A stretch of DNA of 62,447 nt, the filler included, from an uncultured Methanosarcinales archaeon (GTDB lineage: Archaea; Nanobdellota; Nanobdellia; Woesearchaeales; CAYSVS01): the NCBI GenBank assembly GCA_964434475.1. It is 3 parts of 3 records of this genome, joined end to end, with 100 filler letters (N's around TTAATTAATTAA, not from the genome) between each part and the next. Parts side by side here need not be neighbours in the genome. Positions count along the whole stretch, not along the records: positions 1 to 22,819 come from CAYSVS010000001.1; 2 more parts are not named here. One strand, 5' to 3'. A program made the position numbers and the translations under genes. Positions within the stretch are counted from its first letter, which is position 1. Each line of letters opens with the position of its first letter. Below are positions 1 to 62,447 of the stretch, piece by piece. The notes below the pieces were generated by a model, which did no database searches, was not told the DNA's origin, and saw only the letters and a program-made list of their open reading frames with translations.

Positions 1-47
1 TGCAAAATTAATAAATATAGAAATTGCAAGAATTTTCAAATCGTACA
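1..47. repeat. 47-bp sequence, exact inverted copy of 62394-62440
   Basis: TGCAAAATTAATAAATATAGAAATTGCAAGAATTTTCAAATCGTACA is the reverse complement of 62394-62440. Confidence 0.95.
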
Positions 48-88
48 GTTTTTCTTTAAAATCAAAATAATTATAAACTAAAACCATA

Positions 89-1243
89 ATGTCTTTGTCT
101 ATGCCGAAAAAAGAGGTTTATCAGGCTATAGCTACGCTGATGGGCACACTAATAGGTGCTGGTGTATTAGGCATACCTTTTGTTGTAGCTGAAGCAGGTT
201 TTCTGACAGGTGTTGCAATAATATTGCTTTTGGGTTTTGCTTTGATGCTTGTCAACTTTGCTGTTGGAGAGATTACTTTAAGAACCAATGGTAATCATCA
301 GTTAGCAGGATATGCTGGCATATATCTCGGAAAAAAAGGTAAATTCACGATGCTTATTGCTATGTTTCTTGTGAATTACGGTGCATTGATTGCTTATATT
401 GTCGGTGTAGGACAAAGCTTGTTTGCTATGACAGGCATATTAAATCCTCTTGTGTTTAGTTTTCTTTATTGGATTATAGTAAGTATGATTGTTTATATAG
501 GGCTAAAAGCTATCAAGGAATCTGAACTTGATTTTGGTCTGCTGATGCTTGCGATAATCTTGATTATCTGTTCTATTGCTTTATTATCTTCTCACTTTAG
601 TATTTCTAATCTCGGCAGTTTTGATATGACGAATGTATTCATTCCTTATGGTGTTGTATTATTTTCTTTTTTAGGAAGTACTGCAGTGCCTGAACTTAAA
701 GAGATACTTACTTCAGATAGAAAATATATGCAAAAAGCGATATTTTATGGGACCTTTATACCTATGGTGCTTTACATTATTTTTGCATTTGCTGTTGTCG
801 GTGTTTTAGGAAGTAGTACAACAAGCATAGCAACAATAGGTTTAGGAGAGTTGTATGGTAATTACATGGTCATCATAGCAAATATTTTTGCAGTCTTTGC
901 TATGACTACTAGTTTGTTAGCTTTAGGATTAGCGCTGAAAGAAGTGTATAATTATGATCTTCAGTTAGATAAAAATATTTCTTGGGTTTTGACAATGTTT
1001 ATACCTATGATTATAATATTTTTAGGTGTGAAAAATTTTATACATACTATTGATTTTGTTGGAAGTATAGCAGGAGGTATACAAGGTATATTGCTAATCC
1101 TTGTCTTTTGGAAAGCAGTCAAATATGGGGAAAGGGAACCAGAATATAAGATAGGAAAGCTTAAGTTTTTTGGATGGCTTTTGATGCTTGTTTTTGCGTT
1201 AGGAATTCTGTATCAGATTTTGCATAGGCTTGGATTGATGTAG
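89..1243 (+). CDS. Aromatic amino acid (TyrP/Mtr-like) / amino acid permease; true start may be 101
   Basis: About 11 hydrophobic segments; N-terminal GTLIGAGVLGIPF motif; PYGVVLFSF and TTSLLALG segments typical of the family. Confidence 0.85.
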   Translation: MSLSMPKKEVYQAIATLMGTLIGAGVLGIPFVVAEAGFLTGVAIILLLGFALMLVNFAVGEITLRTNGNHQLAGYAGIYLGKKGKFTMLIAMFLVNYGALIAYIVGVGQSLFAMTGILNPLVFSFLYWIIVSMIVYIGLKAIKESELDFGLLMLAIILIICSIALLSSHFSISNLGSFDMTNVFIPYGVVLFSFLGSTAVPELKEILTSDRKYMQKAIFYGTFIPMVLYIIFAFAVVGVLGSSTTSIATIGLGELYGNYMVIIANIFAVFAMTTSLLALGLALKEVYNYDLQLDKNISWVLTMFIPMIIIFLGVKNFIHTIDFVGSIAGGIQGILLILVFWKAVKYGEREPEYKIGKLKFFGWLLMLVFALGILYQILHRLGLM

Positions 1244-1302
1244 TATGGATAATTTTATAAATCATTTATGGATTCTAATGAATATCTTCCTTGGAAGATC
1301 AA

Positions 1303-1325
1303 GGGGGTGTAGTATAACCTGGCTA
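1303..1325 (+). repeat. Intron-less copy of the 5' end of the adjacent tRNA-Trp
   Basis: GGGGGTGTAGTATAACCTGGCTA matches spliced tRNA GGGGATGTAGTATAA|CCTGGCTA at 22/23 positions. Confidence 0.8.
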
Positions 1326-1413
1326 TATTTTAATTGGCATTATTATATTTTTAACTAAAGTTTACAATAAATTTTTAAACCTCCTATGTTTTTTTACTTT
1401 TAAATTATCATTT

Positions 1414-1567
1414 GGGGATGTAGTATAAACTGCTTCAACATATATGTTGGACAGGTACATCCTGGCTAGAATAGTCGGCTCCAGATGTTGGAGCGATGAG
1501 GCACTATGTGCTGATGAACTACAACAGGCTAAACCGTCGGATCTGGGTTCGAATCCCAGCATCCCCA
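1414..1567 (+). tRNA. trnW: tRNA-Trp(CCA) with two introns: D-loop intron 1429-1460 (15/16) and canonical 37/38 intron about 1485-1532
   Basis: Acceptor GGGGATG/CATCCCC-A; T arm CTGGG-TTCGAAT-CCCAG; anticodon CCA 1481-1483; intron 1 forms GTAT/GTAC helix with AAA and ATC bulges; intron 2 has TGTTG/CAACA stem and C/D-box-like GATGA/CTGA. Confidence 0.9.
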
Positions 1568-1663
1568 TCATTCCCTTATTCTTTTCATATTGTGATTTTA
1601 ATGTTTTATTTTAAATAATTTTTAAGCACTTTGTTTTTGTTGTCCTTATAAAGTAGTCATAAA

Positions 1664-1680
1664 TAGAAACATTTATATAT
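1664..1680 (+). promoter_or_regulatory. Canonical archaeal BRE-TATA promoter of the secA-like gene
   Basis: TAGAAACATTTATATAT about 40 nt upstream of ATG 1719; the same pattern precedes many housekeeping genes in the window. Confidence 0.7.
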
Positions 1681-1718
1681 TAGTTATGGTTTATAGTATC
1701 TACTATATAGTGATATAA

Positions 1719-4700
1719 ATGGTTTTGAAAGATTATTTGTCCAAAACAAAGAATATTCTTACAAGCGATGTGGGAGATTTAGCTAGTTCTATAAACAAAA
1801 AATTATCTGGAAATATGTTATATAGGTTAGCTTCTGGTGTGCCTTCTGTCGCTTACAGTGGATTGAAAAATAGCGCTAAGTTATGTACAAGGTCATCTGA
1901 ATATTTTGCTGGCAAAAATGGAGGAGAATCAGGATCTGAGATAGGCAAATATGTTTCGCTGCCGTCTGCTGCAGCATCTACTATACTTGGAGCAGCAGCT
2001 TTTGGTGCGCCTGGATTGATTATGGGTGCAATTTCAGCACCAGTTGTATCTGCAGGATCTGGTTATTGTTCCAGTTTGTTGGTTGAATCTCTTAAAGAGA
2101 CAAAAAACAAAGGTATTATTTCAGGTGCAAAGAAATTGGCTAAAGGAACTTTTGCTCCTATAAAATCTATACTTGATATTCCAGGAGATTCTTTCAATTA
2201 TCTTAATGGGATAGATATTTCTAAAGATAAGGAAACGTATGGAAACTTTACAGATGTTCTTAATTGTCTTTATTTTTTTATGGAAGACCTGAGAAATTAT
2301 GGAATTAATTCTGCTCCTGCTGTTAGAGAAGTTGTTTTTGAGAATGATGTCAATTTTGAAATGTATAATGATAAGCAGGTAAAATCCTTGGAAAAAATAG
2401 TCAAAAAAGTAAAAAAAGCAAAACAGAATATTCAGCAGGAATATGATGGTTGGAAAAAGGGTAATTTATCGGACGGTCTTTCTGGTTTTGAAAATTTTGC
2501 AAAGAATAAAACACAAGAATTTAAGGATAATGTAAGAGGCAACCTTTACTCTGTACTTGAAAAATATGTTGATGTTGAAGATAGTTTGTCTGATATGGAT
2601 AAATTATTTTTTGATGAATTAAATTCTGATGCTAGATATGATGTTATTAAGAAATTGTTCAAAAGACAATTTGATGATAACAGCAAAGAATACAAACAGT
2701 TTGTTAAGAAAAAAGATAATATTCTTGAACAAATACTTCCTGATGCTTATGCGCTTGTCCAGATGAGTGCTAAAGAAGCAATAGGTCTAGAGCATTATGA
2801 TGAACAGATTTTAGCAGGTATATCGCAAAATCAAGGTAAGATTATAAAGATGAGGACAGGGGAAGGCAAGACATTGACATCTGCTTTGCCTATATACCTT
2901 AATGCTTTAGCAGGCCAGTCACATTGGGTAACAAGGAACGAGTATGATTCTCAGAGGGATTTTGATAATTTTAGCAAATTATTTGATTATCTAGGATTAA
3001 GATCGTCTTTGAACAGAGAAGATATAGATAATAAAGAACGTAAAAGAATATTTGCAGACAGTGATGTTATATTCAGCGATATATCTTCTGTAGCTTTCAC
3101 TTATCTTAGGAATACTTTGGCTAAAGATATAACTGATATTGTGAATATGGATTTTAATTATGCTAATGTTGATGAGTTTGATCAAATAACCATAGACAAT
3201 GGTCTTACACCTTTTGTCATAGACAATGGAAATAAAAGCTTTATGTCTGATATGTCTGCTAAGATTGGAGAGATATGTCAATATTTATATGATACTGACA
3301 TGAAAAAAGGATATGCTAACACATTAGATTTTGATATAGTTGATTTTTTTGATAGGTATGGACCTCAAAATATGGTCGCTCAGACTTTGAGTTTGATAAA
3401 TCATGTTAAATTGAATCCTGAAAATTCTGAAATTGAAATGTATGTTGCAAATCTTTTAGGGCAATCAAAAAGAGATTTAAAATATTTTAATAAAGATGAT
3501 TATGCTCTAAATAAAAGCGTAAGGGAAGGCATAAACGAGCTTATACTTTTCTATTCTAAACACGCAGATGATCCTATAAGCAATCAGATAGTAAAACTGT
3601 TGGGCGATAATGGAACAGATTACAACCTAATAGATTTTGAGCATAATTTTAGTGAAACTGCTTTAGAAGATTTTATTGGTTTTTTCAATAAGAAAACTGA
3701 ATCAGAATTGTCTGTTAAAGATTACAATACTGACTTAAACCTGAAGAATGATCTTAATGTTTATTTTTTAGAAAACATTAAAGGTATTTTAGAAAATGTA
3801 TATAGCTTAGGAAAAAAAGACATACGATCTGTTATCGGAAATCTTGGTTTTGCCATGCAAGGTGGAGATTTTATCTCAGATAAAGCTAATAATTATGTTA
3901 TGTTGACTGAAATTGGTACAGATAAGATTCAGTCTTGTATAAATGAATTTTTCGAATCTGCTAACCTACCCAGCTTTATCCCTAAAGCCTATTTTTTACA
4001 GAAGATGGATCTTGCATTAAGAGTAAATGAACTGATGGAGGATACTTATGGAATAATAGAAGACAGTGAAGGGATTCCTAAGATAAGGATATATGATTCT
4101 GTTCAGGGAGAGTTTAAACACGACAACCAAAAATATTCAGAAGGTATGAACCAGGCTTTAGAAGCTAAAGTTTTTGGAAGAGTATTGAACAAAGAAACAG
4201 AACCTGCTACTAAGATTATGGTTCATTATTTGTTAGGATTATATGACAAGTTTTCAGGCCAGACAGGAACACCTTCAAATAAAGCGTCATATCAGATTTT
4301 TAATAAAGAAACTGTTGATGTTCCTACTCATTTTCCTGATATTAGAGTACATCATCCTGAGAAACTATATGCCACTAAAAATGAAAAGATAGATAATATA
4401 ATAGAGAAAGTCAAAGAGACTAATCTTGACAGTAATCCTTGTCTTATAATTTGTGAATCCGATAAATTATCTTTAGAAATTTACAATAGAATAAAAGATA
4501 TGGATGGTGTTGATAAGGATAAATTAAATCTATTTACTGACTTTAAAGCTCAAAATTCAGACGATCCTTATGGATATAAGAAGAATATTGTGAAAAAAGC
4601 AGGTATGGCTAAAGAGATTACCGTAGCAACAAATATGGGTGGAAGGGCTATAGATATACCTGTTGACAATAGTGCTTATGCTGACTCTGTAATAGACAAT

Positions 4701-6995
4701 ATAGTTAGACAGTCTATTGGCAGCTATAATGAAGGAACTTCTGTTTTTTTGAGAACAAGCGATTCTGTATTGGTTGATGAGAATAGGTGTACTGTAAAGA
4801 AAAAAGGCTTGGTGCAATACGACAATCTTATTTTTAATAAGTCTTCACAGAATTTAGAGACCAGTTTAACAGACGAAAATCTTGATTTTTTTGCGTCTTT
4901 TTTTAATGATCATGAAGAAAAAGGCAGAGGTTATATTATCGCAAAAAGATCAGGTCAGAAATTAGATGTTGAAACTCTGGATAAAGAGGAGCACAATTTT
5001 TTATTGGATAATATTTTATCAGCGATAAACTTATCCTGTAATAAGAAGGGTCTTGCTGTTATAGACTCTTATTCTGAGATTGATAACAGCGGAAGGATTG
5101 TAATATATGAAAAAGGACAGCCTTTAGAGTTTGTTGCGAATTCTAAAAAAGATATGAAAAAAGCAGAGAAGAAAATCAAGAGATTGGTAGGAAAGGAGAA
5201 TGTTATATCTTACTACAATCCTTATCTTACTAATGGATATGTTTATGCTTATCCTGATAGATGTAATGTGAATCTTCCTGTAATAGGTTCTAAAGACTGT
5301 ACTGATGTTTTAAATAGTATAAGCGGTAAGATGTTAAATGAAAACCTTGAATATTTCGATATATTGGAGTCATATAAGATATCCAATGATCTGAAGACAT
5401 CAGATTCAAGCACTTTTAGTAAAGACATAACACCTGGTTTGACAGTTATACATGGAGAAAAACAAAAATTTGAGCGTGCTGAACAGCAAGCTATCGGAAG
5501 GACTGGAAGACAAGGGCAACAGGGAAGCACATATTATTTTTCTTCTTTGGATGATTCTTTGTTGGATTTTATAAATAAGGACTCTTCTCAGAAAATATTA
5601 TCATGTCAAAAAGCTTTATCAGGTCATACTTATGGAAAAGAGTTGAACAAGGTTTTCTTTGGTCAGAGAAAAGGAGACAATTTTAATTATTTGGCTAATT
5701 TTAGAGAACAGATGGAGTCCAAGAATCTTGCAAATCTTATATCTGAAGTAAAGCTTGAAAATTATCTTGAAGGCGATAGGAAAAGGGTTTTTGAAATAAG
5801 AAATGATATACTTAGAAGTGATGATAAGGAATTAAGCGAAAGGATATCGGAAAATGCTGATCATTTTATAGATAGATTATATGGTTCTTTTGGAATATCT
5901 CATGATTCTAAACATAAGGATCTGTTGGATTTGGATGATTATCTTCAGAGTTATGGGGTTGATATAGATTTTAGTGATGCTCAAAGTATGAGGGATAATT
6001 TGAGATCTGCATTAGTGCCTTCTGAACAATCCAACCTGAAGCAGAGGGTGTTGAATATTATAGATTTTTATTGGAGAAATCATATGGGGAATATGAATCA
6101 AATAAAGCATCAAATATCTTCAGCAAAAGACTATGGGAAAACAAGTGCTCCTGTTTCAGGGTTGTTGTTTGATAGGATTGAAGATAAAGTCCTTGAGGAT
6201 TATTTCAAGATTGATCTGCCTAAATCTTATTTGGATAATTATGATAAAGCCTTGGCTAAAAAAGGACTTATCATGAATCACAAAAATATGGAAGAAAGAA
6301 ACATTTTAGAGAATATAGTTATGAACAGGATAAGAAGAAGATTTGCTAAAGATGATGCTTCTTTAGTGCAGGTAATGGTCGATAAGAAAAGTTTTGATAG
6401 AGAAGAGTATATGAGAGCTGATAAGGATTTTATAGGTGATGTTCTGGCTAATATGAACATATTTGATAAATCTAAATATTTTATCAATAAACTATCTTTG
6501 GGTATGTTGTTTCCTAGTTCAGGATTAGATGCTTTTGCTGATACTTATTATAATAAGAGGTTAAAGTTTATGAGGCTTCCTTTGAATAAAGAATCTGAAA
6601 AGGATGAATTGTTTGAGCAGATAGAAGCTGCTTATTATCCTAAAAAGATAGTAAGCGTCGATGAAATTATGTGTAGAGATAAAAAGTTTGCCGATAGTTT
6701 GTCTTTAAGAGATAAATTTAGCTTATTTGGTAATGGTGAAAGATCAAATAAGATAAGACAGGATTTTGTTGACAAAAGTCTGAGAAATAACAAGTATGTT
6801 CGGGAAGTGTTTAATATTGAAGACTGTGCTGATCATGTGCTTGAAACAAAAGGCATGAGATCTGAGCTTGAATTGTTTATGAAGTTGTTTGATAAAAATT
6901 CAGGTAAATTCACAGATGATGATCTGGATAAGTTCAAGATACTTCAGCCAGATGATATTGAACAGATAAAAAATGATCTTGTTTTTATCGGTTAG
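1719..6995 (+). CDS. secA: Divergent, enlarged SecA-family translocase ATPase (1758 aa)
   Basis: HYDEQ, MRTGEGKT (Walker A), VDEFDQITID (Walker B), YSEGMNQALEAK, SGQTGT, VATNMGGRAIDI, QAIGRTGRQG-YYFSSLDD, scaffold helix and IDFYWRNHM all in SecA order. Confidence 0.92.
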   Translation: MVLKDYLSKTKNILTSDVGDLASSINKKLSGNMLYRLASGVPSVAYSGLKNSAKLCTRSSEYFAGKNGGESGSEIGKYVSLPSAAASTILGAAAFGAPGLIMGAISAPVVSAGSGYCSSLLVESLKETKNKGIISGAKKLAKGTFAPIKSILDIPGDSFNYLNGIDISKDKETYGNFTDVLNCLYFFMEDLRNYGINSAPAVREVVFENDVNFEMYNDKQVKSLEKIVKKVKKAKQNIQQEYDGWKKGNLSDGLSGFENFAKNKTQEFKDNVRGNLYSVLEKYVDVEDSLSDMDKLFFDELNSDARYDVIKKLFKRQFDDNSKEYKQFVKKKDNILEQILPDAYALVQMSAKEAIGLEHYDEQILAGISQNQGKIIKMRTGEGKTLTSALPIYLNALAGQSHWVTRNEYDSQRDFDNFSKLFDYLGLRSSLNREDIDNKERKRIFADSDVIFSDISSVAFTYLRNTLAKDITDIVNMDFNYANVDEFDQITIDNGLTPFVIDNGNKSFMSDMSAKIGEICQYLYDTDMKKGYANTLDFDIVDFFDRYGPQNMVAQTLSLINHVKLNPENSEIEMYVANLLGQSKRDLKYFNKDDYALNKSVREGINELILFYSKHADDPISNQIVKLLGDNGTDYNLIDFEHNFSETALEDFIGFFNKKTESELSVKDYNTDLNLKNDLNVYFLENIKGILENVYSLGKKDIRSVIGNLGFAMQGGDFISDKANNYVMLTEIGTDKIQSCINEFFESANLPSFIPKAYFLQKMDLALRVNELMEDTYGIIEDSEGIPKIRIYDSVQGEFKHDNQKYSEGMNQALEAKVFGRVLNKETEPATKIMVHYLLGLYDKFSGQTGTPSNKASYQIFNKETVDVPTHFPDIRVHHPEKLYATKNEKIDNIIEKVKETNLDSNPCLIICESDKLSLEIYNRIKDMDGVDKDKLNLFTDFKAQNSDDPYGYKKNIVKKAGMAKEITVATNMGGRAIDIPVDNSAYADSVIDNIVRQSIGSYNEGTSVFLRTSDSVLVDENRCTVKKKGLVQYDNLIFNKSSQNLETSLTDENLDFFASFFNDHEEKGRGYIIAKRSGQKLDVETLDKEEHNFLLDNILSAINLSCNKKGLAVIDSYSEIDNSGRIVIYEKGQPLEFVANSKKDMKKAEKKIKRLVGKENVISYYNPYLTNGYVYAYPDRCNVNLPVIGSKDCTDVLNSISGKMLNENLEYFDILESYKISNDLKTSDSSTFSKDITPGLTVIHGEKQKFERAEQQAIGRTGRQGQQGSTYYFSSLDDSLLDFINKDSSQKILSCQKALSGHTYGKELNKVFFGQRKGDNFNYLANFREQMESKNLANLISEVKLENYLEGDRKRVFEIRNDILRSDDKELSERISENADHFIDRLYGSFGISHDSKHKDLLDLDDYLQSYGVDIDFSDAQSMRDNLRSALVPSEQSNLKQRVLNIIDFYWRNHMGNMNQIKHQISSAKDYGKTSAPVSGLLFDRIEDKVLEDYFKIDLPKSYLDNYDKALAKKGLIMNHKNMEERNILENIVMNRIRRRFAKDDASLVQVMVDKKSFDREEYMRADKDFIGDVLANMNIFDKSKYFINKLSLGMLFPSSGLDAFADTYYNKRLKFMRLPLNKESEKDELFEQIEAAYYPKKIVSVDEIMCRDKKFADSLSLRDKFSLFGNGERSNKIRQDFVDKSLRNNKYVREVFNIEDCADHVLETKGMRSELELFMKLFDKNSGKFTDDDLDKFKILQPDDIEQIKNDLVFIG

Positions 6996-7047
6996 ATGAG
7001 AAACAAGCACAACATATTCGTACATTGTCACTGTTAAGTAAGAAATT

Positions 7048-7063
7048 CAGTAACATTTAAATA
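7048..7063 (+). promoter_or_regulatory. Variant promoter CAGTAACATTTAAATA
   Basis: TATA box TTTAAATA preceded by CAGT rather than GAAA; same spacing at 9372, 12157, 37151. Confidence 0.7.
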
Positions 7064-7106
7064 TGTCTAACATTTGACAGATACAATACTATAATATTCA
7101 CGGAGG

Positions 7107-8165
7107 ATGATTTTAATGAATCAAATTGATGGCTTAGTAAGGGATACGCTAGATAGTGTTTTGGATGATGATAAGATTGCAGAATATCTTTCCAATAAAC
7201 TGCTTACACAGATAAATAAGACGCAAAATTCAGATAATGGTATAAAAAGCATACGTGATGGAACAAAGACTATCAAAAGATTTTATGATTCATTGAATGA
7301 AGATAAAAACAGCATATTGAATGATCCTAGAACTTTAAAGAACATATTAGGTGATAATGATTATTCTCCTTTAATACAGGAAAATGGCAGTAAACAAGAA
7401 TTTGCTGCAGGAGTTAAAGACTTCTTATTGAAATATATCAAATTTGCAAATATATCTTCTTCATTGGACGAAACTTTGGATTCTAAATATGAACAGATCG
7501 GTGCTTTGGATAAGGTTAATGAAAAGCAACCTATGAAAGCAGGCTGGCTTCTGTTTAAGAATTTTGGTCTTAAAGGTTTGACGAATAAAGAAGCTTATCT
7601 TAGAACAATAGCTGATGTGATGGAAACCAAAAATCTATCTTTAGAACAAGCAAAAGATGAGATTCCTAATTTAGTTTCTCAGATAGAAAAAAACAGTAGG
7701 AAATTAGATAACAAGGAGTATACTGCAGGAACACAATCTTATAGGATGAGAGAGATAGGAGAATGGTTTGATGCAAACAAAGTTGGTCTTGCAGCAGGAG
7801 TTGCAGCGCTTGCAATTGCAGCAGGAGGTATGTTTGCTATGCCTAAGTTATTTTACTCAGATAATGCCCATGATGCAAAAGCTTATGTCATAGAAGCTGA
7901 TGCTAAATTAAAAGAAGCTAATAATCTTCTTGAAAGTGCGGATGCAATGATCGCTGAGCAGAATAAGAAGCTAGAAACTGTTAAAAAAGAAGCTTCAAAG
8001 GTTGATCTTGCTGACAAATACCTGTCGCAATTTACTGGTATGCCTTATGCACCTGCTCATGATGAACTAGGAGAAGTAAGAACTAAGTTTGGTTTTAATT
8101 CTTCTGAATATAATGCAGCTGCAGAAGCTTTTGAAGATGCCTTTGGAATAAAACCTAATTTTTAA
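7107..8165 (+). CDS. Hypothetical membrane protein with one Gly/Ala-rich TM helix followed by coiled coil
   Basis: 352-aa ORF, SD GGAGG; VGLAAGVAALAIAAGGMFAM segment; heptad-like EADAKLKEANNLLESADAM. Confidence 0.8.
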   Translation: MILMNQIDGLVRDTLDSVLDDDKIAEYLSNKLLTQINKTQNSDNGIKSIRDGTKTIKRFYDSLNEDKNSILNDPRTLKNILGDNDYSPLIQENGSKQEFAAGVKDFLLKYIKFANISSSLDETLDSKYEQIGALDKVNEKQPMKAGWLLFKNFGLKGLTNKEAYLRTIADVMETKNLSLEQAKDEIPNLVSQIEKNSRKLDNKEYTAGTQSYRMREIGEWFDANKVGLAAGVAALAIAAGGMFAMPKLFYSDNAHDAKAYVIEADAKLKEANNLLESADAMIAEQNKKLETVKKEASKVDLADKYLSQFTGMPYAPAHDELGEVRTKFGFNSSEYNAAAEAFEDAFGIKPNF

Positions 8166-8176
8166 GGTGATCTGAT

Positions 8177-9361
8177 TTGTCTGGAAATAAAGAGGACAAT
8201 TTTTTATTTGATCCATTAGAGGAGAAAGTAACTAAGGAAGCTAAAAAGAAACGGTATCAAAACATAAAAAATGTTCTTAAATATTCTGCAGTAAGTTTTT
8301 TAGTAGGTGCTTCTCTTTGTTTCGGCTACCGTAATATGGATAATATCAAGTCTTTTTTGTCTGGTTCTGGAAAAGATGTTTTTGAGATAAAGAACAAGCA
8401 GCTGAAAAAAGTACGTAAACTTGAGCAGCTTTCTGAAAAAGATTTTAAGAAATATATTTCTCTCCATGAAAGATCCATAGATACTACTTTTTTCAGAGAT
8501 AATGATTTTATTGCAAAAGATAATAAATTAAGGGTTGTAGTAAATGCCGGCCATTTAGGAGGAAGATTTAGAGACGGAAGAAAATTTAATGAGGGTGCGG
8601 TTTATAAAGGTCTGGGGGAGACTGATTTAACTCCTGTTGCTGCGAAAATAATATGCCAGGAACTTGAAAAAAATTCTTCTTTCAAGCCTAAACTTATGAA
8701 ATCGCATGATTATAACACTCTTTTGAACTATGCTCCCTGGATATTAAATAGATTTAAGGTGACCTGGGGAGAGTCTTTGTATCCTGATGAGTATGATATA
8801 AACAGTCCTTATTTGTCTGATTTCTTAGATTGTATCGACGGAAATACGCGAAAAGCGAAATATAAGTCTGTAAGATCAGGAATTATATTTTCGCTTGGAA
8901 AAAAGGAAAGTAAAGGTCGAACTATTCAGAATAGTGCAGGCCATATATTTATTGAAACGCATTATGACTCTATGAATGGACGAAGATTCAAGGTTTATGT
9001 TCCAAGGGAATATGAGTGTGGAGATTATGGTTATGCAAGTTTCAAGAACAGGCAGCTCGAACTTTCAAAGAAACTGGCTTTGTATATTACAGAGGAAGCA
9101 TATAATCAAGGTATAGAAAGCGCTAAGCCAGGAGTTATAGGAAGGGATGATTCTATACAGATGATATTCAATCCTTTGCCTGTGTCTGTGTTGGTGGAAT
9201 ACGACAATATAGATGAAAGAAATTCAACAAATGCTGTATATATGACTAAAGTTGCTAAAGCAGTTAATATGGCTTTAGATAGGTTTGCCAGAGAAGAGTA
9301 TGATCAATTGATCAGGTACCCTGTGTCTGATAGCGGCTTGTTGGCAAGTAATCACTATTAA
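8177..9361 (+). CDS. Membrane-anchored N-acetylmuramoyl-L-alanine amidase (Amidase_3 family)
   Basis: TTG start with GGTGA SD; N-terminal TM; VVVNAGHLGG (His), LGETDL (Glu), IFIETHYDS (His), PVSVLVEYDNI (catalytic Glu). Confidence 0.85.
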   Translation: MSGNKEDNFLFDPLEEKVTKEAKKKRYQNIKNVLKYSAVSFLVGASLCFGYRNMDNIKSFLSGSGKDVFEIKNKQLKKVRKLEQLSEKDFKKYISLHERSIDTTFFRDNDFIAKDNKLRVVVNAGHLGGRFRDGRKFNEGAVYKGLGETDLTPVAAKIICQELEKNSSFKPKLMKSHDYNTLLNYAPWILNRFKVTWGESLYPDEYDINSPYLSDFLDCIDGNTRKAKYKSVRSGIIFSLGKKESKGRTIQNSAGHIFIETHYDSMNGRRFKVYVPREYECGDYGYASFKNRQLELSKKLALYITEEAYNQGIESAKPGVIGRDDSIQMIFNPLPVSVLVEYDNIDERNSTNAVYMTKVAKAVNMALDRFAREEYDQLIRYPVSDSGLLASNHY

Positions 9362-9371
9362 ATGACTAAAT

Positions 9372-9387
9372 CAGTTATATTTAAATA
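9372..9387 (+). promoter_or_regulatory. Variant promoter CAGTTATATTTAAATA
   Basis: About 20 nt upstream of ATG 9407; matches shared motif. Confidence 0.7.
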
Positions 9388-9406
9388 AGTCTAGAATTTA
9401 ACAAAG

Positions 9407-12061
9407 ATGGTAAAGATGGAATATTCAGCAGTAACAAAGACAGGAAACAGCAGCGCAGCAATAGACTTAGAATCTAGATTAAAGAAAGATACTGAGGAAA
9501 TAATTATTTTCAATACAACTTCTGAAAAACAAAAAAAATCTGAGAAAAAAAGAATTTCTGCAAAACTTGTACACAATCCTGAGAAAAGGGAGTTTTCTTT
9601 GCTAAATGATTGTCTGACAGAACATTATAATCAGAGATTTAAACCTTCTATAGTATGGAGTTTTACGAGTGGAAAAGGGGGTGTTGGAAAGACAACTATT
9701 GCAGGAGTTACTGCAAGAAGGCTTGCATTGGATAAAAATAATTATAAGGTTCTTCTTGTAGATGCAGATCATGGTGGACAGAATAATATACATCATCTCT
9801 TTGGAAAACAGAATAATGATAATAAAGCTATATTGAATATGGTTGAGAATGAAAGATATATGCTAAATAAGAAAAATTTAGTCAAGAGTGCTGTTTCAGA
9901 GTATCTTGATTCAGCTATTGATGTTCTATGGTCTTGTGGTCTTAAAGGTTTTAAAGAAATTTATAAGTCTTTTAATAAAGACGGAATCACTCTTGATGTA
10001 TCTATAGGTAATAAGGCAGGTGTTGATTTTTCTGATGATTACTCTGTTAGGAACGTTATAGGAAATATTATTTACGATAAGATGCCTGATTATTCAAAAG
10101 AGATAACTGGTGCAGTGATGGAATATGTAATCTATGATTTCAAAAGCAGGTCATCTGTTATAGAGAATTTTAAAGGTAAATCCAACTATAAGAAAATACT
10201 TAGCAGTATAGTTAAAAATATCCCCAAAGAACCTTTGATAAAGTCTATCTTAAGATCTGATGTTGTCTCTAAATTTATCGAAGATGTTAATGAAGAACTT
10301 GAGATTTCTTATTTTGGCCAGGATAATGTCCTTAAACAAATATGTGATAACTCAATAGTCAATGCAAAAGTATCTGAAGAAGAAAAAAAATGTCTTGGTC
10401 TTTTCAGTTCACAAAAAAATTATAATCTATCTTATGTAGATTTAGCAGGAAACGTGAAGATAGATGAAAAGAATTCCATGGGTTTAAGAAAAATTTCAAA
10501 AGTATTGAGCTATGCTTCCTCTAAATTAGGATACGACTTTGTAATAATAGATAATGGTGCAGGATCTAATAAACTTAATGATCTAAGTTCATTTTCTGAT
10601 GCCGCCATAGTCGTCGTAAATGATTCTGTGCCGTCAAAGGATGGTGCTGTAGCTGCATTGGAATCCATCTCTTTAAAAAATTATGAACTTACTATGCAGC
10701 AAGCTTTGGATGGTGGTTTTAATGCAAAACATGTCTTATACGGGATGCTTAATTCGTTGAACAAGAAAGACGAAGGAGAGGATCTTTGCGATCACGTTTT
10801 AAAAAAGATGAAGTCTTTGAAATCTGATCCTTATTTGTGCAGCATGGATTATTTAGGAAGTATAGAAGAATTGACCAAATCAAAAATAAATAAAATAACA
10901 CATAAGAACATACTTAAATCAATGACAAAAGTTTTGTCAAAAAGAGGTATGAAGGAAGATGATATTGTGCAGATATATAGGGGTTTAGGATATACTCCTT
11001 CAACTATAAAACACTCTATAGATAAATCTTTGTTAGGATATTATTTGGATGAAGTTTATACTAGTCTAAAGAAACAAGGTTTCAAAACATTAGGTATATT
11101 GACCTATCTTGCTTATGAGATGGATTTCAACCATAAAGATATTTTGAAGATAGATGATCTGAAAGAGATATCGCAAAAAGATCCTGAGGCTTTTAATGAT
11201 ATAATGGGAAAACTTTCAAAATTTTTCTATGTGCAGGATGAATCTGTAAACTATAAGACTATCATGAAAGAACTTGAAGAGCAAGGTTATCTGTTTCATG
11301 GAGATGATGTGATTAATGATAATTCCGATCTTCTAGCGAAAAGGCTTGAACTGGAATATTCTTCGATATCTCACTTTATGGGTGCTGTCAGAAAAGAAAA
11401 AAAGTCCATAGACGTGGCTTCAGATATAAAAAACATGATATCTTCCTGCGATATGTTAAGGGCTGGTGCAAAGTTAAATAGGGTTGCTGATTTTGAGTCT
11501 AAAGATAATTTAAGGAATTCTAGACAGAAAGAATTAGCTAAGAAATATCAAGAGCATTTAAATTATTATGGCATCTCAGAAAATCATCATAAATCTTTGC
11601 TTAATTATTTTTGCGGTGCAAAGATGTATTTTAATGAATTAACTTCCCATTTTGTAAAGGATAATCCTGATATATGTGATGCTTATGATGATGATATTTT
11701 CAGGACAAATAGGATCAAAATTATTGAAAAAATATCCTATAGAAATAATCTTCATACTTTTATGATATTGAACAGGAAAGATCCTAAAGAAAAAAAGTCT
11801 TGGCGAGATTATCGCGAGGAGTTAAACACTCTTGTGAAGAATAGATTGGGATTTGAGCCTAATGGGTTAGATTATGTTGTAGAGGATAAGGATACTTTCA
11901 ATAAAGCTAATTCATCCAATTGGTCAGAGATATTTTTAAAGAATGCAAAAGAAGGTCGATTGTCTAAGTCCATAGAGAATTGCGTAACAACTATACTTCC
12001 AAGTGCGAAAAAGAAATGGGCTTGGTTGAAATTTAGATATTTTGACAGGGTATGTTATTAA
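9407..12061 (+). CDS. MinD/FlhG/ParA-family P-loop ATPase with large insertions (884 aa)
   Basis: SGKGGVGKTT deviant Walker A; VLLVDAD; YDFVIIDNGAG; SDAAIVVV; late MILNR; basic-aromatic C-terminus. Confidence 0.88.
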   Translation: MVKMEYSAVTKTGNSSAAIDLESRLKKDTEEIIIFNTTSEKQKKSEKKRISAKLVHNPEKREFSLLNDCLTEHYNQRFKPSIVWSFTSGKGGVGKTTIAGVTARRLALDKNNYKVLLVDADHGGQNNIHHLFGKQNNDNKAILNMVENERYMLNKKNLVKSAVSEYLDSAIDVLWSCGLKGFKEIYKSFNKDGITLDVSIGNKAGVDFSDDYSVRNVIGNIIYDKMPDYSKEITGAVMEYVIYDFKSRSSVIENFKGKSNYKKILSSIVKNIPKEPLIKSILRSDVVSKFIEDVNEELEISYFGQDNVLKQICDNSIVNAKVSEEEKKCLGLFSSQKNYNLSYVDLAGNVKIDEKNSMGLRKISKVLSYASSKLGYDFVIIDNGAGSNKLNDLSSFSDAAIVVVNDSVPSKDGAVAALESISLKNYELTMQQALDGGFNAKHVLYGMLNSLNKKDEGEDLCDHVLKKMKSLKSDPYLCSMDYLGSIEELTKSKINKITHKNILKSMTKVLSKRGMKEDDIVQIYRGLGYTPSTIKHSIDKSLLGYYLDEVYTSLKKQGFKTLGILTYLAYEMDFNHKDILKIDDLKEISQKDPEAFNDIMGKLSKFFYVQDESVNYKTIMKELEEQGYLFHGDDVINDNSDLLAKRLELEYSSISHFMGAVRKEKKSIDVASDIKNMISSCDMLRAGAKLNRVADFESKDNLRNSRQKELAKKYQEHLNYYGISENHHKSLLNYFCGAKMYFNELTSHFVKDNPDICDAYDDDIFRTNRIKIIEKISYRNNLHTFMILNRKDPKEKKSWRDYREELNTLVKNRLGFEPNGLDYVVEDKDTFNKANSSNWSEIFLKNAKEGRLSKSIENCVTTILPSAKKKWAWLKFRYFDRVCY

Positions 12062-12104
12062 GACAATATGTGTTTTAAATCATATAAATTATTTTAAATA
12101 GCAA

Positions 12105-12120
12105 TGACAAATCTTTGTCA
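12105..12120. promoter_or_regulatory. Palindromic putative operator TGACAAA-TC-TTTGTCA
   Basis: Perfect 7-bp inverted repeat upstream of the variant promoter; CACTATTTAGT direct repeats nearby (about 12124 and 12200). Confidence 0.5.
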
Positions 12121-12156
12121 AAACACTATTTAGTTACTATTCATAAATGAAAAAAT

Positions 12157-12172
12157 CAGTAAGCTTTAAATA
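12157..12172 (+). promoter_or_regulatory. Variant promoter CAGTAAGCTTTAAATA
   Basis: Matches shared motif, about 105 nt upstream of ATG 12279. Confidence 0.65.
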
Positions 12173-12278
12173 TATTTGTCACTTTACAGGGTAGAAAAGC
12201 ACTATTTAGTGATGATTATTCATAATTCAAAGAGGGGAAACACGATAAATAGAAATAACACACGGAGGATGTTAAAAA

Positions 12279-14552
12279 ATGGTATGGGGTAATCCAATTT
12301 CAAAAGCTAACGAAGAAGTATTCAATCCTAATATAAGAACTGCGGGAGCAACCGCTGGAATGGCGACTCTTGGATATGGTCTTATGACTGTAGCTAAGAT
12401 GATGTCTCCAACAGATGCAAGTGCTGCAGAGAATAAAAAACTTATAGATATAGAAAAAACAGGAAAATATGACGCTCTAGTGGCTCAGACAAAAGCTTAT
12501 CTTAAAGGAGTAGGAGACACTAAATCACTTTCTCATATAGAGACTGGTTTTGACGGTTATAGACAAGATGATAATAAATCAACAGATTACGAATTTACAG
12601 ATTTCAGTATAGACGGCAACAATGTTTCATTTTATGATACTGAGATGCTTGGAAATGTGCCTGTTTCTTCTTTAGAGGTAAAAGCTAATAAAGAAATAGG
12701 AAGAAAATACATGGAATTCCTTAAAAGGGTTGTTGAGAAATCAAATGATCATAAATTAAGCAACTTTGAGCCTGATTATCATCTAGCAGCTAATGAGATG
12801 ACTCAAAAGGTGAGGGATCTTTATTCTGAAATTAAATCTCAACAAAGCGGAAGCAGAAATGTTAATGCTTTAGATGGAGAATATAAACAAACATTTGAGA
12901 TGATGAAAAAGTATGCTGGCATGGAAGGGTGGAGCGTAAAAGATATACAAAAACATTATGGTTTGAAACAAGACGGTTTAGCAGGGACTAAGACACTGAA
13001 CAGATTGAATCCTGACGCTAAAAAAGTATACAGTAATCTTAAAGCACAAAAACCTTCTGTAAAAAAATCAAGTATGAAGTCAGTCAAAATATCAAGAAAT
13101 CCTGCTTCAAATCTTGAAGCTAAGGTTGAAAGCAGCGGTTTTGATGAACAATTGACTTTTGATGAACAATTGACAGAAGACGTAGGTTATACTTACAGAA
13201 CAATAAAAAGCCAGAAAAGCGGAAGCAAGAATGTAGAATCTTTGCCTCATGACTCTACAGTTGAATCTACTTATAATAAATTGGTTGACTTGGCTGGATT
13301 CAATGGAAAAGATACAAAAGAGATCCAAAAAGAGTTAGGATTGAAATCAGACGGTTTAGCAGGAGTAAAGACATTGAATAGATTAGTTAAGATGGCTAAG
13401 GCTAATTCTAACTACTCAAGTAATGATAATACTTTGGAGAAAACAATGTCTAATGCAGATGTTGAAAATATCGCTCAATCTGCGATGAGTTCAACAAGCC
13501 CTTTTATCGAGGATGTTAGGGATCTGTACGATGCTTTGGAAAAACAGCCAAAAGGAAGCAGACATATAGATGCTTTGGCAAAGAGTGTAAGCACAGAACA
13601 AGGAGCAAAATATCTTGCAACTTTTTGGAAGATGACAGATTTTGCTCAAGAAGGAGGATTACAGTTCAATAAGCAGGAGGATAATCCTAAATTATCATAT
13701 GAAAACCTTCAGAAAGCTTTAGGTGCTCATGTTGACGGTAAACCTGGATTGGGAACATTGAATAAGTTAAATCCATTGGCTAAGCCTGTTTATACAAGCA
13801 TGCCTAAGTCTGAGTTCAAAGAATCATATGTTTCTAATGAAGCTCAGAACGCTCAAGATAAGGTTATCAAACAGCTAGAGAAGGATCTTGGAACAAAGAT
13901 CGCTGGTGAGGATAATAATGTTCAGAAAACAGACACACAGAAAGCAGCTGAAAAGGCTATGGATAAGATAGATGAAGCAAAAGAAAACAGAAGAGATGCT
14001 TATATGGACAGAGAATTACAAAATACTAGTCTAGATAGCGCTGTCTCAAGATTAAATGATCTTAATGTTGAAGGATTAAAGCCTAGTGTTGATGAAACCG
14101 GAAACTTCACTTTCCAAAGGAAAAGAGGAAGCATTGAAGGTTCAATTACAACAAGCGGAGATAAATATGTAGTATCTATGCAGGGCGGAATCAAGGATGG
14201 CGAATTCAACGGTAAATACAGTTCATTGGATAATGCTATGAATTCAATCGAAGAAGCTGTACTTAACAGAACATCAGCAAGTGCTCTTGATAGTATGGGC
14301 GGTGCTGGAAAAGCTGTTGGAGTTGTCGGCGGAATCGCTTTGCTGGCTGCTTTACTTGGCGGCGGCAGTGGCGGCAGTTCAGGCGGAGGCTCAAGTGCAA
14401 CATCTGCACATGATTCATCCAACACTTTTGAGAACGACATTGCAGGATTCTCTATGAAAAACCAAAGCAATCCTGAAGTTGATCAGTTCGATAAAGACAG
14501 CAATGATGTTAACAAGAATATCAATTATTTCCTAAATATGAGGAATGCATAA
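12279..14552 (+). CDS. Exported/membrane protein with three peptidoglycan-binding (PG_binding_1-like) repeats and a Gly-rich hydrophobic C-terminal segment
   Basis: IQKHYGLKQDGLAGTKTLNRL, IQKELGLKSDGLAGVKTLNRL, LQKALGAHVDGKPGLGTLNKL; N-terminal hydrophobic stretch; VGVVGGIALLAALLGGGSGG. Confidence 0.75.
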   Translation: MVWGNPISKANEEVFNPNIRTAGATAGMATLGYGLMTVAKMMSPTDASAAENKKLIDIEKTGKYDALVAQTKAYLKGVGDTKSLSHIETGFDGYRQDDNKSTDYEFTDFSIDGNNVSFYDTEMLGNVPVSSLEVKANKEIGRKYMEFLKRVVEKSNDHKLSNFEPDYHLAANEMTQKVRDLYSEIKSQQSGSRNVNALDGEYKQTFEMMKKYAGMEGWSVKDIQKHYGLKQDGLAGTKTLNRLNPDAKKVYSNLKAQKPSVKKSSMKSVKISRNPASNLEAKVESSGFDEQLTFDEQLTEDVGYTYRTIKSQKSGSKNVESLPHDSTVESTYNKLVDLAGFNGKDTKEIQKELGLKSDGLAGVKTLNRLVKMAKANSNYSSNDNTLEKTMSNADVENIAQSAMSSTSPFIEDVRDLYDALEKQPKGSRHIDALAKSVSTEQGAKYLATFWKMTDFAQEGGLQFNKQEDNPKLSYENLQKALGAHVDGKPGLGTLNKLNPLAKPVYTSMPKSEFKESYVSNEAQNAQDKVIKQLEKDLGTKIAGEDNNVQKTDTQKAAEKAMDKIDEAKENRRDAYMDRELQNTSLDSAVSRLNDLNVEGLKPSVDETGNFTFQRKRGSIEGSITTSGDKYVVSMQGGIKDGEFNGKYSSLDNAMNSIEEAVLNRTSASALDSMGGAGKAVGVVGGIALLAALLGGGSGGSSGGGSSATSAHDSSNTFENDIAGFSMKNQSNPEVDQFDKDSNDVNKNINYFLNMRNA
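13139..13174 (+). repeat. 18-bp tandem duplication (FDEQLT x2)
   Basis: TTTTGATGAACAATTGAC twice in tandem, in frame. Confidence 0.85.
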
Positions 14553-14575
14553 AAAACGTAGAGGAGGAAAACAAA

Positions 14576-17245
14576 ATGAAAAAATTACCTTTTATTTTTA
14601 CGATAATGATTTTGGTATTTTCATTACCTGTATTAGGGTTAACGTTCAAGACAATGGTAATTGATGTTGATACTAATTTGTCAATCAACAATTCCCATGT
14701 GATCATGTTGAATGCTTACACTCAAGCAGTAAGTGAAAAGGATGCTGGAGATGTAGCTACTTTTACTGTTGATGGAAATACTTTGTACTTTATCACTTAT
14801 TCAGCGAGCGGATACGGTGCTGATACAGACGCATTATATTTTGACAGCGGATTAGTGTCATTAGATTCAGCACAATCGCCGGTAGAGTTAGAAAGCAACG
14901 GATTTACAACAACATGTGAATTTTTTGGCGCTAACGATTTCTGGAACTGTGAAGTTGATGACGGTCAAGGAGACACTGGTTATTTTGTAGTTGATGACCT
15001 TGATAAGACAGTGATGAAAGTAAACAATCTTAATGAAGACGGAAATACTTATGAGTACTTCTTTACGGCTTTTGCATCTGATATTCAATCAAAAGATACT
15101 TTGAGCGATGTTACAGTTAAGGTTGGTTCAGTTACAAAGACTGCAGATAGTCTTGCTAATTTCATACTGCCTACTGATAAGTTATATCAGATAGATTTTA
15201 GCAAATCAGGATATACATCAAAATCAACGCAGATATATATGGATAAGAGATTATCTACTTGTGATGAATCAGCTACTACATGTACATTGGCGGAAAATGA
15301 AGACGGCTATTCTACATCATGTGTAAAAGACGGAGATTTTTTTGAATGTACTTTTATGAAAGATGGTGTAGGAAGAGTATTCTTATATGATCCTGTTGAT
15401 GAAGCTGTAGGCTATGAAGCAGAGCTTCAAAAGGCAGGTATGAGTAGTTTTACATACAAGACATGGGCGGTTGATGAGGAAACAGATGATGAGTTAGACT
15501 CTATAACTGTTACTGTAGGAAGAGACACAAAAACTGGTTCAGCTCCTGAATTCACTGTTTCAACAAATCAAGTTTTTTCAATAACATATGAAGCAGAAGG
15601 TTATGGGACAGAAGAAGCTCTGATGTTTGTAGACGCAGATATAGGTAATTGTAATACTGCAGCAGGAACATGCGAACTAGAAACAGGTGGTTTCATTACA
15701 GAAGGCGTATTCTTTGCAGATTACAATCTCTGGTCATTTACAGTAGAACAAGGAGAATATAAAACTGCTTATATGTATGATCTTAATGATGACAAAGTTA
15801 AGCAGATTAGAATAATGGCTCTTTCAGATGAGGATACAGAATACCCTGTTGTATCAAATATGGTGCCTACACAAGGTGCTACTGTATATGACAGAACACC
15901 TCTTATCTCAGCAGAAGTTAGCGACAATGTTGGAATAGATGGAGATTCAATTGAATTGACTCTTGATGGTGCAGTTGTTGCACATAATCTTAATAGCAGT
16001 GTTGTAAGCTATACTCCTGTAGAAAATCTTGACTTTGGAGAGCATGAAGCAAGTTTAAGAGTTTCAGATACAAGCGGCAATACTTATACAAGATGTTGGT
16101 CATTTACAGTTGCAAACCAAGCACCTATAGCAGATGCATCTTCAGATGAGACAAGCGTTGAAGTTGGAGAATCAATCTCATTCAATGCAGGATTATCATA
16201 TGATCCAGATGGAGATAGTTTAACATTTTCATGGGATTTTGGAGACGGCAATAGTGCGACAGGATTGCTTGCAGCTCATTCATATTCAACATCAGGCACA
16301 TATACTGTTACATTGAATGTTACAGACGAGCATGGTTCATCAAGTACTGATACTATATCTATCAGCGTATCTGTTGAAAATAATGCTCCGGTAGCAGATG
16401 CTGGTAATGATCAAACAGTAAGTGTTAACGATGAAGTGCAGTTTGATAGTTCTGGTTCATCTGATCCTGATGGAGATAGTTTAACATTTTCATGGGATTT
16501 TGGAGACGGTACAATTCTGGGTGTAGTTAATCCTACACATAATTTCACAGAATACGGCAACTATACTGTTGTGTTGACTGTAACAGATGAGTATGGATCA
16601 AGCGACACAGATAGTGTTAAGATAATCGTAAACGGCATACCTACTGCAGTTGCAGGAGGGCCTTATACTGGATATGTCAATGAATCATTGGGATTTGATG
16701 GAACAGATTCTAGTGATGATGAAGATGGACTTCAGTATAAATGGGAATTTGGCGACGGCAGTACGGGTTCAGGAGAGAATCCTACTCACACATATACTCA
16801 AGCAGGAACTTATACGGTTAAATTGACAGTGATTGATGTAGATGGACTTAACAAAACAGATATGACTACAGCTACAATAACAGAAAAAGACACACCTGCA
16901 CCAGCTCCAGAAAAAAAGGATAAAGAAGTGACTTTTGCAAGGATTACATCAGTAAATAGTGAATTCGCATTACCTGGAGATTATGTCAAGTATAATTTTA
17001 AGCTTGCGAATACAGGAGACTGCGATATGGAAGACGTGAAAATAAAAGCGATAATTCCTGAACTGGCAGTGTGGAGAAGTGTTGGACCTTTTGACATAGA
17101 CGAAGACGACGAAGTTTACAAACAGCTATTGTTAGAGATACCTGAGTATGCAGTGTCAGGAGAAGAGTATATGGTCAGGTTTAAGATTAGTCAGGGTGGA
17201 GAACACCTTAGGACTAAACATAGGTTTATTAGGGTAATCCAATAA
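14576..17245 (+). CDS. Secreted surface protein: three Cys-containing N-terminal repeats, Ig-like domain, three PKD domains, CARDB-like C-terminus
   Basis: Signal peptide; WDFGDG/WEFGDG PKD motifs x3; SD GAGGAGG. Confidence 0.9.
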   Translation: MKKLPFIFTIMILVFSLPVLGLTFKTMVIDVDTNLSINNSHVIMLNAYTQAVSEKDAGDVATFTVDGNTLYFITYSASGYGADTDALYFDSGLVSLDSAQSPVELESNGFTTTCEFFGANDFWNCEVDDGQGDTGYFVVDDLDKTVMKVNNLNEDGNTYEYFFTAFASDIQSKDTLSDVTVKVGSVTKTADSLANFILPTDKLYQIDFSKSGYTSKSTQIYMDKRLSTCDESATTCTLAENEDGYSTSCVKDGDFFECTFMKDGVGRVFLYDPVDEAVGYEAELQKAGMSSFTYKTWAVDEETDDELDSITVTVGRDTKTGSAPEFTVSTNQVFSITYEAEGYGTEEALMFVDADIGNCNTAAGTCELETGGFITEGVFFADYNLWSFTVEQGEYKTAYMYDLNDDKVKQIRIMALSDEDTEYPVVSNMVPTQGATVYDRTPLISAEVSDNVGIDGDSIELTLDGAVVAHNLNSSVVSYTPVENLDFGEHEASLRVSDTSGNTYTRCWSFTVANQAPIADASSDETSVEVGESISFNAGLSYDPDGDSLTFSWDFGDGNSATGLLAAHSYSTSGTYTVTLNVTDEHGSSSTDTISISVSVENNAPVADAGNDQTVSVNDEVQFDSSGSSDPDGDSLTFSWDFGDGTILGVVNPTHNFTEYGNYTVVLTVTDEYGSSDTDSVKIIVNGIPTAVAGGPYTGYVNESLGFDGTDSSDDEDGLQYKWEFGDGSTGSGENPTHTYTQAGTYTVKLTVIDVDGLNKTDMTTATITEKDTPAPAPEKKDKEVTFARITSVNSEFALPGDYVKYNFKLANTGDCDMEDVKIKAIIPELAVWRSVGPFDIDEDDEVYKQLLLEIPEYAVSGEEYMVRFKISQGGEHLRTKHRFIRVIQ
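16208..16509 (+). repeat. 41-bp exact direct repeat between PKD domains 1 and 2 (16208-16248, 16469-16509)
   Basis: GATGGAGATAGTTTAACATTTTCATGGGATTTTGGAGACGG twice. Confidence 0.85.
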
Positions 17246-17372
17246 ACACTCAAACACAGTTATTGTGTGTAACTACTCAATCATACTAAAAAACCGAAAG
17301 GTTTATAAGTATGCTTGACTTACACGTCAATAATACAAATGAAATAACGATCAAACATGGAGGGATCAAAAA

Positions 17373-18644
17373 ATGAAAGGAATCAAATCATTCAGTGTGA
17401 TTGCGGTTTTAGTACTTACTTTGATTGCAATGACAGGTATAGCAACAGCTGTTCCTGTTAGCGTAGACGAAGTAAAGATCAACGGTGATGAGGTTTCAAG
17501 CGGAGAAACTCTATATGTAGAAAGAGGAGACGCACTTGAAATCAAAACCAAAATGACTGCGACAGGAGATGCATCAAATGTAGAATTGAGAGCATTTATC
17601 GCAGGTTACGAGTATAGTGATCATGAGAAAACATCAGATTCAGCACATATTTTCGATTTGGAAAATGGTCTGACTTACAAGAAAACATTCACTATAGATC
17701 TTCCGACAAAATTGGATAAAGACAACTACAAACTAAGATTTTATGTGGTTGACAGAAATGGAGAATCAACAGAGAAAGAATTCAATCTTAAAGTTGGAAG
17801 TCAAAGACACGCTTTAAACATCAAGGATGTTGTATTTAGTCCTGAAGGAACAGTAAAAGCTGGTAGAGCTTTATTGTCAACAGTAAGGATCAAGAACATC
17901 GGTGAAAAAGACGAAGATGGCATCAAGGTTAAGATGTCAATCCCAGAGCTTGGTATTAGAGCATCAGAATATATCGACGAGATAGAAGCTGATGAAACTA
18001 AAACAAGCGAAGAGCTATTGATGAGGATACCAAAAAGCGTAAAAGCTGGTGAATATACAGCTATCGCAAGTGTAGAATTTGACGAAGGTTATGAAACATC
18101 TACAAAAGAATTCACTATAAAAGTTGAATCAGATGCTGCTGCTCAAGAAGCTTCAACAAGTTCACAGCAAATAATCTTATCAGTTGCTGAGACACCACAA
18201 GACATTGCAAAAGGTAAAGGTGGAGCTATCTATCCTTTGACAATAAGCAATACAGGAAGCACTTCAAAAACATTCACAATAAATGCAGAAGCAGGTGAAT
18301 GGGCTTCAGTTAGAATAAGTCCAAGCAATCATTTGGTTGTAGGTCCTAATCAAGCAGAAGCTGCTTACATATACGTTAGCGCGAGCGAAGAAGCTCAAGC
18401 AGGCGAACAAGTTTTCAGTTTATCAGTTAAGTCTGGTGAGAATACTTTGAAAACAATCAGCCTAAAAGCTAATGTTGTTGAATCAGCTAAAGCAGGAAGC
18501 TGGGATAAAGTTAAGAAAGGACTAGAAATAGGTCTAGTTGTTTTGGTTGTGCTTTTGGTTATCTTAGGTTTGATAATCGGCTTTAACAGACTTAAAGCAG
18601 ATGATGAAGACGAAGATTTAGAAGCAGGACAGACTTACTATTAA
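17373..18644 (+). CDS. Cell-surface / S-layer-like protein with Ig/CARDB-like domains and C-terminal TM anchor
   Basis: Signal peptide, beta-rich domains, GLEIGLVVLVVLLVILGLIIGF anchor; own BRE-TATA (CCGAAAGGTTTATAA) and T-rich terminator. Confidence 0.8.
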   Translation: MKGIKSFSVIAVLVLTLIAMTGIATAVPVSVDEVKINGDEVSSGETLYVERGDALEIKTKMTATGDASNVELRAFIAGYEYSDHEKTSDSAHIFDLENGLTYKKTFTIDLPTKLDKDNYKLRFYVVDRNGESTEKEFNLKVGSQRHALNIKDVVFSPEGTVKAGRALLSTVRIKNIGEKDEDGIKVKMSIPELGIRASEYIDEIEADETKTSEELLMRIPKSVKAGEYTAIASVEFDEGYETSTKEFTIKVESDAAAQEASTSSQQIILSVAETPQDIAKGKGGAIYPLTISNTGSTSKTFTINAEAGEWASVRISPSNHLVVGPNQAEAAYIYVSASEEAQAGEQVFSLSVKSGENTLKTISLKANVVESAKAGSWDKVKKGLEIGLVVLVVLLVILGLIIGFNRLKADDEDEDLEAGQTYY

Positions 18645-18680
18645 GTCTTTTTTATTATTTTTTTTATTTTATTTTTCTGA
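18645..18680 (+). terminator. Oligo-T archaeal terminator
   Basis: Successive T runs immediately after the stop codon. Confidence 0.6.
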
Positions 18681-18824
18681 TATTTTTTAATAATATTCAT
18701 CTGATATTTTTATTTTTAATATGTTCTATTGTATAATAATTATAATATATTCTATAAAATAGATATCTTTAAATAGTTGTATCTATTTCAAAGTAGCAAA
18801 TATAGTGGTTCAGGGGGTTAAATA

Positions 18825-21800
18825 ATGCGCGTTAAAAAGTTATTCCTATATTCGATAATGTTTATCATTCTAGCTTTCAGTGTCGCTGCTGAAGATTTTA
18901 ATGTTGTTAGTTATAAACAAAATATATTCTCTTGTGAGTATAATCTAAATCATGTAGATACTTTGTTTGTACAGAACACTGGTTTGTTTGCACATTCTTA
19001 TGAGATAATGCATGAAGGAAATGCAGGTGAATGGGCTATAGCTATCCCTAATAATTTTATTCTTGCTCCTGGAGAAAGCGCTGTTGTTTATGTATATGTA
19101 ACTTCTCCTATAGGTATAAAAGGCTCATATGATCTTATAACAAGAGTAAAGTCAGAAGAGAATATTGTGAAAAGATTAGAGCAGGATATTGTAATCGATA
19201 AATGTGTGAACTCAAAAACAACAACAGAGTACAGCGAGATAAATACCTGTCCAGGAAGGACGATAAGCTTTCCTATAAATGTTGAAAATACTGGTTCTTT
19301 TGATGAAAAATATTCTTTTTATACAGATAAGGATATGGGTGCGCTTACGTTCAGTTCTAATAATTTTATTTTAGATCCAAACGGCAAGCTTGATGTATAT
19401 GTTTATCTGCAGCTTCCTTCTGAGCTTTATGGAGAGCATTATTTAAACCTATTCACAGAAGCTGAAGCTAGTGGCATAGTCACAAAATTACCTATTTTCT
19501 TGAATATAAGTCCTTGTTATGATTTTTCTATATCTACAAAGGATCAAGAGAAATGTAAGTTGGTGGATTCAAATGTTGATTTTACACTTGCGAATTATGC
19601 TGATGCTGATAATTATTTCAATATTAGGATAAAAGGCCCTGATTGGGCTGAACAGACAGTAAAACAAGTGTTTTTGAAGGCAAGAACAAGTGTTGTAATT
19701 GAAAATATTACTGTAAATCCTCCTAAGAACGCTAAGCCTGAAGAGATAACTGTAGAGATTGAAACAGAATACGGAGAACTTAAAGCAAATAAGTCTTTTA
19801 TCTTATATCCTGCTCATTGCTATGATCTAAAGATTGATGTAAAGCCCAATATTGCTTCTTGTGCATGTGAAAGGCAGCCATATGAAGTTACTTTGAAGAA
19901 TAAAGGAACTATAGATGATGCTTTTAACTATAGTATAAAAGCAGGCAATAAGAAAGTCAATCTAAGCCTTCAGGAAGGCAGTGTAGATATAAGCGGAGGA
20001 AACGAGATAACATATGATGTTAATGTAGATAATCCTTGTAAAAAAGATAAATATGATATAGAGATCAAAGCTATTTCTGAAAAATCAGGTTTAATATATA
20101 AGAACAAAACAGGTGTTGATCTGATCAAAGCAGATAGATGTAGGAAAGCAGATCTGATATTAAGGAACAGAAAGCATAATTTAACCAGTAAAAGAATCTC
20201 CAGTTCTATAGAGATAAGAAATTCTGGATATATGACAACAATGTATGAGATATACGCTTTTCCTCAGGAAATGATAGATCTTAAGATAAATAGGATCACT
20301 TTGCAACCAAACTCTGGTTTCAACGTATCTTTTGATTATCTTGTTGAAACGACAGGAAAATATAAGGTGTCTTTTAAAGCAGTGGCTTTAGAAAATAGCC
20401 AATCGTACATAGAGGATTATAGTATAAGGATATATGATGATTCTAATAAAAACATCTATTATTATATTATTCTTTTCGGAGGAGCTTGTTTAGTGTTGTT
20501 TGGTTTTATCTTATTTTTAGTGAATTATAACGGAAGAAGGACCGATGATGTAAAACATATTGTTAAGGATAAGACCAACAAAAAGAGAAAACAGAAAAAG
20601 GTTAAAAGTATTAAGAAAAAAGCTGAAAATAAGCTGAAAAAGCAGGATACGGGAAAAGATAAAGCAAAAGAACAACAGTATAGATTAAAACCTTTCTTTA
20701 AATATGCGGTAGTACTTATTTTGATATTGCTTGTTATTTTTGGAATGTTCTATTATGTATCCAAAACAGGCATTTTAGGCAATTTCAGCAACGTTAATTT
20801 AAGTAGATTTAATATGGATAGTGTTTCTTTTTTTAAATCCTTTAATGTTTCTGCGGATAAAACTGACGAGATAGGCGCTGATGTTTCAGACATTAATTCT
20901 GAAGATATGAATGAGAGCGAGATAGATTCTTTAGATGATACAAAGAAAAGCGCTGTCAGAAAAATTCTGGAAAAGATGGACAGGTTAAAGAATAAGACAG
21001 ATACAGATGATGAAAAGGCTGAAGGTCGTGTTGATGATAATGGCAGTAGGATTAAGCAGGATATAGATAATAATGTCCTGAAAACAAGGAATAAAGCCAA
21101 CGAAACCTCAAAGTTTATGGCTTTGTTGAACAGTACAAAAAGTGCGATAAAAACAAATTCAGCAAAAGCTTATTCAGGATTTAAAAAATACTCTGCTATA
21201 TCTTACAGTAAATCCAAATCAGGAATTTCTTTATTATTTTTTTGGATAAAAGCAGTATTGATAACATATAAGAATTATATATTATTAGGTTTGGGCATAT
21301 TGGCAGTATTGATAATTATAGTAAAAGTATCTGAGCTTTCTAAAAAAAATAAGGGTGCAGAGAAACCAGGAAATGATATGACCCAATTGAAGGAAAGATC
21401 TGATCAGAGAAGAAAAAAAATAAAAACCAATACTGGTAAAACACAAAAAGGATTTCTTAATACAATATTTTTCAAAAAATTTAAAAACAGATCAAAAACT
21501 GAAAAAAGAAACAAAACAAAAAAGAAACAAAACAAAAAAGAAAAAAGAACAAAAAAGAAACAAGAACAAAAAAAAAGAAGAGTTGGTGAAAGGAAAATGA
21601 AGGATATTTTAAAGAGTATAGCGCGATTCTTTTTCGATTTTGATGACGATTCAAAAAATACTTCAAATAAGAAAGAAGAAGAAAAAAGTAGTAAGAAAGA
21701 AGAAAAACCCGAGAAAAAAAACCCTGAAAAAAACAATAAACCCAAAAAGAATCATCTTAAATCATTTTTTAAAGGCGTAGTAAATTTCTTTGTAGAGATC

Positions 21801-22100
21801 GAGGATGTTGATGAGCCGAAAAAACAAAACAAAATAGTGAATAAAGACAAAGATAAGCTTGTCAAATCATCACAAAAATCGTCTGATGTAACCAAAGAAA
21901 AAAAAGAGATAAAAACTAAAAATAAACCTGCTGCTGAAAAGAAAAAAAAGACAAAACCTAAAAAATCAGAAAGGCCATCATCCAAAAAATCCAGCACAGA
22001 AAAGTCAGTTTCAAAAAAGACAAGAAGGAAGAAGTCATCTACTATGCCTGAACCATGGAGCAAGGTTACTAAATATAAGAAGATAGATAAAGAATTTTGA
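18825..22100 (+). CDS. Large membrane protein: extracellular Cys-containing Ig-like repeats, three TM segments, Lys-rich regions
   Basis: Signal peptide; repeated xxNTG...Y beta domains; three hydrophobic helices; low-complexity K/E tail. Confidence 0.8.
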   Translation: MRVKKLFLYSIMFIILAFSVAAEDFNVVSYKQNIFSCEYNLNHVDTLFVQNTGLFAHSYEIMHEGNAGEWAIAIPNNFILAPGESAVVYVYVTSPIGIKGSYDLITRVKSEENIVKRLEQDIVIDKCVNSKTTTEYSEINTCPGRTISFPINVENTGSFDEKYSFYTDKDMGALTFSSNNFILDPNGKLDVYVYLQLPSELYGEHYLNLFTEAEASGIVTKLPIFLNISPCYDFSISTKDQEKCKLVDSNVDFTLANYADADNYFNIRIKGPDWAEQTVKQVFLKARTSVVIENITVNPPKNAKPEEITVEIETEYGELKANKSFILYPAHCYDLKIDVKPNIASCACERQPYEVTLKNKGTIDDAFNYSIKAGNKKVNLSLQEGSVDISGGNEITYDVNVDNPCKKDKYDIEIKAISEKSGLIYKNKTGVDLIKADRCRKADLILRNRKHNLTSKRISSSIEIRNSGYMTTMYEIYAFPQEMIDLKINRITLQPNSGFNVSFDYLVETTGKYKVSFKAVALENSQSYIEDYSIRIYDDSNKNIYYYIILFGGACLVLFGFILFLVNYNGRRTDDVKHIVKDKTNKKRKQKKVKSIKKKAENKLKKQDTGKDKAKEQQYRLKPFFKYAVVLILILLVIFGMFYYVSKTGILGNFSNVNLSRFNMDSVSFFKSFNVSADKTDEIGADVSDINSEDMNESEIDSLDDTKKSAVRKILEKMDRLKNKTDTDDEKAEGRVDDNGSRIKQDIDNNVLKTRNKANETSKFMALLNSTKSAIKTNSAKAYSGFKKYSAISYSKSKSGISLLFFWIKAVLITYKNYILLGLGILAVLIIIVKVSELSKKNKGAEKPGNDMTQLKERSDQRRKKIKTNTGKTQKGFLNTIFFKKFKNRSKTEKRNKTKKKQNKKEKRTKKKQEQKKRRVGERKMKDILKSIARFFFDFDDDSKNTSNKKEEEKSSKKEEKPEKKNPEKNNKPKKNHLKSFFKGVVNFFVEIEDVDEPKKQNKIVNKDKDKLVKSSQKSSDVTKEKKEIKTKNKPAAEKKKKTKPKKSERPSSKKSSTEKSVSKKTRRKKSSTMPEPWSKVTKYKKIDKEF

Positions 22101-22819
22101 TGATGGTGTCTATCATAGGAGCAGGACCTGCTGGAGCTTATTGTTCTAAAATTCTTTCTGATAAAGGATTTGATGTTAAACTGTTTGAAGAGCATAAGGA
22201 AATCGGAATGCCTGTGCAATGTACAGGAATAATCACGAAAGAAATAAAAAAATTTTTTAAAAGATCTGAGCTAGATTCTTTTGTAATAAACAAGATAAAA
22301 AAGATCAGGATATTTTCTCCAGATGGAAATTATGTTGTGTTTCCTGCAGAGGAATATGTAGTAGATAGGACCAGATTTGATAATTTTTTATCAGATTCAG
22401 CAGAAGCTTCAGGAACAAGAATTTATTTAAGCCATAAATATGTAGGCCATAAGCACGATAATATTTTTTTTTCAGGTGGAAATAAATTAAAGTATGATAA
22501 GCTTATAGGAGCAGACGGACCAAATTCCAGTGTTGCAAAAGATTTCAGGATGTATGGCAATAGGAAGTTTATCCTAGGAATGCAGGCAAGGATAAAATAT
22601 GATTCTAATCCAGAAGAATTTTGTGTTTTTTTTGATAATAAAAAGTTTCCTGGGTTCTTTGGATGGCAAGTGCCTGAATCTGATAAAGTCTCTAGGGTAG
22701 GCATGGCTGGAAGCTTTGGTGTTAAGAATAACTTTGATGCTTTTTTGAAAAGGTTCGATAAGGCAAAGGTGATTGAATATCAAGCAGGGCTTATACCTAT
22801 ATATAATCCTCATATGAGG
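22097..22819 (+). CDS. Geranylgeranyl reductase-family FAD oxidoreductase (truncated by assembly gap)
   Basis: IIGAGPAG Rossmann motif; IGMPVQCTG; DRTRFD; IGADGPNS; PGFFGWQVP. Confidence 0.88.
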
Positions 22820-22919
22820 NNNNNNNNNNNNNNNNNNNNNNNNNNNNNNNNNNNNNNNNNNNNTTAATTAATTAANNNNNNNNNNNNNNNNNNNNNNNNN
22901 NNNNNNNNNNNNNNNNNNN
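22820..22919. other. Assembly gap with TTAATTAATTAA linker
   Basis: 44 N + 12-mer with stops in all frames + 44 N. Confidence 0.97.
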
Positions 22920-23060
22920 GTGTTCAACTACCTAATTTTTTCGGTTTTTAGAAAAATCTGCACAACTCCAGTAAGGTAATTAATAATACGAATATTTTAG
23001 CTTCAGGAGACAGCGCAAATTAAAAATTTGCTGGCCATCCTTTGCTCAGGTGATAATAAA

Positions 23061-23663
23061 ATGAAGATACTCGCTTCAGGAGACATACACGGAGATACTA
23101 GCTTAGCAGAGAAATTAGCTAAGAAAGCAGAAGACAATAAGGTAGATCTTGTTGTATTATGTGGAGATCTAACGTATGCTGAAGCATCAACTAAAAACCT
23201 AATAGGGCCTTTTGCAAAAAGAAATCAAAAAGTTGTTCTTATTCCAGGCAATCATGAGACTGTTGCAACAGCAGACTTTTTGGCTGAGCTTTATGGAGCC
23301 ACTAACTTGCACGGATATTCTATAAAAGCAGGAGAGATTGGCTTGTTTGGCGCAGGCGGCGCTAATGTTGGACTGCATCAGTTTTCAGAAGATGAATTCT
23401 ATGAACTATTACAAAAAGGACATAACTATATCAAAGATATGAAGAAAAGAATTATGGTAACACATGTGCATCCTACAGGCACAAAGATGGAAAAATTCAC
23501 AAGCTTTTTTCCAGGCTCAACAGGAGTTAAAAAAGCGATAGATGCTTTTAAGCCGGATATCTTGCTTTGCTCTCATGTTCACGAAGCAGAAGGGATCGAA
23601 GAGAGATTAGGAAACACAAAAGTCATAAATGTAGGTAAAGAAGGAAAAATCTTAGACATCTAA
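23061..23663 (+). CDS. Calcineurin-like metallophosphoesterase
   Basis: DIHG, GDL, GNHE, THVHP, SHVHE motifs; SD AGGTGA before ATG 23061. Confidence 0.9.
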   Translation: MKILASGDIHGDTSLAEKLAKKAEDNKVDLVVLCGDLTYAEASTKNLIGPFAKRNQKVVLIPGNHETVATADFLAELYGATNLHGYSIKAGEIGLFGAGGANVGLHQFSEDEFYELLQKGHNYIKDMKKRIMVTHVHPTGTKMEKFTSFFPGSTGVKKAIDAFKPDILLCSHVHEAEGIEERLGNTKVINVGKEGKILDI

Positions 23664-24155
23664 TTTTTTTATAATTATCTTGAACCAAGGAGTATATATT
23701 TCAGGATTTTGCTTTATGTCTTGTTTAAGTTCTTCTATGCTTATCCACCTGTAATCTTCTATTTCATCTTTGTTAATATTCGGATCTTGGTCATATATTC
23801 CTTTGAAAACATAGTCTAACTCATTTTCAGTCAAACCATTGTCGAATTCTGCAGTATAATGAAAATAGAAAAGTTTGTCGAGTTTAGTATCAAAACCCAT
23901 CTCTTCTTTTAATCTCCTATGAGCTGCATCTTCTGTTATTTCTCCTTGTCTTGGATGACTGCAGCATGCATTTGTCCATAATCCTGGGCAATGGTACTTG
24001 TGCTTTGCCCTTTGATGGATAAGCATATTATTGTTCTTGTTAAATATTAATATAGAAAAAGCTCTATGGCATAGGGCTTTTTCATGTGCTTTCATCTTTT
24101 CTTCTGTACCTATAGGGGTATCGTTTTCATCAACAAGAATAACATTCTCATTCAT
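23652..24155 (-). CDS. idi: Type 1 isopentenyl-diphosphate delta-isomerase
   Basis: KMKAH, HRAFSILIFN, WTNACCSHP, RRLKEEMG, ENELDYVF, YTPWF. Confidence 0.93.
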   Translation of the reverse strand: MNENVILVDENDTPIGTEEKMKAHEKALCHRAFSILIFNKNNNMLIHQRAKHKYHCPGLWTNACCSHPRQGEITEDAAHRRLKEEMGFDTKLDKLFYFHYTAEFDNGLTENELDYVFKGIYDQDPNINKDEIEDYRWISIEELKQDIKQNPEIYTPWFKIIIKKLDV

Positions 24156-25576
24156 CCTTTGACCACTCCTAATGGTTTTAATCTTGCAACAATGTTTCCT
24201 ATGCCTGCATCGTGGCTTACTTTGATGACTTCATCTATATCCTTATAGACTTGAGGAGCTTCTTCTGCAATACCTTTCCATGAAGCGCTCTTTACATAAA
24301 TATTCTGTTTTTTTAATTCTTCCCTTATATCGTCTGCTTTAAACTGTCTTGCAGCATGCCTAGACATCAATCTTCCAGCACCATGTGCTGTAGAGCCAAA
24401 AGTCTGTTTCATAGCTTCTTCTGTTCCTACAAGAACATATGAAGAAGTACCCATACTTCCTGGAATCAATACAGGCTGACCTGTTTGTCTGTATTTTTCA
24501 GGCAAATCAGGATGATGAGGAGGAAATGATCTTGTCGCGCCTTTTCTATGAAGATAAACTTTCTTTTTTTTGCCATCTATCTCATGCTCCTCTACTTTTG
24601 CGATATTATGTGCAACATCGTAGACTGGATTTATTTCAGTATTTTCGCCAAATATCTCTTTAAAGCTTTGTCTTACTTCATGCGCTATTATCAATCTATT
24701 TACCCAAGCATAATTTGCAGCAGCACACATAGCTTTGTAGTAATCTTTTGCAAGTTTTGATTTTGCAGGAGCATATATCAAGTCTCTTTCAGGCAGAGAA
24801 TCCGCTATTTCAGGATTTTCGTCTTCCATCCTTCTCAGATAGTCTGAACAAACTTGATGGCCTAATCCTCTGCTTCCACAATGTATCATTATCATTATCT
24901 GATTCTTTTTTGTTATACCAAAGGTTTCAGCTGTTTTTTTATCAATAATTTCATCAACATACTGTATCTCTAAAAAATGGTTACCAGCGCCCAATGTACC
25001 AAGCTGTTTTCTTCCTCTTGATTTCGCTTTTTGGCTTACCTTGGTTGAATCAGCTGCATCCATACAACCGCCTTCTTCAGATAATTCAGCATCTTCCTCT
25101 ATACCATAGCCATTCTCTAATGCCCATCTGCTTCCGTTTTTCAATACATCATCTAATTGTTCATCTGTTAATCTTATCTTGGATTCTGAACCTACTCCGC
25201 CAGGAACATTCTTGAACAAAGAGATAAGTATGTTTCTTATCTTTGGCTCTACTTCTTCTTTGGTTAGATTTGTTGACAATAGTCTTACTCCGCAGTTTAT
25301 GTCAAAACCAATTCCGCCAGGAGTTATTAAGCCATCTTCAATATCAAAAGCTGCCACACCGCCTATGCTGAACCCATATCCTTGGTGAGCATCAGGACAC
25401 ATGATGCTTGCTTTCTGTATTCCAGGTAATTTAGAAACATTTATTCCCTGCTGTATTGCTTTATCTTTTTTCATGTCTTCCAATAGTTTTTCACTTGCGA
25501 AAATCTTTACAGGAACATTCATATTGCCTTCTTTCTCAACTTCAAATAAATAATTGTTTATCTTTTTTAGTTTCAT
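24152..25576 (-). CDS. rtcB: RNA-splicing ligase RtcB
   Basis: PDAHQGYG, GFDINCG, GTLGAGNHFLE, HCGSRG, HN, HRKGAT, PGSMG, HGAGR, EEAP-YK. Confidence 0.97.
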   Translation of the reverse strand: MKLKKINNYLFEVEKEGNMNVPVKIFASEKLLEDMKKDKAIQQGINVSKLPGIQKASIMCPDAHQGYGFSIGGVAAFDIEDGLITPGGIGFDINCGVRLLSTNLTKEEVEPKIRNILISLFKNVPGGVGSESKIRLTDEQLDDVLKNGSRWALENGYGIEEDAELSEEGGCMDAADSTKVSQKAKSRGRKQLGTLGAGNHFLEIQYVDEIIDKKTAETFGITKKNQIMIMIHCGSRGLGHQVCSDYLRRMEDENPEIADSLPERDLIYAPAKSKLAKDYYKAMCAAANYAWVNRLIIAHEVRQSFKEIFGENTEINPVYDVAHNIAKVEEHEIDGKKKKVYLHRKGATRSFPPHHPDLPEKYRQTGQPVLIPGSMGTSSYVLVGTEEAMKQTFGSTAHGAGRLMSRHAARQFKADDIREELKKQNIYVKSASWKGIAEEAPQVYKDIDEVIKVSHDAGIGNIVARLKPLGVVKG

Positions 25577-25965
25577 ACATCTACCACCACAATAATATGA
25601 TCATCAGTTATCTCCATATCTGAATAGGTTATGGATTTTATGTTGCCTTTAACATTATAATTTTTGTAATTGTCACCTTTAGCTATTGCTTTTAGCTTAT
25701 TGTCTTCTATGTTTACTTTTATGCTGGACAAGATAAATCCGTCTGTATCCAGCTTGAACAATAGCTCTTCAAGAAAATCATAGAGCAAGGATTTTGTTTT
25801 TTTTGATTCTATATTTATTTCTAAGGTTTTTAGTTGTTTTACTTTGCTTATATCTGTAAGTACGTTAAACATAGCTAATGCCGTGTTCTCAAATTTCTTT
25901 GATAATGTTTCGCCATAAGCTTTTATCTTTACGTCAGCAGTATGCTCTAGGTATTCGTATTGCAT
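25573..25965 (-). CDS. Archease
   Basis: YEYLEHTADV, IKSITY, terminal VVVDV; overlaps rtcB start. Confidence 0.93.
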   Translation of the reverse strand: MQYEYLEHTADVKIKAYGETLSKKFENTALAMFNVLTDISKVKQLKTLEINIESKKTKSLLYDFLEELLFKLDTDGFILSSIKVNIEDNKLKAIAKGDNYKNYNVKGNIKSITYSDMEITDDHIIVVVDV

Positions 25966-25997
25966 AATCAAAGAAGTTAATAGCATCATATATAAAA

Positions 25998-26225
25998 TTA
26001 ATCCAAAAATATAAGGCCTTGAGATTCTTCTTTTTGTTCTTCAGGTTCTGTTTTTTGAGGTTGTTCTGTAGAATTGAACATATTGAACATATCTGTAGGT
26101 TGAGAATTGTTTTCAAATATGTTAGAATTTGACTTGTGTTCGTGGTTTGTCAGATTTCTCAATAACTCGATAGCTTTGATTATATCTTCCTTAGAATCAT
26201 GTTGTGTGTCTATTGTGATTTTCAT
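25998..26225 (-). CDS. Small hypothetical protein
   Basis: 75-aa ORF, MKITIDT...DIIKAIELL N-terminal domain with low-complexity tail. Confidence 0.7.
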   Translation of the reverse strand: MKITIDTQHDSKEDIIKAIELLRNLTNHEHKSNSNIFENNSQPTDMFNMFNSTEQPQKTEPEEQKEESQGLIFLD

Positions 26226-26250
26226 AAGATATTGTTTGATATTTGTATAT

Positions 26251-26901
26251 TTATACTTTTCTATTCAGGCCTTTTGCTTTTATGTAAGAATTGACTATAT
26301 CTCCAAACTCCTTTGCTCTTTCTATGGATATTTTTGCCTTGTTCATCTCAGCACTTATCGTCATCCTATAGGTGAATTCATGCCTTTTTTGCCTTTCAAT
26401 ATCCATATACTCAATAATATTCTTTGCTTTTTGCTGGGTTAGCTGTTGCATTTGTTCTTTTGCATCAGATAATAAAGACAATGCTTTTGACAATTTAGAG
26501 TATTTTATGTCGCTCCATTCTAAATTATGTTTATTCTCCATATCAGAACCTTTGATTATGAAGTAATACATCAAAGCCAACTCAACAGTCTTATGGGTAT
26601 CTTGAACATCTTTGGGTATTTTTTTATTGTCAAGAGCCAGCAGATATTGGGCTAGAAAAAATATCCTGTAATAAGATGCGTTTATTATCCACAATGTGCC
26701 ATCATAATCGTCTGCATCAAAAAAATCTCTTGTTTCCTGATTTTCCATTATGCTCATGATATATTGAGCTGTTCTTAATGCATTCCTTGATTATTCTAGA
26801 GTATGATGCTTGAATATGTCAGAAGGAGTTTGCCATATATGATCATTATCCCATCTCTTAAATGTGTTTATGGCTCGCTTAATATCCTCTTTTCTTATCA
26901 T
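26251..26901 (-). pseudogene. HEPN-like toxin gene interrupted by an in-frame TAA at 26791-26793
   Basis: ATG 26901 overlaps MNT end and is in frame with the 168-aa ORF; reads ...HHTLE*SRNALRTAQYIMSIM...; SYYRIF and RQKRHEFTY HEPN-like motifs. Confidence 0.7.
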
Positions 26902-27490
26902 ATATATTCACCAAAGTATAGTATTGCTCTGCTCCATGCAATATTATAGAAGCATTAAGAACTTCTCTTCCTAAGCTTTGCTTCTCATCAAACATCTTAA
27001 CAAGCCATTCTGTTGTTATTACATCAAATTCAATATTTAGATTTGTTGATGAAAGTAGAGATCTTATCCTTTTTTTTGTTTGCTCTATATCTAATTTATT
27101 TTGCATTACAAACAAAAGATCTATGTCTGAATTCTTTTTTTGTGTTCCTTTGACTCTCGAGCCGAATAATATAAGAAGATATAAGGATTGAAGATTTTGT
27201 TTGATTTCATCTATCATAAAACCATATTTTGCCTTGCTCAACAATTTTTGGGAATGTGTTAATGAAGATATTGCTAAAAGTTGAGGATCTGCTGATAAGT
27301 CTGCTCTACAGCTTATTGTAGTTCCTATCCGTTCTGTTCTTATCATTCCTTTTTTTATCAAAGTTTTTACAGAATCGTATGTTAAAGCATAACTTGAGTT
27401 AATTAATTTGCTTAGGTTTCGTACAGAATAACTTTTGAATGGTTGAGGCAATACAACCTCCATTATCTTTTGTTCACATTTAGTTATCAT
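26879..27490 (-). CDS. wHTH + minimal nucleotidyltransferase (MNT antitoxin-like)
   Basis: SVRNLSKLINSSY HTH; LILFGSRVKG...SDIDLLF. Confidence 0.88.
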   Translation of the reverse strand: MITKCEQKIMEVVLPQPFKSYSVRNLSKLINSSYALTYDSVKTLIKKGMIRTERIGTTISCRADLSADPQLLAISSLTHSQKLLSKAKYGFMIDEIKQNLQSLYLLILFGSRVKGTQKKNSDIDLLFVMQNKLDIEQTKKRIRSLLSSTNLNIEFDVITTEWLVKMFDEKQSLGREVLNASIILHGAEQYYTLVNIYDKKRGY

Positions 27491-27496
27491 ATTTAC

Positions 27497-27510
27497 CGAT
27501 AACGTTATCG
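27497..27510. promoter_or_regulatory. Perfect 14-bp palindrome, putative autoregulatory operator
   Basis: CGATAACGTTATCG between TATA box and start codon of the MNT gene. Confidence 0.6.
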
Positions 27511-27650
27511 TAATTTAAGATATATTTAAAAGTATCGGTTTTCAATTAGGCAATTTGTTTTTAATCTTAAGACCTTGATATTTTAGTAATTTAGGCTTAC
27601 AATAAGAAGATAAAAAAAGATTTGTCCTTAATAATTCTTTTTGGTGCTTC

Positions 27651-27923
27651 TCAAGCATTCTCGTCCTCAGGGTTATAGCTTGGTACAGCAGCTTTGCTGA
27701 TAATCATTATATCACCTATGCTTTTAACCAATTGATGAGGAACTATTACGCCTTTTGCACTTCCCAATACTTTGTTCAGGAATGAGTTTCTTGATGCTTT
27801 GACTTTCCAGCCAAATACCTTGTTTGTTGTCAATATGGATTCTTCTATGTCTCCAAAATAATCTCCAGTATCAGTAAAGACCTTCATCTCGTATGTTTCA
27901 GAAATTCTTTTCATCTTGAGCAT
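27651..27923 (-). CDS. PRC-barrel protein (CdpB-like cell division factor)
   Basis: KVFTDTGDYFGDIEE...VIVPHQLVKSIGDIMII. Confidence 0.88.
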   Translation of the reverse strand: MLKMKRISETYEMKVFTDTGDYFGDIEESILTTNKVFGWKVKASRNSFLNKVLGSAKGVIVPHQLVKSIGDIMIISKAAVPSYNPEDENA

Positions 27924-28139
27924 TGTTTTACCACCCTTTATTTATGTAATAAATTATATATTAACCTTGGTTTAAATACTTTTCTATATATGAGGCTATG
28001 TGTTTTGTTGTCTTTAATAAGTGGTTAAATAGCGCTAGATTTATAAATATAAATAAGTTAGGAAGTATATGAAGAAGGGAATTTCTATTATTTTGACAAA
28101 TTGACAAATTTAATATACAACAACCATTAACCAAAAAAA

Positions 28140-28862
28140 ATGCTTAAACTACATAACTTAACAATAATAGGCACAAGCCACATAGCAAAGCAGAGCATAA
28201 ACGAGATAAAGAAAGCTATGGAAGACAAGCCAGATATTGTTGCTGTTGAATTAGACAAAACAAGATTAAACTCATTACTAAAAAAACAAAAAAAAGAGCA
28301 TCTGTCAATAAGACAAATTAAACAAATAGGTTTTGCAGGATTCATCTTTGCGATAATAGGAGGCTATGTGCAAAAAAAATTAGGGAAGGTTGTAAATGCA
28401 AATCCAGGAGATGATATGCTGACAGCAATAAAAGAGGCAAGAAAACATGATGCAAAAATCGCATTGATAGACCAGCATATTGCAATAACTTTAAGAAATC
28501 TGTCAAAAGCTTTCACATTCAAGGAATTCATGAAAATATTAAAGGATGCGTTTATGGGGATATTCTTCAGAAAGAATGAATTAAAAAAATACGGCATACA
28601 AAACCTTGACCTAAGCAAAGTGCCGAGCAAAAAGATAATCAAAAAACTTATGTTAGCTATGAAAAAAAGATATCCTAGCTTATACAAGGCAATAGTTGAA
28701 GACAGGAATAGAATCATGGCAAAAAAGCTTTCTAAAATAATGGAAAGCAATCCAGATAAACTAATTCTAGCTGTTGTCGGCGCTGGGCACGAAGAAGAAT
28801 TGCTTAAACTAATAATGAAAAATCTTAACCATAATATAAGCTATAGCTTTAGTATAAGCTAA
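28140..28862 (+). CDS. TraB/PrgY/GumN-family protein
   Basis: IIGTSHIA, PDIVAVELD, PGDDM, IVEDRNRIM, AVVGAGH. Confidence 0.9.
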   Translation: MLKLHNLTIIGTSHIAKQSINEIKKAMEDKPDIVAVELDKTRLNSLLKKQKKEHLSIRQIKQIGFAGFIFAIIGGYVQKKLGKVVNANPGDDMLTAIKEARKHDAKIALIDQHIAITLRNLSKAFTFKEFMKILKDAFMGIFFRKNELKKYGIQNLDLSKVPSKKIIKKLMLAMKKRYPSLYKAIVEDRNRIMAKKLSKIMESNPDKLILAVVGAGHEEELLKLIMKNLNHNISYSFSIS

Positions 28863-28884
28863 AATGGAAAGATTTATAAACATC

Positions 28885-28902
28885 TGGAAATATATACTTC
28901 CA
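28885..28902. promoter_or_regulatory. Inverted repeat TGGAA-N8-TTCCA, putative operator
   Basis: Between TATA (TTTATAAA) and ATG 28904 of an HTH-MNT gene. Confidence 0.45.
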
Positions 28903-28903
28903 A

Positions 28904-29434
28904 ATGGAAACAAAAATAACCATAGTGAAGCATTTTTTTGAGGAGCCTAACAGAAAGTTCAGCATCAGGCAATTGTCAAGAATAACAAAGATAAACCATA
29001 CAACAGTAAGACAATATCTAAAAAAACTGCTAAAAGAAGAATTCTTGTCTTCAAAAGAAGAAGGAGTATACCTATTTTATAGGCTGATTCCATCAGATAA
29101 AACAATGAATCTTAAAAAGTATTACAATCTGGAAAAGATCAGAGAATCCAGGATTATAGATGACTTAGAAAAAACTTATGATCTTCCCACCATAGTATTG
29201 TTCGGAAGCTATGCTTCAGCGACTGATGATATCACAAGCGATATGGATCTATGCGTCATATCAAACGTCAAAAAAGATTTTGACTGTAAGATATATGAAA
29301 AAACGATAAACAGAAAAATAAGCATCCATAAGTTTGACAAGGCTTCTTGGGAAAAGACAAAAAAAACAAATCCTCATCTGATAAACAGCATATGCAACGG
29401 TATAACATTATCAGGAGAATTAGAGGTATTGTGA
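28904..29434 (+). CDS. wHTH + minimal nucleotidyltransferase (MNT)
   Basis: SIRQLSRITKINHTTV HTH; IVLFGSYASA...SDMDLCV. Confidence 0.88.
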   Translation: METKITIVKHFFEEPNRKFSIRQLSRITKINHTTVRQYLKKLLKEEFLSSKEEGVYLFYRLIPSDKTMNLKKYYNLEKIRESRIIDDLEKTYDLPTIVLFGSYASATDDITSDMDLCVISNVKKDFDCKIYEKTINRKISIHKFDKASWEKTKKTNPHLINSICNGITLSGELEVL

Positions 29435-29856
29435 TGAACTTTGAATTTAGCATAGATACAGGAAAAGCAAAAAAAGTTTTGCCTAATAAGATAAGAGCAT
29501 CAAGCTTATTCAAATCTGCCAAACAAGCTGTCGAAACAGCAAAAGAAATACCTTTAACCGGTAAAACTTCAAAGACTATCCTTAGGGAAAGCTACGAAGG
29601 ATTAAGAGAACATTGCGAAGCTATAGGATATCTGAAAGGATATAAATTCTTAGATCATGAATCGATAGGGTTCTTTTTGAGAGATATACTAAAAGAACTT
29701 GAAATATCAAAGAAATTTGACAGATACAGGAAATTAAGGAATGGCATCAATTATTATGGTAATGAGATAGATATAGAAACTGTAAAAAACGCTGTTGATG
29801 AAATTCCTAAGCTAATAAAAGAATTAGAAAGATATTCAACTTATAGAAACATTTAA
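29434..29856 (+). CDS. HEPN-like protein, partner of upstream MNT
   Basis: SD GAGGT, start overlaps MNT stop; ESYEGLRE, DHE, RKLRNGINYYG. Confidence 0.75.
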   Translation: MNFEFSIDTGKAKKVLPNKIRASSLFKSAKQAVETAKEIPLTGKTSKTILRESYEGLREHCEAIGYLKGYKFLDHESIGFFLRDILKELEISKKFDRYRKLRNGINYYGNEIDIETVKNAVDEIPKLIKELERYSTYRNI

Positions 29857-29882
29857 ATAATAAATTTTTAATATTCTATACA

Positions 29883-30522
29883 ATGCTTGATTTGAAACAT
29901 AAAATAAAGAGGTACTTCTCTTTCAGCAATGAAGAGATCAAAAGTCTGGTTATAGTCATTCTATTATTAGGATTCATTGTAGGATTTAATGACGGCAGGG
30001 CAACAACTGGTATAGACGCATACTATGGATTGAATATGTTAAGCTCAATACTTGTAGTAGCGTTAGCTGTTCTTGTGCATCTTTCTGTACAAAGAATAAC
30101 AGGATTGCAGGCAGGCTATAAGATCACATTCAGGATATGGTGGTATGGATTAGCGATAGGGTTAGTCTTTGCATTCATTACACAAGGACATTTTTGGTTA
30201 TTGCTTCCTGGTGGAATAATTGCGACAATGCTTGAAAAACATAGATTAGGAAAGTTCAGATATGGATTAAACTATCTGCCTTTAGGATACATAGGATTAT
30301 CAGGAAGCGCTGCAAACATATTATTGGCATTTTTCTTAAGGATAATATCAAAAATACCCTTGTTCGCATCAAATGTGCTGCTAGAAAAAGCAATACTTGT
30401 CAATATAGCATATGCAATATACACATATCTTCCTATTCCGCCTTTGGACGGATTTCCTATGCTTTACGCGTCTAGGTTAATTTATTTCTTTTCAGCAGGA
30501 GCATTAGTAGGAGCTTCATTTC
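29883..30522 (+). CDS. Site-2 protease (M50)-like membrane protein lacking HExxH (truncated by gap)
   Basis: Multi-TM; YLPIPPLDG motif; VHLSVQR at the HExxH position. Confidence 0.7.
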
Positions 30523-30622
30523 NNNNNNNNNNNNNNNNNNNNNNNNNNNNNNNNNNNNNNNNNNNNTTAATTAATTAANNNNNNNNNNNNNNNNNNNNNN
30601 NNNNNNNNNNNNNNNNNNNNNN
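30523..30622. other. Assembly gap with TTAATTAATTAA linker
   Basis: 44 N + 12-mer + 44 N. Confidence 0.97.
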
Positions 30623-30733
30623 AATGATTAATCTCATATTTAAAATATTATTTGAACCTTATTCCGGATGAACCCGAATTTATAGAAATATTTATAAACT
30701 GTTTTTCTAATCATAATCTAAAGAGGTAATTAT

Positions 30734-32755
30734 ATGGCATACATAATATCAATACTACTTATATCTTTTTTGGCTATCTTATTCTCTATATATCTTATAT
30801 CAAAGATACTAAAAAAACCTGTTGGCAATCAGAAGATGAAATGTCTTGCTGAAGAGATAAGGCAGGGTGCTATGACATTTCTTAAAAGAGAATATAAGAT
30901 ACTTTTCTGGTTTGTCGTGATAATAGCGGCTATAATATATTTTACATTGGAAAATGGAATTTATATATCTATATCTTTTATTATAGGAGCTTTTTTATCT
31001 ATACTTGCAGGTTATATAGGTATGGCGATAGCGACAAAAGCTAATGTTAGAACAGCAAATGCAGCAAGGATAAAAGGTTATTCAGCATTAGATATTGCAT
31101 TCTCAAGCGGAGCTGTTATGGGTATGACTGTAGTAGGATTAGGCTTATTGGGTGTAGGGAGCTTGTTTTACATATTGACTTCATTTTTAGATGTATCGTA
31201 CAGACTGGTTCCAAGCATCTTGACTGGATTTAGCCTAGGCGCAAGCTCTGTCGCATTGTTTGCAAGAGTTGGAGGAGGTATTTTTACAAAAGCTGCAGAT
31301 GTTGGAGCAGATTTGGTAGGAAAATTAGAAGCAGGAATACCAGAAGATGATGTGAGAAATCCTGCAGTTATAGCTGATAATGTTGGGGATAATGTTGGAG
31401 ATGTTGCTGGCATGGGAGCTGATCTATATGAAAGTTATGTTGGTAGTATAATTGCAGCTATGATTTTAGGTATAAGTTATGGATATAATGGTATTATCTT
31501 TCCCATGGTTTTGGCTGCATTAGGTATAATAGCATCTATCGTCGGAAGTTTTTTTGTAAAGATTAAGAAAAATGCAGAGATTCATGGTGTATTAAGGAAT
31601 GGTCTTCTTTCTGCGACGTTGATAGTATTTGTATTTTCCTGGTTTTTGACAAAGATGTTCTTGCAAAACTCTTTTGGCGTATATATCGCAATAGTATCAG
31701 GATTATTGGCAGGAGTTCTTATAGGACTTATGACTGAATATTATACTTCTGAAAAGTATAAGCATGTAAAAAGGATTGTTGAATCATCTAAAACAGGATA
31801 CGCAACAAATATCATAGAAGGTATAGCTTTAGGTTATAGCAGTACTGCATTGCCTATAATCACCATAGCCATAGCGATATTTTTCTCCTTTAAGTTCGCA
31901 GGATTATATGGGATAGCTATAGCAGCAGTAGGTATGCTTTCTACATTAGGTATAAGCTTGGCTTTGGACGCTTATGGTCCTGTAGCAGATAATGCTGGGG
32001 GTATTGCAGAGATGGCGGGCTTGCCGAAAAAAGTAAGAAAAATAACAGATGCATTAGACTCTGCCGGAAATACAACCGCAGCTATAGGCAAAGGTTTTGC
32101 CATAGGCTCGGCAGTATTGACAGCATTAGCATTGTTTACTGCTTTTGCTCAATCATCAGGATTAAGTAAGATAGATATAATGAATCCTTTGGTTGTCATT
32201 GGCTTGTTGATAGGTTCTATGCTTCCTTTTTTGTTTTGTTCCTTGATAATGAGAGCTGTAAGCAGAGCAGCATTTAAGATGATAGAGGAAGTAAGATGGC
32301 AATTCAATAATATAAAAGGATTGATGAAAGGCAAAGCAAAAGCAGATCATACAAGATGTATTGATATAGCTACAATAAGCGCATTGAAAGAGATGATAAT
32401 GCCGGGTATTTTAGCTGTTGTCATTCCTATATTTATGGGGTTTTTGTTTGGTGTAGAAGCATTAGGCGGATTGCTTGCAGGAGCATTGACAACTGGTGCG
32501 ATGCTTGCTATATCTATGGCAAACTCAGGAGGAGCCTGGGACAATGCAAAAAAGTATATAGAATCAAGAAACATTCGAAAAAGCAAACAATACTCATATA
32601 TGCATAAGGCGGCTGTTGTAGGAGATACTGTGGGAGATCCATTTAAGGACACAGCAGGACCAAGCTTAAATATCTTAATCAAGCTGATGAGCATAGTTGC
32701 GCTTGTGTTCGTACCATTATTCTGGAAGTATGGCGCTTTGTTGGGATTAGGATAG
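30734..32755 (+). CDS. hppA: Membrane-bound pyrophosphatase, K+-dependent, probably Na+-pumping
   Basis: [35 protein letters not shown] (Ala = K+-dependent type), [10 protein letters not shown]. Confidence 0.95.
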
Positions 32756-32809
32756 ATTTATATTTATCCATTTTTTATTAAATACTAAAATTATCTTTTA
32801 GGTGGGCTT

Positions 32810-33925
32810 ATGGAATACAATAATAAAGAAGAGAAATCAGATAAAGAAGAAAAAACAACTGAAGAAGAAAAAACAACTGAAGAAGAGATAAGATTAACCT
32901 GCACTGCATCCTGCTCAGGATGTGCAGCAAAAATTCCGCCAAATTATCTGCAGGGATTATTGGACAAGGTTGATTTTTTCAAACATGATGATGTTCTTGT
33001 AGATGGCTCAAAATTTGATGATGCTGGTGTTTATTTATTGAACAAAGAACAAGCTATAGTAAATACTACTGATTTTTTTCCGCCTGTTGTTGATGATCCT
33101 TATTATTTCGGTCAGATAGCGACAGCAAATGCATTGAGTGATATTTATGCTATGGGTGCTGTTCCTAAGACAGCATTAGCTTTAGTGGGTTTTCCAAGCA
33201 AATCTATGGATTCAGAAATACTCAAAAATATAATGAAAGGCTGTGCTGATAAATTAAAAGAAGCAAATACAAGCCTAGTTGGCGGACATTCAATCAGACT
33301 AGGTGAGCCTCTTTTTGGTGTTGCATTGACAGGCATTGTCCATCCAGACAAGATTTGTACAAATTCCAATGCAACCTGCAACAATGATATCATATTGACA
33401 AAACCTTTAGGTACAGGAATACTGAATACAGCAATGAAATCTGGCAAGATTGACAAAGAATTGACACTAAATATATATTCTACTATGGCGCAGCTTAATG
33501 ACAAAGCGTCTAAGGCTGCTATTGAGCATGATGCTAAAGCAATCACAGACGTAACAGGTTTTTCACTTATAGGACATAGCTTAGAGGTTGCTAAAGCGTC
33601 TGATGTTGGAATAGAGATATTCTATAACAAACTTCATCTAATAGATGAAACTGTTGAAATGTTTGCAAAGCAAGGCATTGTTCCAGGAGCGACAAATACA
33701 AATCTAAATCATTATAGCAAAGATACTATTTTGTCTGATAAAATTGAGCAATATATGAAGAATATATTGTTTGATCCGCAGACTTCTGGGGGCTTGTTGA
33801 TATTTGTAGAGCCAGAACATACTGATTCCCTTTTATCGAGCTTAAAAGATTTAGATATAGATGCCAGAGCAATAGGCAGAACAACTTCTGAGAATAAAGG
33901 AAAGGTTAAAATAAGTTATAATTGA
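32810..33925 (+). CDS. selD: Selenophosphate synthetase (Cys-type)
   Basis: SGCAAKI, DDAGVY, TTDFFPPVVDDPYYFG, NALSDIYAMG, GGHS, LTKPLGTG, TDVTGF, DPQTSGGLL. Confidence 0.93.
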   Translation: MEYNNKEEKSDKEEKTTEEEKTTEEEIRLTCTASCSGCAAKIPPNYLQGLLDKVDFFKHDDVLVDGSKFDDAGVYLLNKEQAIVNTTDFFPPVVDDPYYFGQIATANALSDIYAMGAVPKTALALVGFPSKSMDSEILKNIMKGCADKLKEANTSLVGGHSIRLGEPLFGVALTGIVHPDKICTNSNATCNNDIILTKPLGTGILNTAMKSGKIDKELTLNIYSTMAQLNDKASKAAIEHDAKAITDVTGFSLIGHSLEVAKASDVGIEIFYNKLHLIDETVEMFAKQGIVPGATNTNLNHYSKDTILSDKIEQYMKNILFDPQTSGGLLIFVEPEHTDSLLSSLKDLDIDARAIGRTTSENKGKVKISYN

Positions 33926-34517
33926 ATTTCAACATAGATTCAAGTTCTTTTACTGCTTGCTCTTCTTCACCTTTTCTTACTGTTATGCCTTTGCCACCCA
34001 TATTTTTGAAAGCATCTACATTTGCTGGCTTGTCATCTAAGAAAATTGCTTCATCTGGTTTCACATGCAGTTCATCTAATGCAATTTCATATATTTTCTT
34101 TTCAGGTTTTCTTGTTCCTTTTTCGCATGAAAGAACATAAATATCTATAAATTCAAAATTTCTTTCTCTTATTATCCTTGCACCATAATCTTCTGTATTG
34201 GACAACAAGCCAATCTTATAATTATTGCCATGTAATTTTCTTGCCATGTCAACCATAATAGGAATCTCTTGATATGCATTTTTGAAAGCATCATAAAGAA
34301 GATTGTTTTTGATATCAATATTATGTTCTTTTTTCATATTATCCAAAAACATATCTTGTTTGATCTTGCCTTTTTGCATATCTTCATTATATTTTCTATA
34401 GGTTCTAAGTATGCTTTTTTTATCTAATCTTAACTCTTTAGAGATATAATTGATGATATTTCTTACAGGATCCTTTACTAATACGCCTCCAAGGTCAAAG
34501 ATAATGCTTTGAATCAT
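33906..34517 (-). CDS. HAD-superfamily phosphatase (YihX-like)
   Basis: FDLGGV, LSNT, RKPE, FLDDKPANV. Confidence 0.88.
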   Translation of the reverse strand: MIQSIIFDLGGVLVKDPVRNIINYISKELRLDKKSILRTYRKYNEDMQKGKIKQDMFLDNMKKEHNIDIKNNLLYDAFKNAYQEIPIMVDMARKLHGNNYKIGLLSNTEDYGARIIRERNFEFIDIYVLSCEKGTRKPEKKIYEIALDELHVKPDEAIFLDDKPANVDAFKNMGGKGITVRKGEEEQAVKELESMLKFNYNLF

Positions 34518-34606
34518 AAAAAAGGGTAATTCTTGGTTCAATAAAAATCTTTCCTATGCTCTTACTGTATATACAGACAATTTAAAAGTCTATAAAACAA
34601 TACTAT

Positions 34607-34822
34607 ATGTCTGAGGTGATGTTCAATATGGCAAAAAAAAGAGGATTGTTTAGAAAAAAGAAGCAATGCGATAGTTCAATGTGGATTGCGTATATTGCAT
34701 TGATTATCGGTCTGCTCTGGTTAATGAGTGAACTTAAACTATTTGTGCTCAATATTCCGTGGCTGCCTTTGATTATAGTGCTATATGCGATAGATTGTGT
34801 GATTAAAGCGCATAATAGATAG
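34607..34822 (+). CDS. Small two-TM membrane protein (start may be 34628)
   Basis: Two hydrophobic helices; GAGGTGA SD upstream of the internal ATG. Confidence 0.7.
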   Translation: MSEVMFNMAKKRGLFRKKKQCDSSMWIAYIALIIGLLWLMSELKLFVLNIPWLPLIIVLYAIDCVIKAHNR

Positions 34823-34891
34823 TAATTATTTTTTTATTTTTTTATTTCGGTTTCTACCTAAATATATGAACATGTTTATATACTATAATAT

Positions 34892-35806
34892 ATGCTTTCT
34901 TTTTTGGTGATATTTATGAAAAAAATTATGGACTATTACAGGAAACATAAAGATGGTGTTTTTTTGACAATATTAATTTTAGTATTGCTGATTGCTATGT
35001 CAAGCAAGATAAATATTCCTGGTGCATCTCAATTTGCTGCTGTATCATATGAATCTCCAAGCTATAGAGGTGCAGGCATTGATGAGACAGCTTTGTCAAC
35101 AAAATCTTTGTCTCCTGAAATAGCGATGGATTCTTCTGAAAGCTATGGTGAAAAATTGAGGAAAACAAGCAATATAAGATTAGAGACCGAACGAGATCAA
35201 TACTATGAGACAAAAGAAAAGATAAAGGCATTTGCGCAAAGCTTTGATGGTTATTATACCAATGAAAATGAGTACGCACATAGCTATAAAGATATTGAAT
35301 ATAGAACTTATAGTATAACCCTAAAGGTTCCTGTTGATAAATTTGAAGCAGCTGTAGAAGCTGTCAAGAGTTCAGCAGAGCTTGAAAACTATAATGTCAA
35401 TGTATATGATATGACTATCCAATACCAAGACCTAGAAGCATATCTTAATTCTTACAAGAAAGAAAAAAAAAGGATAGAATCTTTACTTGACAAAGCTGAA
35501 CACATCTCAGATATCATAGAGATAGAAGAGCAATTGTCAAGAATACAAAGACAGATTGACAGCTATCAAAGGCAGTTGACAAATATAGATAGACAAACAG
35601 ATTATTCTGTGATAAGTGTAAGCTTAAGCGAAAAAAGAGACATTGCATATAAGATCGTAACAATGACTCCACTGAAGCAATTGGTAAGCAATATCGTAGG
35701 AAGCTTTGACAAATTGCTTGTTTTCATAAGCTATGCTGTTGGCTGGATAGTACCAATAGGTTTAATCTGGCTATTGTGGAAAGGTTATAATAGAGTCAAG
35801 AGATAG
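34892..35806 (+). CDS. DUF4349-like membrane protein
   Basis: N- and C-terminal TM; ITLKVP, DMTIQYQD, LLDKA...IIEIEEQLSRIQ, TDYSVISVSL. Confidence 0.8.
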   Translation: MLSFLVIFMKKIMDYYRKHKDGVFLTILILVLLIAMSSKINIPGASQFAAVSYESPSYRGAGIDETALSTKSLSPEIAMDSSESYGEKLRKTSNIRLETERDQYYETKEKIKAFAQSFDGYYTNENEYAHSYKDIEYRTYSITLKVPVDKFEAAVEAVKSSAELENYNVNVYDMTIQYQDLEAYLNSYKKEKKRIESLLDKAEHISDIIEIEEQLSRIQRQIDSYQRQLTNIDRQTDYSVISVSLSEKRDIAYKIVTMTPLKQLVSNIVGSFDKLLVFISYAVGWIVPIGLIWLLWKGYNRVKR

Positions 35807-35925
35807 GTTTTTTTATTTTTTTAAATTTTTTCTCAAAAAACTTTATATAATAATAAATAATAATATCTATAATATATAGATGTAACTAAATAACCTGATA
35901 TTTGTAAGCAAAAAGAGGTATAAGA

Positions 35926-37101
35926 ATGAAATCTTTGAAAAGTATGAAACTAAAAAATAAGTATGTAATTCTTAGGGCTGATATTGATGTGCCTTTAGAC
36001 AAAAAAGGAAAGATAACAGACGATTCTAGATTAAAGGCTATGGTTCCTACATTAGAATATCTGAGAAAAAAGAATGCTATGACTATAGTGATAGGTCATA
36101 TAGACAGGCCCAAAGGCAAGATTGTTGATAAACTAAAAACAGATGTTGTTGCAGAAAGATTAGCAAGATTATTGAAACATCCTGTATTCAAGCTTGATGA
36201 CTGTATTGGTCAGGATGTTGAGTATTTTGTAGATGAGATGGTGGATAAAGAAATAGTGGTTCTTGAAAACTTGAGATTCTATGAAGAAGAAAAAAAGAAT
36301 TCAATAAAGTTTGCAAGAAGTTTGGCTGATCTAGGAAACATATATGTTAATGATTGCTTTTCAACCTGTCATAGGAAACATGCCAGCATAGTAGGTATAC
36401 CTAAATTTTTGCCAAGCTGTATAGGCTTTAATGTTGAAAAAGAGATTAAAGGATTAGAAAAAGCTCGAAAACCGAAAAAGCCGTTTATGGCGATTCTTGG
36501 AGCAGCTAAGATTTCTGACAAGATAGGGTTGATAGATGCGCTGTGCAAAAAAGTTGACAAACTATTGCTTGGAGGAGCTATTATATTCACATTTCTAAAA
36601 GCTCAAGGATATGAGGTAGGCAAAAGCCTGGTAGATGATTCAAAAATAAAGGATTGTAAAAGATTATTAAAGAAATATAAAGATAAGATTATCCTTCCTG
36701 TTGATATTGTTGTTGCTAAAAGCAGGGATTCCAAACAAAAGAAAACTGTTGCTATAGATGATATTCCTAAATCTTATTCAGGATATGATATAGGTAAAAA
36801 AACAATAAGTTTATTTGAAAAAGAACTGAAAAAAGCAAAGACTGTTTTTTGGAATGGTCCTTTAGGTGTGTTTGAGAAAAAGGCATTTGCAAATGGAACA
36901 AGGAAAATCGCAAAAATTTTGGCAGATTCAAAGAAGATCATTATAATAGGTGGCGGAGATACTGGTGCAGCAATTCACAAATACAAGCTTGCAAAAAAGT
37001 TCACACATGTATCTACTGCTGGTGGAGCTGCAATTGAGTATGTAGAAGGAAATAAATTGCCTGGTTTTAAAAAACAGGCTCAAAAAAGTAAAGTTTTTTA
37101 A
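35926..37101 (+). CDS. pgk: Phosphoglycerate kinase
   Basis: RADIDVP, GHIDRP, LENLRF, HRKHAS, GAAKISDK, WNGPLG, GGGDT, STAGGA. Confidence 0.96.
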   Translation: MKSLKSMKLKNKYVILRADIDVPLDKKGKITDDSRLKAMVPTLEYLRKKNAMTIVIGHIDRPKGKIVDKLKTDVVAERLARLLKHPVFKLDDCIGQDVEYFVDEMVDKEIVVLENLRFYEEEKKNSIKFARSLADLGNIYVNDCFSTCHRKHASIVGIPKFLPSCIGFNVEKEIKGLEKARKPKKPFMAILGAAKISDKIGLIDALCKKVDKLLLGGAIIFTFLKAQGYEVGKSLVDDSKIKDCKRLLKKYKDKIILPVDIVVAKSRDSKQKKTVAIDDIPKSYSGYDIGKKTISLFEKELKKAKTVFWNGPLGVFEKKAFANGTRKIAKILADSKKIIIIGGGDTGAAIHKYKLAKKFTHVSTAGGAAIEYVEGNKLPGFKKQAQKSKVF

Positions 37102-37150
37102 GTTTTTTTTCATAATTTGACTGTTTTATCACTGCATAATGCTAACTAAA

Positions 37151-37166
37151 CAGTTAGATTTAAATA
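37151..37166 (+). promoter_or_regulatory. Variant promoter CAGTTAGATTTAAATA
   Basis: Fourth copy of the shared motif, 85 nt upstream of ATG 37252. Confidence 0.65.
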
Positions 37167-37251
37167 GTTCTTGCATATAATATTCTTTACTTACTAAAAA
37201 AAAGGGTTCTTAGGTGTTAGACATAGCTATGTTAAAAGGAGGAATACCAAA

Positions 37252-37653
37252 ATGAAATATCATAGAAACACATTAGCGAATAAAGACGATTTGAAGGCAA
37301 TAGTAAACAATACTGGAGTCAAATATAATAATAAGATAAATCCATTTTCAAATAATCATTTTAGCAAATATCAATCTACTTATAGAGCAATATCTAAAGG
37401 AATAAAATATACTGCGATGGGATTGGTCGCTGCACTTTACATCACTGGTTGTGGTGGCGGCGGAGGCGGCGGTGCTTCAGGCGGAGGTTCTTATGTGGGA
37501 ACGCAAGAAATAACTGTAGGAAATCCGACAGATCAGCAAAAAAATAAATGGAAACAAGAGAACGAAGAAGAACAGAATGAAGATGAAGGCATCGTTGACC
37601 AAGGCGATCAAGGTTCAGTAGAAGAATCACAACCCAATCTAGGAGATTTTTAG
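37252..37653 (+). CDS. Small Gly-rich membrane/lipoprotein-like protein
   Basis: SD AGGAGG; TAMGLVAALYITGC followed by poly-Gly, acidic tail. Confidence 0.75.
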   Translation: MKYHRNTLANKDDLKAIVNNTGVKYNNKINPFSNNHFSKYQSTYRAISKGIKYTAMGLVAALYITGCGGGGGGGASGGGSYVGTQEITVGNPTDQQKNKWKQENEEEQNEDEGIVDQGDQGSVEESQPNLGDF

Positions 37654-37671
37654 AATAAATTAAGATACAAA

Positions 37672-40600
37672 ATGAAGAACAGCAGAGGGACAACAAAACT
37701 TGTAACGATTTTACTAGTCTTTTTGTTATTCATAAGCACAGTAAATGCTGCTACTTTCACATTAAAAGCTTTGGCAAGAGATGTAGATATGCCTGAAAAA
37801 AGGATAAATCCTTCTTATATAATTGTAAACGGAGCAGGCAAAGATGCTGATCCTTATGCATTTTTCACAGTTGAAGGAAACCAAATTGCTACTATTACAG
37901 CTGGAGCTTCAAATTACAATTCTACAACATTGAAATATTTCTTTGACAATGACCTGCAAAGTTGTTCAGGTAATTCTTGTACTTTTCAGCAGACTTATGG
38001 AAGTCATACGTATTCGACAAACTGCGATCTTGCTCAAAGCAGTCCTGCCATATACTTATGCAGGATAAGCGATGAGGAAGGGGATGCAATAAGATTTTAT
38101 TATGGTCCTGAAAGCAACCAATTATTAATAACTGCTTATCTTTCAGAACAGAACGAGGTTATACTTCCTCCTAACAATGAAGCTCCTGAGCTAACATCAA
38201 CAATCCCTGATCAATCTTCAAACGAGGATAGTTCCTGGACATTGGACTTGTCAAGCTATAAGTCAGATGAAGAGGATGACCCTGAAGATCTTACATGGGA
38301 CTATTATGGAAACGATGCAAGCTTATTCGGTGTAAGCATAAATGGTGATGTTTTTACATTCACTCCTATTGCTAACAAATGTGGTTCTGATACAATGACC
38401 ATTGTTTTAGAAGATACAAAAGGAGAGACAGATAGGCAGGATATTGATGTTAATATTAATTGCGTGAATGACGCTCCTGAAATATCGCCAAGTATTCCTA
38501 ATCAGAATGCTGATGAAGATGTTGCAGCATGGCAATTGGATCTATCAGATTATGAATCAGACATTGACAGCACAAGTTTGTCATGGAGCGTATCAAATAT
38601 AGATACTAATTTGATAAGTGTGAGTATCAACAATAACATAGTAACCTTTACGCCAGTATCGAACGCTTATGGTTCTGATACAATAACATTTACATTAACA
38701 GATGATGACGGAGCTTCTGATACACAGGATATAACAATTACAATAAACTCAGTAAACAATGCTCCTCAAATAAGTTCGATCCCAGAACAAATAAAAGATG
38801 AAGATTCTTCAGATTGGGACATTGACTTATCCAGCTATGGGTCAGACATAGATAGTGCAAGCTTAACATGGACTGTTTCAAGCATAGATACAAGCTTGAT
38901 AGACATCAGTATTGATGGTGATACAGCTACATTTTCGGTAGTAGCAGATGCTTATGGAAGTGATACTGTCATATTTACACTAACAGATGATCAAGGAGCT
39001 GCAGATACACAAGAAGTAGATATAACTATAAACTCAGTCAATGATGCTCCATTAGGAAGCAATATTGAGATTACGCCTTCTACAGCTTATACTGATGATG
39101 ATCTTACATGTTCTATAGATTATGATGATATTGAGAATGATGCTGAAAGTGGAAGCATATACAAATGGTTCAAGAACAGCGTAGAGATAACAGGTCAAAG
39201 TTTAAGTACATTGGCAGGATCTGAATTTGTAAAAGATGATGAGATATATTGTACTTATACTCCTAGCGATGGAGAAGACTTTGGAAGTGAAATAACGTCT
39301 TCTTCAATAACAATACAGAATACAGCACCGACTATAACATTAACAAGCCCTATAGGAGAAGAGAATTGGACAGGATTAAATAATATAACTTGGACATCAA
39401 ATGATGTTGATTCAGATACTATAACCTTAGATATTGAATACAGTGATGACGGAACAAACTGGCAGTCAGTTGCATCAGCAATAGCAAATTCAGGAAGTTA
39501 TGAATGGGACACATCTTCTGTTTCAGATACGAACGCTGCTATGATTAGGATGACTGCAACAGATTCAATTGAATCAGATAATGATGAATCTAACACATTC
39601 CTTATAGATAATTATGCACCTAATGTTACACTGACTACTGTTAACAATTCTTGGTTTAATTCTAATTTAGTAACTTTGACATATGATGTGCAGGATAGTA
39701 GCTTAAGTTCATGCAGCTTATATGGAGATTTTAATGGAACTTTTGCTTTGAATCAGACAGATAATGCTCCTATGATTGGCACTAATTCATTTATTGTAGA
39801 CGTTCAAGAAGGTACTTATGCTTGGACTGTTTCATGTACTGATAGTGTTGCAAAGACAACAATGGCTGATCAATCTGCATTTAAGGTTGATACGACAATG
39901 CCTTTGGTAAACTTTATCGCACCTACACCAGATAATGATACTATAGTAGCAAGCACTGACTTGACAATAAACATGTCCATTACAGAGGATAATGTGGATA
40001 GTGTTGTGCTGAATATGTTGGGAGATTATGTCTATGACCTAATCAGTGAGGGAGAGACCAAGACATATACTTTGCATGGCATTGATTATGAGGTTGAAAA
40101 CATTATTGTCACAGACATAGCACCAGTTAGTGTAATGTTCAAAGTCAATGGAGCAACCACTTCTGCTCTTGGAGCTGGTGAAGAATATCGGTTGTCTGAT
40201 GATACATTCATAGGGGTTGTGAACTTCATTGACCCTGATGCAGGAGATATTAGTGACGATATAGCTAATTTTTACATAAAATCCTTGAATACGTCAATCT
40301 TGGTATCACCTTATGAAAAAACCTTCTCTGGACTGGAAGATGGAGAGTATACTTTCTATGCGACTGTTAATGATAGTGCTAAAAATATAAACACAACTGA
40401 GACAAGAACAATAAGGATTGATGGAAATTTACCTGTGGTTGATCTGATATCTCCTGATGATAATTTTGTTTCAGATTCTGGCGAAATCACATTTGAATAT
40501 ATAGGGACTGATGTATATCTAACTTCTTGCAGTTTATACACTAACTCATCAGGCATTTGGGATATTGATGATGCAGATAACAATATTACCTCAAATATAC

Positions 40601-43600
40601 AAACAAACTTTTCCTCAAACTTAGATGATGGTAAATATGTATGGAACATAATGTGTAATGACTCAGCGAACAATATCGCTTTTAATGATACTAATAGAAC
40701 AATTACAATAGATACAACGTGGCCTTTGATAGACTTTGTTGATCCTACTTTAGCAGATAATGCTTATCTTTCTGGAAGTGAATATTTGATAAACATGTCA
40801 ATAACAGAAGCAAACATTGACGAAGCTTTTGTAAATTGGAATGGAACAAACTTTGCATTAGACGGCAATTTCTATGCCAATCTGACAGGATTAACAGACG
40901 GCATATATGAATACTATGCATTTGTAAATGACACAGCAGGACATAGTAATGTAACTGAAACAAAGACAATAACAATAGATCAGATGAATCCTCAATTAAG
41001 CTTTGAGGATCCGACTCCAGCAGACTTGACATACACAAATGATACAAATATAGTGATAAACTCAACAATAATAGACACAAACCTAGATGAGAAATGGATG
41101 ACCTTGAACGGAACATCTCTTACATTCAATTCAAATGATGGCGACAATTACATATGGAACCTTAATGGATTGACAGACAATAATTATACGATACAAGTTC
41201 TTGCTAATGATACTGCGGGCAACCAAAACTCAACAGAATCAAGATGGTTCATAGTAGATACACTCGCTCCTGCAGATTTTAATCTTACGAGTCCTGCAAA
41301 CAACAGCATATCGACAACTTTAAAACCTACATTGGCATGGGATATTGCAAGCGATATTAATTTTGATAAATATATTATAGAAATTACTACAGATGAAACT
41401 TTTGCAACTGTAGATTACATTAATGAAACAATAGGAGAAGCAAGCAAGAGTATAAAAACAAAAAGTTTGAATTCTAATGAAGAATGGTATTGGAGAGTAA
41501 CAGCTTGTGACTTAGCAGGCAATTGTAAACAAAGCAATCCTTTCAAGTTTAAGTATATTACAGACAATACAAATCCTGATGTAACATTACACTCTCCTAT
41601 CGATAATGTTAACCTATCTGGCACACAGTTATTGAATTCAACTATAACAGACTTGAACGAAATAACTGAAGCGCACTTTGTGCTAAGCAATACAACAACA
41701 AGCTATAACATTACAGCGCAAAACTCAGGAGATCGTTACTTTAACACAACCTTTAATACATTAGATTATGCAGACGGCGATTATAATATCAGCGTATTTG
41801 CACAAGATCCTGCAAACAATACCAATACTTCAGAATTTGCAAGCATATTCATAGACAATACACTTCCAGCAGTAACTCTAAACACACCTTTGGCAGGAGA
41901 TTATAATGGAATAATTACAATAAACGCATCAATCATCGAAGATGGCTCAGGCTTGCAGACAGCTGCATACACTTGGAGAAATGAAACAGATGCAAGCTCA
42001 AATTTGGCATTGACAAATGCAGCTGCAGATGATTGGACCACAACATTGGACACTGCAACTTTGGCAGACGGCGATTACAATATTACTATAAAGACAACAG
42101 ACTTTGCAGGAAATGAAAATAACAGCCAATTTGAGCAGATAAGCATAGACAACACTATGCCTGAAATAATCACTAATGTTTTGTCCGGAGATAATGCAGG
42201 ATATATCTCGCCTTCTAACCTAGATAGCAGTTATGATAATATTACTATAGATTTAAGGTATTCAGAACAGGTTTCAGCATCGATTGACGTATACAATTCA
42301 ACAGACGCCTTAGTCAAGAACCTTTATACCAGTGCTTCAGTAACAAATCCTCAAGCTAAATTGTGGAATGGAACAGATGCAAGCGAAGGTTTTGTTGGAG
42401 ATGGATTGTATAAGATATATACAAACATCACAGATCCAGCAGGAAACAACCTATTCGAGAATGTTGCTAATGTTACTGTAGATAACATAGCTCCTAATGC
42501 TTTTGCTATACAAGAAACAGATCCTTTGGAGTTCGGCTTGAACCAAACATTGAAGATTAATGTTACTGATGCAGCAAGCGGAATAAATGATGTTGATGTA
42601 AATGTAAGCGGCACATTATATGATATGGTTTTAGAGTCTGGTGATATTTATACAGTTACTTTGCCTGTATTAGGTATAGGCACACATAATGTTCAGTTTA
42701 TAGTAACTGATAATGTTGGAAATATTGATGATACGACGACTGATTCATTCGATATAGAAGATACCACAGTTCCAGAAGTTTTCAACGTAAATGTTCCAGC
42801 AACAACAGAATTCAATGGAGATGTTACATTGAGAGTGGATGTAACAGACTTGAACANNNNNNNNNNNNNNNNNNNNNNNNNNNNNNNNNNNNNNNNNNNN
42901 NNNNNNNNNNNNNNNNNNNNNNNNNNNNNNNNNNNNNNNNNNNNNNNNNNNNNNNNACAATTATACAAATTATAATGATAGTGTAACTGGCTCATTCACA
43001 GTTGGAGATACAATTCTACCTAGTGTATTCGGAGATATGGCTGATGATATTGAAATAGGTCAAAATATAACTGTATTTGTAAACGCAACAGACCTTAACT
43101 TAAGTACAGTTATTGCAGAACTTGATGCAGCATACAACCAGACAATGACTTTGGTTTCAGGAGATCAATACACAACAACATTCACTTATCCGGCATATGC
43201 GTCATTAGGCACACATGACTTAAGGTTCTATGGGATTGATGGCAGTGGAAACACGAACAGTACAACAACAGCAAGTATGTATGTAAACGATACAACAATT
43301 CCAGAAGTATACAATAGCAATATCGCAGACATCACTTATGGCGAAGATGTTACGATAAAGGTTGATGTATTTGACTATGGAACAATCGATGAAACAATAG
43401 TGCAGGTAAACGGAACAAATTACACCTTACAGAATGAAGTAGGAAACAGATACAATACAACGATAAGCGGATTGGCTGCAGGTACCTATGATGTTACATA
43501 TTTTATAAACGATAGCTTCGGCAATATGAACAGCACAACAACTGATTCATTTATTGTAAACAAATCAGACCCTAACGTAAACCTGCTATTGAACGGATTT

Positions 43601-44815
43601 AACGGAGATGTAACCATCTCTGATCTTGATGATCTAAACATGACAGCAACGATGATCGCACCAGAAAATATAAGCATATTTATGGACGGCATTTTACAGG
43701 CAACAGGAACTTCGCCTTTAGAAAACCTAACGCAACTATCTGCAGGGGATTACGAAATCAAAGCAAACTATACAGGAAACCAAAACTATACAAGCGGCAG
43801 CGAGTCATTTATAGTATCAGTCACACAGACAATAATCCATAACTTTACCATAACTTCGATGACAGCTCCAAGCTCATCAAATGTAAATGAAGATATAGAA
43901 GTTAATGTAACTATTGAAAATACTGGCTCAGTGAGCGATAGCAGTAATATAAAATTATATGTAGGTGGCGAACTTAATTCAACACAAACAATTTCAGCAT
44001 TAGCTCCTGGCGCATCAGTAACAAAAACATTTACTTTTGCTTATCCGGAAGATGTATCTAATCTGGAATTAAAAGCAGTAGTGGAAACTTTGACTGGAGA
44101 GACTGATACAGCAGACAATACCCAGACTAAGTATATAGATATACTTGGTACTCATGACATAGCAATAAGCAATATTGCAGTCAACAAGTCATCAACTATT
44201 TATGTAAATGATGTCTTGTTAGTAAGTGCCGACATAACAAACAACGGAAATGTTAATGAAGAATCAGCCGATATTTCATTTGAATCAAGCAACGGCGATA
44301 TTTTTACAGATTCAAAGATAATAAGCATAGATAAAGGACAGACTAAACAGATTAATTTTACCTTTGCTCCTACTAGCAAAGATTATCATACTTTGATAGT
44401 TAAGTCAAACTTACAGAACGATGAGAATACTACCAATGATCAGGTTAGTACAGAGAAATTGATTGTTTCAGCAAAAGATAATGCAGATTTGACGTTTGTA
44501 AATACAGACACTTATCCTTCAGCTAATGAAAATATAAACAGCACAATGTATGTGTTCGTATCCTTAGAGAACTTATATCCTTTAGACCTTGAAGATTTCA
44601 GACTAACTTTGGACAGTGCTGGATTGGATGTTATAAACAGCACAGACAATACTGCAAACAGTTACCATACTTTTGATTCTCTTGCAGAATATGATACACA
44701 ATCGTATTGGTGGTTGTTAAATACGACAACAACTTCAGGAACAAAAGATATAAAGGTAAGTATAGGCTCTGGTAGTGATAAAGAAGAGATATCAAGATCA
44801 GTGGTGATTGCATGA
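37672..44815 (+). CDS. Giant secreted Ig/cadherin-like repeat glycoprotein (>2300 aa), probably one gene spanning the gap at 42857-42956
   Basis: Signal peptide; VNDAP tandem repeats, DxAGN Ig repeats, FlgD-like Ig, CARDB repeats; frame open on both sides of the gap with the same repeat type; many NxS/T sequons. Confidence 0.8.
42857..42956. other. Assembly gap (100 N)
   Basis: N run inside a repetitive CDS. Confidence 0.97.
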
Positions 44816-46716
44816 ATAAAAAAGCTTTAATTTGGACTATAGTATCCTTAGTTTTAATCAATATAGCTTTAGCTGGATGCCCTTTAGATTTATCGATAGA
44901 GCTAAATCCAAGCACATTTACAGAAAATTATGTTAATAATAAGATTCAGCTTAAGATAATTCCAGCAGGAATGCCTGGTAACGTATGGGAAGAATATGAT
45001 AATGCTACTTTAGCGCTTCCAGCTGAATTGACTAATCAGACAAATCTGTTTAAGGACTTAACAAACCCTGCAGCTCAACCTACTGAAGTATGGAACATAA
45101 AGCCTACAGACTTAGGCACTTTCCAGTTTAATATAACTGTAGTAAATAGTTCAGGAGATTCTTGTGTTATGTATAAGAATGTCACAGTAAATCCTAATGT
45201 GCAACCAGACTTGAATGTTAGTGTTGAAAACTGGACAGACATAATAGTTGATCAGGCAACTAATTTTACATCAACAATAAACAATACTGGTAACGGCACA
45301 GCTTATGATGTTGTAAAGCAGTTTACAGGTGATGTTGCTACACAGAATGTTCAGATAGGTAATATAACAAATAATACTTTGGATACTGATGTTGATTCAT
45401 TGACTGTAAGTACATGCGGATTAAAGACAATAACAGTTTCAGCTAAAAATTATCATAATGGCAATGGTTTGCCTATGGCCACAATATCAAGTTCAGATAG
45501 CTTTAATGTATTCGGAGCAGATTTAAAAACATTAAGTTTAGATCCTTCTGATTTAACTCCTAATTCTGGTGATACAATAACATTAAATGCAACTATAAAA
45601 AATCTGGCTGATGATGCATACTCTTATAATTCAACAGGGATCAATACTATTGAATTTTATTATAATAATTCAGAAGGAGTAACCACTTTGATAGAAAGCG
45701 TTACATTAAATAACTCTTTACTTTTCATGAACGGAACACAGGATGTTTCAGTTGATTGGACAGTGCCTGAAGCAGGCGGCAATTATACTGTCTATACTTT
45801 GCTTGAATCAGAGCATGAATGCGATACTACAAACAATATTAAGCTTGCTTCGATAAGTGCACAAGGTTGTATAGAAAGCTGGAGTTGCGGTTCATGGAGT
45901 CAAGGCAATTGTGGTACAAGAACATGTACTGATGCAAACAGCTGTGGTACAACTGTGAATAAACCTTCAATAGAACTTGTTTGTTCATCAGGTGGTTCAG
46001 GCAGTGGCGGCGGTACAGGATTCGTCAAGCCACAGACTATAAATTTCGGCCTAAGTCATAAGGTGACAAAACAGATGACTAAGCTTGCCAAAGTTAATTT
46101 CATGATAAACGATGCTGCTCATTCAGTTGAGCTAAGCGCAATCTCAAAAGATGAGGTTGAACTTATAATAAGATCAGAACCTATGACTGTTAAGCTAGAA
46201 ATAGGAGACATAACAAAGGTCGACTTCGAAGAGGATGGAATATATGACCTCATGATAAAACTAGAAGATATTATAAATTACAAGGCTAAGATAACTTTCG
46301 AAAAGATTGAAGAGCTTTATCTTCAGCAAGTGACAGAAGAGTTTATTGAAGAGATTGAAGAACAGGAAAAAACAATTGATAACGAATCAGAAGAAACTGA
46401 TGAAGTTGAAGAAAAAGTAGAACCACTAACTGAACCAGACAAAAAAGAAAAAGTAATTAAAAAAGACTATACTATGTATCTTTTGGTAGCAGGAATGATA
46501 TTACTTCTTTTGATTTTGGTCTTTAGAAATACACTTTTAAGAATGTTTTTTGAACCTGTCGATAATGGCAAGAAGAAAAACCCCTCAGACAATAAAGGAA
46601 AAAACAACAACAGTAAAAAGAAGCACCCTTCAGACAAACTAAAAAAGAAGTCAAAAAAACCACTTTTGAAAAGAATAAAGGATTTCTTTTTTGAGGAGAT
46701 AGATAGTAAAGACTAA
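44812..46716 (+). CDS. Surface glycoprotein with CARDB-like domains, Cys-rich motif and C-terminal TM anchor
   Basis: Signal peptide; CIESWSCGSWSQGNCGTRTCTDANSC; TM plus Lys-rich tail; ATGA overlap with upstream gene. Confidence 0.82.
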   Translation: MNKKALIWTIVSLVLINIALAGCPLDLSIELNPSTFTENYVNNKIQLKIIPAGMPGNVWEEYDNATLALPAELTNQTNLFKDLTNPAAQPTEVWNIKPTDLGTFQFNITVVNSSGDSCVMYKNVTVNPNVQPDLNVSVENWTDIIVDQATNFTSTINNTGNGTAYDVVKQFTGDVATQNVQIGNITNNTLDTDVDSLTVSTCGLKTITVSAKNYHNGNGLPMATISSSDSFNVFGADLKTLSLDPSDLTPNSGDTITLNATIKNLADDAYSYNSTGINTIEFYYNNSEGVTTLIESVTLNNSLLFMNGTQDVSVDWTVPEAGGNYTVYTLLESEHECDTTNNIKLASISAQGCIESWSCGSWSQGNCGTRTCTDANSCGTTVNKPSIELVCSSGGSGSGGGTGFVKPQTINFGLSHKVTKQMTKLAKVNFMINDAAHSVELSAISKDEVELIIRSEPMTVKLEIGDITKVDFEEDGIYDLMIKLEDIINYKAKITFEKIEELYLQQVTEEFIEEIEEQEKTIDNESEETDEVEEKVEPLTEPDKKEKVIKKDYTMYLLVAGMILLLLILVFRNTLLRMFFEPVDNGKKKNPSDNKGKNNNSKKKHPSDKLKKKSKKPLLKRIKDFFFEEIDSKD

Positions 46717-47159
46717 TCTTTTTCAATCCTTAAATATTCTCCTCTATCTAATATGTTTTTGACAACCATCCTGTCTTTATATTTTGGTTTTTCTACGAAT
46801 TCTCCATAACCTAGATTTTCATCTTTTTCATTCTGCACCAGCACAAGCCCGTCTCTTGCTTTTGCCTTTGTTACGGACTTTCCCAGTATGTCTTTCTTGT
46901 TGAGGAACATCCATTCTGCTTTTTCGTTGACATATATTTTCTTGTCTGATATTTTTGAGATTATGTCTATCAGTTCTATGCTTGGTACAAACTCATTATC
47001 CTTTATTTCCCCAAGATATATCCCCTTAAGTTTGGGTTTTCTTTCTATCTTTTCAGAAATTTTATCCAGTTCTGTTTTTACCTGATAGAACTTATTTTCT
47101 ATCTGTACTACATTTTTTATTTGTTTTTTAGTGAATTCTTCTACAAATTGCTTTAGCAT
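46713..47159 (-). CDS. Nip7-like PUA-domain protein
   Basis: GIYLGE, KAEWMFLNKKDI, VLVQNEKDENLGYG, LDRGEYLR. Confidence 0.75.
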   Translation of the reverse strand: MLKQFVEEFTKKQIKNVVQIENKFYQVKTELDKISEKIERKPKLKGIYLGEIKDNEFVPSIELIDIISKISDKKIYVNEKAEWMFLNKKDILGKSVTKAKARDGLVLVQNEKDENLGYGEFVEKPKYKDRMVVKNILDRGEYLRIEKD

Positions 47160-48379
47160 ATTTCTACCTCTTTGTCTGATATCTTTTTTATCTTCTCTTT
47201 AAGTGAAGCTTTTGTTTTTTCTGGATATGTGCTATCTTTAATCTTTTTATAATCTTCTATATCTTTTTTTATCTTGCTTACTTTATCTTTAGCTTCATCC
47301 AGCTCTTTTTTTAGATTATCTTTTCTTATTGTAAACTTATCTTTTTTGATCTCTTCATTGATGTTCTTGTTGTCTTTTATATGCTTATCGTGATCATCTA
47401 CAAAATTTTTAAGTTCTTTCTCTTTAATTTTATCTATTGTTTTCAATACACTTAACTTTTTCTTATCTTTAAGCTCAAGTTTGTCTATGCTTTGTCTCAT
47501 CTTTTCAAGTATATTCAATATCTTTAATTCCTTATCTTTCTTTAGTGCAGATATAGGATTTGTGATATAGTCTAATATGAATTTATTTTCCATGCTTATT
47601 TTTGAGTATTTTTTCAAAGGTCTTTCAAGAGGAGAAAATAGGTTTATAAAGTTGTTTTCCATAAGCTTAAGATATTTTTCTGCAAGCTCTTTTTTCTTGA
47701 GCAATGAATAGTGTGCTTTGCTTTCATTTGATTTAAGGAATTCTTCATTTTCTTTTTGTTTAATTTTCGTTTCTCGTATAGCTTTTTTCAATTCCTCTTC
47801 TGAATCAAGAATCTTTTTATTAAACATCTGCTTTTTTTCTGTTTCTTTCCTATGATCCTCAAACTCTTGTAATGCTTTTTCTATCATGCTGAGTTTTGTA
47901 TTTTTCATCTCTTTTTTGAATTTAATTCCTACATCCAAAAGTTCTTTTATTTTCAGCATCAGGTTGTCTGTTTCTTCAAAATACAGGTGTTTTACTGTAT
48001 GTATTAGTTTACCTGAATTAGAAAGCATCTGGTTTACTTTCTTTTCTGTATCATTTATGAGATCACTTGCTTTTCCTTGATTTTCCAGAGAATCCAACAG
48101 CTTATCGACCTGTTTAAGAAACATTGTCCTGTTTTGGTCTATTATGCTTAATATCCTTTGCTGAACTGGCTTATCATATACTGCTTTTTGTAGCAATGTT
48201 TTTTTTTCAGGGATATCTTTGATAATACCTTTTCTTCTCTCAAGATATTCATTTTCAAGCTTTGTTGTTATCTCTTTTTTATCTTCTTTCTTTTTTTTAA
48301 GCCAATATTTTATGTCAGAGAAAATTATTGTTTCCTTTTCTACAGGTTTTTTGAACAGTTTTTTGATAAAATCAAGCAT
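47153..48379 (-). CDS. Coiled-coil hypothetical protein
   Basis: About 408-aa K/E-rich helical ORF; FSPLERPLKKY segment. Confidence 0.75.
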   Translation of the reverse strand: MLDFIKKLFKKPVEKETIIFSDIKYWLKKKKEDKKEITTKLENEYLERRKGIIKDIPEKKTLLQKAVYDKPVQQRILSIIDQNRTMFLKQVDKLLDSLENQGKASDLINDTEKKVNQMLSNSGKLIHTVKHLYFEETDNLMLKIKELLDVGIKFKKEMKNTKLSMIEKALQEFEDHRKETEKKQMFNKKILDSEEELKKAIRETKIKQKENEEFLKSNESKAHYSLLKKKELAEKYLKLMENNFINLFSPLERPLKKYSKISMENKFILDYITNPISALKKDKELKILNILEKMRQSIDKLELKDKKKLSVLKTIDKIKEKELKNFVDDHDKHIKDNKNINEEIKKDKFTIRKDNLKKELDEAKDKVSKIKKDIEDYKKIKDSTYPEKTKASLKEKIKKISDKEVEIC

Positions 48380-48432
48380 ATTTTCTATATCATCAGGCAA
48401 ATATATAAATATATTCTTATTATAGTATATAT

Positions 48433-48759
48433 ATGAAAAGAAGATACTCTAAAAAGCCCGAAAAACAGCAAAGATTGGCAAAAGAAAGGATTGATATATT
48501 GTTTGAACAAGCCAAAAAAGTGTTTGAAAAAGAGCCAGAATTGGCTGACAGGTATGTTGAATTAGCTAGAAAAATAGCTATGAAATATAAAGTTAAGATA
48601 CCTTCTAGATTGAAAAGACAATTCTGTAAACATTGCTATAAGTTCTTGATTCCTGGAAACAATTGCAGAGTAAGGCTTTATAGGGGAAAGTTAGTATATT
48701 ATTGCCATAACTGTAAAAACTTCTTTAGGATGCCTTATAGAGCCTTGAAAAGGTCTTAA
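48433..48759 (+). CDS. rnp4: Ribonuclease P protein component 4 (Rpp21)
   Basis: AKERIDILF, ADRYVELARKI, FCKHC...LIPG...CHNC zinc ribbon. Confidence 0.93.
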   Translation: MKRRYSKKPEKQQRLAKERIDILFEQAKKVFEKEPELADRYVELARKIAMKYKVKIPSRLKRQFCKHCYKFLIPGNNCRVRLYRGKLVYYCHNCKNFFRMPYRALKRS

Positions 48760-48876
48760 ACGAGTCTCTTAGATGCTTAAATTCTGTTATTACAGGGCCT
48801 ATTTCAGAACAATTACTACTTGTTAGTGATTATAAAACGAAAGATTTATATATTTGCGTTCATTACATAGTAGTAA

Positions 48877-48982
48877 ATGGTACTGTTTTTGGAAATTTTT
48901 CTATGCTGCCATGGAAAAACCCCCACACACAATCCAAAACAGGACCATGTCTGAGGGGTAGCCGAAATGGCTATCCTTTTTA
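48877..48982 (+). ncRNA. Putative structured leader RNA / sRNA
   Basis: About 25 nt after BRE-TATA ACGAAAGATTTATATA; nested stems ATGGT/ACCAT, CTGTTTTTGGA/TCCAAAACAG, TTTTCTATG/CATGGAAAA, then hairpin GGGTAGCC/GGCTATCC + T run. Confidence 0.55.
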
Positions 48983-49003
48983 TTTTAAATTTAAGGTGAA
49001 AAA

Positions 49004-49090
49004 ATGTTACAGATTCAAGTTTATGATGTTAAAGAGAGTATGTTCACAAGAGCATGTTCATGGATAAAATCATTTTTTAAGAGGTGGTAA
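49004..49090 (+). CDS. Micro-ORF, 28 aa (MLQIQVYDVKESMFTRACSWIKSFFKRW)
   Basis: SD AAGGTGA at normal spacing; amphipathic C-terminus. Confidence 0.55.
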   Translation: MLQIQVYDVKESMFTRACSWIKSFFKRW

Positions 49091-49091
49091 T

Positions 49092-49265
49092 ATGTTTTTT
49101 TCGAAGATAAAAAGATCATTCAGACGTGTTAAAAAGGACATGGATGCATTGAAGCACAATACAACAGAATGGATTATATTTCTTAATGCAGAAAATCAAG
49201 AGTTGAAAGCTAGAGTCGAGTATTTAGAGAAAAAACTTGCAATGCAGGAAATAAGGAGATGGTGA
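49092..49265 (+). CDS. Small coiled-coil protein, 57 aa
   Basis: SD GAGGTGG; MFFSKIKRSFRRVKKDM...ENQELKARVEYLEKKL. Confidence 0.7.
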   Translation: MFFSKIKRSFRRVKKDMDALKHNTTEWIIFLNAENQELKARVEYLEKKLAMQEIRRW

Positions 49266-49477
49266 ATGTGGGTTTAATATATTTTATGAAACAATATTTT
49301 ACATTAAAATTTATTGATTCTTCAAAAAATCATATTGCTTCGATATATAACAATAAAAGTTTGTTTGAAAATGATAATTTCGTAGAAGAACATAAGGATA
49401 ATTCGAAGAAATTCGTAAATTTTTTTCAGATAATGAATAAACTAGCAGTTATTAAAATCACTGAAAAGGTGGCATAA
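49259..49477 (+). CDS. Small hypothetical protein (start uncertain)
   Basis: 72-aa ORF filling the space between flanking micro-ORFs. Confidence 0.45.
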   Translation: MVNVGLIYFMKQYFTLKFIDSSKNHIASIYNNKSLFENDNFVEEHKDNSKKFVNFFQIMNKLAVIKITEKVA

Positions 49478-49480
49478 ACA

Positions 49481-49627
49481 ATGAGTCAGTTAAACAAGAA
49501 CGACATGCAAGTTTTGAACACATTAAAAGATGGACATGAAGAGAAATCATTAAAAAATCTTTTATCACGGAAAAATCTTGATCTTAACGAATTGGATCAG
49601 TTCATGAATCCTAGTGATTTTTATTAA
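49481..49627 (+). CDS. Small hypothetical protein, 48 aa
   Basis: SD AAGGTGG; MSQLNKNDMQVLNTLKDG... Confidence 0.55.
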   Translation: MSQLNKNDMQVLNTLKDGHEEKSLKNLLSRKNLDLNELDQFMNPSDFY

Positions 49628-49686
49628 GCATATCTTTGCTTTTTATGTTAAGATTTAAATAGATGCTTCTATTTGATTTACTTAAG

Positions 49687-49929
49687 ATGAATTATGATTT
49701 AGAGTTAAATAAAGCTGTAGAAGCTGTTAAGAAAAGTGATGCCAATTCTGTACTTATACAATTACCAGACGGCTTAAAGCCGAAGGCAAAGGAGATTAAA
49801 GAATATATAGACGCAAATTGCGATTGCAAAGTTTTTATCTGGCTAGGTAGTTGTTTTGGAGCTTGTGATTGTCCAAATGTCCCAGAAGTTGATCTATTGA
49901 TACAATGGGGACATAGTGAGTGGAATTAG
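49687..49929 (+). CDS. Single-domain Dph2-like (diphthamide synthesis) protein, 80 aa
   Basis: VLIQLPDGLK, GSCFGACD, LLIQWGHS match the N-terminal domain of archaeal Dph2. Confidence 0.8.
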   Translation: MNYDLELNKAVEAVKKSDANSVLIQLPDGLKPKAKEIKEYIDANCDCKVFIWLGSCFGACDCPNVPEVDLLIQWGHSEWN

Positions 49930-49993
49930 CCGAAATCTTTATATATCATGGTTTCTGAATTCTTGTTTGTTTTAATAAAAATGGGGGATATTC

Positions 49994-52900
49994 ATGAAAA
50001 AAAGATATTTTGCAATTTTCTTAATGTTTATGTTTGGACTATTATCATTTAGCGCGTTTGCAGCAGACTGTGGCGGAGATACTGTTTGTAATTGCGGCGA
50101 TACACTTACTGGATCAAGAGTGCTTAATTCCAGTGATAATCTTACTGATTGTCTTGGGAATGGGTTGAATATAGGGGCTGATAATATTCTTATTGACTGT
50201 AATGGGAGTATTATAGATGGAACTAGTTCAACTAATTCTATTGGTGTGAACAATACAGCAGGCTATGATAATTTTTCAATGAGGAATTGCGAGATTAAAG
50301 AATTTTATTTTGGGCTTAAGGATGGAAATGTGGGTCCAGGATCTACAGCAGACCAAATATCTGAAAATGGAACAATAGAGAACAACAATTTTCACAGCCT
50401 TTCTGAATCAGATTATAATGTTCTTTTGGTTGGAAGCGGTAATTTGTATTACAACAATACTTTCTCATGCTTGTTTTATTCCCTTTTCAATAATGCACAT
50501 GATTTTAACAAAACAACATATGTTAATATTACAGAGAATAAGTTTGATGATATCCTGAAAGTACAGGAAAGCACATATCTAAGTGCAAAGGACAATGATA
50601 TATATAGCGGCGCTTTGATAAGCGGTAATCATCCTGCAGGAGAGGATAATTCACCATCTTATGATATCATTTTTGAGAATAACAATTTCCATGGCACAGG
50701 ACTTGATATTAAAAATATGACTAATTCTACGATTTTAGATAACTATAATATGTCTTCAATAACAGTAAGCCAGTCAGGCAACATCACCATTGATGATAAT
50801 TTTTTATGCAATGGTGATTCTACAATCACTCTAACATCTAATAGCCACAACAATACAGGAGACAATGTCTGTGATAATGTGATTGATGGTGATTCAAATT
50901 CAGTAACATGCTCATGCACTTGTTCACCTGTACTAAATTATAATTCGACAACAACATCTGTTGACATAGGTGATGATATAACTATAGAAACAAACTGGAC
51001 AGATGGATACATTGATTCAGAAAATCTGACATGTCAGTTGTATGTTGACGGATCTCTTAGCGAGACTATCAATTCTTCAGGATCATGGTGTAACTTTACT
51101 TATACAACAACATCTGCAGATTATGGAACAAAATCCTTCTATGTTACTGCTGTAAATAAGATAGGAAACAGCGATACATCTTCAACAATGACTTCAACAG
51201 TAAATCTTGCTTGCGGAAGTGTTATTACAAGTGATTTTACTATGGAAGATGATTTGATAGAATGTGGCAGTGAAGGCTTGACTATAGGAGCTAATGATAT
51301 TACATTGGATTGTGATGGCCATGTTATTGACAGTGATGAAGAAGGACGAGGAGTTCCAGGTAATTTAAATTACGGCATAGGAATCAGCGGTTACAATAGC
51401 ACAACTATCAAAAACTGTCTGGTAAATGATTTTTCCACAGGGATATACGCAGAGAATGGATATAGCCATACTATTCAAGATAATAATCTTACAGATAATT
51501 ATCAGATATTTGGAGGAGAATGTGGAATACATTTTTCAAATATCTTTGATTCAACTATATCTGGAAACAATGCTTCCAATAATGATATAGGTATCTATTT
51601 CAGTTCATCAAGTAGAAATACTATAGACAGCAATACTATAGATAATAACAATAATAATAATAATGTTAACGGAGGCTACGGTATTAAGTTGGAGTCAAGC
51701 TCGCAAAACAACACCATATCAAATAATTATGTGCGTCAGAATTCAAAAGTAGGCATTTACTTGAAAAACTCTAATAATGCTGTGATAGAAGATAATGTTG
51801 TCAATGATAATTCTGAAAGCGGTATTTTTTTAGACAATGGAGCTAATAACAATATAACCGGAAATACAATAAACGACAATTCACATGACGGCATAGAAAT
51901 GGATGGTGCTTCAAACAATTACATATATAATAATATCCTAAAAAGCAATAATGGTCAGAGTGGTTCAATTCCTAATTGGGGTGGTATTTCTTTATATTCA
52001 TCCTCTAATAATAACGTAGTAGACAATAATGATTTTTACTATAACAGAGGCGGATTAAGGATGGATGGTATAAACAGCATCAACATAACCAATAATGTTT
52101 TCTTTTCAAATAGGTATTCTAGTATTTACTTTGCAGATGACGATATTGGCGGGACTATATTGATTCAGGGTAATACTCTAAAGGATAGCGGCCAGACAAA
52201 TGGTGGTGGAGCTATAGACATACTCTGTTCATATTCAACTCCTGATATAAACATATCAAATAATGTTGTTTCTGGCAACACTCCTGTATGGATTGAATTT
52301 GAATCTCAGGCTGAATGTGATGCATCTAACATAGCGATACAGGATAACACATTAGATGTTACTTTGACATCACCTGCAGAAGGTTATACTTTGGACTCTT
52401 CTGTAGATTATTATAATTTTACTTATGATGTCACAAACTTTTTGCCAACCAATGATGATTGGGGACTTGGATTTACAGGTAATTGCACATTATATGTTGA
52501 CGGAACAGCAAAGAATGTCAGTTCATTCACAGATAAAGCGACTGATGTCTTTGGAAATACCAAGACTATCTCAAATGTAAGTGTTTCATACAAAGCACAA
52601 ACATGGTATGTTTCATGTGAAGATGATAATGGTAATACAGCAGAATCAGAACACAAATCATTGACTACAGTTTCAGCGCAAGCACAGGCAGACATTGCTG
52701 TAACAACAACCGCAAATACAGAGACTGCAGTAAATGCAACAGTATTATCTAATAATAATATCACAGCCAACATTACTTTAATGACTGGTGTTGCAACATC
52801 AGGAACAATAACAGTTTCACAATACGAAGATAATCCTGCTTCATCAACATCTGGATTCGGTACATCTTTAGGCGTATTTATGGGCTTTGATCTGAACATG

Positions 52901-53821
52901 TCAGGACTTGATTGGGCTATAATAAAGATGTACTATACAGACGCACAGGCATCTGGATTGGATGAAAGTACATTAAGGATATCGTATTTCAATGCAACAA
53001 GTAACACTTGGCAAGAGTATGATGATCCTTATGGTGGAGTAAACACAACAGCAAATTATGTATGGGCAAATACAACGCACTTTTCAGTATTCGGAGCTTC
53101 AGGCAATACTCCTAGCACAACAACTACAACTACAACTACAACGAGCGGTGGTGGAAGTATAGGTGGCAGCTTACCTTCTGTCAAAACTGAAGAAGGCATA
53201 AAGGTAAGCCACTTGTGGTCTGCAATCAAGCCAGACATATCTGCAATATTCAGTATAACAAATATTGATGTTGCTTTCAGGAAAGTTATGTTCGATGTTA
53301 AAGAATCAGCAGTCAATATAGGTATGGATGTAATAGCTTTGAATGAGAATCCTGAACCTTCTTCAGAAGTTGTTGACCCTGTATACCAGTATGTGGAAGT
53401 TGATACAACTAATCTTGATACTGAAAACATAGAATCTGCAAAAATCAGTTTCAGGGTTAAAAAATCCTGGCTTAACGGTAACAAGAAAGAAAATGTTGTA
53501 TTGCTAAGGTTTACAGACAGCAAATGGGCAGAACTTCCAACTACATTAACAAATGATGATAGTACATATGCTTATTATGATGCAACTACGCCAGGCTTTA
53601 GCCATTTTGCGATAGCCGCAAAGAAAACAGCAAAAGAAGAAATAGAAATAGATCCTTTAGAAGAAGTAGAGAAAGAAGCAGAGGATGTTGTTGAAGAGAT
53701 TGAAGAAGAGGACGCGGTGTCTGAAGTTGAACCGGTGGAACCAGAAAAAGCATATGGTTGGATTATTGTAGTGCTGGTTCTGATTATAGGTGTTGCAATA
53801 TATTATTGGAACAAGAAATAG
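49994..53821 (+). CDS. Surface protein with parallel beta-helix (NosD-like) repeats, PGF-pre-PGF domain and TM anchor
   Basis: Signal peptide; GIYL...NNxIxxN repeats; TTHFSVF and TPGFSHFAI; C-terminal TM. Confidence 0.88.
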   Translation: MKKRYFAIFLMFMFGLLSFSAFAADCGGDTVCNCGDTLTGSRVLNSSDNLTDCLGNGLNIGADNILIDCNGSIIDGTSSTNSIGVNNTAGYDNFSMRNCEIKEFYFGLKDGNVGPGSTADQISENGTIENNNFHSLSESDYNVLLVGSGNLYYNNTFSCLFYSLFNNAHDFNKTTYVNITENKFDDILKVQESTYLSAKDNDIYSGALISGNHPAGEDNSPSYDIIFENNNFHGTGLDIKNMTNSTILDNYNMSSITVSQSGNITIDDNFLCNGDSTITLTSNSHNNTGDNVCDNVIDGDSNSVTCSCTCSPVLNYNSTTTSVDIGDDITIETNWTDGYIDSENLTCQLYVDGSLSETINSSGSWCNFTYTTTSADYGTKSFYVTAVNKIGNSDTSSTMTSTVNLACGSVITSDFTMEDDLIECGSEGLTIGANDITLDCDGHVIDSDEEGRGVPGNLNYGIGISGYNSTTIKNCLVNDFSTGIYAENGYSHTIQDNNLTDNYQIFGGECGIHFSNIFDSTISGNNASNNDIGIYFSSSSRNTIDSNTIDNNNNNNNVNGGYGIKLESSSQNNTISNNYVRQNSKVGIYLKNSNNAVIEDNVVNDNSESGIFLDNGANNNITGNTINDNSHDGIEMDGASNNYIYNNILKSNNGQSGSIPNWGGISLYSSSNNNVVDNNDFYYNRGGLRMDGINSINITNNVFFSNRYSSIYFADDDIGGTILIQGNTLKDSGQTNGGGAIDILCSYSTPDINISNNVVSGNTPVWIEFESQAECDASNIAIQDNTLDVTLTSPAEGYTLDSSVDYYNFTYDVTNFLPTNDDWGLGFTGNCTLYVDGTAKNVSSFTDKATDVFGNTKTISNVSVSYKAQTWYVSCEDDNGNTAESEHKSLTTVSAQAQADIAVTTTANTETAVNATVLSNNNITANITLMTGVATSGTITVSQYEDNPASSTSGFGTSLGVFMGFDLNMSGLDWAIIKMYYTDAQASGLDESTLRISYFNATSNTWQEYDDPYGGVNTTANYVWANTTHFSVFGASGNTPSTTTTTTTTTSGGGSIGGSLPSVKTEEGIKVSHLWSAIKPDISAIFSITNIDVAFRKVMFDVKESAVNIGMDVIALNENPEPSSEVVDPVYQYVEVDTTNLDTENIESAKISFRVKKSWLNGNKKENVVLLRFTDSKWAELPTTLTNDDSTYAYYDATTPGFSHFAIAAKKTAKEEIEIDPLEEVEKEAEDVVEEIEEEDAVSEVEPVEPEKAYGWIIVVLVLIIGVAIYYWNKK

Positions 53822-53956
53822 ATTTTTTCTTTTTTTAATATTTTAGTAAAGATTTATAAATAATCAGCATTTTCTATCTCTTGTACGAGAGAAAGAAACG
53901 CGGAATTAATATATATGAAGACTGATTCTGTAATAAAATTAAAGGTGAAATTAAAT

Positions 53957-55741
53957 ATGAAAGTTAAAAAGTTAAAACATTTTGAAACTATGGCTGATCT
54001 TAGCTTAAATCAATTATTTGAGGCGAAAATATTGCCTAATAAATTGGTTAGCTTAAATAAGAATGTTAAATGTAAAGTAAAAAATAAGGGAGATATGCCT
54101 AATGATGGTTTTATCGCAGTCAATATCAGAAAGATATCATTGCCAATGAATGTTGAATGTGAATACATTCCTGGTGATTATGATGTTGAGGAAGAAACAG
54201 ATGACATAGGTTCTTTTACACTTGAAGATATAGGTAAGAAATTTAAGATATATTGCAAGGTTGTACAGGTTAATCAGACTTCTGGACCAACATTATTTAC
54301 ATTGTTTGACGGCACTGGAAGCGTTGTCGGAAAAGCTTTTGTTGGCCCAGGAAAAAGAGCATTTCCTGAATTAGATGGCGGAGATTTGATAATAGCAGAT
54401 GTTGAGCTAAGGGAAAGGGATGGTTCATTAGAAGCTGAGTTGTTGAAATTTAAAAAGCTTGATGATTCAAGATCAAGACAATTGGATAACAAGATAGACC
54501 GGCTTAAGGATGAGAAAGCTATGCCTAAAGATGTTCCTTTTTTGATAAAAAGTGAAATATTAGGAAAGTTGAAGCCAAAGATAATCTATGTTGCAAAAGA
54601 GATAAAAAAAGCCATAATCGAAAAAAGACCTATAATTTTGCGTCATCATGCAGATGTTGACGGTTATGCAGGAGCAATAGCTTTGGAAAGAGCAATACTT
54701 CCTTTGATATTAGAACAAACAAATGACGAAAAAGCTCAATGGATAAATTATAAGAGAGCACCTTCTAAAGCACCTTTTTATGAATTGCTTGATGTAACCA
54801 AAGATCTGGCTTTTTCATTGACAGATATGGCAAGGCATGGCGCAAAAATGCCGCTGGTGCTGCTAGTAGATAATGGCGGAACTGAAGAGGATCTTCTTGC
54901 AATAAAAAAATGCAAGATATATGATGCCAAGATTGTTGTAATAGACCACCATTATCCTGGGAAAATAGTCGACGGCAAAACAAAGATAGATCCATATGTC
55001 GATGCTTATGTTTCTCCTCATCTTGTAGGAGGATATGCAGACTATACTGCAGGCATGCTTGCAACAGAGGTTGCTCGTTTTGTAAATAATGCTGTTGATG
55101 ATAATGTTCTTTACCTGCCTGCTTTAGCAGGAGTTGGAGACAGAAGTAAATGTTCTGAATTTGAGCAATATTTAGATATAGCTAAACAGCATGGTTATAC
55201 TCTAGATTATCTGAAAGATATTGCTATTTGCGTAGATTTTGAAGCCCATTATCTTAAATTTATAGAATCGAGAGGTATGGTAAATGATCTTCTTGGCGCG
55301 AATAAAAACAAACAAAGAAAATTAGTTAGTTTATTGATTCCTGAGATAAATGCGCGTTATGAAGAACAGATGAAAGTTATAAAACACCATGTGAAAAGTT
55401 CTGAGAAAGACGACCGCATTATCGTACAACTGGAATCTGCAAAAGTTGGTTTTAGGGGAGATTTTCCTGCAGTGGGAAGAATTACTGGAATGGCGCATGA
55501 TTATGTTTGCTCATTGAATGAAGGCAAAGCAGTAGTGACTCTTGGCATTGGACCTGATTTCTTAACCATAAGAGCAAACGATCATAATGAAAATTTCAAT
55601 GTTAATACATTGATCGAAGAGTTGCGTGAAAAAATACCTTATGGATTCATAAACGGCGGTGGACACGAACATGCTGGTTCGATAAAGTTCGTAGAAGCAG
55701 TTAAGGAAGAAGTACTGGATTATGTAATGAAGAATATTTGA
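53957..55741 (+). CDS. Archaeal RecJ-like DHH phosphoesterase with OB fold
   Basis: QTSGPTLF OB fold; HHADVDG, LVDNG, IDHH, GGGHEHAG; SD AAGGTGA before ATG 53957. Confidence 0.88.
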   Translation: MKVKKLKHFETMADLSLNQLFEAKILPNKLVSLNKNVKCKVKNKGDMPNDGFIAVNIRKISLPMNVECEYIPGDYDVEEETDDIGSFTLEDIGKKFKIYCKVVQVNQTSGPTLFTLFDGTGSVVGKAFVGPGKRAFPELDGGDLIIADVELRERDGSLEAELLKFKKLDDSRSRQLDNKIDRLKDEKAMPKDVPFLIKSEILGKLKPKIIYVAKEIKKAIIEKRPIILRHHADVDGYAGAIALERAILPLILEQTNDEKAQWINYKRAPSKAPFYELLDVTKDLAFSLTDMARHGAKMPLVLLVDNGGTEEDLLAIKKCKIYDAKIVVIDHHYPGKIVDGKTKIDPYVDAYVSPHLVGGYADYTAGMLATEVARFVNNAVDDNVLYLPALAGVGDRSKCSEFEQYLDIAKQHGYTLDYLKDIAICVDFEAHYLKFIESRGMVNDLLGANKNKQRKLVSLLIPEINARYEEQMKVIKHHVKSSEKDDRIIVQLESAKVGFRGDFPAVGRITGMAHDYVCSLNEGKAVVTLGIGPDFLTIRANDHNENFNVNTLIEELREKIPYGFINGGGHEHAGSIKFVEAVKEEVLDYVMKNI

Positions 55742-55799
55742 TTTTATTTTAAAGGTTAATCAATACTTTTATAAATAATTTATTTTTTCTTTATATTAT

Positions 55800-55883
55800 G
55801 CCGCAGTGGCACAACCTGGTACTGCGCAAGACTGGAAATCTTGTTTCCTTCGGGATATCCCAGTTCAAATCTGGGCTGCGGCG
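55800..55883 (+). tRNA. trnS: tRNA-Ser(GGA)
   Basis: GCCGCAG/CTGCGGC-G; CAAGA-CTGGAAA-TCTTG anticodon arm; long variable arm; TTCAAAT T loop. Confidence 0.95.
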
Positions 55884-55940
55884 TATTTTTAATTCTAAAA
55901 TTCAATTAAATTTTTAAACATTCTTCTTTTATTATGTTAA

Positions 55941-56615
55941 ATGGCGCGTAAAAAGAAAGCAGATAAACTGGCTGAAGAGATTGCAGAGCATATAATCCAT
56001 GGAATGGGCAATAATCAGTTTAAATATAAAGTATCCAAAAAAGGCAAACATCTGCTTAAGGATGATGATTTAGGATTATTGTTGTTGATTACTGAAAGAA
56101 AAACAGCTTCAGAGTTTGAAAAAATTATTTATGACCTTGAAAAGTTTCAAAGAAAAAAGATTGGAAGAACAAATTATTCTGTTATTCTTTACAAGGATGG
56201 CAAGATGTATTTTAGGTCAGGTCATAATTTTGATAATCAACTGCAAAGCTTAAGGTACAAACAAAAGGAATATTTGTCTTTGAAAAACTATACGCCTAAA
56301 GAAATAAGAAGGATAATAACTCTAACTCCTGCTGAAAAATATTTTACTAATGATGAATACTATGGAAGTGATGGCGGCAGCATTCTTTATTATCAACCAA
56401 AGTCAGAAAGATTAAAGAAAACCTTGGTTACTTTTGATTTTGAGCCAGTTACTTTGGATTATTCTCATAAGAATGATTGGTATCTTGAAAATGAAAAGCA
56501 ATCAAAGTTATACTTTATCTGGAATTCTTTCACAATGCACAAAGGAATTATTGATAAAAGATTGTTTGATTTCAAAACAGACAATGATTTTTTTAAGAAT
56601 TATTCTAAAGAATAA
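55941..56615 (+). CDS. Hypothetical protein
   Basis: 224-aa ORF, no recognised motif. Confidence 0.7.
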   Translation: MARKKKADKLAEEIAEHIIHGMGNNQFKYKVSKKGKHLLKDDDLGLLLLITERKTASEFEKIIYDLEKFQRKKIGRTNYSVILYKDGKMYFRSGHNFDNQLQSLRYKQKEYLSLKNYTPKEIRRIITLTPAEKYFTNDEYYGSDGGSILYYQPKSERLKKTLVTFDFEPVTLDYSHKNDWYLENEKQSKLYFIWNSFTMHKGIIDKRLFDFKTDNDFFKNYSKE

Positions 56616-56700
56616 ATTTATATCTTATTCACTGCAAAATATAAACTCACAATCGATCCTTTAGAAACCTTTAAATACTAAAAAGCCAATTCTTGAACTT

Positions 56701-57162
56701 ATGAAAAAGAGGTTTTTCAGGTTTTCAAATTTTGCGATCATATTTATGGTCTTTTTCTTTGCGTATTTCTCAAGCACTTTTACAGACACGCAAAGCGATT
56801 GGTATAAAGCATTACAAAAGCCAACCATACAACCTCCAAGTATAGTTTTTAGTATTGTCTGGCCTGTCTTATATATGCTTATCGCGTACTCTATAATTCT
56901 GGTTTGGAATTCAAGATCAGACGATAAGAATGTGGTTTTAACACATTATTCAGTAAACGGGTTGTTCAATGTTACGTGGAGCTTTTATTTTTTTACAGCA
57001 CATTCTCCGTTTGCTGCTTTTATAACTTTAATTGCACTATGGCTTTCAACGTATATAATAATAATTTATGATTGGAATATATCCAAAAAAAGCTCTTATC
57101 TTCTTACTCCTTATCTTGCCTGGCTTACTTTTGCAGTTATACTGAATATGTTCTTTATTTAG
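56701..57162 (+). CDS. tspO: TspO/MBR tryptophan-rich sensory protein
   Basis: WYKALQKP..QPP..VF..VWPVLY; NVTWSFYFF; PYLAWLTFA..LN. Confidence 0.92.
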   Translation: MKKRFFRFSNFAIIFMVFFFAYFSSTFTDTQSDWYKALQKPTIQPPSIVFSIVWPVLYMLIAYSIILVWNSRSDDKNVVLTHYSVNGLFNVTWSFYFFTAHSPFAAFITLIALWLSTYIIIIYDWNISKKSSYLLTPYLAWLTFAVILNMFFI

Positions 57163-57211
57163 AAAACTTTATAAAATATAAGATAAATAATATATTAAAA
57201 GGGGTGACTTA

Positions 57212-58258
57212 GTGGCGTACGGTATTGCTAAGAAAAAAGACGGTAATAGAATATTCTATAAATCAGAAGATTTTCTGAAAAAATATGTATCTGGTAGAAG
57301 GCTGGCATTGTTTGTAATATTCATACTTTTTATTCTTTCATTAACAGCTTTTGCAAGATTAGAACTATTGGATAAGCCAGGTATAACTAATCCTTACTTT
57401 GAAGCATTGTATTGGATAATCACGACTATGGCTACTGTAGGTTATGGAGATATTACGCCAATATCGTCTTTAGGTAAACTATTGGCTATGTTTGTGATGG
57501 TTTTAGGAGTTACAACCTTGGGATTCTTAGCTTCAGATATAGTTTCAAGCATAGTATCCTCTAACCTTGGATCTTTATTGGGTATAAACAAGGTAAGAGG
57601 AAGAATACATTATCTTATCTGCGGATGGAATGAAGTAAGTGATGCTGCACTGAAAGAATTGGTTAATCATAAACATAGAATAGTCATACTTGATCGTGAA
57701 AGAAGGGAAGAGCTTTCGAATATGACAAATGTGCATTTCATAAAAGGCAATCCTACTGACAGAAGGTCATTAGAAAGCGCTAACATAAAAAACACTTCAA
57801 CGGTGTTGTTGTGCATGAATAATGATTCTGATGTTATTTTAGCGATTCATGTAATACGCGATTCAAACCCTTTTGTCAATATTGTTGCAAAAATAGATCA
57901 TCATGAAAACATCCCTCTTGCAAAAAATGCTGGTGCTGACCATATAGTTGGACCTGCAACCATAGCAGGAAAATTATTGTGGGAGTCTTACCAGCAACCT
58001 TTGGTCGCTAACTGGCTTATAAACAACATATCTACAAAGACAAACTATGAACTCTTTGAGTATGATGTTAAGAAGGATTCTAAGCTAATAGGAAAAAAGT
58101 TAAAGGAATTAAGGATAATGTTATCAGGCAAAGCAAAAATAATAGGTATTGATACAGCATCTGGATTAGAGCGTGTGCCTAAAGACAGCTATAGTGTTTC
58201 AGAAGGAAATAAGCTCATATTGATAGCAGACAATAAAAGATTTGGAGGATTAGAATGA
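57212..58258 (+). CDS. 2-TM potassium channel with RCK domain (MthK/Kch-like)
   Basis: GTG start, SD GGGGTGA; TTMATVGYGD filter; LICGW, GNPTD, AGADHIV. Confidence 0.93.
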   Translation: MAYGIAKKKDGNRIFYKSEDFLKKYVSGRRLALFVIFILFILSLTAFARLELLDKPGITNPYFEALYWIITTMATVGYGDITPISSLGKLLAMFVMVLGVTTLGFLASDIVSSIVSSNLGSLLGINKVRGRIHYLICGWNEVSDAALKELVNHKHRIVILDRERREELSNMTNVHFIKGNPTDRRSLESANIKNTSTVLLCMNNDSDVILAIHVIRDSNPFVNIVAKIDHHENIPLAKNAGADHIVGPATIAGKLLWESYQQPLVANWLINNISTKTNYELFEYDVKKDSKLIGKKLKELRIMLSGKAKIIGIDTASGLERVPKDSYSVSEGNKLILIADNKRFGGLE

Positions 58259-60168
58259 TCAGCAATTTAACGATAATAGTCTTGTCATTAATAGCGGTTG
58301 TCCTTAAACTATCAATAGCTGGATTGGTATACAAGAAAAATAGATCTTCCAAAGTTAATATTTTGTTCTCCTTGATATTTGTATTTCAGGCCATATGGGA
58401 TTTAGGTAAAGCATTGATGTGGTTAAGCAATGATATCAGCTTAGCTTTGATATTTGCAAAATTATCTTATGCAGGATATGTGATATCTATATTCATATTC
58501 CCTCATTTTGCATGGTCTTACTTAAAGAGAAAGAATATGATTACTGAGAACATTAAATTATGGTATTTACCTATGTTTTTACTTTTGCTTTTTTTGTGGA
58601 CTACAAATTTTTTGATATCTGGATTGATCCCTCCAGAATCCTCTACATATGGATTTGGAATACAGCTTTTCCAATACCAATATGGCAGTATTTATACTTA
58701 TTTTTTTATTTGGTTCCAGGTATTAGCTTTATTGTACACTTTTGGGATACTGCTTGCCAAGTATATAAAAACCAGATTCAAGGAATACAAGGCAAGATTA
58801 AGATATCTTATGATAGGCATATCTTTCCCTATACTTATAGGATTGACGACAGGAGTTATACTTCCTGAGCTAGGTTATAGATTATTTCCTCATAATAACA
58901 TATTGACTACCTTGATGTGTGTCTTTATAGGTATAGGTATATTGAAATATAAATTTTTGAGTGTCAATCCTTTACATGAAGAAGGAAAACTAAAGATAAA
59001 CAAAAAGGAACTTGCAAAGTTGCCTGTTTTCTTCGGCAACCAGTATCTTGTATGTACAGATAATCCTAAAAAAAGTACCTACAATATTTTTCTGTCAAGT
59101 CTTCTGAAAAAACATTATGGCTTGGTCATAACCACAGAAGAGCATAAAGAAGTAAGGAAAAAATACAACTTAAAGACAACTCCTATAATAAGGCTTACTG
59201 ATCTTGAAACAGATGAGCTTTCTATTGGCTCGCACGATATTGAACAATTATATTCTACTATTCATAATTTCTGTGAAAACATACAGAATTCAGTAATACT
59301 TCTTGATGGTTTTGATTACCTGATAAAGAAGAACAGCTTTAGTAAAGTATTATTCTTGATTAGAAAATTCCATAAGACTATAGTGAAAAACAAGTGCATA
59401 ATGCTTTGTCCTGCAGAAAAATATGGATTGAGTCAGAAACAACAAAGTATGCTTTTTTTCAAGTTCAAGTTTCTCCCGGTAAGTATAGCAAAATCAATGA
59501 GGATAGCTGCATTCAGGACAAAAAAGTTCTTTTCCAAGAAAACAAAAGTGGTAGCACTCGGTTATGATAGTGCAATAGAATCTCTTATTCAGGAATTGGA
59601 ATATACTAAAAAGAAGATAACTATCATAAGTCCTAACATCAAGAACAGGAATGAGAAGAAGATAAGTTTTGTTCAGGCAAATCCTTTGAAAAAACACAAT
59701 CTTGAGAAATTCGTGAAGAAGAAAAATCAATATGTCATCTTCATATCTTTGCTTAATGATTCTGATACTATGCTTGCCATAAATTTGGTGAGATCCATAA
59801 ATGAGAAGGCAATGATAGTGGCTAATATACACAGGACCGAGTTTATAAACATTGCTGAGAAGGCAGGAGCAGATTATGTTGTCCCTAGCTCTAGTTTAGG
59901 AGGTCATCTGCTTGCTATGGCTGCAAACAATCCTAACATTATACGATGGATGATGGATGCTGTAACTAGTTTTGGTAAAGGCATAGACTTGTTAGAAAAA
60001 GATATTTCCGGCAGATACATAAACAAGACAGTTCAGCAGGTAGACAATATGTTGGGAGAAAAAGCAAACATAGTTGCTGTTAAGACAAGGAATGAGTTTA
60101 AGCAGATTCCAGAAGATGATTATAAGCTTAAGAAAAATGATGTATTGTTGATAGTTAAGAAAGAATGA
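58255..60168 (+). CDS. Fusion: 7TM sensor (HisKA_7TM-like) + DUF835 + RCK (TrkA-N/C)
   Basis: Seven hydrophobic helices ending ILKYKFL; GLVITT...VILLDGFDYLI..NSF; NDSDTML...AGADYVV. Confidence 0.78.
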   Translation: MISNLTIIVLSLIAVVLKLSIAGLVYKKNRSSKVNILFSLIFVFQAIWDLGKALMWLSNDISLALIFAKLSYAGYVISIFIFPHFAWSYLKRKNMITENIKLWYLPMFLLLLFLWTTNFLISGLIPPESSTYGFGIQLFQYQYGSIYTYFFIWFQVLALLYTFGILLAKYIKTRFKEYKARLRYLMIGISFPILIGLTTGVILPELGYRLFPHNNILTTLMCVFIGIGILKYKFLSVNPLHEEGKLKINKKELAKLPVFFGNQYLVCTDNPKKSTYNIFLSSLLKKHYGLVITTEEHKEVRKKYNLKTTPIIRLTDLETDELSIGSHDIEQLYSTIHNFCENIQNSVILLDGFDYLIKKNSFSKVLFLIRKFHKTIVKNKCIMLCPAEKYGLSQKQQSMLFFKFKFLPVSIAKSMRIAAFRTKKFFSKKTKVVALGYDSAIESLIQELEYTKKKITIISPNIKNRNEKKISFVQANPLKKHNLEKFVKKKNQYVIFISLLNDSDTMLAINLVRSINEKAMIVANIHRTEFINIAEKAGADYVVPSSSLGGHLLAMAANNPNIIRWMMDAVTSFGKGIDLLEKDISGRYINKTVQQVDNMLGEKANIVAVKTRNEFKQIPEDDYKLKKNDVLLIVKKE

Positions 60169-60480
60169 TAGTGTCAGATGCTGATTTGTTCAGTGAGCAA
60201 ATATCATATCTTAACAGGGTTGTATGATTATTTTTTTTTAATATATTTAAGCTGAGCTAACGAATCTTTATGCCAAACACAAATAATGAAAATAATTGAT
60301 ATGGGACTCTGTAGAAAAACTCTCTTTCACTGTAGTCTATACACATAAGCTTTGCTAGTATCCTGGCCAGAGAAGTATTGTTTTACAAGTATAAAATACG
60401 TTCTTTGGTAAAATTTACTGCTTTTTTTTAAAAGACGTATATGGATAAGATTTATATATGTTAATAATATAAAAATAATC

Positions 60481-60969
60481 ATGGAAGAAAAATCTTTTAA
60501 GAAACATCTAAAAAATATGACTGAGGATGAAAGAATACAGTATAATAAGGAAAACTGTATATTCTGTAAGATAATAGATAATAAGGTGCCTTCTAAATCG
60601 GTTTACAGCGACGATCATGTGTTGGCTGTGCTTGATCTCTATCCTGCAAACAAGGGCCATGTTATTGTTATGCCGAAAAAGCATTATACTATATTGCCTC
60701 AGATGCCTGATGATGAGGCTGCGTATCTTTTTAAGATAGTCAAGAAGATATCCAATGTTTTGCTTAAGACATTCAATTCAGAAGGTACAAGCATATTTGT
60801 TGCAAATGGTTTTGCAGCAGGCCAGAAATCAAACCATATTTTAGTGCATATAATACCGAGATTCAAGAATGATGATCTTGAAAATCTTAATATTGATTCA
60901 AAAGAGTTAAGTAAGGAAGAATACGACAAGATATATTCAAAATTGGTAGGAAAAGATGAGACTTTGTGA
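60481..60969 (+). CDS. HIT-family protein (degenerate triad)
   Basis: CIFCKII, GHVIVMPKKH, AGQ..HILVHIIPR. Confidence 0.88.
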   Translation: MEEKSFKKHLKNMTEDERIQYNKENCIFCKIIDNKVPSKSVYSDDHVLAVLDLYPANKGHVIVMPKKHYTILPQMPDDEAAYLFKIVKKISNVLLKTFNSEGTSIFVANGFAAGQKSNHILVHIIPRFKNDDLENLNIDSKELSKEEYDKIYSKLVGKDETL

Positions 60970-61447
60970 TTTTTGTGAAAAGATAAGGTTGAAAAAGGAT
61001 ATAATATACGAGGATGATGAGTTTGCAGCTATACTTAACAGAAGGGCTGCTATTCCTGGACATATATTAGTTATGCCCAAAAAGCATTTTACTATAATTG
61101 AACAGGTGCCTGATGAACTTATTGAAAAGACTATGGTTCTTGTGAACAAATTCTCAAGATTGCTGTTTAAGAAACTTGATGCAAAAGGAACAAACATAAT
61201 AATAAGGAACGGTCTTGATGCAGGCCAGGAAATACCTCATTTTTGTGTCCATATTATTCCAAGATATGAGGATGATGGTCTTAGGTTGGATTGGCAGTCT
61301 CAGCAGATAGAGCCAAATAGGATGAACAAATATCAGATGAAAATACATCAATATCTGAAATATATATCTGAAGATGATAAGGAACCAAAGACAAAGACAC
61401 GTATTCAGGTAAATTATCTCATGAAAAGCTTAACAAGAAGGCCCTGA
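60956..61447 (+). CDS. HIT-family protein (degenerate triad)
   Basis: CDFC, GHILVMPKKH, AGQEIPHFCVHIIPR. Confidence 0.88.
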   Translation: MRLCDFCEKIRLKKDIIYEDDEFAAILNRRAAIPGHILVMPKKHFTIIEQVPDELIEKTMVLVNKFSRLLFKKLDAKGTNIIIRNGLDAGQEIPHFCVHIIPRYEDDGLRLDWQSQQIEPNRMNKYQMKIHQYLKYISEDDKEPKTKTRIQVNYLMKSLTRRP

Positions 61448-61500
61448 ATAAATACAATATATGCAGAATATAGTTTAAGTATAAATATCTTATATATTTC

Positions 61501-61893
61501 TTGATGTTTATGGGGAAAGAGAAACAGTATCAAGAGATTGAAAAGCTTATACTGATGAGAGAGTGGATAGATGATAATTTTCCTCTTTGGTATAAGGATT
61601 ATGAGAATAACTTTATAGCAAAGGCCCATTCTTTAGGGTTAAATCCATATACTCTAAAAGCATGCAAAAGGGAATTTGAGTTAAGGTTTAATATTAATAA
61701 TGTTGAATGGAATCTTATCCACATACTTCTTCATTTTTCAGCAATGAGACAAGCTGGTATAAACGCTAGAAATATGGAAAATAAAAAAGTGGATGTAGAA
61801 GTTAAGACAACTGAAATTAAGACCCGAAAATATATAGAAAGGATGGTCTTATTGATGTGGGATATATTAGAAAATCAAGATAAAGAAAGATAA
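61501..61893 (+). CDS. Hypothetical protein
   Basis: About 130-aa ORF, no recognised motif. Confidence 0.6.
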   Translation: MMFMGKEKQYQEIEKLILMREWIDDNFPLWYKDYENNFIAKAHSLGLNPYTLKACKREFELRFNINNVEWNLIHILLHFSAMRQAGINARNMENKKVDVEVKTTEIKTRKYIERMVLLMWDILENQDKER

Positions 61894-61899
61894 TAAAAT

Positions 61900-62301
61900 T
61901 TACTCGTCCCTTACTTCTGCCATAGAACTGGTTCTGTGAATCTTTGCAAAATTAGGTGTAACGACAATCCAATCGTCTCCAAATCCTGCTATGTCGCCGT
62001 CTATAGCATCGGTTGTTTTCTTTAACTTGTTTATCGCTCTCTTTAGCTCGACAAGATCCTTGTCCTTTAAAGGTTTAATATTTATCAGAGCGATTGTTGT
62101 TCCATCCCTAAGAACATCTAAAATCTCTTTTATATCTTCAAAATCTTCAAGGTTAAAAGGTCTTACTATAACTTTTGAACCAGACTCTTTAGAAACATCA
62201 TGCTCCAATTGAACATATTCTTCTCCTTCAGGCATCTCGTGTTCTTCTTTAACGTTAAATTTACTGATTTTCTCTTTTATGTCCGAAAAAAATCCTGCCA
62301 T
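61900..62301 (-). CDS. sepF: Cell division protein SepF (archaeal type)
   Basis: SD AGGAGG; amphipathic MAGFFSDIKEKI; LRDGTTIALINI, LKRAINKLK, IDGDIAG..DDWIVVTP. Confidence 0.9.
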   Translation of the reverse strand: MAGFFSDIKEKISKFNVKEEHEMPEGEEYVQLEHDVSKESGSKVIVRPFNLEDFEDIKEILDVLRDGTTIALINIKPLKDKDLVELKRAINKLKKTTDAIDGDIAGFGDDWIVVTPNFAKIHRTSSMAEVRDE

Positions 62302-62393
62302 CTTAAATTCCCTCCTAAAAATTAATTCCCTCACAATGATTAAACTAATGAGAAGTAAACACCTATTTAAATCTTTTGTTTTAATTCTAAACA

Positions 62394-62440
62394 TGTACGA
62401 TTTGAAAATTCTTGCAATTTCTATATTTATTAATTTTGCA
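62394..62440. repeat. 47-bp inverted copy of positions 1-47
   Basis: TGTACGATTTGAAAATTCTTGCAATTTCTATATTTATTAATTTTGCA. Confidence 0.95.
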
Positions 62441-62447
62441 ATATTTT

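Follow-up and report, generated by a model that had tools for sequence, protein, structure and literature searches.

Why would a DPANN archaeon carry, side by side, genes for a SecA-like motor, a putative murein amidase, a MinD-like ATPase and a protein with peptidoglycan-binding repeats? The question is raised by one end of the window (the whole stretch of DNA analysed, 62,447 nucleotides), along which all coordinates are counted and of which positions 1-22819 come from CAYSVS010000001.1. A first-pass annotation had seen there six genes forming a dedicated attach-breach-export apparatus, and hence a bacterial host or prey. The features on which the discussion bears are the following:

1414..1570, + strand: tRNA-like gene lengthened by ~80 bases, probably an archaeal tRNA with an intron; bounds the variable slot on its left
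1719..6995, + strand: P0001, giant and highly divergent SecA-like ATPase, 1758 aa (four SecA domains above Pfam cut-offs)
7107..8165, + strand: P0002, bitopic coiled-coil-like protein of no family, 352 aa (no Pfam match; TM prediction)
8177..9361, + strand: P0003, putative Amidase_3-fold protein, membrane-anchored, 394 aa (remote profile and fold likeness)
9407..12061, + strand: P0004, MinD/ParA-type deviant Walker A ATPase, 884 aa (Pfam CbiA, motifs, MinD alignment)
12279..14552, + strand: P0005, PG_binding_1-type repeat protein, 757 aa (Pfam, repeats, TM prediction)
14576..17245, + strand: P0006, PKD-repeat surface protein with a signal-like N terminus, 889 aa (Pfam; conserved neighbour)

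The six co-oriented ORFs lie exactly where they had been placed, and there is not a single N in positions 1-22819. Bacterial-type domains within an archaeal metagenome-assembled genome of 148 contigs could betray a chimeric assembly or mis-binned bacterial DNA, and a chimera is one of the objections that the first-pass annotation itself had listed. This is hardly credible here. With an even depth of ~10, contigs of an independent assembly (run X1) cover 26-2570 and 8909-16237 and thus bridge both junctions, and by tetranucleotide composition the windows of the island rank between the 16th and the 53rd percentile of 313 genome windows; from these two facts, we conclude that the assembly is not chimeric. 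In addition, a single contig of the congener G001 is syntenic with both flanks. The archaeal setting is equally sound: the contig (87,274 bp, the largest in the genome) also encodes STT3/AglB, aIF5B, aRF1, aIF5A and a DRG GTPase, and the SSU rRNA of the genome is archaeal.

The genes are tightly packed, with intergenic spacings of 12 bp (P0002 to P0003), 46 bp and 24 bp (P0005 to the PKD gene), and the first five ORFs are all intact though the G+C content is 32%. The archaeal TATA promoters that had been announced were recovered for half of the genes: TATA-like octamers stand 5' of three of the six (at -47, -51 and -27). GGAGG or TATA-like signals are found among the island genes; P0002, for example, has GGAGG 7 bases upstream of its start and TTTAAATA at -51. 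A search of sequencing runs listed one DNA run carrying the stretch, which is probably its source, and no RNA run.

Comparison with the two congeners, G001 and G002, indicates that the variable unit comprises five genes (1719-14552), rather than six. The PKD gene does encode PKD domains (240.9 bits in Pfam), but it belongs to a flank conserved in both congeners and not, as had been proposed, to the module: G001 and G002 each have a counterpart (E 4e-104 and 1.7e-97, respectively), the same 423-aa gene follows it in both (56-59% identity), and the surface-protein genes further downstream are kept as well. The five island genes were found in neither of the two congeners; in both, the place next to the tRNA-like gene is taken by unrelated genes, large and of no known family, and the content of this slot differs among all three genomes of the genus. 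Since BLASTP of these genes against the island gave nothing below E ~0.05 and single-sequence hhalign at most 4% probability, they are not recognisable counterparts of the island genes. One of them, an 801-aa protein of G001, displays GKGSSGKT and an FDFAGG stretch and looks MinD-like by eye; Pfam detects no ParA domain in it even at E <= 1.

At the left edge of the slot, 1414-1570 shows on direct reading the two matching halves of an acceptor stem, GGGGATG and CATCCCC, together with a T arm, around the ~80 extra bases, and the gene is kept in both congeners (1455-1568 is 84% identical in G002, 1455-1502 83% identical in G001). An intron-bearing tRNA, as the first-pass annotation had it, is probable, but neither ARAGORN nor the Rfam tRNA model calls it. 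The tmRNA model aligns these elements with only 20.5 bits (gathering score 47), and the identities proposed by ARAGORN with introns and by 1,386 trial deletions conflict (Ser, Trp, Cys, Ile and Ala). A stray tRNA 5' fragment lies near 1303-1330.

Positions 1719-14552 are thus a strain-specific island, inserted next to the tRNA-like gene in a slot that is hypervariable. The archaeon is of DPANN type and belongs to an order with very many families, probably the Woesearchaeales, the name given in the first-pass annotation. The island is adjacent to a tRNA and missing from close relatives, as genomic islands are; the marks of an integrative one were looked for and are lacking, i.e. no integrase family was found among the ORFs (Pfam), no tRNA-derived direct repeat flanks the island and its composition is not foreign. 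These observations bear on the possibility that the five genes are what remains of DNA that was mobile or came in by horizontal transfer (from a plasmid, a virus or as a bacterial block), stranded by the tRNA gene and with no joint function today. The tRNA-adjacent slot, with its different content in each genome, and the stray tRNA fragment would fit such an origin; so would the fact that ParA-type ATPases, murein binders and amidases are familiar components of plasmids and phage lysins (PHROG matches). We nevertheless hold it to be improbable. Apart from the missing integrase and repeat and the genome-typical composition, no replication or capsid gene is present among the ORFs, IMG/VR contains no relatives, PADLOC gives one weak match only, and the matches to P0001 in phage collections are ordinary SecA genes (<60% identity, <=28% query coverage); moreover, five long ORFs remain intact with their catalytic motifs kept. 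A defence-island reading was considered separately and dropped, the signals being the weak PADLOC match to P0004 (E 3.6e-5) and a weak ZorA-like match in a G001 slot protein.

At the level of domains, the identification of P0001 as a SecA proved correct, all four SecA domains scoring above the Pfam cut-offs, though the protein is extremely divergent. SecA_DEAD (177.9 bits) and P-loop_SecA (70.1 bits) stand out, while SecA_SW (32.1, cut-off 26.7) and SecA_PP_bind (25.7, cut-off 23.5) pass narrowly; the motifs MRTGEGKT, VDEFD and GRTGRQG are found at residues 378, 484 and 1260. P0001 thus shares with bacterial SecA and SecA2 the DEAD motor with its Walker A and B motifs, the second nucleotide-binding domain with GRxGRQG, and the preprotein cross-linking and scaffold/wing domains. 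It differs in its length, which is double the usual one: both nucleotide-binding domains contain large inserts, and the protein has an N-terminal extension containing a hydrophobic Ala/Gly-rich segment (78-122) and a C-terminal extension of 290 aa; the SEC-C zinc motif was not reported by Pfam. The protein fails the SecA equivalog (best NCBIfam score 319.2 bits against a cut-off of 862) and stays far below the SecA2 models (172-271 bits against 725-1100), and its nearest proteins align over 10-16% of its length with 27-36% identity. The phylogeny called for by the first-pass annotation, a tree of 31 rows (P0001, 7 from the archaeon's order and 23 bacterial), left it unplaced, at the tip of an end branch of 6.6 changes per site and with no set supported; because the bacterial rows are the nearest hits only, the tree says nothing on the donor. 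SecA2 is often found beside genes for exported envelope proteins, and P0001 likewise adjoins genes predicted to be of this kind. In contrast to accessory SecA2 systems, its host is archaeal, no SecA2-SecY2-Asp-type partner occurs among the families of its neighbours, and the genome has one archaeal-type SecY gene (475-aa frame, 223 bits) and no second one, so that there is no SecY2-type partner for P0001.

The MinD-like ATPase was also recovered. P0004 matches CbiA with 51 bits (Pfam), contains a deviant Walker A, GKGGVGKT, at residue 89 and VIIDNGAG at 379, and aligns to a solved MinD (4v03) over 85-149 and 354-430, that is, over the P-loop and Walker B regions. The C terminus of MinD is a membrane helix; P0004 has in its place a basic-aromatic tail (KKKWAWLKFRYF at 868). 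Where it departs from MinD, ParA, FlhG and Get3 is in size (884 aa versus ~260), owing to an insert of ~200 aa and a C-terminal region of 400 aa; an atlas search with the C-terminal half returned chance-level scores (0.85). It fails the equivalogs of NCBIfam (minD_bact, 44.8 versus 212.9; ParA_partition, 32.2 versus 180), no relatives of similar length were found, Pfam reveals no MinC/MinE-like or ParB-like partner among its neighbours, and it has no signal sequence. These features matter for the alternative once offered for the locus, that SecA and MinD are mimics which, once delivered to a host, interfere with the way it secretes and divides. Nothing but the domain names speaks for it; proteins of 1758 and 884 aa, one of them devoid of a signal sequence, encoded in an island with no delivery system and far diverged from bacterial SecA and MinD (well under the equivalog cut-offs), make it very improbable.

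P0005 is the sole PG_binding_1 match in the genome (38.2 bits against a Pfam cut-off of 23), which upholds the claim of a PG-binding protein, its binding to murein being a prediction. Three repeats are seen (~176-250, 300-376 and 410-500); they give SleB-type alignments, and of the 57 profile positions the best stretch matches only those of the C-terminal half (33-57). The N-terminal segment is weakly hydrophobic, a TM helix is predicted near the C terminus (674-698) and no relatives were found. That PG_binding_1 also occurs in archaea (Methanosarcina control set) counts against the murein reading.

The case of P0003 is more delicate. The peptidoglycan amidase of the first-pass annotation finds no counterpart in Pfam, where no family, Amidase_3 included, matches even at E <= 10; a six-frame search of the genome with Amidase_3 gave 0 candidates, and phmmer against PDB sequences a chance hit only. 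Nevertheless, hhalign of P0003 against 13 Amidase_3 ORFs of the order reached 90.8% (E 1.2e-6, residues 252-372), and H126, E148, H262 and E341 sit in invariant or near-invariant columns of the Amidase_3 alignment, which we take to be the His-Glu-His metal site and the catalytic Glu of the family. The four residues are kept in P0031, the one relative found among 1.84 billion representatives. The Amidase_3 lead scored 0.89 in an atlas search. A first AlphaFold model, from a two-sequence alignment, had a pLDDT of 38. A second one, guided by the Amidase_3 alignment, rose to 66, with CwlD, AmiB and AmiP as best matches and only Amidase_3 proteins at the top of the Foldseek results (TM to target 0.58-0.75, E down to 1e-7); as it was built on an alignment of true amidases, the fold match is not independent evidence. 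We regard P0003 as a remote Amidase_3 fold and predict it to be a murein amidase. Its guided model would share with CwlD, AmiA/B/C, LytH, AmiP and CD27L the fold and the aligned His/Glu/His and Glu residues; the differences are the failure in Pfam, an insert of ~75 residues modelled with low confidence, and the single relative. LytH and CwlD have an N-terminal membrane anchor, and P0003 likewise begins with KKKRYQNIK and a hydrophobic stretch. This segment and that of P0005 fall under the hydrophobicity threshold, so that export of both proteins is presumed.

Between P0001 and P0003, the expected TM protein is indeed present: P0002 has one hydrophobic helix (225-246) followed by a coiled-coil-like tail. 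This topology, the 12 bp that separate P0002 from P0003 and the presence of CwlD-GerS, AmiB-EnvC and LytH-ActH (activator-dependent amidases solved with their partners) among the best matches of the P0003 model suggest, by analogy with FtsEX-EnvC-amidase and ActH-LytH, a regulated hydrolase: a cytoplasmic ATPase would, via P0002, turn on P0003 outside, the translocase role of P0001 having been lost, as its large inserts and scores far under the SecA equivalog cut-offs might indicate. The argument is pure analogy, however, and Pfam finds no LytM, TPR or other activator domain in P0002; we consider such a switch quite doubtful.

Do the five genes belong together elsewhere? In billions of sequences, the five proteins have almost no relatives, the motor motifs of SecA excepted, and for that reason their co-occurrence cannot be shown. 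The search for a second instance of the island returned nothing from genome contigs, nothing from two scans of viral contigs (IMG/VR) and, from metagenomes, one contig of 1675 bp, without context; the island is a singleton, present in one metagenome-assembled genome, and neither co-occurrence nor conservation therefore stands behind it as a functional unit. SecA-like genes exist in 14 of 401 genomes of the order, and all seven of the other loci inspected have different neighbours and none of the partner genes. Nor is Amidase_3 more frequent in the SecA-positive genomes of the order: it occurs in 1 of 10 of these, compared with 22 of the 80 relatives taken overall (as proteins of 300-370 aa). 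The co-occurrence in relatives that the first-pass annotation had made a touchstone thus failed to appear, with 0/2 congeners and 0/7 other SecA loci having the partners. As to its dedicated apparatus, what survives is the juxtaposition of murein-type domains with SecA- and MinD-like ATPases, but not the evidence that they work jointly.

In the sections available of PMC8204110 and PMC9723730, bacterial targets are already proposed for murein hydrolases of Woesearchaeota, and the premise that the hosts of DPANN archaea are archaeal only is accordingly dated; such enzymes of this group are argued to target bacteria in these two papers and in PMC12352652. Both the presence of such hydrolases in Woesearchaeota and the idea of bacterial hosts have thus already been published. 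As far as the same three sources go, the murein enzymes of Woesearchaeota/Pacearchaeota and other archaea resemble what is predicted for the island proteins, being exported murein-directed domains, patchily distributed in archaea without murein, which their authors read as tools against bacteria or for attachment to them; the haloarchaeal ones use PG_binding_1. The published enzymes are lytic transglycosylases, peptidases or glucosaminidases with binding and catalysis in one chain, whereas in the island the binding part and the putative amidase part are divided between two membrane-anchored proteins, whose genes cluster with those of SecA- and MinD-like ATPases.

We therefore come to the reading that we prefer, without great confidence (probability about 0.4): the island would encode an accessory module of the envelope with bacterial murein as its target. 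What makes it plausible are the domain calls, the remote amidase fold, the topology, the tight layout, the intact ORFs and the native locus, to which are added the Amidase_3 proteins of the relatives and the papers that see bacteria as the targets of such enzymes. P0005, held in the membrane by its C-terminal helix, would display its three PG_binding_1-type repeats and keep bacterial sacculi, or pieces of wall, on the surface of the archaeon. P0003, a putative signal-anchored enzyme with the putative metal site and catalytic Glu of a remote Amidase_3 fold, may act locally on the MurNAc-L-Ala link, whether to attach, to gain access or to scavenge. The SecA-derived P0001, with its intact ATPase motifs and its PPXD and scaffold/wing domains, could drive export or insertion of the large ectodomain proteins of the island through the single archaeal SecY of the genome. 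With its basic-aromatic tail, P0004 might bring the set to the membrane or position it there, and P0002 would join both sides of the membrane.

The same proteins could instead serve the archaeon's own envelope, as a fast-evolving, lineage-specific set in which bacterial-type domains are re-used. The repeats would then bind its own glycans or S-layer, the amidase-fold enzyme would cut another amide, and the two ATPases would export and place the neighbouring surface proteins (PKD, 423-aa and 1091-aa). Gram-positive bacteria are known to export surface-layer proteins by a SecA2-type route, and a conserved cluster of surface-protein genes lies directly downstream of the island, the PKD gene starting 24 bp after P0005. 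The slot of each congener has large no-family genes of its own, and the MinD-like look of the 801-aa G001 protein hints at a shared, very fast-evolving theme, but Pfam, as mentioned, does not see a ParA domain in this protein. Against an own-envelope role, both congeners have the conserved surface genes without any SecA, and all characterised Foldseek matches with PG_binding_1 or Amidase_3 are directed at murein. On balance, an own-envelope role appears unlikely, yet it deserves to be kept in mind.

The murein-directed module can be developed into a bolder proposal, an archaeal accessory Sec pathway in which a SecA-derived motor acting on SecYE-beta exports the murein binder and the amidase, the bacterial wall is attached and opened, and the MinD-like ATPase sets the contact site. 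This is rather unlikely; if true, no functional SecA would have preceded it in Archaea, and archaeon-bacterium episymbiosis would become accessible to genetics. SecA does not appear in the main text of PMC8204110, PMC9723730 or PMC12352652, and no report of SecA homologues in archaea was found in the accessible part of the literature on the subject. In the portions available, a 2026 review (PMC13673990) states that archaea have no SecA homologue and a 2018 review (PMC6098224) that the motor of archaeal post-translational Sec export is still unidentified. The significance of the island is limited by its being a singleton in one metagenome-assembled genome, known from genes alone. Still, archaeal contigs of this order carry SecA homologues with the full domain set, one of them clustered with predicted murein-directed envelope proteins. 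They provide concrete genes with which to ask whether SecA works with the archaeal channel, and whether some DPANN archaea live on bacteria.

Six open reading frames on the + strand match exactly the coordinates of the first-pass annotation, which had described six co-oriented genes in gap-free sequence. They are confined to the first piece of the window (bases 1-22819, with zero N), which is the beginning of contig C1, and are separated by gaps of 112, 12, 46, 218 and 24 bp. Together with the tRNA-like gene on their left, they are as follows:

1414..1570, + strand: tRNA-like gene
1719..6995, + strand: P0001, SecA-like ATPase, 1758 aa; four SecA domains above the Pfam cut-offs (SecA_DEAD 177.9, P-loop_SecA 70.1, SecA_SW 32.1 and SecA_PP_bind 25.7 bits)
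7107..8165, + strand: P0002, bitopic protein, 352 aa; without family assignment, a single hydrophobic helix at 225-246
8177..9361, + strand: P0003, putative amidase
9407..12061, + strand: P0004, MinD/ParA-like ATPase, 884 aa; P-loop GKGGVGKT, aligns with solved MinD over 85-149 and 354-430
12279..14552, + strand: P0005, 757 aa; three repeats, with a PG_binding_1 signature at the end of each (38.2 bits, cut-off 23), helix at 674-698
14576..17245, + strand: P0006, PKD-repeat protein, 889 aa; signal-like start

The window is three joined pieces, not one DNA stretch, with N/TTAATTAATTAA spacers at 22820-22919 and 30523-30622; the final piece (30623-62447) is contig C10, and the middle one (22920-30522) has no match on the + strand of C1. 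A run of 100 N (42857-42956) lies inside a 1767-aa Ig-domain gene. C1 (87,274 bp) is the largest of 148 contigs in a genome of 1.50 Mb, 97% complete and 0.85% contaminated. An assembly artefact, in which bacterial DNA would have been fused to archaeal DNA, was rejected on several grounds. Outside the island C1 encodes STT3/AglB, aIF5B, aRF1, aIF5A, a DRG-type GTPase and HerA, and the genome holds an archaeal SSU rRNA (1412.7 bits), which upholds the archaeal setting proposed at first pass. The tetranucleotide distances of the island windows fall between the 16th and 53rd percentiles of 313 genome windows, and their G+C is 0.32-0.34 versus 0.329 for the genome. A separate assembly was made from sequencing run X1, which is probably the source sample and would thus hold the same reads; its contigs cover 26-2570, 2650-8916 and 8909-16237, with depth flat at ~10. 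The island is real and native to the genome. Further along C1 (~85.9-86.7 kb; L082:5939-6694) is a gene for LGT, a bacterial-type prolipoprotein diacylglyceryl transferase (191 bits); a pilus-type gene set with T2SSE and T2SSF lies 2.1 kb upstream of it.

Tight spacing goes along with GGAGG and TATA-like signals in the island. The archaeal TATA promoters claimed earlier stand in part: TATA-like octamers are present (TTTATATA at -47, TTTAAATA at -51 and -27); octamers of this type number 17 in 22.8 kb. The supposed intron tRNA is in a similar position. Neither ARAGORN nor the Rfam tRNA model calls a tRNA at 1414-1570, but the acceptor halves of the tRNA-like gene pair, it has a canonical T arm and encloses ~80 extra bases, and both congeners have kept it (identity 84% and 83%). 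About 110 bp upstream, at 1303-1330, lies another tRNA 5' portion, made up of an acceptor and a D-arm-like part but no insert, which ARAGORN pairs with the 3' half of the tRNA-like gene when introns are allowed; it could be a split tRNA half, a duplicated half or a relic. Adjacent RtcB tRNA ligase and archease genes (- strand, 24152-25989) fit a genome having intron-bearing tRNAs.

The extent of the unit emerges from the congeners G001 and G002. A single contig of G001 carries, in order, a permease, the tRNA-like gene, the PKD protein, a 423-aa protein, a large membrane protein and a FAD-binding gene. Counterparts of the PKD protein (E 4e-104 in G001, 1.7e-97 in G002), of the 423-aa protein (56-59% identity) and of the 1091-aa protein (29-34%) exist in both, while the tRNA-to-PKD interval differs among all three genomes. 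In G001 it contains four genes without Pfam family (1075, 326, 801 and 270 aa); in G002, where the contig is broken, it encodes one protein of 648 aa with a NAGPA domain and another of 1061 aa or more. None of these resembles P0001-P0005, and neither a P0001 match nor a SecA_DEAD match was found anywhere in G001 or G002. Since the slot content varies while the PKD and surface genes are kept, the unit is the five genes of 1719-14552, and the slot they occupy is hypervariable. The PKD 'adhesin' does have PKD repeats, but it is a conserved neighbour of the island and not a member of the module as first drawn. A leftover of mobile DNA is a rival explanation of such a unit; against it, no integrase, tRNA-derived direct repeat or odd composition was found at the island. 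The 801-aa slot protein of G001 (L023:5987-8392) carries GKGSSGKT at residue 29, a stretch FDFAGG and, in its tail, GFRNFGKSLGFF; by eye it resembles a MinD-type ATPase, similar in size to P0004, a relation that neither Pfam nor BLAST returns. G001 also has an 838-aa PG_binding_1 protein elsewhere (L075, G001:C1:145386-145511), with flanks syntenic with 27.7 and 28.2 kb of the window.

At the domain level the island comprises two membrane-anchored proteins with murein-directed domains, one bitopic coiled-coil protein and two NTPases with intact motifs. The SecA, TM-protein, MinD-like and PG-binding assignments made at first pass all hold. In P0001 the motifs MRTGEGKT, VDEFD and GRTGRQG are intact, and the protein is very divergent (319 bits with the NCBIfam SecA models versus a cut-off of 862). 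From 7,467 candidates among 5.8 billion clustered proteins, 24 reached E <= 0.001: P0001 itself plus 23 members of the SecA family (967-1104 aa, bacterial wherever a source is named), which cover 10-16% of P0001 at 27-36% identity. In P0004, ~200 residues are inserted between the MinD-aligned parts and 400 residues of unknown kind follow.

The weak point of the earlier observation is the 'amidase'. P0003 matches zero Pfam families, even at E <= 10, and a six-frame Amidase_3 search of the genome found nothing. Its one relative among 1.84 billion representatives is P0031 (E 1.1e-5). The profile of the pair nevertheless aligns over residues 252-372 with Amidase_3 ORFs taken from genomes of this order (hhalign 90.8%, E 1.2e-6); of 16 such ORFs extracted, the 13 of 290-410 aa were used and three longer ones omitted. 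In the extended alignment and in an independent MAFFT alignment, H126, E148, H262 and E341 fall in the GH, E, H and E columns, which are invariant in the family or nearly so. The AlphaFold pLDDT was only 38 on a two-row alignment and 66 on 15 rows (pTM 0.69, with a disordered 75-residue insert). The solved structures that best match the latter model were CwlD, AmiB, AmiP, AmiC2, CD27L, Rv3717 and LytH, with E as low as 1e-7 and TM to target of 0.58-0.75; as the model takes its fold from the amidase rows, this is a consistency check, not independent proof. A language-model atlas gives Amidase_3 at 0.89, at lead level only. We read P0003 as a predicted, remote Amidase_3-fold enzyme with intact active-site residues, and as putatively signal-anchored, from an N-terminal KKKRYQNIK followed by a hydrophobic stretch that scores below the threshold of 1.6.

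No second instance of the gene combination was found. P0004 matched only itself and P0005 nothing; the P0003 profile found one 1675-bp metagenome contig and no match in species genomes; IMG/VR yielded no close relative of P0001 or P0004. P0001 matches one of 80 relatives outside its own genome (G065). The SecA_DEAD family is present in 14 of 401 genomes of the order, this one included (11 of 398 without the unpublished G303, G113 and G370). Among seven published SecA-like loci (L026 and L067-L072, from G065, G255, G399, G316, G350, G093 and G332), six have all four SecA domains and one has three; archaeal hallmark neighbours (RpoA''/S7/diphthamide synthase, deoxyhypusine synthase, PAC2, DRG GTPase) flank four, and P0002-P0005-like neighbours none. 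The SecA homologues of the order form no single group in a rough tree, and several sit on very long branches. In G316 a GH25 muramidase domain occurs in a 951-aa protein (L069:14975-17830) encoded 4.4 kb from the SecA-like gene, on the opposite strand and beyond housekeeping genes. Amidase_3 occurs in 22 of 80 relatives and PG_binding_1 in three; many of the Amidase_3 proteins (L028-L047, 20 loci) are of 300-370 aa with a Cys-Pro motif directly before the domain. Murein amidases are thus common, and SecA rare, in this murein-less order. Only one of ten published SecA_DEAD-positive genomes (two of them weak matches, G063 at 49 and G180 at 29.5 bits) has Amidase_3, on another contig, versus 22 of 80 in the sample, which indicates that SecA and amidases are unlinked outside this island.

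Taken whole, a murein-directed module is a tentative reading, to which we give a probability of about 0.4, and the role of each ATPase in it is less probable still. P0005 would retain murein on the archaeal surface and P0003 would remove stem peptides from it; the SecA-like motor may export or insert these large proteins via the single SecY of the genome, and the MinD-like ATPase may position the set. The same domains could instead serve the archaeon's own envelope, or an ATPase could act as a switch on the amidase, by analogy with FtsEX-EnvC; mimicry, with the SecA-like and MinD-like proteins interfering with a host, is a further rival.

Murein hydrolases or binders read as bacteria-directed are described, in three reports, from Woesearchaeota, Pacearchaeota or haloarchaea: large lytic-transglycosylase proteins of possible episymbionts of bacteria (PMC8204110), 'vampiristic' Woesearchaeota (PMC9723730) and bacteria-killing archaeal hydrolases with PG_binding_1 domains (PMC12352652). 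SecA is absent from the main text of all three, and full-text searches brought up no account of SecA homologues from DPANN archaea; supplements may list such genes. The island is a singleton whose murein-directed parts match a theme already in print; what is new is their putative link to a SecA-like motor and a MinD-like ATPase, both giant, a link that the genome comparisons do not back. To conclude, a passage of a 2026 review presents archaea as having no SecA homologue (PMC13673990), whereas such homologues occur in this archaeal order (14 of 401 genomes).

Follow-up and report, generated by a model that had tools for sequence, protein, structure and literature searches.

A SecA-like gene in the small genome of an uncultured archaeon raises the questions of whether it truly belongs to that genome, SecA being otherwise bacterial, and of what its product would do there. 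The window, the whole 62,447-nt stretch of DNA that was analysed, joins three contig pieces; the gene lies wholly in the first of them, where window positions 1-22819 equal positions 1-22819 of contig C1. Reviews from 2018, 2022 and 2026 describe archaea as lacking a SecA homologue, and the motor of archaeal post-translational export as unknown (PMC6098224, PMC7613921, PMC13673990). A literature search, with supplements outside its scope, found no report of an archaeal SecA, and public annotations may already bear the name.

Gene layout and SecA family membership

The SecA-like ORF is a real, intact gene, and its product is a member of the SecA family. The initial annotation had read a SecA of about double size at 1719-6995, and the gene is borne out there as a single ORF on the plus strand with an ATG start (Table 1). 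Given the base composition (32% GC), the probability that 1758 codons stay open by chance is about 4e-60. Four Pfam SecA domains score above their cut-offs: SecA_DEAD (PF07517, 177.9 bits, E = 3.4e-52), P-loop_SecA (PF21090, 70.1 bits, E = 2.7e-19), SecA_SW (PF07516, aa 1332-1468, 32.1 bits for a cut-off of 26.7, E = 1.5e-7) and SecA_PP_bind (PF01043, aa 716-815, 25.7 bits for a cut-off of 23.5, E = 1.9e-5). E. coli SecA matches the protein in three stretches (E = 4e-62), while the cut-offs of the NCBIfam SecA equivalogs are not reached (PRK09200, 319.2 bits versus 862; PRK12904, 303.4 versus 814).

Table 1. Window coordinates of the SecA-like ORF, of the named parts of its product and of the neighbouring genes.
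Feature	Position	Strand	Remarks
SecA-like ORF (P0001)	1719..6995	+	1758 aa, one open frame, ATG start
N-terminal extension, aa 1-309	1719..2645	+	no relative found
Gly/Ala-rich hydrophobic segment, aa 84-107	1968..2039	+	possible membrane anchor
NBD1, aa 310-531	2646..3311	+	Walker A (378-385), DEFD; pLDDT 84-97
Insertion 1, aa 532-714	3312..3860	+	orphan; fold of low confidence
Preprotein cross-linking domain and NBD2 start through motif V, aa 715-1001	3861..4721	+	
Insertion 2, aa 1002-1238	4722..5432	+	orphan; flanked by motifs V and VI
NBD2 part with motif VI (QAIGRTGRQG), aa 1239-1311	5433..5651	+	
Scaffold helix and wing domain, aa 1323-1439	5685..6035	+	
Two-helix hairpin, aa 1440-1497	6036..6209	+	3-residue turn; conserved fingertip absent
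C-terminal extension, aa 1508-1758	6240..6992	+	predicted helical, low confidence; no zinc motif; no relative found
Neighbour o352	7107..8165	+	no family; Gly/Ala-rich hydrophobic segment aa 226-244
Neighbour o394	8177..9361	+	no family; weakly hydrophobic segment aa 33-51
Neighbour ParA884	9407..12061	+	MinD/ParA-type P-loop (aa 85-325), then orphan 555-aa C-terminal part
Neighbour PG757	12279..14552	+	repeated peptidoglycan-binding domain; Gly/Ala-rich hydrophobic segment aa 679-697

The ATP motor and the overall SecA layout are retained, comprising two RecA-like domains, a preprotein cross-linking domain (PPXD), a scaffold helix, a wing and a helical hairpin. The motifs of an SF2 DEAD-like motor with two RecA domains are all present (MRTGEGKT, VDEFD, GQTGT, TNMGGRAIDI and QAIGRTGRQG); the first of these occupies aa 378-385, exactly where the Walker A motif had been placed. 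The earlier statement that every helicase motif is recognisable agrees with two SecA alignments, in which the protein carries the expected residue at each invariant ATPase column (Q motif, GxGK, DExD, motif III G, motif V GR and motif VI QxxGRxxRQG). The PPXD lies in NBD1, is modelled with a pLDDT of 61-88 and is covered by the superpositions on SecA; its stem motif, TGRxMxGRRxSDGLHQAIEAKE, is heavily changed.

Structure prediction and superposition, the check that the initial annotation had proposed, indicate that the core folds like a whole SecA. For the AlphaFold model of aa 300-1499 (pTM 0.72), SecA or SecA2 fills each of the 35 best listed Foldseek rows, at TM-scores by target of up to 0.80, and the highest scores belong to SecY-bound forms of SecA (6itc_A, 0.80; 3dl8_A, 0.76). 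The VIA ranking places SecA or SecA2 in all of its top 28 positions, followed by other SF2 helicases at Z of 17.6 or less; the superposition on 5eul_A, a SecA-SecY complex, covers 663 residues with a Z of 41.4 and an rmsd of 3.0 A. Further, in a model of aa 1230-1758, the scaffold helix and wing are predicted with a pLDDT of 84-97 over aa 1329-1499, and SecA accounts for 14 of the 14 Foldseek matches at E <= 0.001. Together with the SecA_SW match, this agrees with the scaffold helix already recognised in the initial annotation; the first helix of the finger, also recognised there, is conserved in the alignments.

The same annotation spoke of a full architecture, which holds for the domain layout and fails at the fingertip. 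Both hairpin helices are confidently predicted (aa 1440-1465 and 1469-1496, pLDDT 88-97); the conserved tip of the two-helix finger (LRxYAQKDP, with Tyr794 in E. coli numbering) is absent, its 8 conserved residues being missing in two independent alignments and replaced by a short turn. The C-terminus is unrelated, as had been claimed: PF02810 gives no match and CxC is absent from the whole protein, hence no SEC-C zinc tail (a motif that some SecAs also lack), and aa 1508-1758 align to nothing.

The long N-terminal extension and the large insertions are likewise found where they had been described, with insertion 1 between NBD1 and the PPXD; the insertion boundaries were set by alignment to E. 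coli-like SecA. Neither the extensions nor the insertions have a Pfam match up to E = 10, internal repeats or any likeness to the proteins of the neighbours and of the sister-species islands. All four have low-confidence folds in the predicted models, and a structural search with the low-confidence model of the C-terminal extension gave nothing significant. The hydrophobic string quoted in the initial annotation forms aa 84-107; its Kyte-Doolittle maximum of 1.72 (19 residues) is that of a borderline membrane helix, and it contains prolines. Judged from its sequence, this Gly/Ala-rich segment could tether the protein to the membrane.

In a scan for bacterial promoters and terminators, the sequence did not outperform its shuffled form. 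By eye only, an archaeal TATA-like TTTATATA is seen about 40 nt 5′ of the ATG. One DNA run, probably the source sample, and no RNA run are listed with this stretch for an assessment of expression.

Archaeal context of the gene

The host genome is a metagenome bin of 148 contigs (97% complete, 1268 predicted proteins) and the gene lies 1.7 kb from a contig end, so that a bacterial gene brought into the bin by contamination or by a chimeric contig has to be considered for a family with an otherwise bacterial distribution. This is highly improbable because archaeal genes share the contig, the junctions are also spanned by contigs of a second assembler and the gene has the host's own base composition. 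In particular, the contig measures 87,274 bases with no N and carries archaeal translation and glycosylation genes, including STT3, aIF5B, L37ae, eRF1 and aIF5A, as well as prefoldin and HerA. Contigs of the second assembler cover window positions 26-2570, 2650-8916 and 8909-16237 with zero differences and a depth of about 10; the first of them spans, at the same depth, a permease and a tRNA-like gene and extends 850 bases into the ORF, and the permease is also present in the sister species (48% identity). The tetranucleotide distance is 0.167 for a genome mean of 0.178 (sd 0.060), with 41% of 201 genome windows equally far or further, and the GC content is 31.7% versus 32.5% for the genome. 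Such a fully native composition also argues against a recent arrival of the gene. That the archaeal genome truly contains a gene of the SecA family is therefore upheld by the Pfam and fold matches together with the archaeal genes on the contig.

Divergence and phylogeny

The protein is very distant from all other SecAs. In a library of 1.84 billion representative proteins, the best non-self match reaches 212.7 bits, the next 149 taper flatly to 180 bits at 27-37% identity, and none, bacterial SecA included, exceeds about 37% identity; the high-identity nesting among ordinary bacterial SecAs that the initial annotation had feared is not seen. In the trees, its terminal branch measures 9-10 substitutions per site, about 30 times the bacterial median (0.29-0.30), and 65 of the 158 SecA-conserved positions (41%) are changed. 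With or without the other archaeal copies, the trees place the protein on an unresolved backbone with no affinity to any SecA group, so that the proposed tree comparison did not bear out a SecA2 affiliation, in trees that contained no named SecA2 sequence.

The ancestry of the gene would be bacterial. In a search for a donor, the best 80 named relatives are bacteria of many phyla with nearly equal E-values (1e-37 to 6e-32) that single out no donor, and phage and plasmid collections yield only ordinary SecA (30-34% identity) in chromosome-like records. The phage-collection family phrog_32805 is itself a plain SecA family.

Such divergence might also mark a decaying or functionless foreign gene that is simply uninterrupted so far, a reading that suits a gene with so many conserved positions lost, with insertions and extensions that fold at low confidence, with no close relative and with no counterpart in the sister species. 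It is nevertheless improbable: the 1758-codon frame is open against very long odds, the composition is fully native, and every invariant catalytic residue is kept despite the change of 41% of the SecA-conserved positions.

Genomic island and lineage distribution

The gene lies inside a species-specific, fast-changing island of membrane-protein genes. Hydrophobic 19-mers rich in Gly and Ala occur in 5 of the 1268 proteins of the genome, and 3 of these 5 (the SecA-like protein, o352 and PG757) are among the five island genes. The enrichment is seen for 16 of 16 pairs of thresholds, with hypergeometric P values from 4e-3 to 1e-7 that are optimistic because the Gly/Ala criterion was defined post hoc, when the segments had already been seen. 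Because the same rare kind of segment is found in two neighbouring genes, a specialisation of the motor toward them is plausible. In a word-indexed search, PG757 and the C-terminal part of ParA884 have no relatives. Neighbour o394 was considered as an Amidase_3 cell-wall amidase, for which neither Pfam up to E = 10 nor a PDB sequence search gave support. Mobile-element borders were not found: the 3′ end of the tRNA-like gene is unrepeated in the window, and there are no convincing direct repeats around the island.

Across 401 sampled genomes of the lineage, SecA-family genes occur in 6, counting the host and one unpublished genome, while 395 of the 400 others lack one. The five other genomes carry different, normal-sized SecA-like genes (G104, G129, G187, G319 and the unpublished G350). 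Further, two species of another genus have a SecA-like gene in common with conserved synteny and a dN/dS of 0.18; the lineage keeps SecA-like genes under selection, which is purifying for at least one pair. The proteins encoded at the corresponding position in the sister species (1075 and 1061 aa) are not similar to the SecA-like protein, even by phmmer --max.

The island setting, beside a tRNA-like gene and a ParA-like ATPase, is also compatible with a task unrelated to protein export that would use only the SF2 motor of SecA; the protein might, for instance, act on nucleic acids as a helicase, be a remodelling ATPase or belong to a conflict system. SecA-specific positions are relaxed while the motor motifs stay, and motif VI has drifted to QAIGRTGRQG, which we take to resemble the general DEAD-box form. 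We consider such a task unlikely. A plain helicase could do without the PPXD, scaffold, wing and hairpin, yet all four remain recognisable in sequence and in a confident fold; the hydrophobic segment common to the neighbours points to the membrane; and PADLOC families match neither the SecA-like protein nor its neighbours, apart from one weak ParA match.

Candidate functions

The host has a single SecA_DEAD match and a single SecY, which is of archaeal type (E = 2e-114 to 3mp7 versus 1e-8 to bacterial SecY). It also encodes Lgt and LspA of bacterial type, which in bacteria act on exported proteins. Lgt and LspA would suit a 'missing' archaeal SecA that docks on the host's own SecYE-beta for general post-translational export, its extensions only adding membrane attachment, and so would the intact motor motifs and the complete predicted layout. 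Moreover, the best TM matches are SecY-bound SecAs, so a channel-bound state fits as well, which counts against the reading that we favour below. General export is quite unlikely all the same, in view of the deleted 8-residue fingertip, the many differing conserved positions (the PPXD stem motif among them) and the archaeal type of the sole SecY. The gene is also not a general requirement, since no SecA-like gene occurs in the two sister species or in 395 of the 400 other sampled genomes of the lineage. Loss of the tip alone does not exclude work on SecY, because the E. coli SecA fingertip mutant Y794C still translocates (PMC3518217).

The reading that we favour, at a little less than even confidence, is a motor descended from SecA that is attached to the membrane, works for its own gene cluster and is neither the general Sec motor nor a SecA2, with a mechanism that we infer as follows. 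The protein would no longer be a general motor on the SecY channel, because the SecY-contacting tip is lost, 41% of the conserved positions differ and only an archaeal-type SecY is available. Its likeliest role would instead be that of a membrane-attached, ATP-driven clamp that handles polypeptides for a few products of adjacent genes. The candidate clients are o352 and the peptidoglycan-binding PG757, and the common Gly/Ala-rich segment could serve all three proteins for anchoring in the membrane, for packing or for recognition. Several observations count against this motor for its own cluster: the gene is a singleton across all databases searched, its neighbours are orphans of no assignable function, SecA_DEAD matches occur in neither of the two sister species (genomes 99% and 93% complete), and the corresponding islands of these species contain no such segments.

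A fuller version, which we regard as speculative and rather unlikely, makes the island a lineage-specific export or surface-assembly machine. Its SecA-derived motor would not need a SecY-inserting fingertip, would be anchored by its own Gly/Ala-zipper, and would recognise or pack against segments of the same kind in o352 and PG757 and move both proteins to the surface, where they would attach to or attack a bacterial partner; to our knowledge, the host archaeon has no peptidoglycan of its own. If this holds, Archaea would have their first example of a SecA-type export route, coupled to the membrane in a manner new for SecA. More generally, a SecA-like protein that exports would offer a testable entry into how a bacterial motor can be adapted to the membrane of an archaeon, and one that does not would reveal the fate of a SecA once freed from SecYEG. 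Together with Lgt and LspA, the gene adds to the evidence for bacterial-type envelope machinery in small archaea.

Comparison with known SecA systems

Housekeeping bacterial SecAs (E. coli, B. subtilis and T. maritima; PDB 2fsf, 1m6n, 3din and 5eul) have the same order of four Pfam domains and all ATPase motifs, and the predicted fold superposes on them over 600-716 residues with Z from 23.5 to 41.4. The cyanobacterial SecA in the alignment is likewise much longer at the site of insertion 2 (motif V at 474, motif VI at 642). In contrast to housekeeping SecA, the present protein is archaeal and of double length, has a 309-aa N-terminal extension in place of SecA's own N-terminus and an unrelated 250-aa C-terminus, lacks both the fingertip LRxYAQKD and the SEC-C tail, and scores 297-319 bits on NCBIfam models whose cut-offs are 800-862.

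The accessory SecA2 proteins of Gram-positives and mycobacteria are similarly diverged, lack the zinc tail and are suspected of having few substrates, and the fold matches to SecA2 structures are comparable (Z = 36.2 to 4uaq and 32.0 to 6t4h). The initial annotation had called the protein SecA2-like, a label that the profile comparison does not support. In particular, the NCBIfam SecA2 models (TIGR03714, 270.9 bits for a cut-off of 930; TIGR04397, 257.3 for 1085; TIGR04221, 182.6 for 725; NF012136, 172 for 1100) all score below the three best general SecA models, although the general model PRK12901 (215 bits) scores below two of them and every NCBIfam model is far under its cut-off. Unlike SecA2 systems, the host has no SecA1 (its SecA_DEAD match being the only one) and no second SecY, and the neighbours match no family.

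Giant SecAs from the representative library (P0112, 2221 aa; P0148, 2147 aa; P0133, P0076, P0106 and P0028) also reach 1.3-2.2 kaa; their large insertions are placed in NBD2 and at the junction of NBD1 with the PPXD, and some have N-terminal extensions of 250-450 aa. They differ in scoring high on every SecA domain (SecA_DEAD 345-415 and SecA_SW 99-208 bits, versus 178 and 32 here), and 3 of the 6 keep the SEC-C motif. Their identity to the SecA-like protein is 33-35%, and none aligns to its insertions.

The SecA-like genes G104, G129, G187, G319 and G350 of the same lineage likewise have archaeal genes on their contigs and form extremely long branches. These copies differ in their normal size (966-1070 aa), in having no hydrophobic N-terminal extension and in adjoining housekeeping genes rather than standing in this island, and they match the present protein at no more than 83 bits, whereas bacterial SecAs reach about 170-210. 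They fall on the same side of the best tree as the SecA-like protein, at an SH-aLRT of 73.6 that is not significant. The fingertip is missing from G129 too, while G104 has a canonical one and G187 and G319 retain LRMY; moreover, the motif ID(N/D)GLTP is shared with G104, and QAIGRTGRQG with G187 and G319. SecA-family genes do sit on archaeal contigs in this lineage, and the present one is the most extreme of them, with its double size, its possible membrane anchor and the loss of its SecY-contacting tip.

An intact and highly diverged SecA-family gene

The archaeal genome (G000) contains an intact, extremely diverged SecA-family gene, a single open frame of 1758 aa with an ATG start, whose product (P0001) combines a conserved motor and the complete SecA domain arrangement with the absence of a fingertip. 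In particular, all four SecA Pfam domains score over their cut-offs, and comparison with E. coli SecA (E = 4e-62) yields three matching stretches with two gaps between them. The residue map in the table is a local-pair alignment to an E. coli-like reference SecA. The Walker A motif begins at aa 378 and the hydrophobic string quoted in the initial annotation lies at aa 84-107; its observation on the protein was correct in all particulars open to checking.

Features of P0001, its gene and the surrounding sequence
Feature	Position	Remark
SecA-like gene	window 1719-6995 (+)	encodes P0001
SecA_DEAD	P0001 aa 308-855	Pfam, E 3.4e-52
P-loop_SecA		Pfam, P0001, E 2.7e-19
SecA_PP_bind	P0001 aa 716-815	Pfam, 25.7 bits (cut-off 23.5)
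SecA_SW	P0001 aa 1332-1468	Pfam, 32.1 bits (cut-off 26.7)
NBD1	P0001 310-531	reference SecA 35-254
Insertion 1	P0001 532-714	no reference counterpart
PPXD, first part of NBD2	P0001 715-1001	reference SecA 260-528
Insertion 2	P0001 1002-1238	no reference counterpart
Motif VI region	P0001 1239-1311	reference SecA 552-624
Scaffold and wing	P0001 1323-1417	reference SecA 625-719, identity 15%
Finger helix 1	P0001 1441-1464	reference SecA 764-787
Fingertip		reference SecA 788-795, skipped in P0001
Finger helix 2	P0001 1465-1507	reference SecA 796-838
C-terminal part	P0001 1508-1758	no match in reference
Five-gene island	window 1719-14552	SecA-like gene, o352, o394, ParA884, PG757
o394	window 8177-9361 (+)	
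Islands compared	L020:2687-10315; L021	sister species G001; G002
tRNA-like gene	window 1303-1570 (+)	acceptor and T arm at 1414-1420 and 1541-1569; 5' part duplicated at ~1303-1328
Contig pieces		C1 1-22819, C2 1-7603, whole C10
Joins	window 22820-22919 and 30523-30622	N spacers enclosing 12 bases
Gap inside C10	window 42857-42956	100 N, within 1767-aa ORF at 37672-42975
Lgt	C1 85939-86697	PF01790, E 2.6e-56, outside window
LspA	L156:8748-9230 (-)	PF01252, E 2e-34, contig C15
5092-aa ORF	C1 52107-67385 (+)	outside window
1754-aa ORF	C1 68157-73421 (+)	bacterial Ig-like domains, outside window
Other SecA-like loci	L031, L033, L034, L035; L032	genomes G129, G187, G319, G104; G350

All columns that are invariant in SecA alignments of the motor are kept, including Walker A, DEFD, motif III (GQTGT), motif V (TNMGGRAIDI) and motif VI (QAIGRTGRQG). 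Elsewhere, the SecA motif IDEARTPLII reads IDNGLTPFVI, the PPXD stem motif is altered at most of its conserved positions, and an 8-residue gap at SecA GIxLRxYAQKDP, found in two independent alignments, marks the loss of the fingertip. Neither a SEC-C motif nor a CxC was found by Pfam and in the whole protein sequence. Of 158 alignment positions with a conservation of 85% or more in 123 SecA relatives, P0001 has the conserved residue at 93 and departs from it at 65. A decaying gene would account for the altered positions and accord poorly with the open frame and the retained motor columns; we consider it distinctly unlikely.

An AlphaFold model of aa 300-1499, built from an input alignment of 73 rows, has a pTM of 0.72 and a mean pLDDT of 69.3; NBD1, PPXD, NBD2, scaffold, wing and hairpin are confident, and both insertions are poor. 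The best 35 Foldseek matches listed are all SecA or SecA2 (E from 4e-33), with a TM by target of up to 0.80 to a substrate-engaged SecA-SecY structure. VIA-align superposes the model on 5eul_A with Z = 41.4 (663 residues, rmsd 3.0 A); its entries 1-28 are SecA or SecA2 throughout (Z 23.5-41.4), followed by other SF2 helicases aligned over the motor only (Z <=17.6). A second model of aa 1230-1758 (mean pLDDT 66.8) confirms scaffold, wing and hairpin, and both models contain a hairpin of two long helices (aa 1440-1465 and aa 1469-1496) with a turn of 3 residues between them (pLDDT 88-97). The last 260 residues are helical in a low-confidence model and gave no significant structural match. A fold without PPXD, scaffold or finger had been named as grounds for abandoning the SecA assignment; because the models show PPXD, scaffold and hairpin, the assignment stands, the missing fingertip excepted.

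P0001 is distant from every other SecA. A word-indexed search of 5.8 billion proteins gave 24 at E <= 1e-5, the best non-self match being an ordinary bacterial SecA (E = 8.6e-46, 31% identity over 13% of the query). Exhaustive HMMER searching of aa 300-1480 against 1.84 billion representatives gave 8192 matches at E <= 0.001; the top non-self match scored 212.7 bits, and the following 149 fall flatly to 180 bits at 27-37% identity. Among 185,579 species genomes, the best 80 named relatives come from many bacterial phyla and hardly differ in E-value. The terminal branch of P0001 measures 9.1 substitutions per site when the tree includes the other archaeal copies and 10 when it does not, against a bacterial median of 0.29-0.30 in the same trees, and its attachment point lacks support. 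Every NCBIfam model for SecA or SecA2 matches, at one quarter to one third of their cut-offs, and all four SecA2 models score below the three top-scoring general SecA models.

The gene belongs to the archaeal genome

The SecA-like gene lies in window 1-22819, the start of contig C1 (87,274 bases, zero N) and one of three contig pieces joined by N spacers in the window; gene neighbourhoods are not readable across these joins. Elsewhere C1 carries archaeal genes for STT3 (oligosaccharyl transferase), aIF5B, L37ae, eRF1, aIF5A, prefoldin beta and HerA, and the genome (1.50 Mb, 148 contigs) is 97% complete with 0.85% contamination. In the one public run containing this DNA, probably the source sample, a second assembler's contigs span window positions 26-2570, 2650-8916 and 8909-16237 with no difference and an even depth of ~10; the first joins the start of the open frame to the tRNA-like gene and to a permease that is also present in the sister species. 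The tetranucleotide make-up is genome-typical for both the gene (41% of 201 windows as far or further from the mean) and its island (29% of 56 windows), and GC is 31.7% vs 32.5% in the genome. Contamination or chimerism is therefore very improbable in our estimation.

The sole SecY is archaeal-type, matching PDB 3mp7 (E = 2e-114), 1rhz (7e-107) and Sec61 alpha (1e-66), but bacterial SecY only at 1e-8. The genome also encodes the bacterial-type lipoprotein enzymes Lgt, which shares contig C1 with the SecA-like gene, and LspA (signal peptidase II), on a contig that also carries HisRS, a Bud32/RIO-type kinase and aIF1A. An excerpt of a 2022 review (PMC7613921) describes signal peptidase II as not yet identified in archaea.

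SecA-like genes elsewhere in the lineage

Among 41 relatives, G000 counted, G000 alone passes the SecA_DEAD cut-off, and the domain was not found in the two same-genus genomes, which are 99% and 93% complete. A phylum sample gave matches in 7 of 401 genomes, again with G000 counted; the G246 match is a Hef-type helicase and was rejected. SecA-like genes occur in five other genomes, a tally that, like any counting G350, depends on one unpublished genome. Querying with whole P0001 matched the identical six genomes, in the motor only. The genes outside G000 encode 966-1070 aa and lie among archaeal genes. In G104 the neighbours are split RpoA, S12, S7, diphthamide synthase and signal peptidase II (LspA); in G187 and G319, with common synteny, they are ArgRS, MetRS and Lit. 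The latter pair is 76% identical with a dN/dS of 0.18, and is therefore under purifying selection. The best tree places all five archaeal rows on the same side (73.6% support), a grouping neither shown nor rejected; long-branch attraction is likely.

A variable island with a shared segment type

Three species of the genus carry unrelated genes at the island site between conserved flanks (permease and tRNA-like gene; PKD protein and putative S-layer protein). G001 shares the permease and the tRNA-like gene and, ~11 kb further on, the PKD and putative S-layer proteins, and no similarity to the five island genes was found in the genes between (1075, 326, 801 and 270 aa). SecY is 83-85% identical between G000 and both sister species; between G000 and G001, identity is 48% for the permease, 56% for the putative S-layer protein, and 35-41% in the two longest aligned segments of the PKD protein (31% in a third). 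Since the 801-aa protein has a ParA-like Walker A (GKGSSGKT), the islands may be positional counterparts that diverged beyond recognition.

ParA884 joins a MinD/ParA P-loop to a 555-aa part without a match, and PG757 has three repeats with a PG_binding_1 domain and, in PHROG, weak endolysin-like matches. No family match was found for o352 or o394. By eye, motifs of o394 may resemble those of Amidase_3 cell-wall amidases (NAGHLGG, ETHYDS and VLVEYDN, standing after a weakly hydrophobic N-terminal segment), with no support from Pfam at E <= 10 or a PDB sequence search. The tRNA-like gene directly upstream of the island, 83-84% conserved in both sister species, has ~100 extra bases inside; default ARAGORN missed it, ARAGORN with introns reads tRNA-Ala(GGC) with a 173-base intron, and Rfam gives a weak tRNA-clan match only (20.5 bits).

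P0001, o352 and PG757 each contain a single hydrophobic segment, which is Gly/Ala-rich in all three. Such 19-mers (Kyte-Doolittle mean >=1.6, Gly+Ala >=10) occur in only 5 of 1268 G000 proteins (whole genome, ORFs of 100 aa or more that do not overlap), these three included. The five island genes are enriched at 16 of 16 threshold pairs, with hypergeometric P values of 4e-3 to 1e-7 that are optimistic because the feature was defined after being seen. No such segment was found among the proteins encoded in the sister-species islands.

Proposed role

We infer that P0001 is not a general Sec motor, because close relatives manage without the gene, the channel of G000 is archaeal, and the SecY-contacting tip is gone together with many SecA-specific positions. 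Instead, with slightly less than even confidence, we suggest that it would act at the membrane, serving the proteins of its own gene cluster. A true export motor coupled to SecY would fit the predicted PPXD, scaffold and hairpin. Passages of PMC3518217 report that the conserved fingertip tyrosine, lost here, helps high-affinity SecYEG binding, and that translocation still occurs in the SecA Y794C mutant; we judge this coupling distinctly unlikely. An ATPase outside export would need only the retained motor, and would leave aside the recognisable PPXD, scaffold, wing and hairpin and the membrane-type segment shared with the neighbours; it is unlikely, though less so than coupling to SecY. Action at the membrane for the cluster's proteins remains our preferred reading.

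Comparison with known SecA proteins

Excerpts of three reviews (PMC7613921, PMC6098224, PMC13673990) describe archaea as lacking SecA, and no report of an archaeal SecA was found in the full-text literature, main texts only. The other SecA-like genes of the lineage are farther from P0001 by score than bacterial SecAs are, and have branches as long as its own. Its size by itself has precedents: the representative library contains SecAs of 1.3-2.2 kaa that have insertions at the same sites and strong domain scores. These proteins (P0112, P0148, P0133, P0076, P0106 and P0028; 1321-2221 aa) have hundreds of extra residues inserted between NBD1 and PPXD and within NBD2, with domains otherwise well conserved. 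What is new is that several features occur together: an archaeal host, a hydrophobic N-terminal extension, a lost fingertip, extreme divergence and a type of segment in common with the neighbouring genes.

Follow-up and report, generated by a model that had tools for sequence, protein, structure and literature searches.

A highly divergent Amidase_3-fold protein, probably membrane-tethered, in a seemingly hypervariable surface locus of an archaeon without detectable murein synthesis genes

Why would an archaeon that makes no murein encode a protein that resembles an N-acetylmuramoyl-L-alanine amidase? The question is raised by a gene in a stretch of DNA of 62,447 bases (hereafter the window), which a first-pass annotation had described as a catalytically intact, membrane-anchored Amidase_3 in an organism without murein. 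The window is made of three contig pieces of one assembly joined by N spacers:

1-22819, start of contig C1 (87,274 bp in total)
22920-30522, start of contig C2
30623-62447, contig C10, entire

Hence, the target gene must be read in the context of C1, and we followed its neighbourhood on this contig past the end of the window. The assembly comprises 1.50 Mb in 148 contigs, with a GC content of 32.9% and a completeness of 96.95%. Its SSU rRNA is full length and matches the archaeal Rfam model with 1412.7 bits, the best model of the clan. We rejected bacterial contamination because C1 itself encodes AglB/STT3, an aIF5B-type IF-2, aRF1, prefoldin, aIF5A, and HerA, which places the target gene on archaeal DNA. 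The host belongs to an order of well over 100 families with genomes of 0.6-2.7 Mb, a pattern that fits a DPANN-type lineage. Neither FtsW/RodA nor the PBP transpeptidase has a match in the host genome, and each of them matches 10 of 14 control genomes. There is one match to Mur_ligase_M, which is not diagnostic of murein synthesis since this profile also matches the archaeal controls Methanocaldococcus and Haloferax. The host is thus an archaeon without detectable murein synthesis genes, as had been assumed from the start.

The gene at the centre of the analysis is the following:

8177..9361, + strand, target ORF (P0001), TTG start, 394 aa, divergent Amidase_3-fold protein

A Shine-Dalgarno-like GGTGA lies ~6 nt upstream of its start codon, and 11 nt separate this start from the end of the preceding gene. 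Curated libraries do not recognise the protein. At E<=10, Pfam gave no Amidase_3 match (the sole hit was a chance one to SecA_PP_bind), and nothing was found in NCBIfam, PHROGs, or PADLOC. The target fails the gathering score of PF01520 (27 bits), and a six-frame scan of the whole host genome with this profile gave 0 matches; 8 of the 14 control genomes match. Sequence searches of the PDB returned only chance-level hits, with the target alone as well as with a 2-row profile. An exhaustive phmmer search of 1.84 billion representatives identified a single relative, P0002, and a k-mer-seeded search of 5.8 billion proteins returned either the target alone or the target and P0002. The profile built from these two proteins (alignment A1) has no match in the 200 other genomes of the order, two of the same genus included, nor in collections of viral contigs and genome contigs, and a tblastn search of the target against phage records found none. 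The family is therefore close to being an orphan, the 1.84 billion representatives having supplied just one relative. Having only two members, it yields thin statistics of within-family conservation, and since no curated library matches it, the family call rests on remote evidence.

This remote evidence is of several kinds. P0002 (370 aa) matches the target with an E-value of 1.1e-05 and 31% identity over residues 225-374, and has the same build, with an N-terminal hydrophobic segment followed by the motifs NAGH, EGAV, FIExHYD, and L(V/I)E. It also matches PF01520 below threshold (E 0.0033, 17.9 bits for a cut-off of 27), over profile positions 69-171 of 174. Within the order of the host (201 genomes), PF01520 matches reach E<=1e-3 in 37 genomes and exceed the cut-off in 35, counts that include the unpublished genome G112 and the host genome itself, which has none. 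From the 20 loci returned, we aligned 13 true Amidase_3 proteins (A2), all from this order, and compared them with A1. The resulting hhalign match has a probability of 96.5% and an E-value of 9.4e-10 over residues 253-371, i.e., the C-terminal half, and pairs H262 with the His of the family's 'SxH' motif and E341 with the Glu of 'LxE'. For the N-terminal half alone the probability is 49% (E 1.7e-4), with NAGH placed on DPGH and E148 on an invariant Glu. Taken alone this second match would be weak, but it is collinear with the strong C-terminal half. A plain HMM made from the Amidase_3 domains of A2 misses both the target and P0002 at E<=1, so that the link is visible only at the profile-profile level. 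In a protein-language-model atlas, the top three neighbours of the target are Amidase_3 clusters (0.89, 163-164 shared features), which we regard as a lead only. We conclude that the target is a real ORF encoding an Amidase_3-fold protein, visible to remote methods only, and the family identity originally given to it is upheld.

To locate the residues of the active site, we used a domain alignment of 26 rows (A4), consisting of the target, P0002, and those 24 of the 34 ORFs with a hit that cover at least 175 HMM positions. It delimits two features:

residues ~117-375, 8525..9301, + strand, Amidase_3-fold catalytic domain
residues ~182-252, 8720..8932, + strand, insertion between the second and third zinc ligands

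E148, R225, and E341 are invariant in the 26 rows, and His is found in 22 of 26 rows in the column of H126 and in 23 of 26 in that of H262. Judged by these columns, the target holds all four key Amidase_3 residues, H126, E148, H262, and E341, in agreement with the His/Glu/His ligands and catalytic Glu first reported. The residue that follows the catalytic Glu is Gly in 24 of the 26 rows and Asp in the target, a change that counts against the amidase reading. The insertion reported at the outset is equally real: 114 residues separate E148 from H262 in the target and 108 in P0002, compared with 42-98 (median 55) in the other 24 rows. It amounts to ~55-60 extra residues, lies ahead of the third ligand, and could block or retarget the active site. 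The distance from H262 to E341 (79) is ordinary, as it ranges from 59 to 115 in other members of the order.

A first structure model, built on two rows, could not be used (pLDDT 37.6). Run on A4, AlphaFold2 gave a mean pLDDT of 70.3 and a pTM of 0.74, with 88 residues at pLDDT >=90. Values under 50 occur in the model segments 75-101, 105-138, and 141-145, and the stretch left unplaced by the model is exactly that of residues ~182-252. Foldseek found 33 PDB matches at E<=0.001 with this model, led by AmiB, CwlD, AmiA, and Rv3717. Aligned by VIA-align, the 24 best PDB entries have Z-scores of 14.6-20.5 and are all of Amidase_3 type; by title, 19 are N-acetylmuramoyl-L-alanine amidases, the other 5 being endolysin or cell-wall proteins. 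Metallo-carboxypeptidases come next, with a Z of at most 11.1, and some enzymes with this fold, e.g., poly-gamma-glutamate hydrolases and carboxypeptidases (Z 10-11), act on amides of other kinds. As A4 is dominated by true Amidase_3 rows, the fold match of the model is partly built in. The independent evidence for an Amidase_3 protein is the hhalign result, the Pfam match of P0002, and the residue pattern.

The closest structures help to place the target among known amidases. The best matches are AmiA, AmiB, and AmiC (8c2o, 8c0j, 3ne8, and 4bin; Z 18.7-20.5, lowest Foldseek E-value 1.2e-07), with AmiB 8c0j at the top (Z 20.5, rmsd 2.5 A over 180 residues). These enzymes are periplasmic and soluble, and have an autoinhibitory helix between the third ligand and the catalytic Glu. 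The extra piece of the target is situated ahead of the third ligand, whereas their helix comes after it. LytH of S. aureus (7tj4; Z 18.5, rmsd 2.0 A, 153 residues) and CwlD of C. difficile (7rag; Z 18.1, rmsd 3.1 A, 182 residues) are also close. Each of the two has one N-terminal membrane anchor, acts on the wall of its own producer, and needs a partner, ActH or GerS. The target differs from both in the ~55-60-residue insertion between the ligands and in being produced by an organism without murein. The Amidase_3 proteins of the order share with the target the fold, the four key residues, a similar size (~320-370 aa), and the kind of host, but PF01520 does detect them (with 35 of 201 genomes over the cut-off), their Glu-to-His spacing is shorter, and many of them have neighbours other than a ParA-like ATPase.

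If the target is an amidase, its location with respect to the membrane matters for what it can reach. The part of the protein ahead of the catalytic domain divides as follows:

residues 33-51, 8273..8329, + strand, putative signal-anchor, moderately hydrophobic (Kyte-Doolittle maxima)
residues 52-116, 8330..8524, + strand, Lys-rich linker, predicted helical (composition; first, low-confidence model)

The N-terminal TM helix claimed by the first-pass annotation is borne out in part. There is a hydrophobic segment with a K/R-rich flank (6 K/R in the 15 residues before it and 2 after), but its hydrophobicity is only moderate, with a Kyte-Doolittle maximum of 1.95 for a 13-residue span and of 1.37 for a 19-residue span, the latter being weak for a TM helix. 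The segment of P0002 is more hydrophobic (2.02), and its positive-inside count, made by eye, is a tie, with ~5 K/R on either side. In the region that follows, residues 53-118 of the target include 12 K in 66 residues. Among the 34 Amidase_3 ORFs of the order, the domain is preceded by a strong N-terminal hydrophobic segment in 23; hence, membrane tethering is the rule there and not a peculiarity of the target. Many of them have a pilin-like N-terminus ('KKRG' and a hydrophobic stretch) and small pilin-like gene neighbours. Taken together with its own sequence, this makes the target probably membrane-tethered. An uncleaved signal-anchor (N-in, C-out) would hold the enzyme at the archaeal membrane, and a Lys-rich linker of ~65 residues between anchor and catalytic domain would let the latter face outward. 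The contact-dependent, non-diffusible action put forward in the first-pass annotation would hinge on this anchor; it is plausible, but was stated too firmly.

The segment may alternatively be a cleaved signal peptide, or the protein may be exported by the SecA-like ATPase encoded nearby (see below), in which case the target would be a lysin that is released and diffuses to bacterial walls. The short and moderately hydrophobic segment of the target is in line with this, and so is the N-terminus of P0002, whose short K-rich n-region and 18-residue h-region resemble an ordinary signal peptide. Moreover, 32% of the archaeal modular peptidoglycan hydrolases described in the text of Strock et al. 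2025 (PMC12352652) have signal peptides. However, the segment of the target is preceded by 32 residues, which is long for a signal peptide, we saw no small-x-small cleavage motif conserved between P0001 and P0002 in A1, and the neighbouring protein with PG_binding_1 repeats is itself membrane-anchored. We thus consider a released lysin unlikely, and favour the tethered enzyme.

The genes around the target give further indications on its role. From 1719 to 22100 all genes are on the + strand with short gaps, and those that surround the target are:

1719..6995, + strand, SecA-like ATPase, 1758 aa, with a 300-aa N-terminal extension and large inserts, motor motifs kept
7107..8165, + strand, single-TM protein, 352 aa, TM at ~228-244, ending 11 nt before the target
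9407..12061, + strand, MinD/ParA-type P-loop ATPase, 884 aa, with an orphan C-terminal half (Pfam CbiA 1.8e-13)
12279..14552, + strand, protein with three PG_binding_1 repeats, 757 aa, repeat motifs at 228, 354, and 482, C-terminal TM at 679-695

The 757-aa protein matches PG_binding_1 (1.6e-09) and endolysin families of PHROGs (6e-07 and 7e-06), has SleB-like stretches, and accounts for the one match to PG_binding_1 in the whole host genome. The presence of three such repeats in the next-but-one gene suggests that the locus is directed at murein. The 884-aa ATPase matches MinD in the PDB (1e-09), and searches with the whole protein and with its C-terminal half found no relatives, including in the 200 other genomes of the order; an atlas look-up of the C-terminal half was uninformative (0.85). 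On the contig that encodes P0002 (L003, 1,675 bp), the amidase-like gene has downstream of it a MinD/ParA-like ORF that is 47% identical over residues 83-155, the Walker A region, DADHG motif included. Hence, the pair of an amidase and a MinD/ParA-like ATPase is conserved between the two loci. The 352-aa protein has no family match in Pfam or PHROGs, and its gene is probably co-transcribed with the target. The SecA-like protein matches SecA_DEAD (3.4e-52), P-loop_SecA, SecA_SW, and SecA_PP_bind, and its motor motifs are at 381 (GEGKT), 485 (DEFD), 971 (TNMGGR), and 1260 (GRTGRQG). Counting G000 and the unpublished G112, 6 of the 201 genomes of the order have SecA_DEAD over the cut-off, and no similar neighbourhood was found at the other SecA-like loci of the order, on contigs that are short. 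Bacterial accessory SecA2 pathways, which serve S-layer proteins and selected substrates according to the text of PMC3297441, may be seen as an analogy to this neighbour and nothing more.

Downstream of the 757-aa gene are genes for PKD-repeat and S-layer-like surface proteins, and the locus lies upstream of AglB and glycosyltransferases. The GC content of the block is 0.31-0.37, for 0.329 in the genome. We rejected a phage or mobile element, as matches of the SecA-like protein in phage collections are only 29-34% identical and the GC content of the block is near that of the genome; two of these matches are annotated as SecA and are in records that resemble host DNA. A defence island was also rejected, the single PADLOC match being weak and on a P-loop. 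A scan for sigma-70 promoters, a bacterial model in an archaeal host, gave 76 sites for 77 expected. No RNA sequencing run is listed as containing the sequence; the single run listed is of DNA and may have been used for the assembly.

A genome of the same genus, G032, shows how the locus varies. Its flanks are kept at 29-58% identity and include the genes for a permease, the PKD protein, the S-layer-like protein, a 746-aa protein, a FAD protein, two EamA proteins, and AglB. In between, the five genes from 1719 to 14552 are replaced by four, encoding proteins of 1075, 326, 801, and 270 aa, which have no detectable sequence similarity to the five and no Pfam match. By eye, some of the four resemble genes of the target locus in architecture: the 801-aa protein has a GKGSSGKT P-loop close to its start, the 326-aa protein a TM segment around residue 215, and the 270-aa protein a TM segment and, after it, a Gly/Ser tail. 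This likeness is an impression. The swap of five genes between conserved flanks makes the slot look hypervariable within a conserved surface locus, and the murein-related modules of this locus look species-specific. Since G032 keeps the surface genes in the absence of the amidase and of the PG-binding repeats, the amidase is not needed for the genus's own envelope.

This last comparison bears on the substrate. The scaffold might have been retargeted off murein, to an amide in the envelope glycans or S-layer anchors of the host itself or in some other polymer of the mat. Such a change would suit the extreme divergence of the family, the replacement of a conserved Gly by Asp together with a large insertion near the site, the activity of fold relatives on other amides, and a location next to genes for S-layer-like and PKD surface proteins, with those for AglB and glycosyltransferases further downstream. 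Yet the four catalytic and ligand residues are all kept, the only PG_binding_1 protein of the genome is encoded two genes away, and G032 has the same surface genes with neither module. A substrate other than murein is in our view decidedly unlikely. A catalytically dead module serving as a murein-binding adhesin, or one that becomes active once a partner rearranges the insertion, is more improbable still: the 352-aa or the 757-aa membrane protein could be such a partner, as ActH is for LytH and GerS for CwlD (both among the closest structures, and both solved as complexes), the unplaced insertion is similar in length in P0002, and the gap of 11 nt after the upstream membrane-protein gene suggests a tightly coupled operon, but the general-base Glu is retained.

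Considering these elements, we lean cautiously towards an outward-facing amidase, held at the membrane and associated with a hypervariable surface locus, that would serve wall opening or muropeptide harvesting at the contact with bacteria. As the archaeon makes no murein, the walls of bacteria nearby would be the likely substrate. Zinc would be coordinated by His126, Glu148, and His262, with Glu341 as the general base in the cleavage of the stem peptide from MurNAc. The 757-aa membrane protein would supply three murein-binding repeats, the MinD/ParA-like ATPase may contribute to positioning, and the SecA-like ATPase possibly to export. The outcome would be a local opening of the wall, or a harvest of muropeptides, at the site of contact with a bacterial host or prey. 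The first-pass interpretation is thus reasonable and supported in part: the fold, the key residues, the archaeal host, and the murein-related surroundings are observed, and the topology, activity, substrate, contact dependence, and ATPase roles are inferred. One could go further and see the block 1719-14552 as a dedicated murein-engaging apparatus, in which export of the components would be driven by a membrane-tethered motor of SecA type (a kind otherwise foreign to archaea), the ATPase would place them at the contact site, the repeats would grip the bacterial wall, and the amidase would open it. Given that the block occupies a hypervariable slot, other species of the genus would then carry different, host-specific cassettes. 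We regard this extended scheme as doubtful.

The element of surprise implied by the first-pass annotation shrinks on comparison with other archaea. Of the 201 genomes of the order, 37 have an Amidase_3, and the texts of PMC12352652 and PMC9723730 report murein hydrolases in archaea, DPANN included. Of 3,706 archaeal genomes, 175 have modular peptidoglycan hydrolases according to Strock et al. 2025 (PMC12352652), who find them prominently in Nanoarchaeota and describe two haloarchaeal enzymes that kill a bacterium. The target resembles these proteins, as that text presents them, in that a murein-cleaving domain (predicted, in its case) is present in a murein-free archaeon, with a patchy distribution and a proposed antibacterial role. 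As stated there, a protein had to combine two Pfam domains, one catalytic and one wall-binding, to pass the screen. Pfam finds no domain in the target, and PG_binding_1 is on a separate protein of 757 aa, so that the target does not fit the definition of a modular hydrolase given in that text and lies outside the catalogue by construction. Vigneron et al. 2022 (PMC9723730) proposed predatory, 'vampiristic' Woesearchaeota from GH23 transglycosylases and pore-forming toxins. The main text of that paper does not contain the word 'amidase'. Their proposal, as worded there, resembles ours in the attack of bacterial murein by small-genome archaea, but GH23 has another fold and cleaves a glycosidic bond, while the target would cleave an amide bond. 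The host genome also has an SLT-domain ORF elsewhere, on contig C8. In the literature on N-acetylmuramoyl-L-alanine amidases in Woesearchaeota or on pilins and amidases in DPANN, we found no description of the subfamily of the target.

These results show that a murein hydrolase in a small-genome archaeon is already known, and common in this order. What is new is the extreme divergence of the target, its insertion, its pairing with a MinD/ParA-like ATPase, and its unusual locus. Archaeal enzymes directed against bacterial walls have been catalogued only recently and, as far as the text of PMC12352652 sets out, via Pfam-detectable modular proteins alone. The target indicates that such a catalogue misses members that are too divergent for curated HMMs or that have their wall-binding part on a separate protein. 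Its SecA-like neighbour touches the old question of what, if anything, powers post-translational export in archaea; since SecA_DEAD is over the cut-off in so few genomes of the order, it represents a rare acquisition and not a general answer. The target and its locus are in line with the published proposal that such archaea attack bacteria or feed on them. Should the anchored reading be true, they would offer a concrete and testable way into the physical engagement of an archaeon of small genome with a bacterial partner, a question that concerns most DPANN lineages.

The five window genes that include the divergent amidase-like gene lie in a hypervariable slot, as seen when the window's own genome (G000) is compared with a genome of the same genus (G032). 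The slot is flanked by a conserved permease gene on one side and by conserved PKD and S-layer-like genes on the other. It holds five genes in G000 and four in G032, and these four have no detectable sequence similarity to the five of the window. The slot and three genes of the window are as follows:

G000:C1:1719-14552 versus G032:C2:77687-85315 (locus L069): hypervariable slot
1719-6995, plus strand: SecA homologue of 1758 aa in this archaeon, with all four SecA Pfam domains
24152-25576, minus strand: RtcB ligase; of the NCBIfam models, the intein-containing RtcB one fits it best, over just part of that model's length
32810-33925, plus strand: SelD selenophosphate synthetase (TIGR00476, 1.7e-107)

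The SecA homologue retains intact motor motifs (GEGKT, DEFD, TNMGGR and GRTGRQG), and carries large inserts besides an N-terminal extension of 300 aa that contains a hydrophobic Gly/Ala-rich segment. Across the order, a Pfam profile search found SecA_DEAD above the cut-off in only 6 of 201 genomes.

The window joins C1:1-22819, C2:1-7603 and the entire C10, with N spacers at 22820-22919 and 30523-30622, and C10 has a 100-N gap of its own (42857-42956). Any ORF that seems to span 22819 or 30522 is a product of the joining. Beyond the window, C1 also encodes a 5,092-aa ORF (G000:C1:52107-67385) and Lgt, a prolipoprotein diacylglyceryl transferase of the bacterial type (G000:C1:85939-86697; Pfam 2.6e-56). 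A lytic transglycosylase (SLT) domain was found on C8 (G000:C8:12261-12575, locus L047) inside a 484-aa ORF, which is a candidate for a second murein-directed enzyme of this genome.

Two groups stand out among the Amidase_3 loci of the order:

L024:1540-2490 (minus strand), L063:795-1760, L059:430-2022: ORFs with inverted Amidase_3 profile order
L014:1000-2049, L018:1036-2034, L016:1480-2589 (minus strand), L015, L019, L020, L022 and neighbours: Amidase_3 loci with an 'MKKRG'-type start

In the three ORFs of the first group, the two parts of the profile match in swapped order, the C-terminal one (profile positions ~137-190) lying upstream of the N-terminal one (positions ~5-114), which suggests a circular permutation or tandem partial domains. 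Many Amidase_3 proteins of the order have the 'MKKRG'-type N-terminus, followed by a Glu-containing hydrophobic stretch; Pfam detects Amidase_3 alone in them, and the small ORFs on either side of their genes have N-termini of a similar kind. Judged by eye, they look like fusions of a pilin-like protein and a murein amidase in pilus-type gene clusters.
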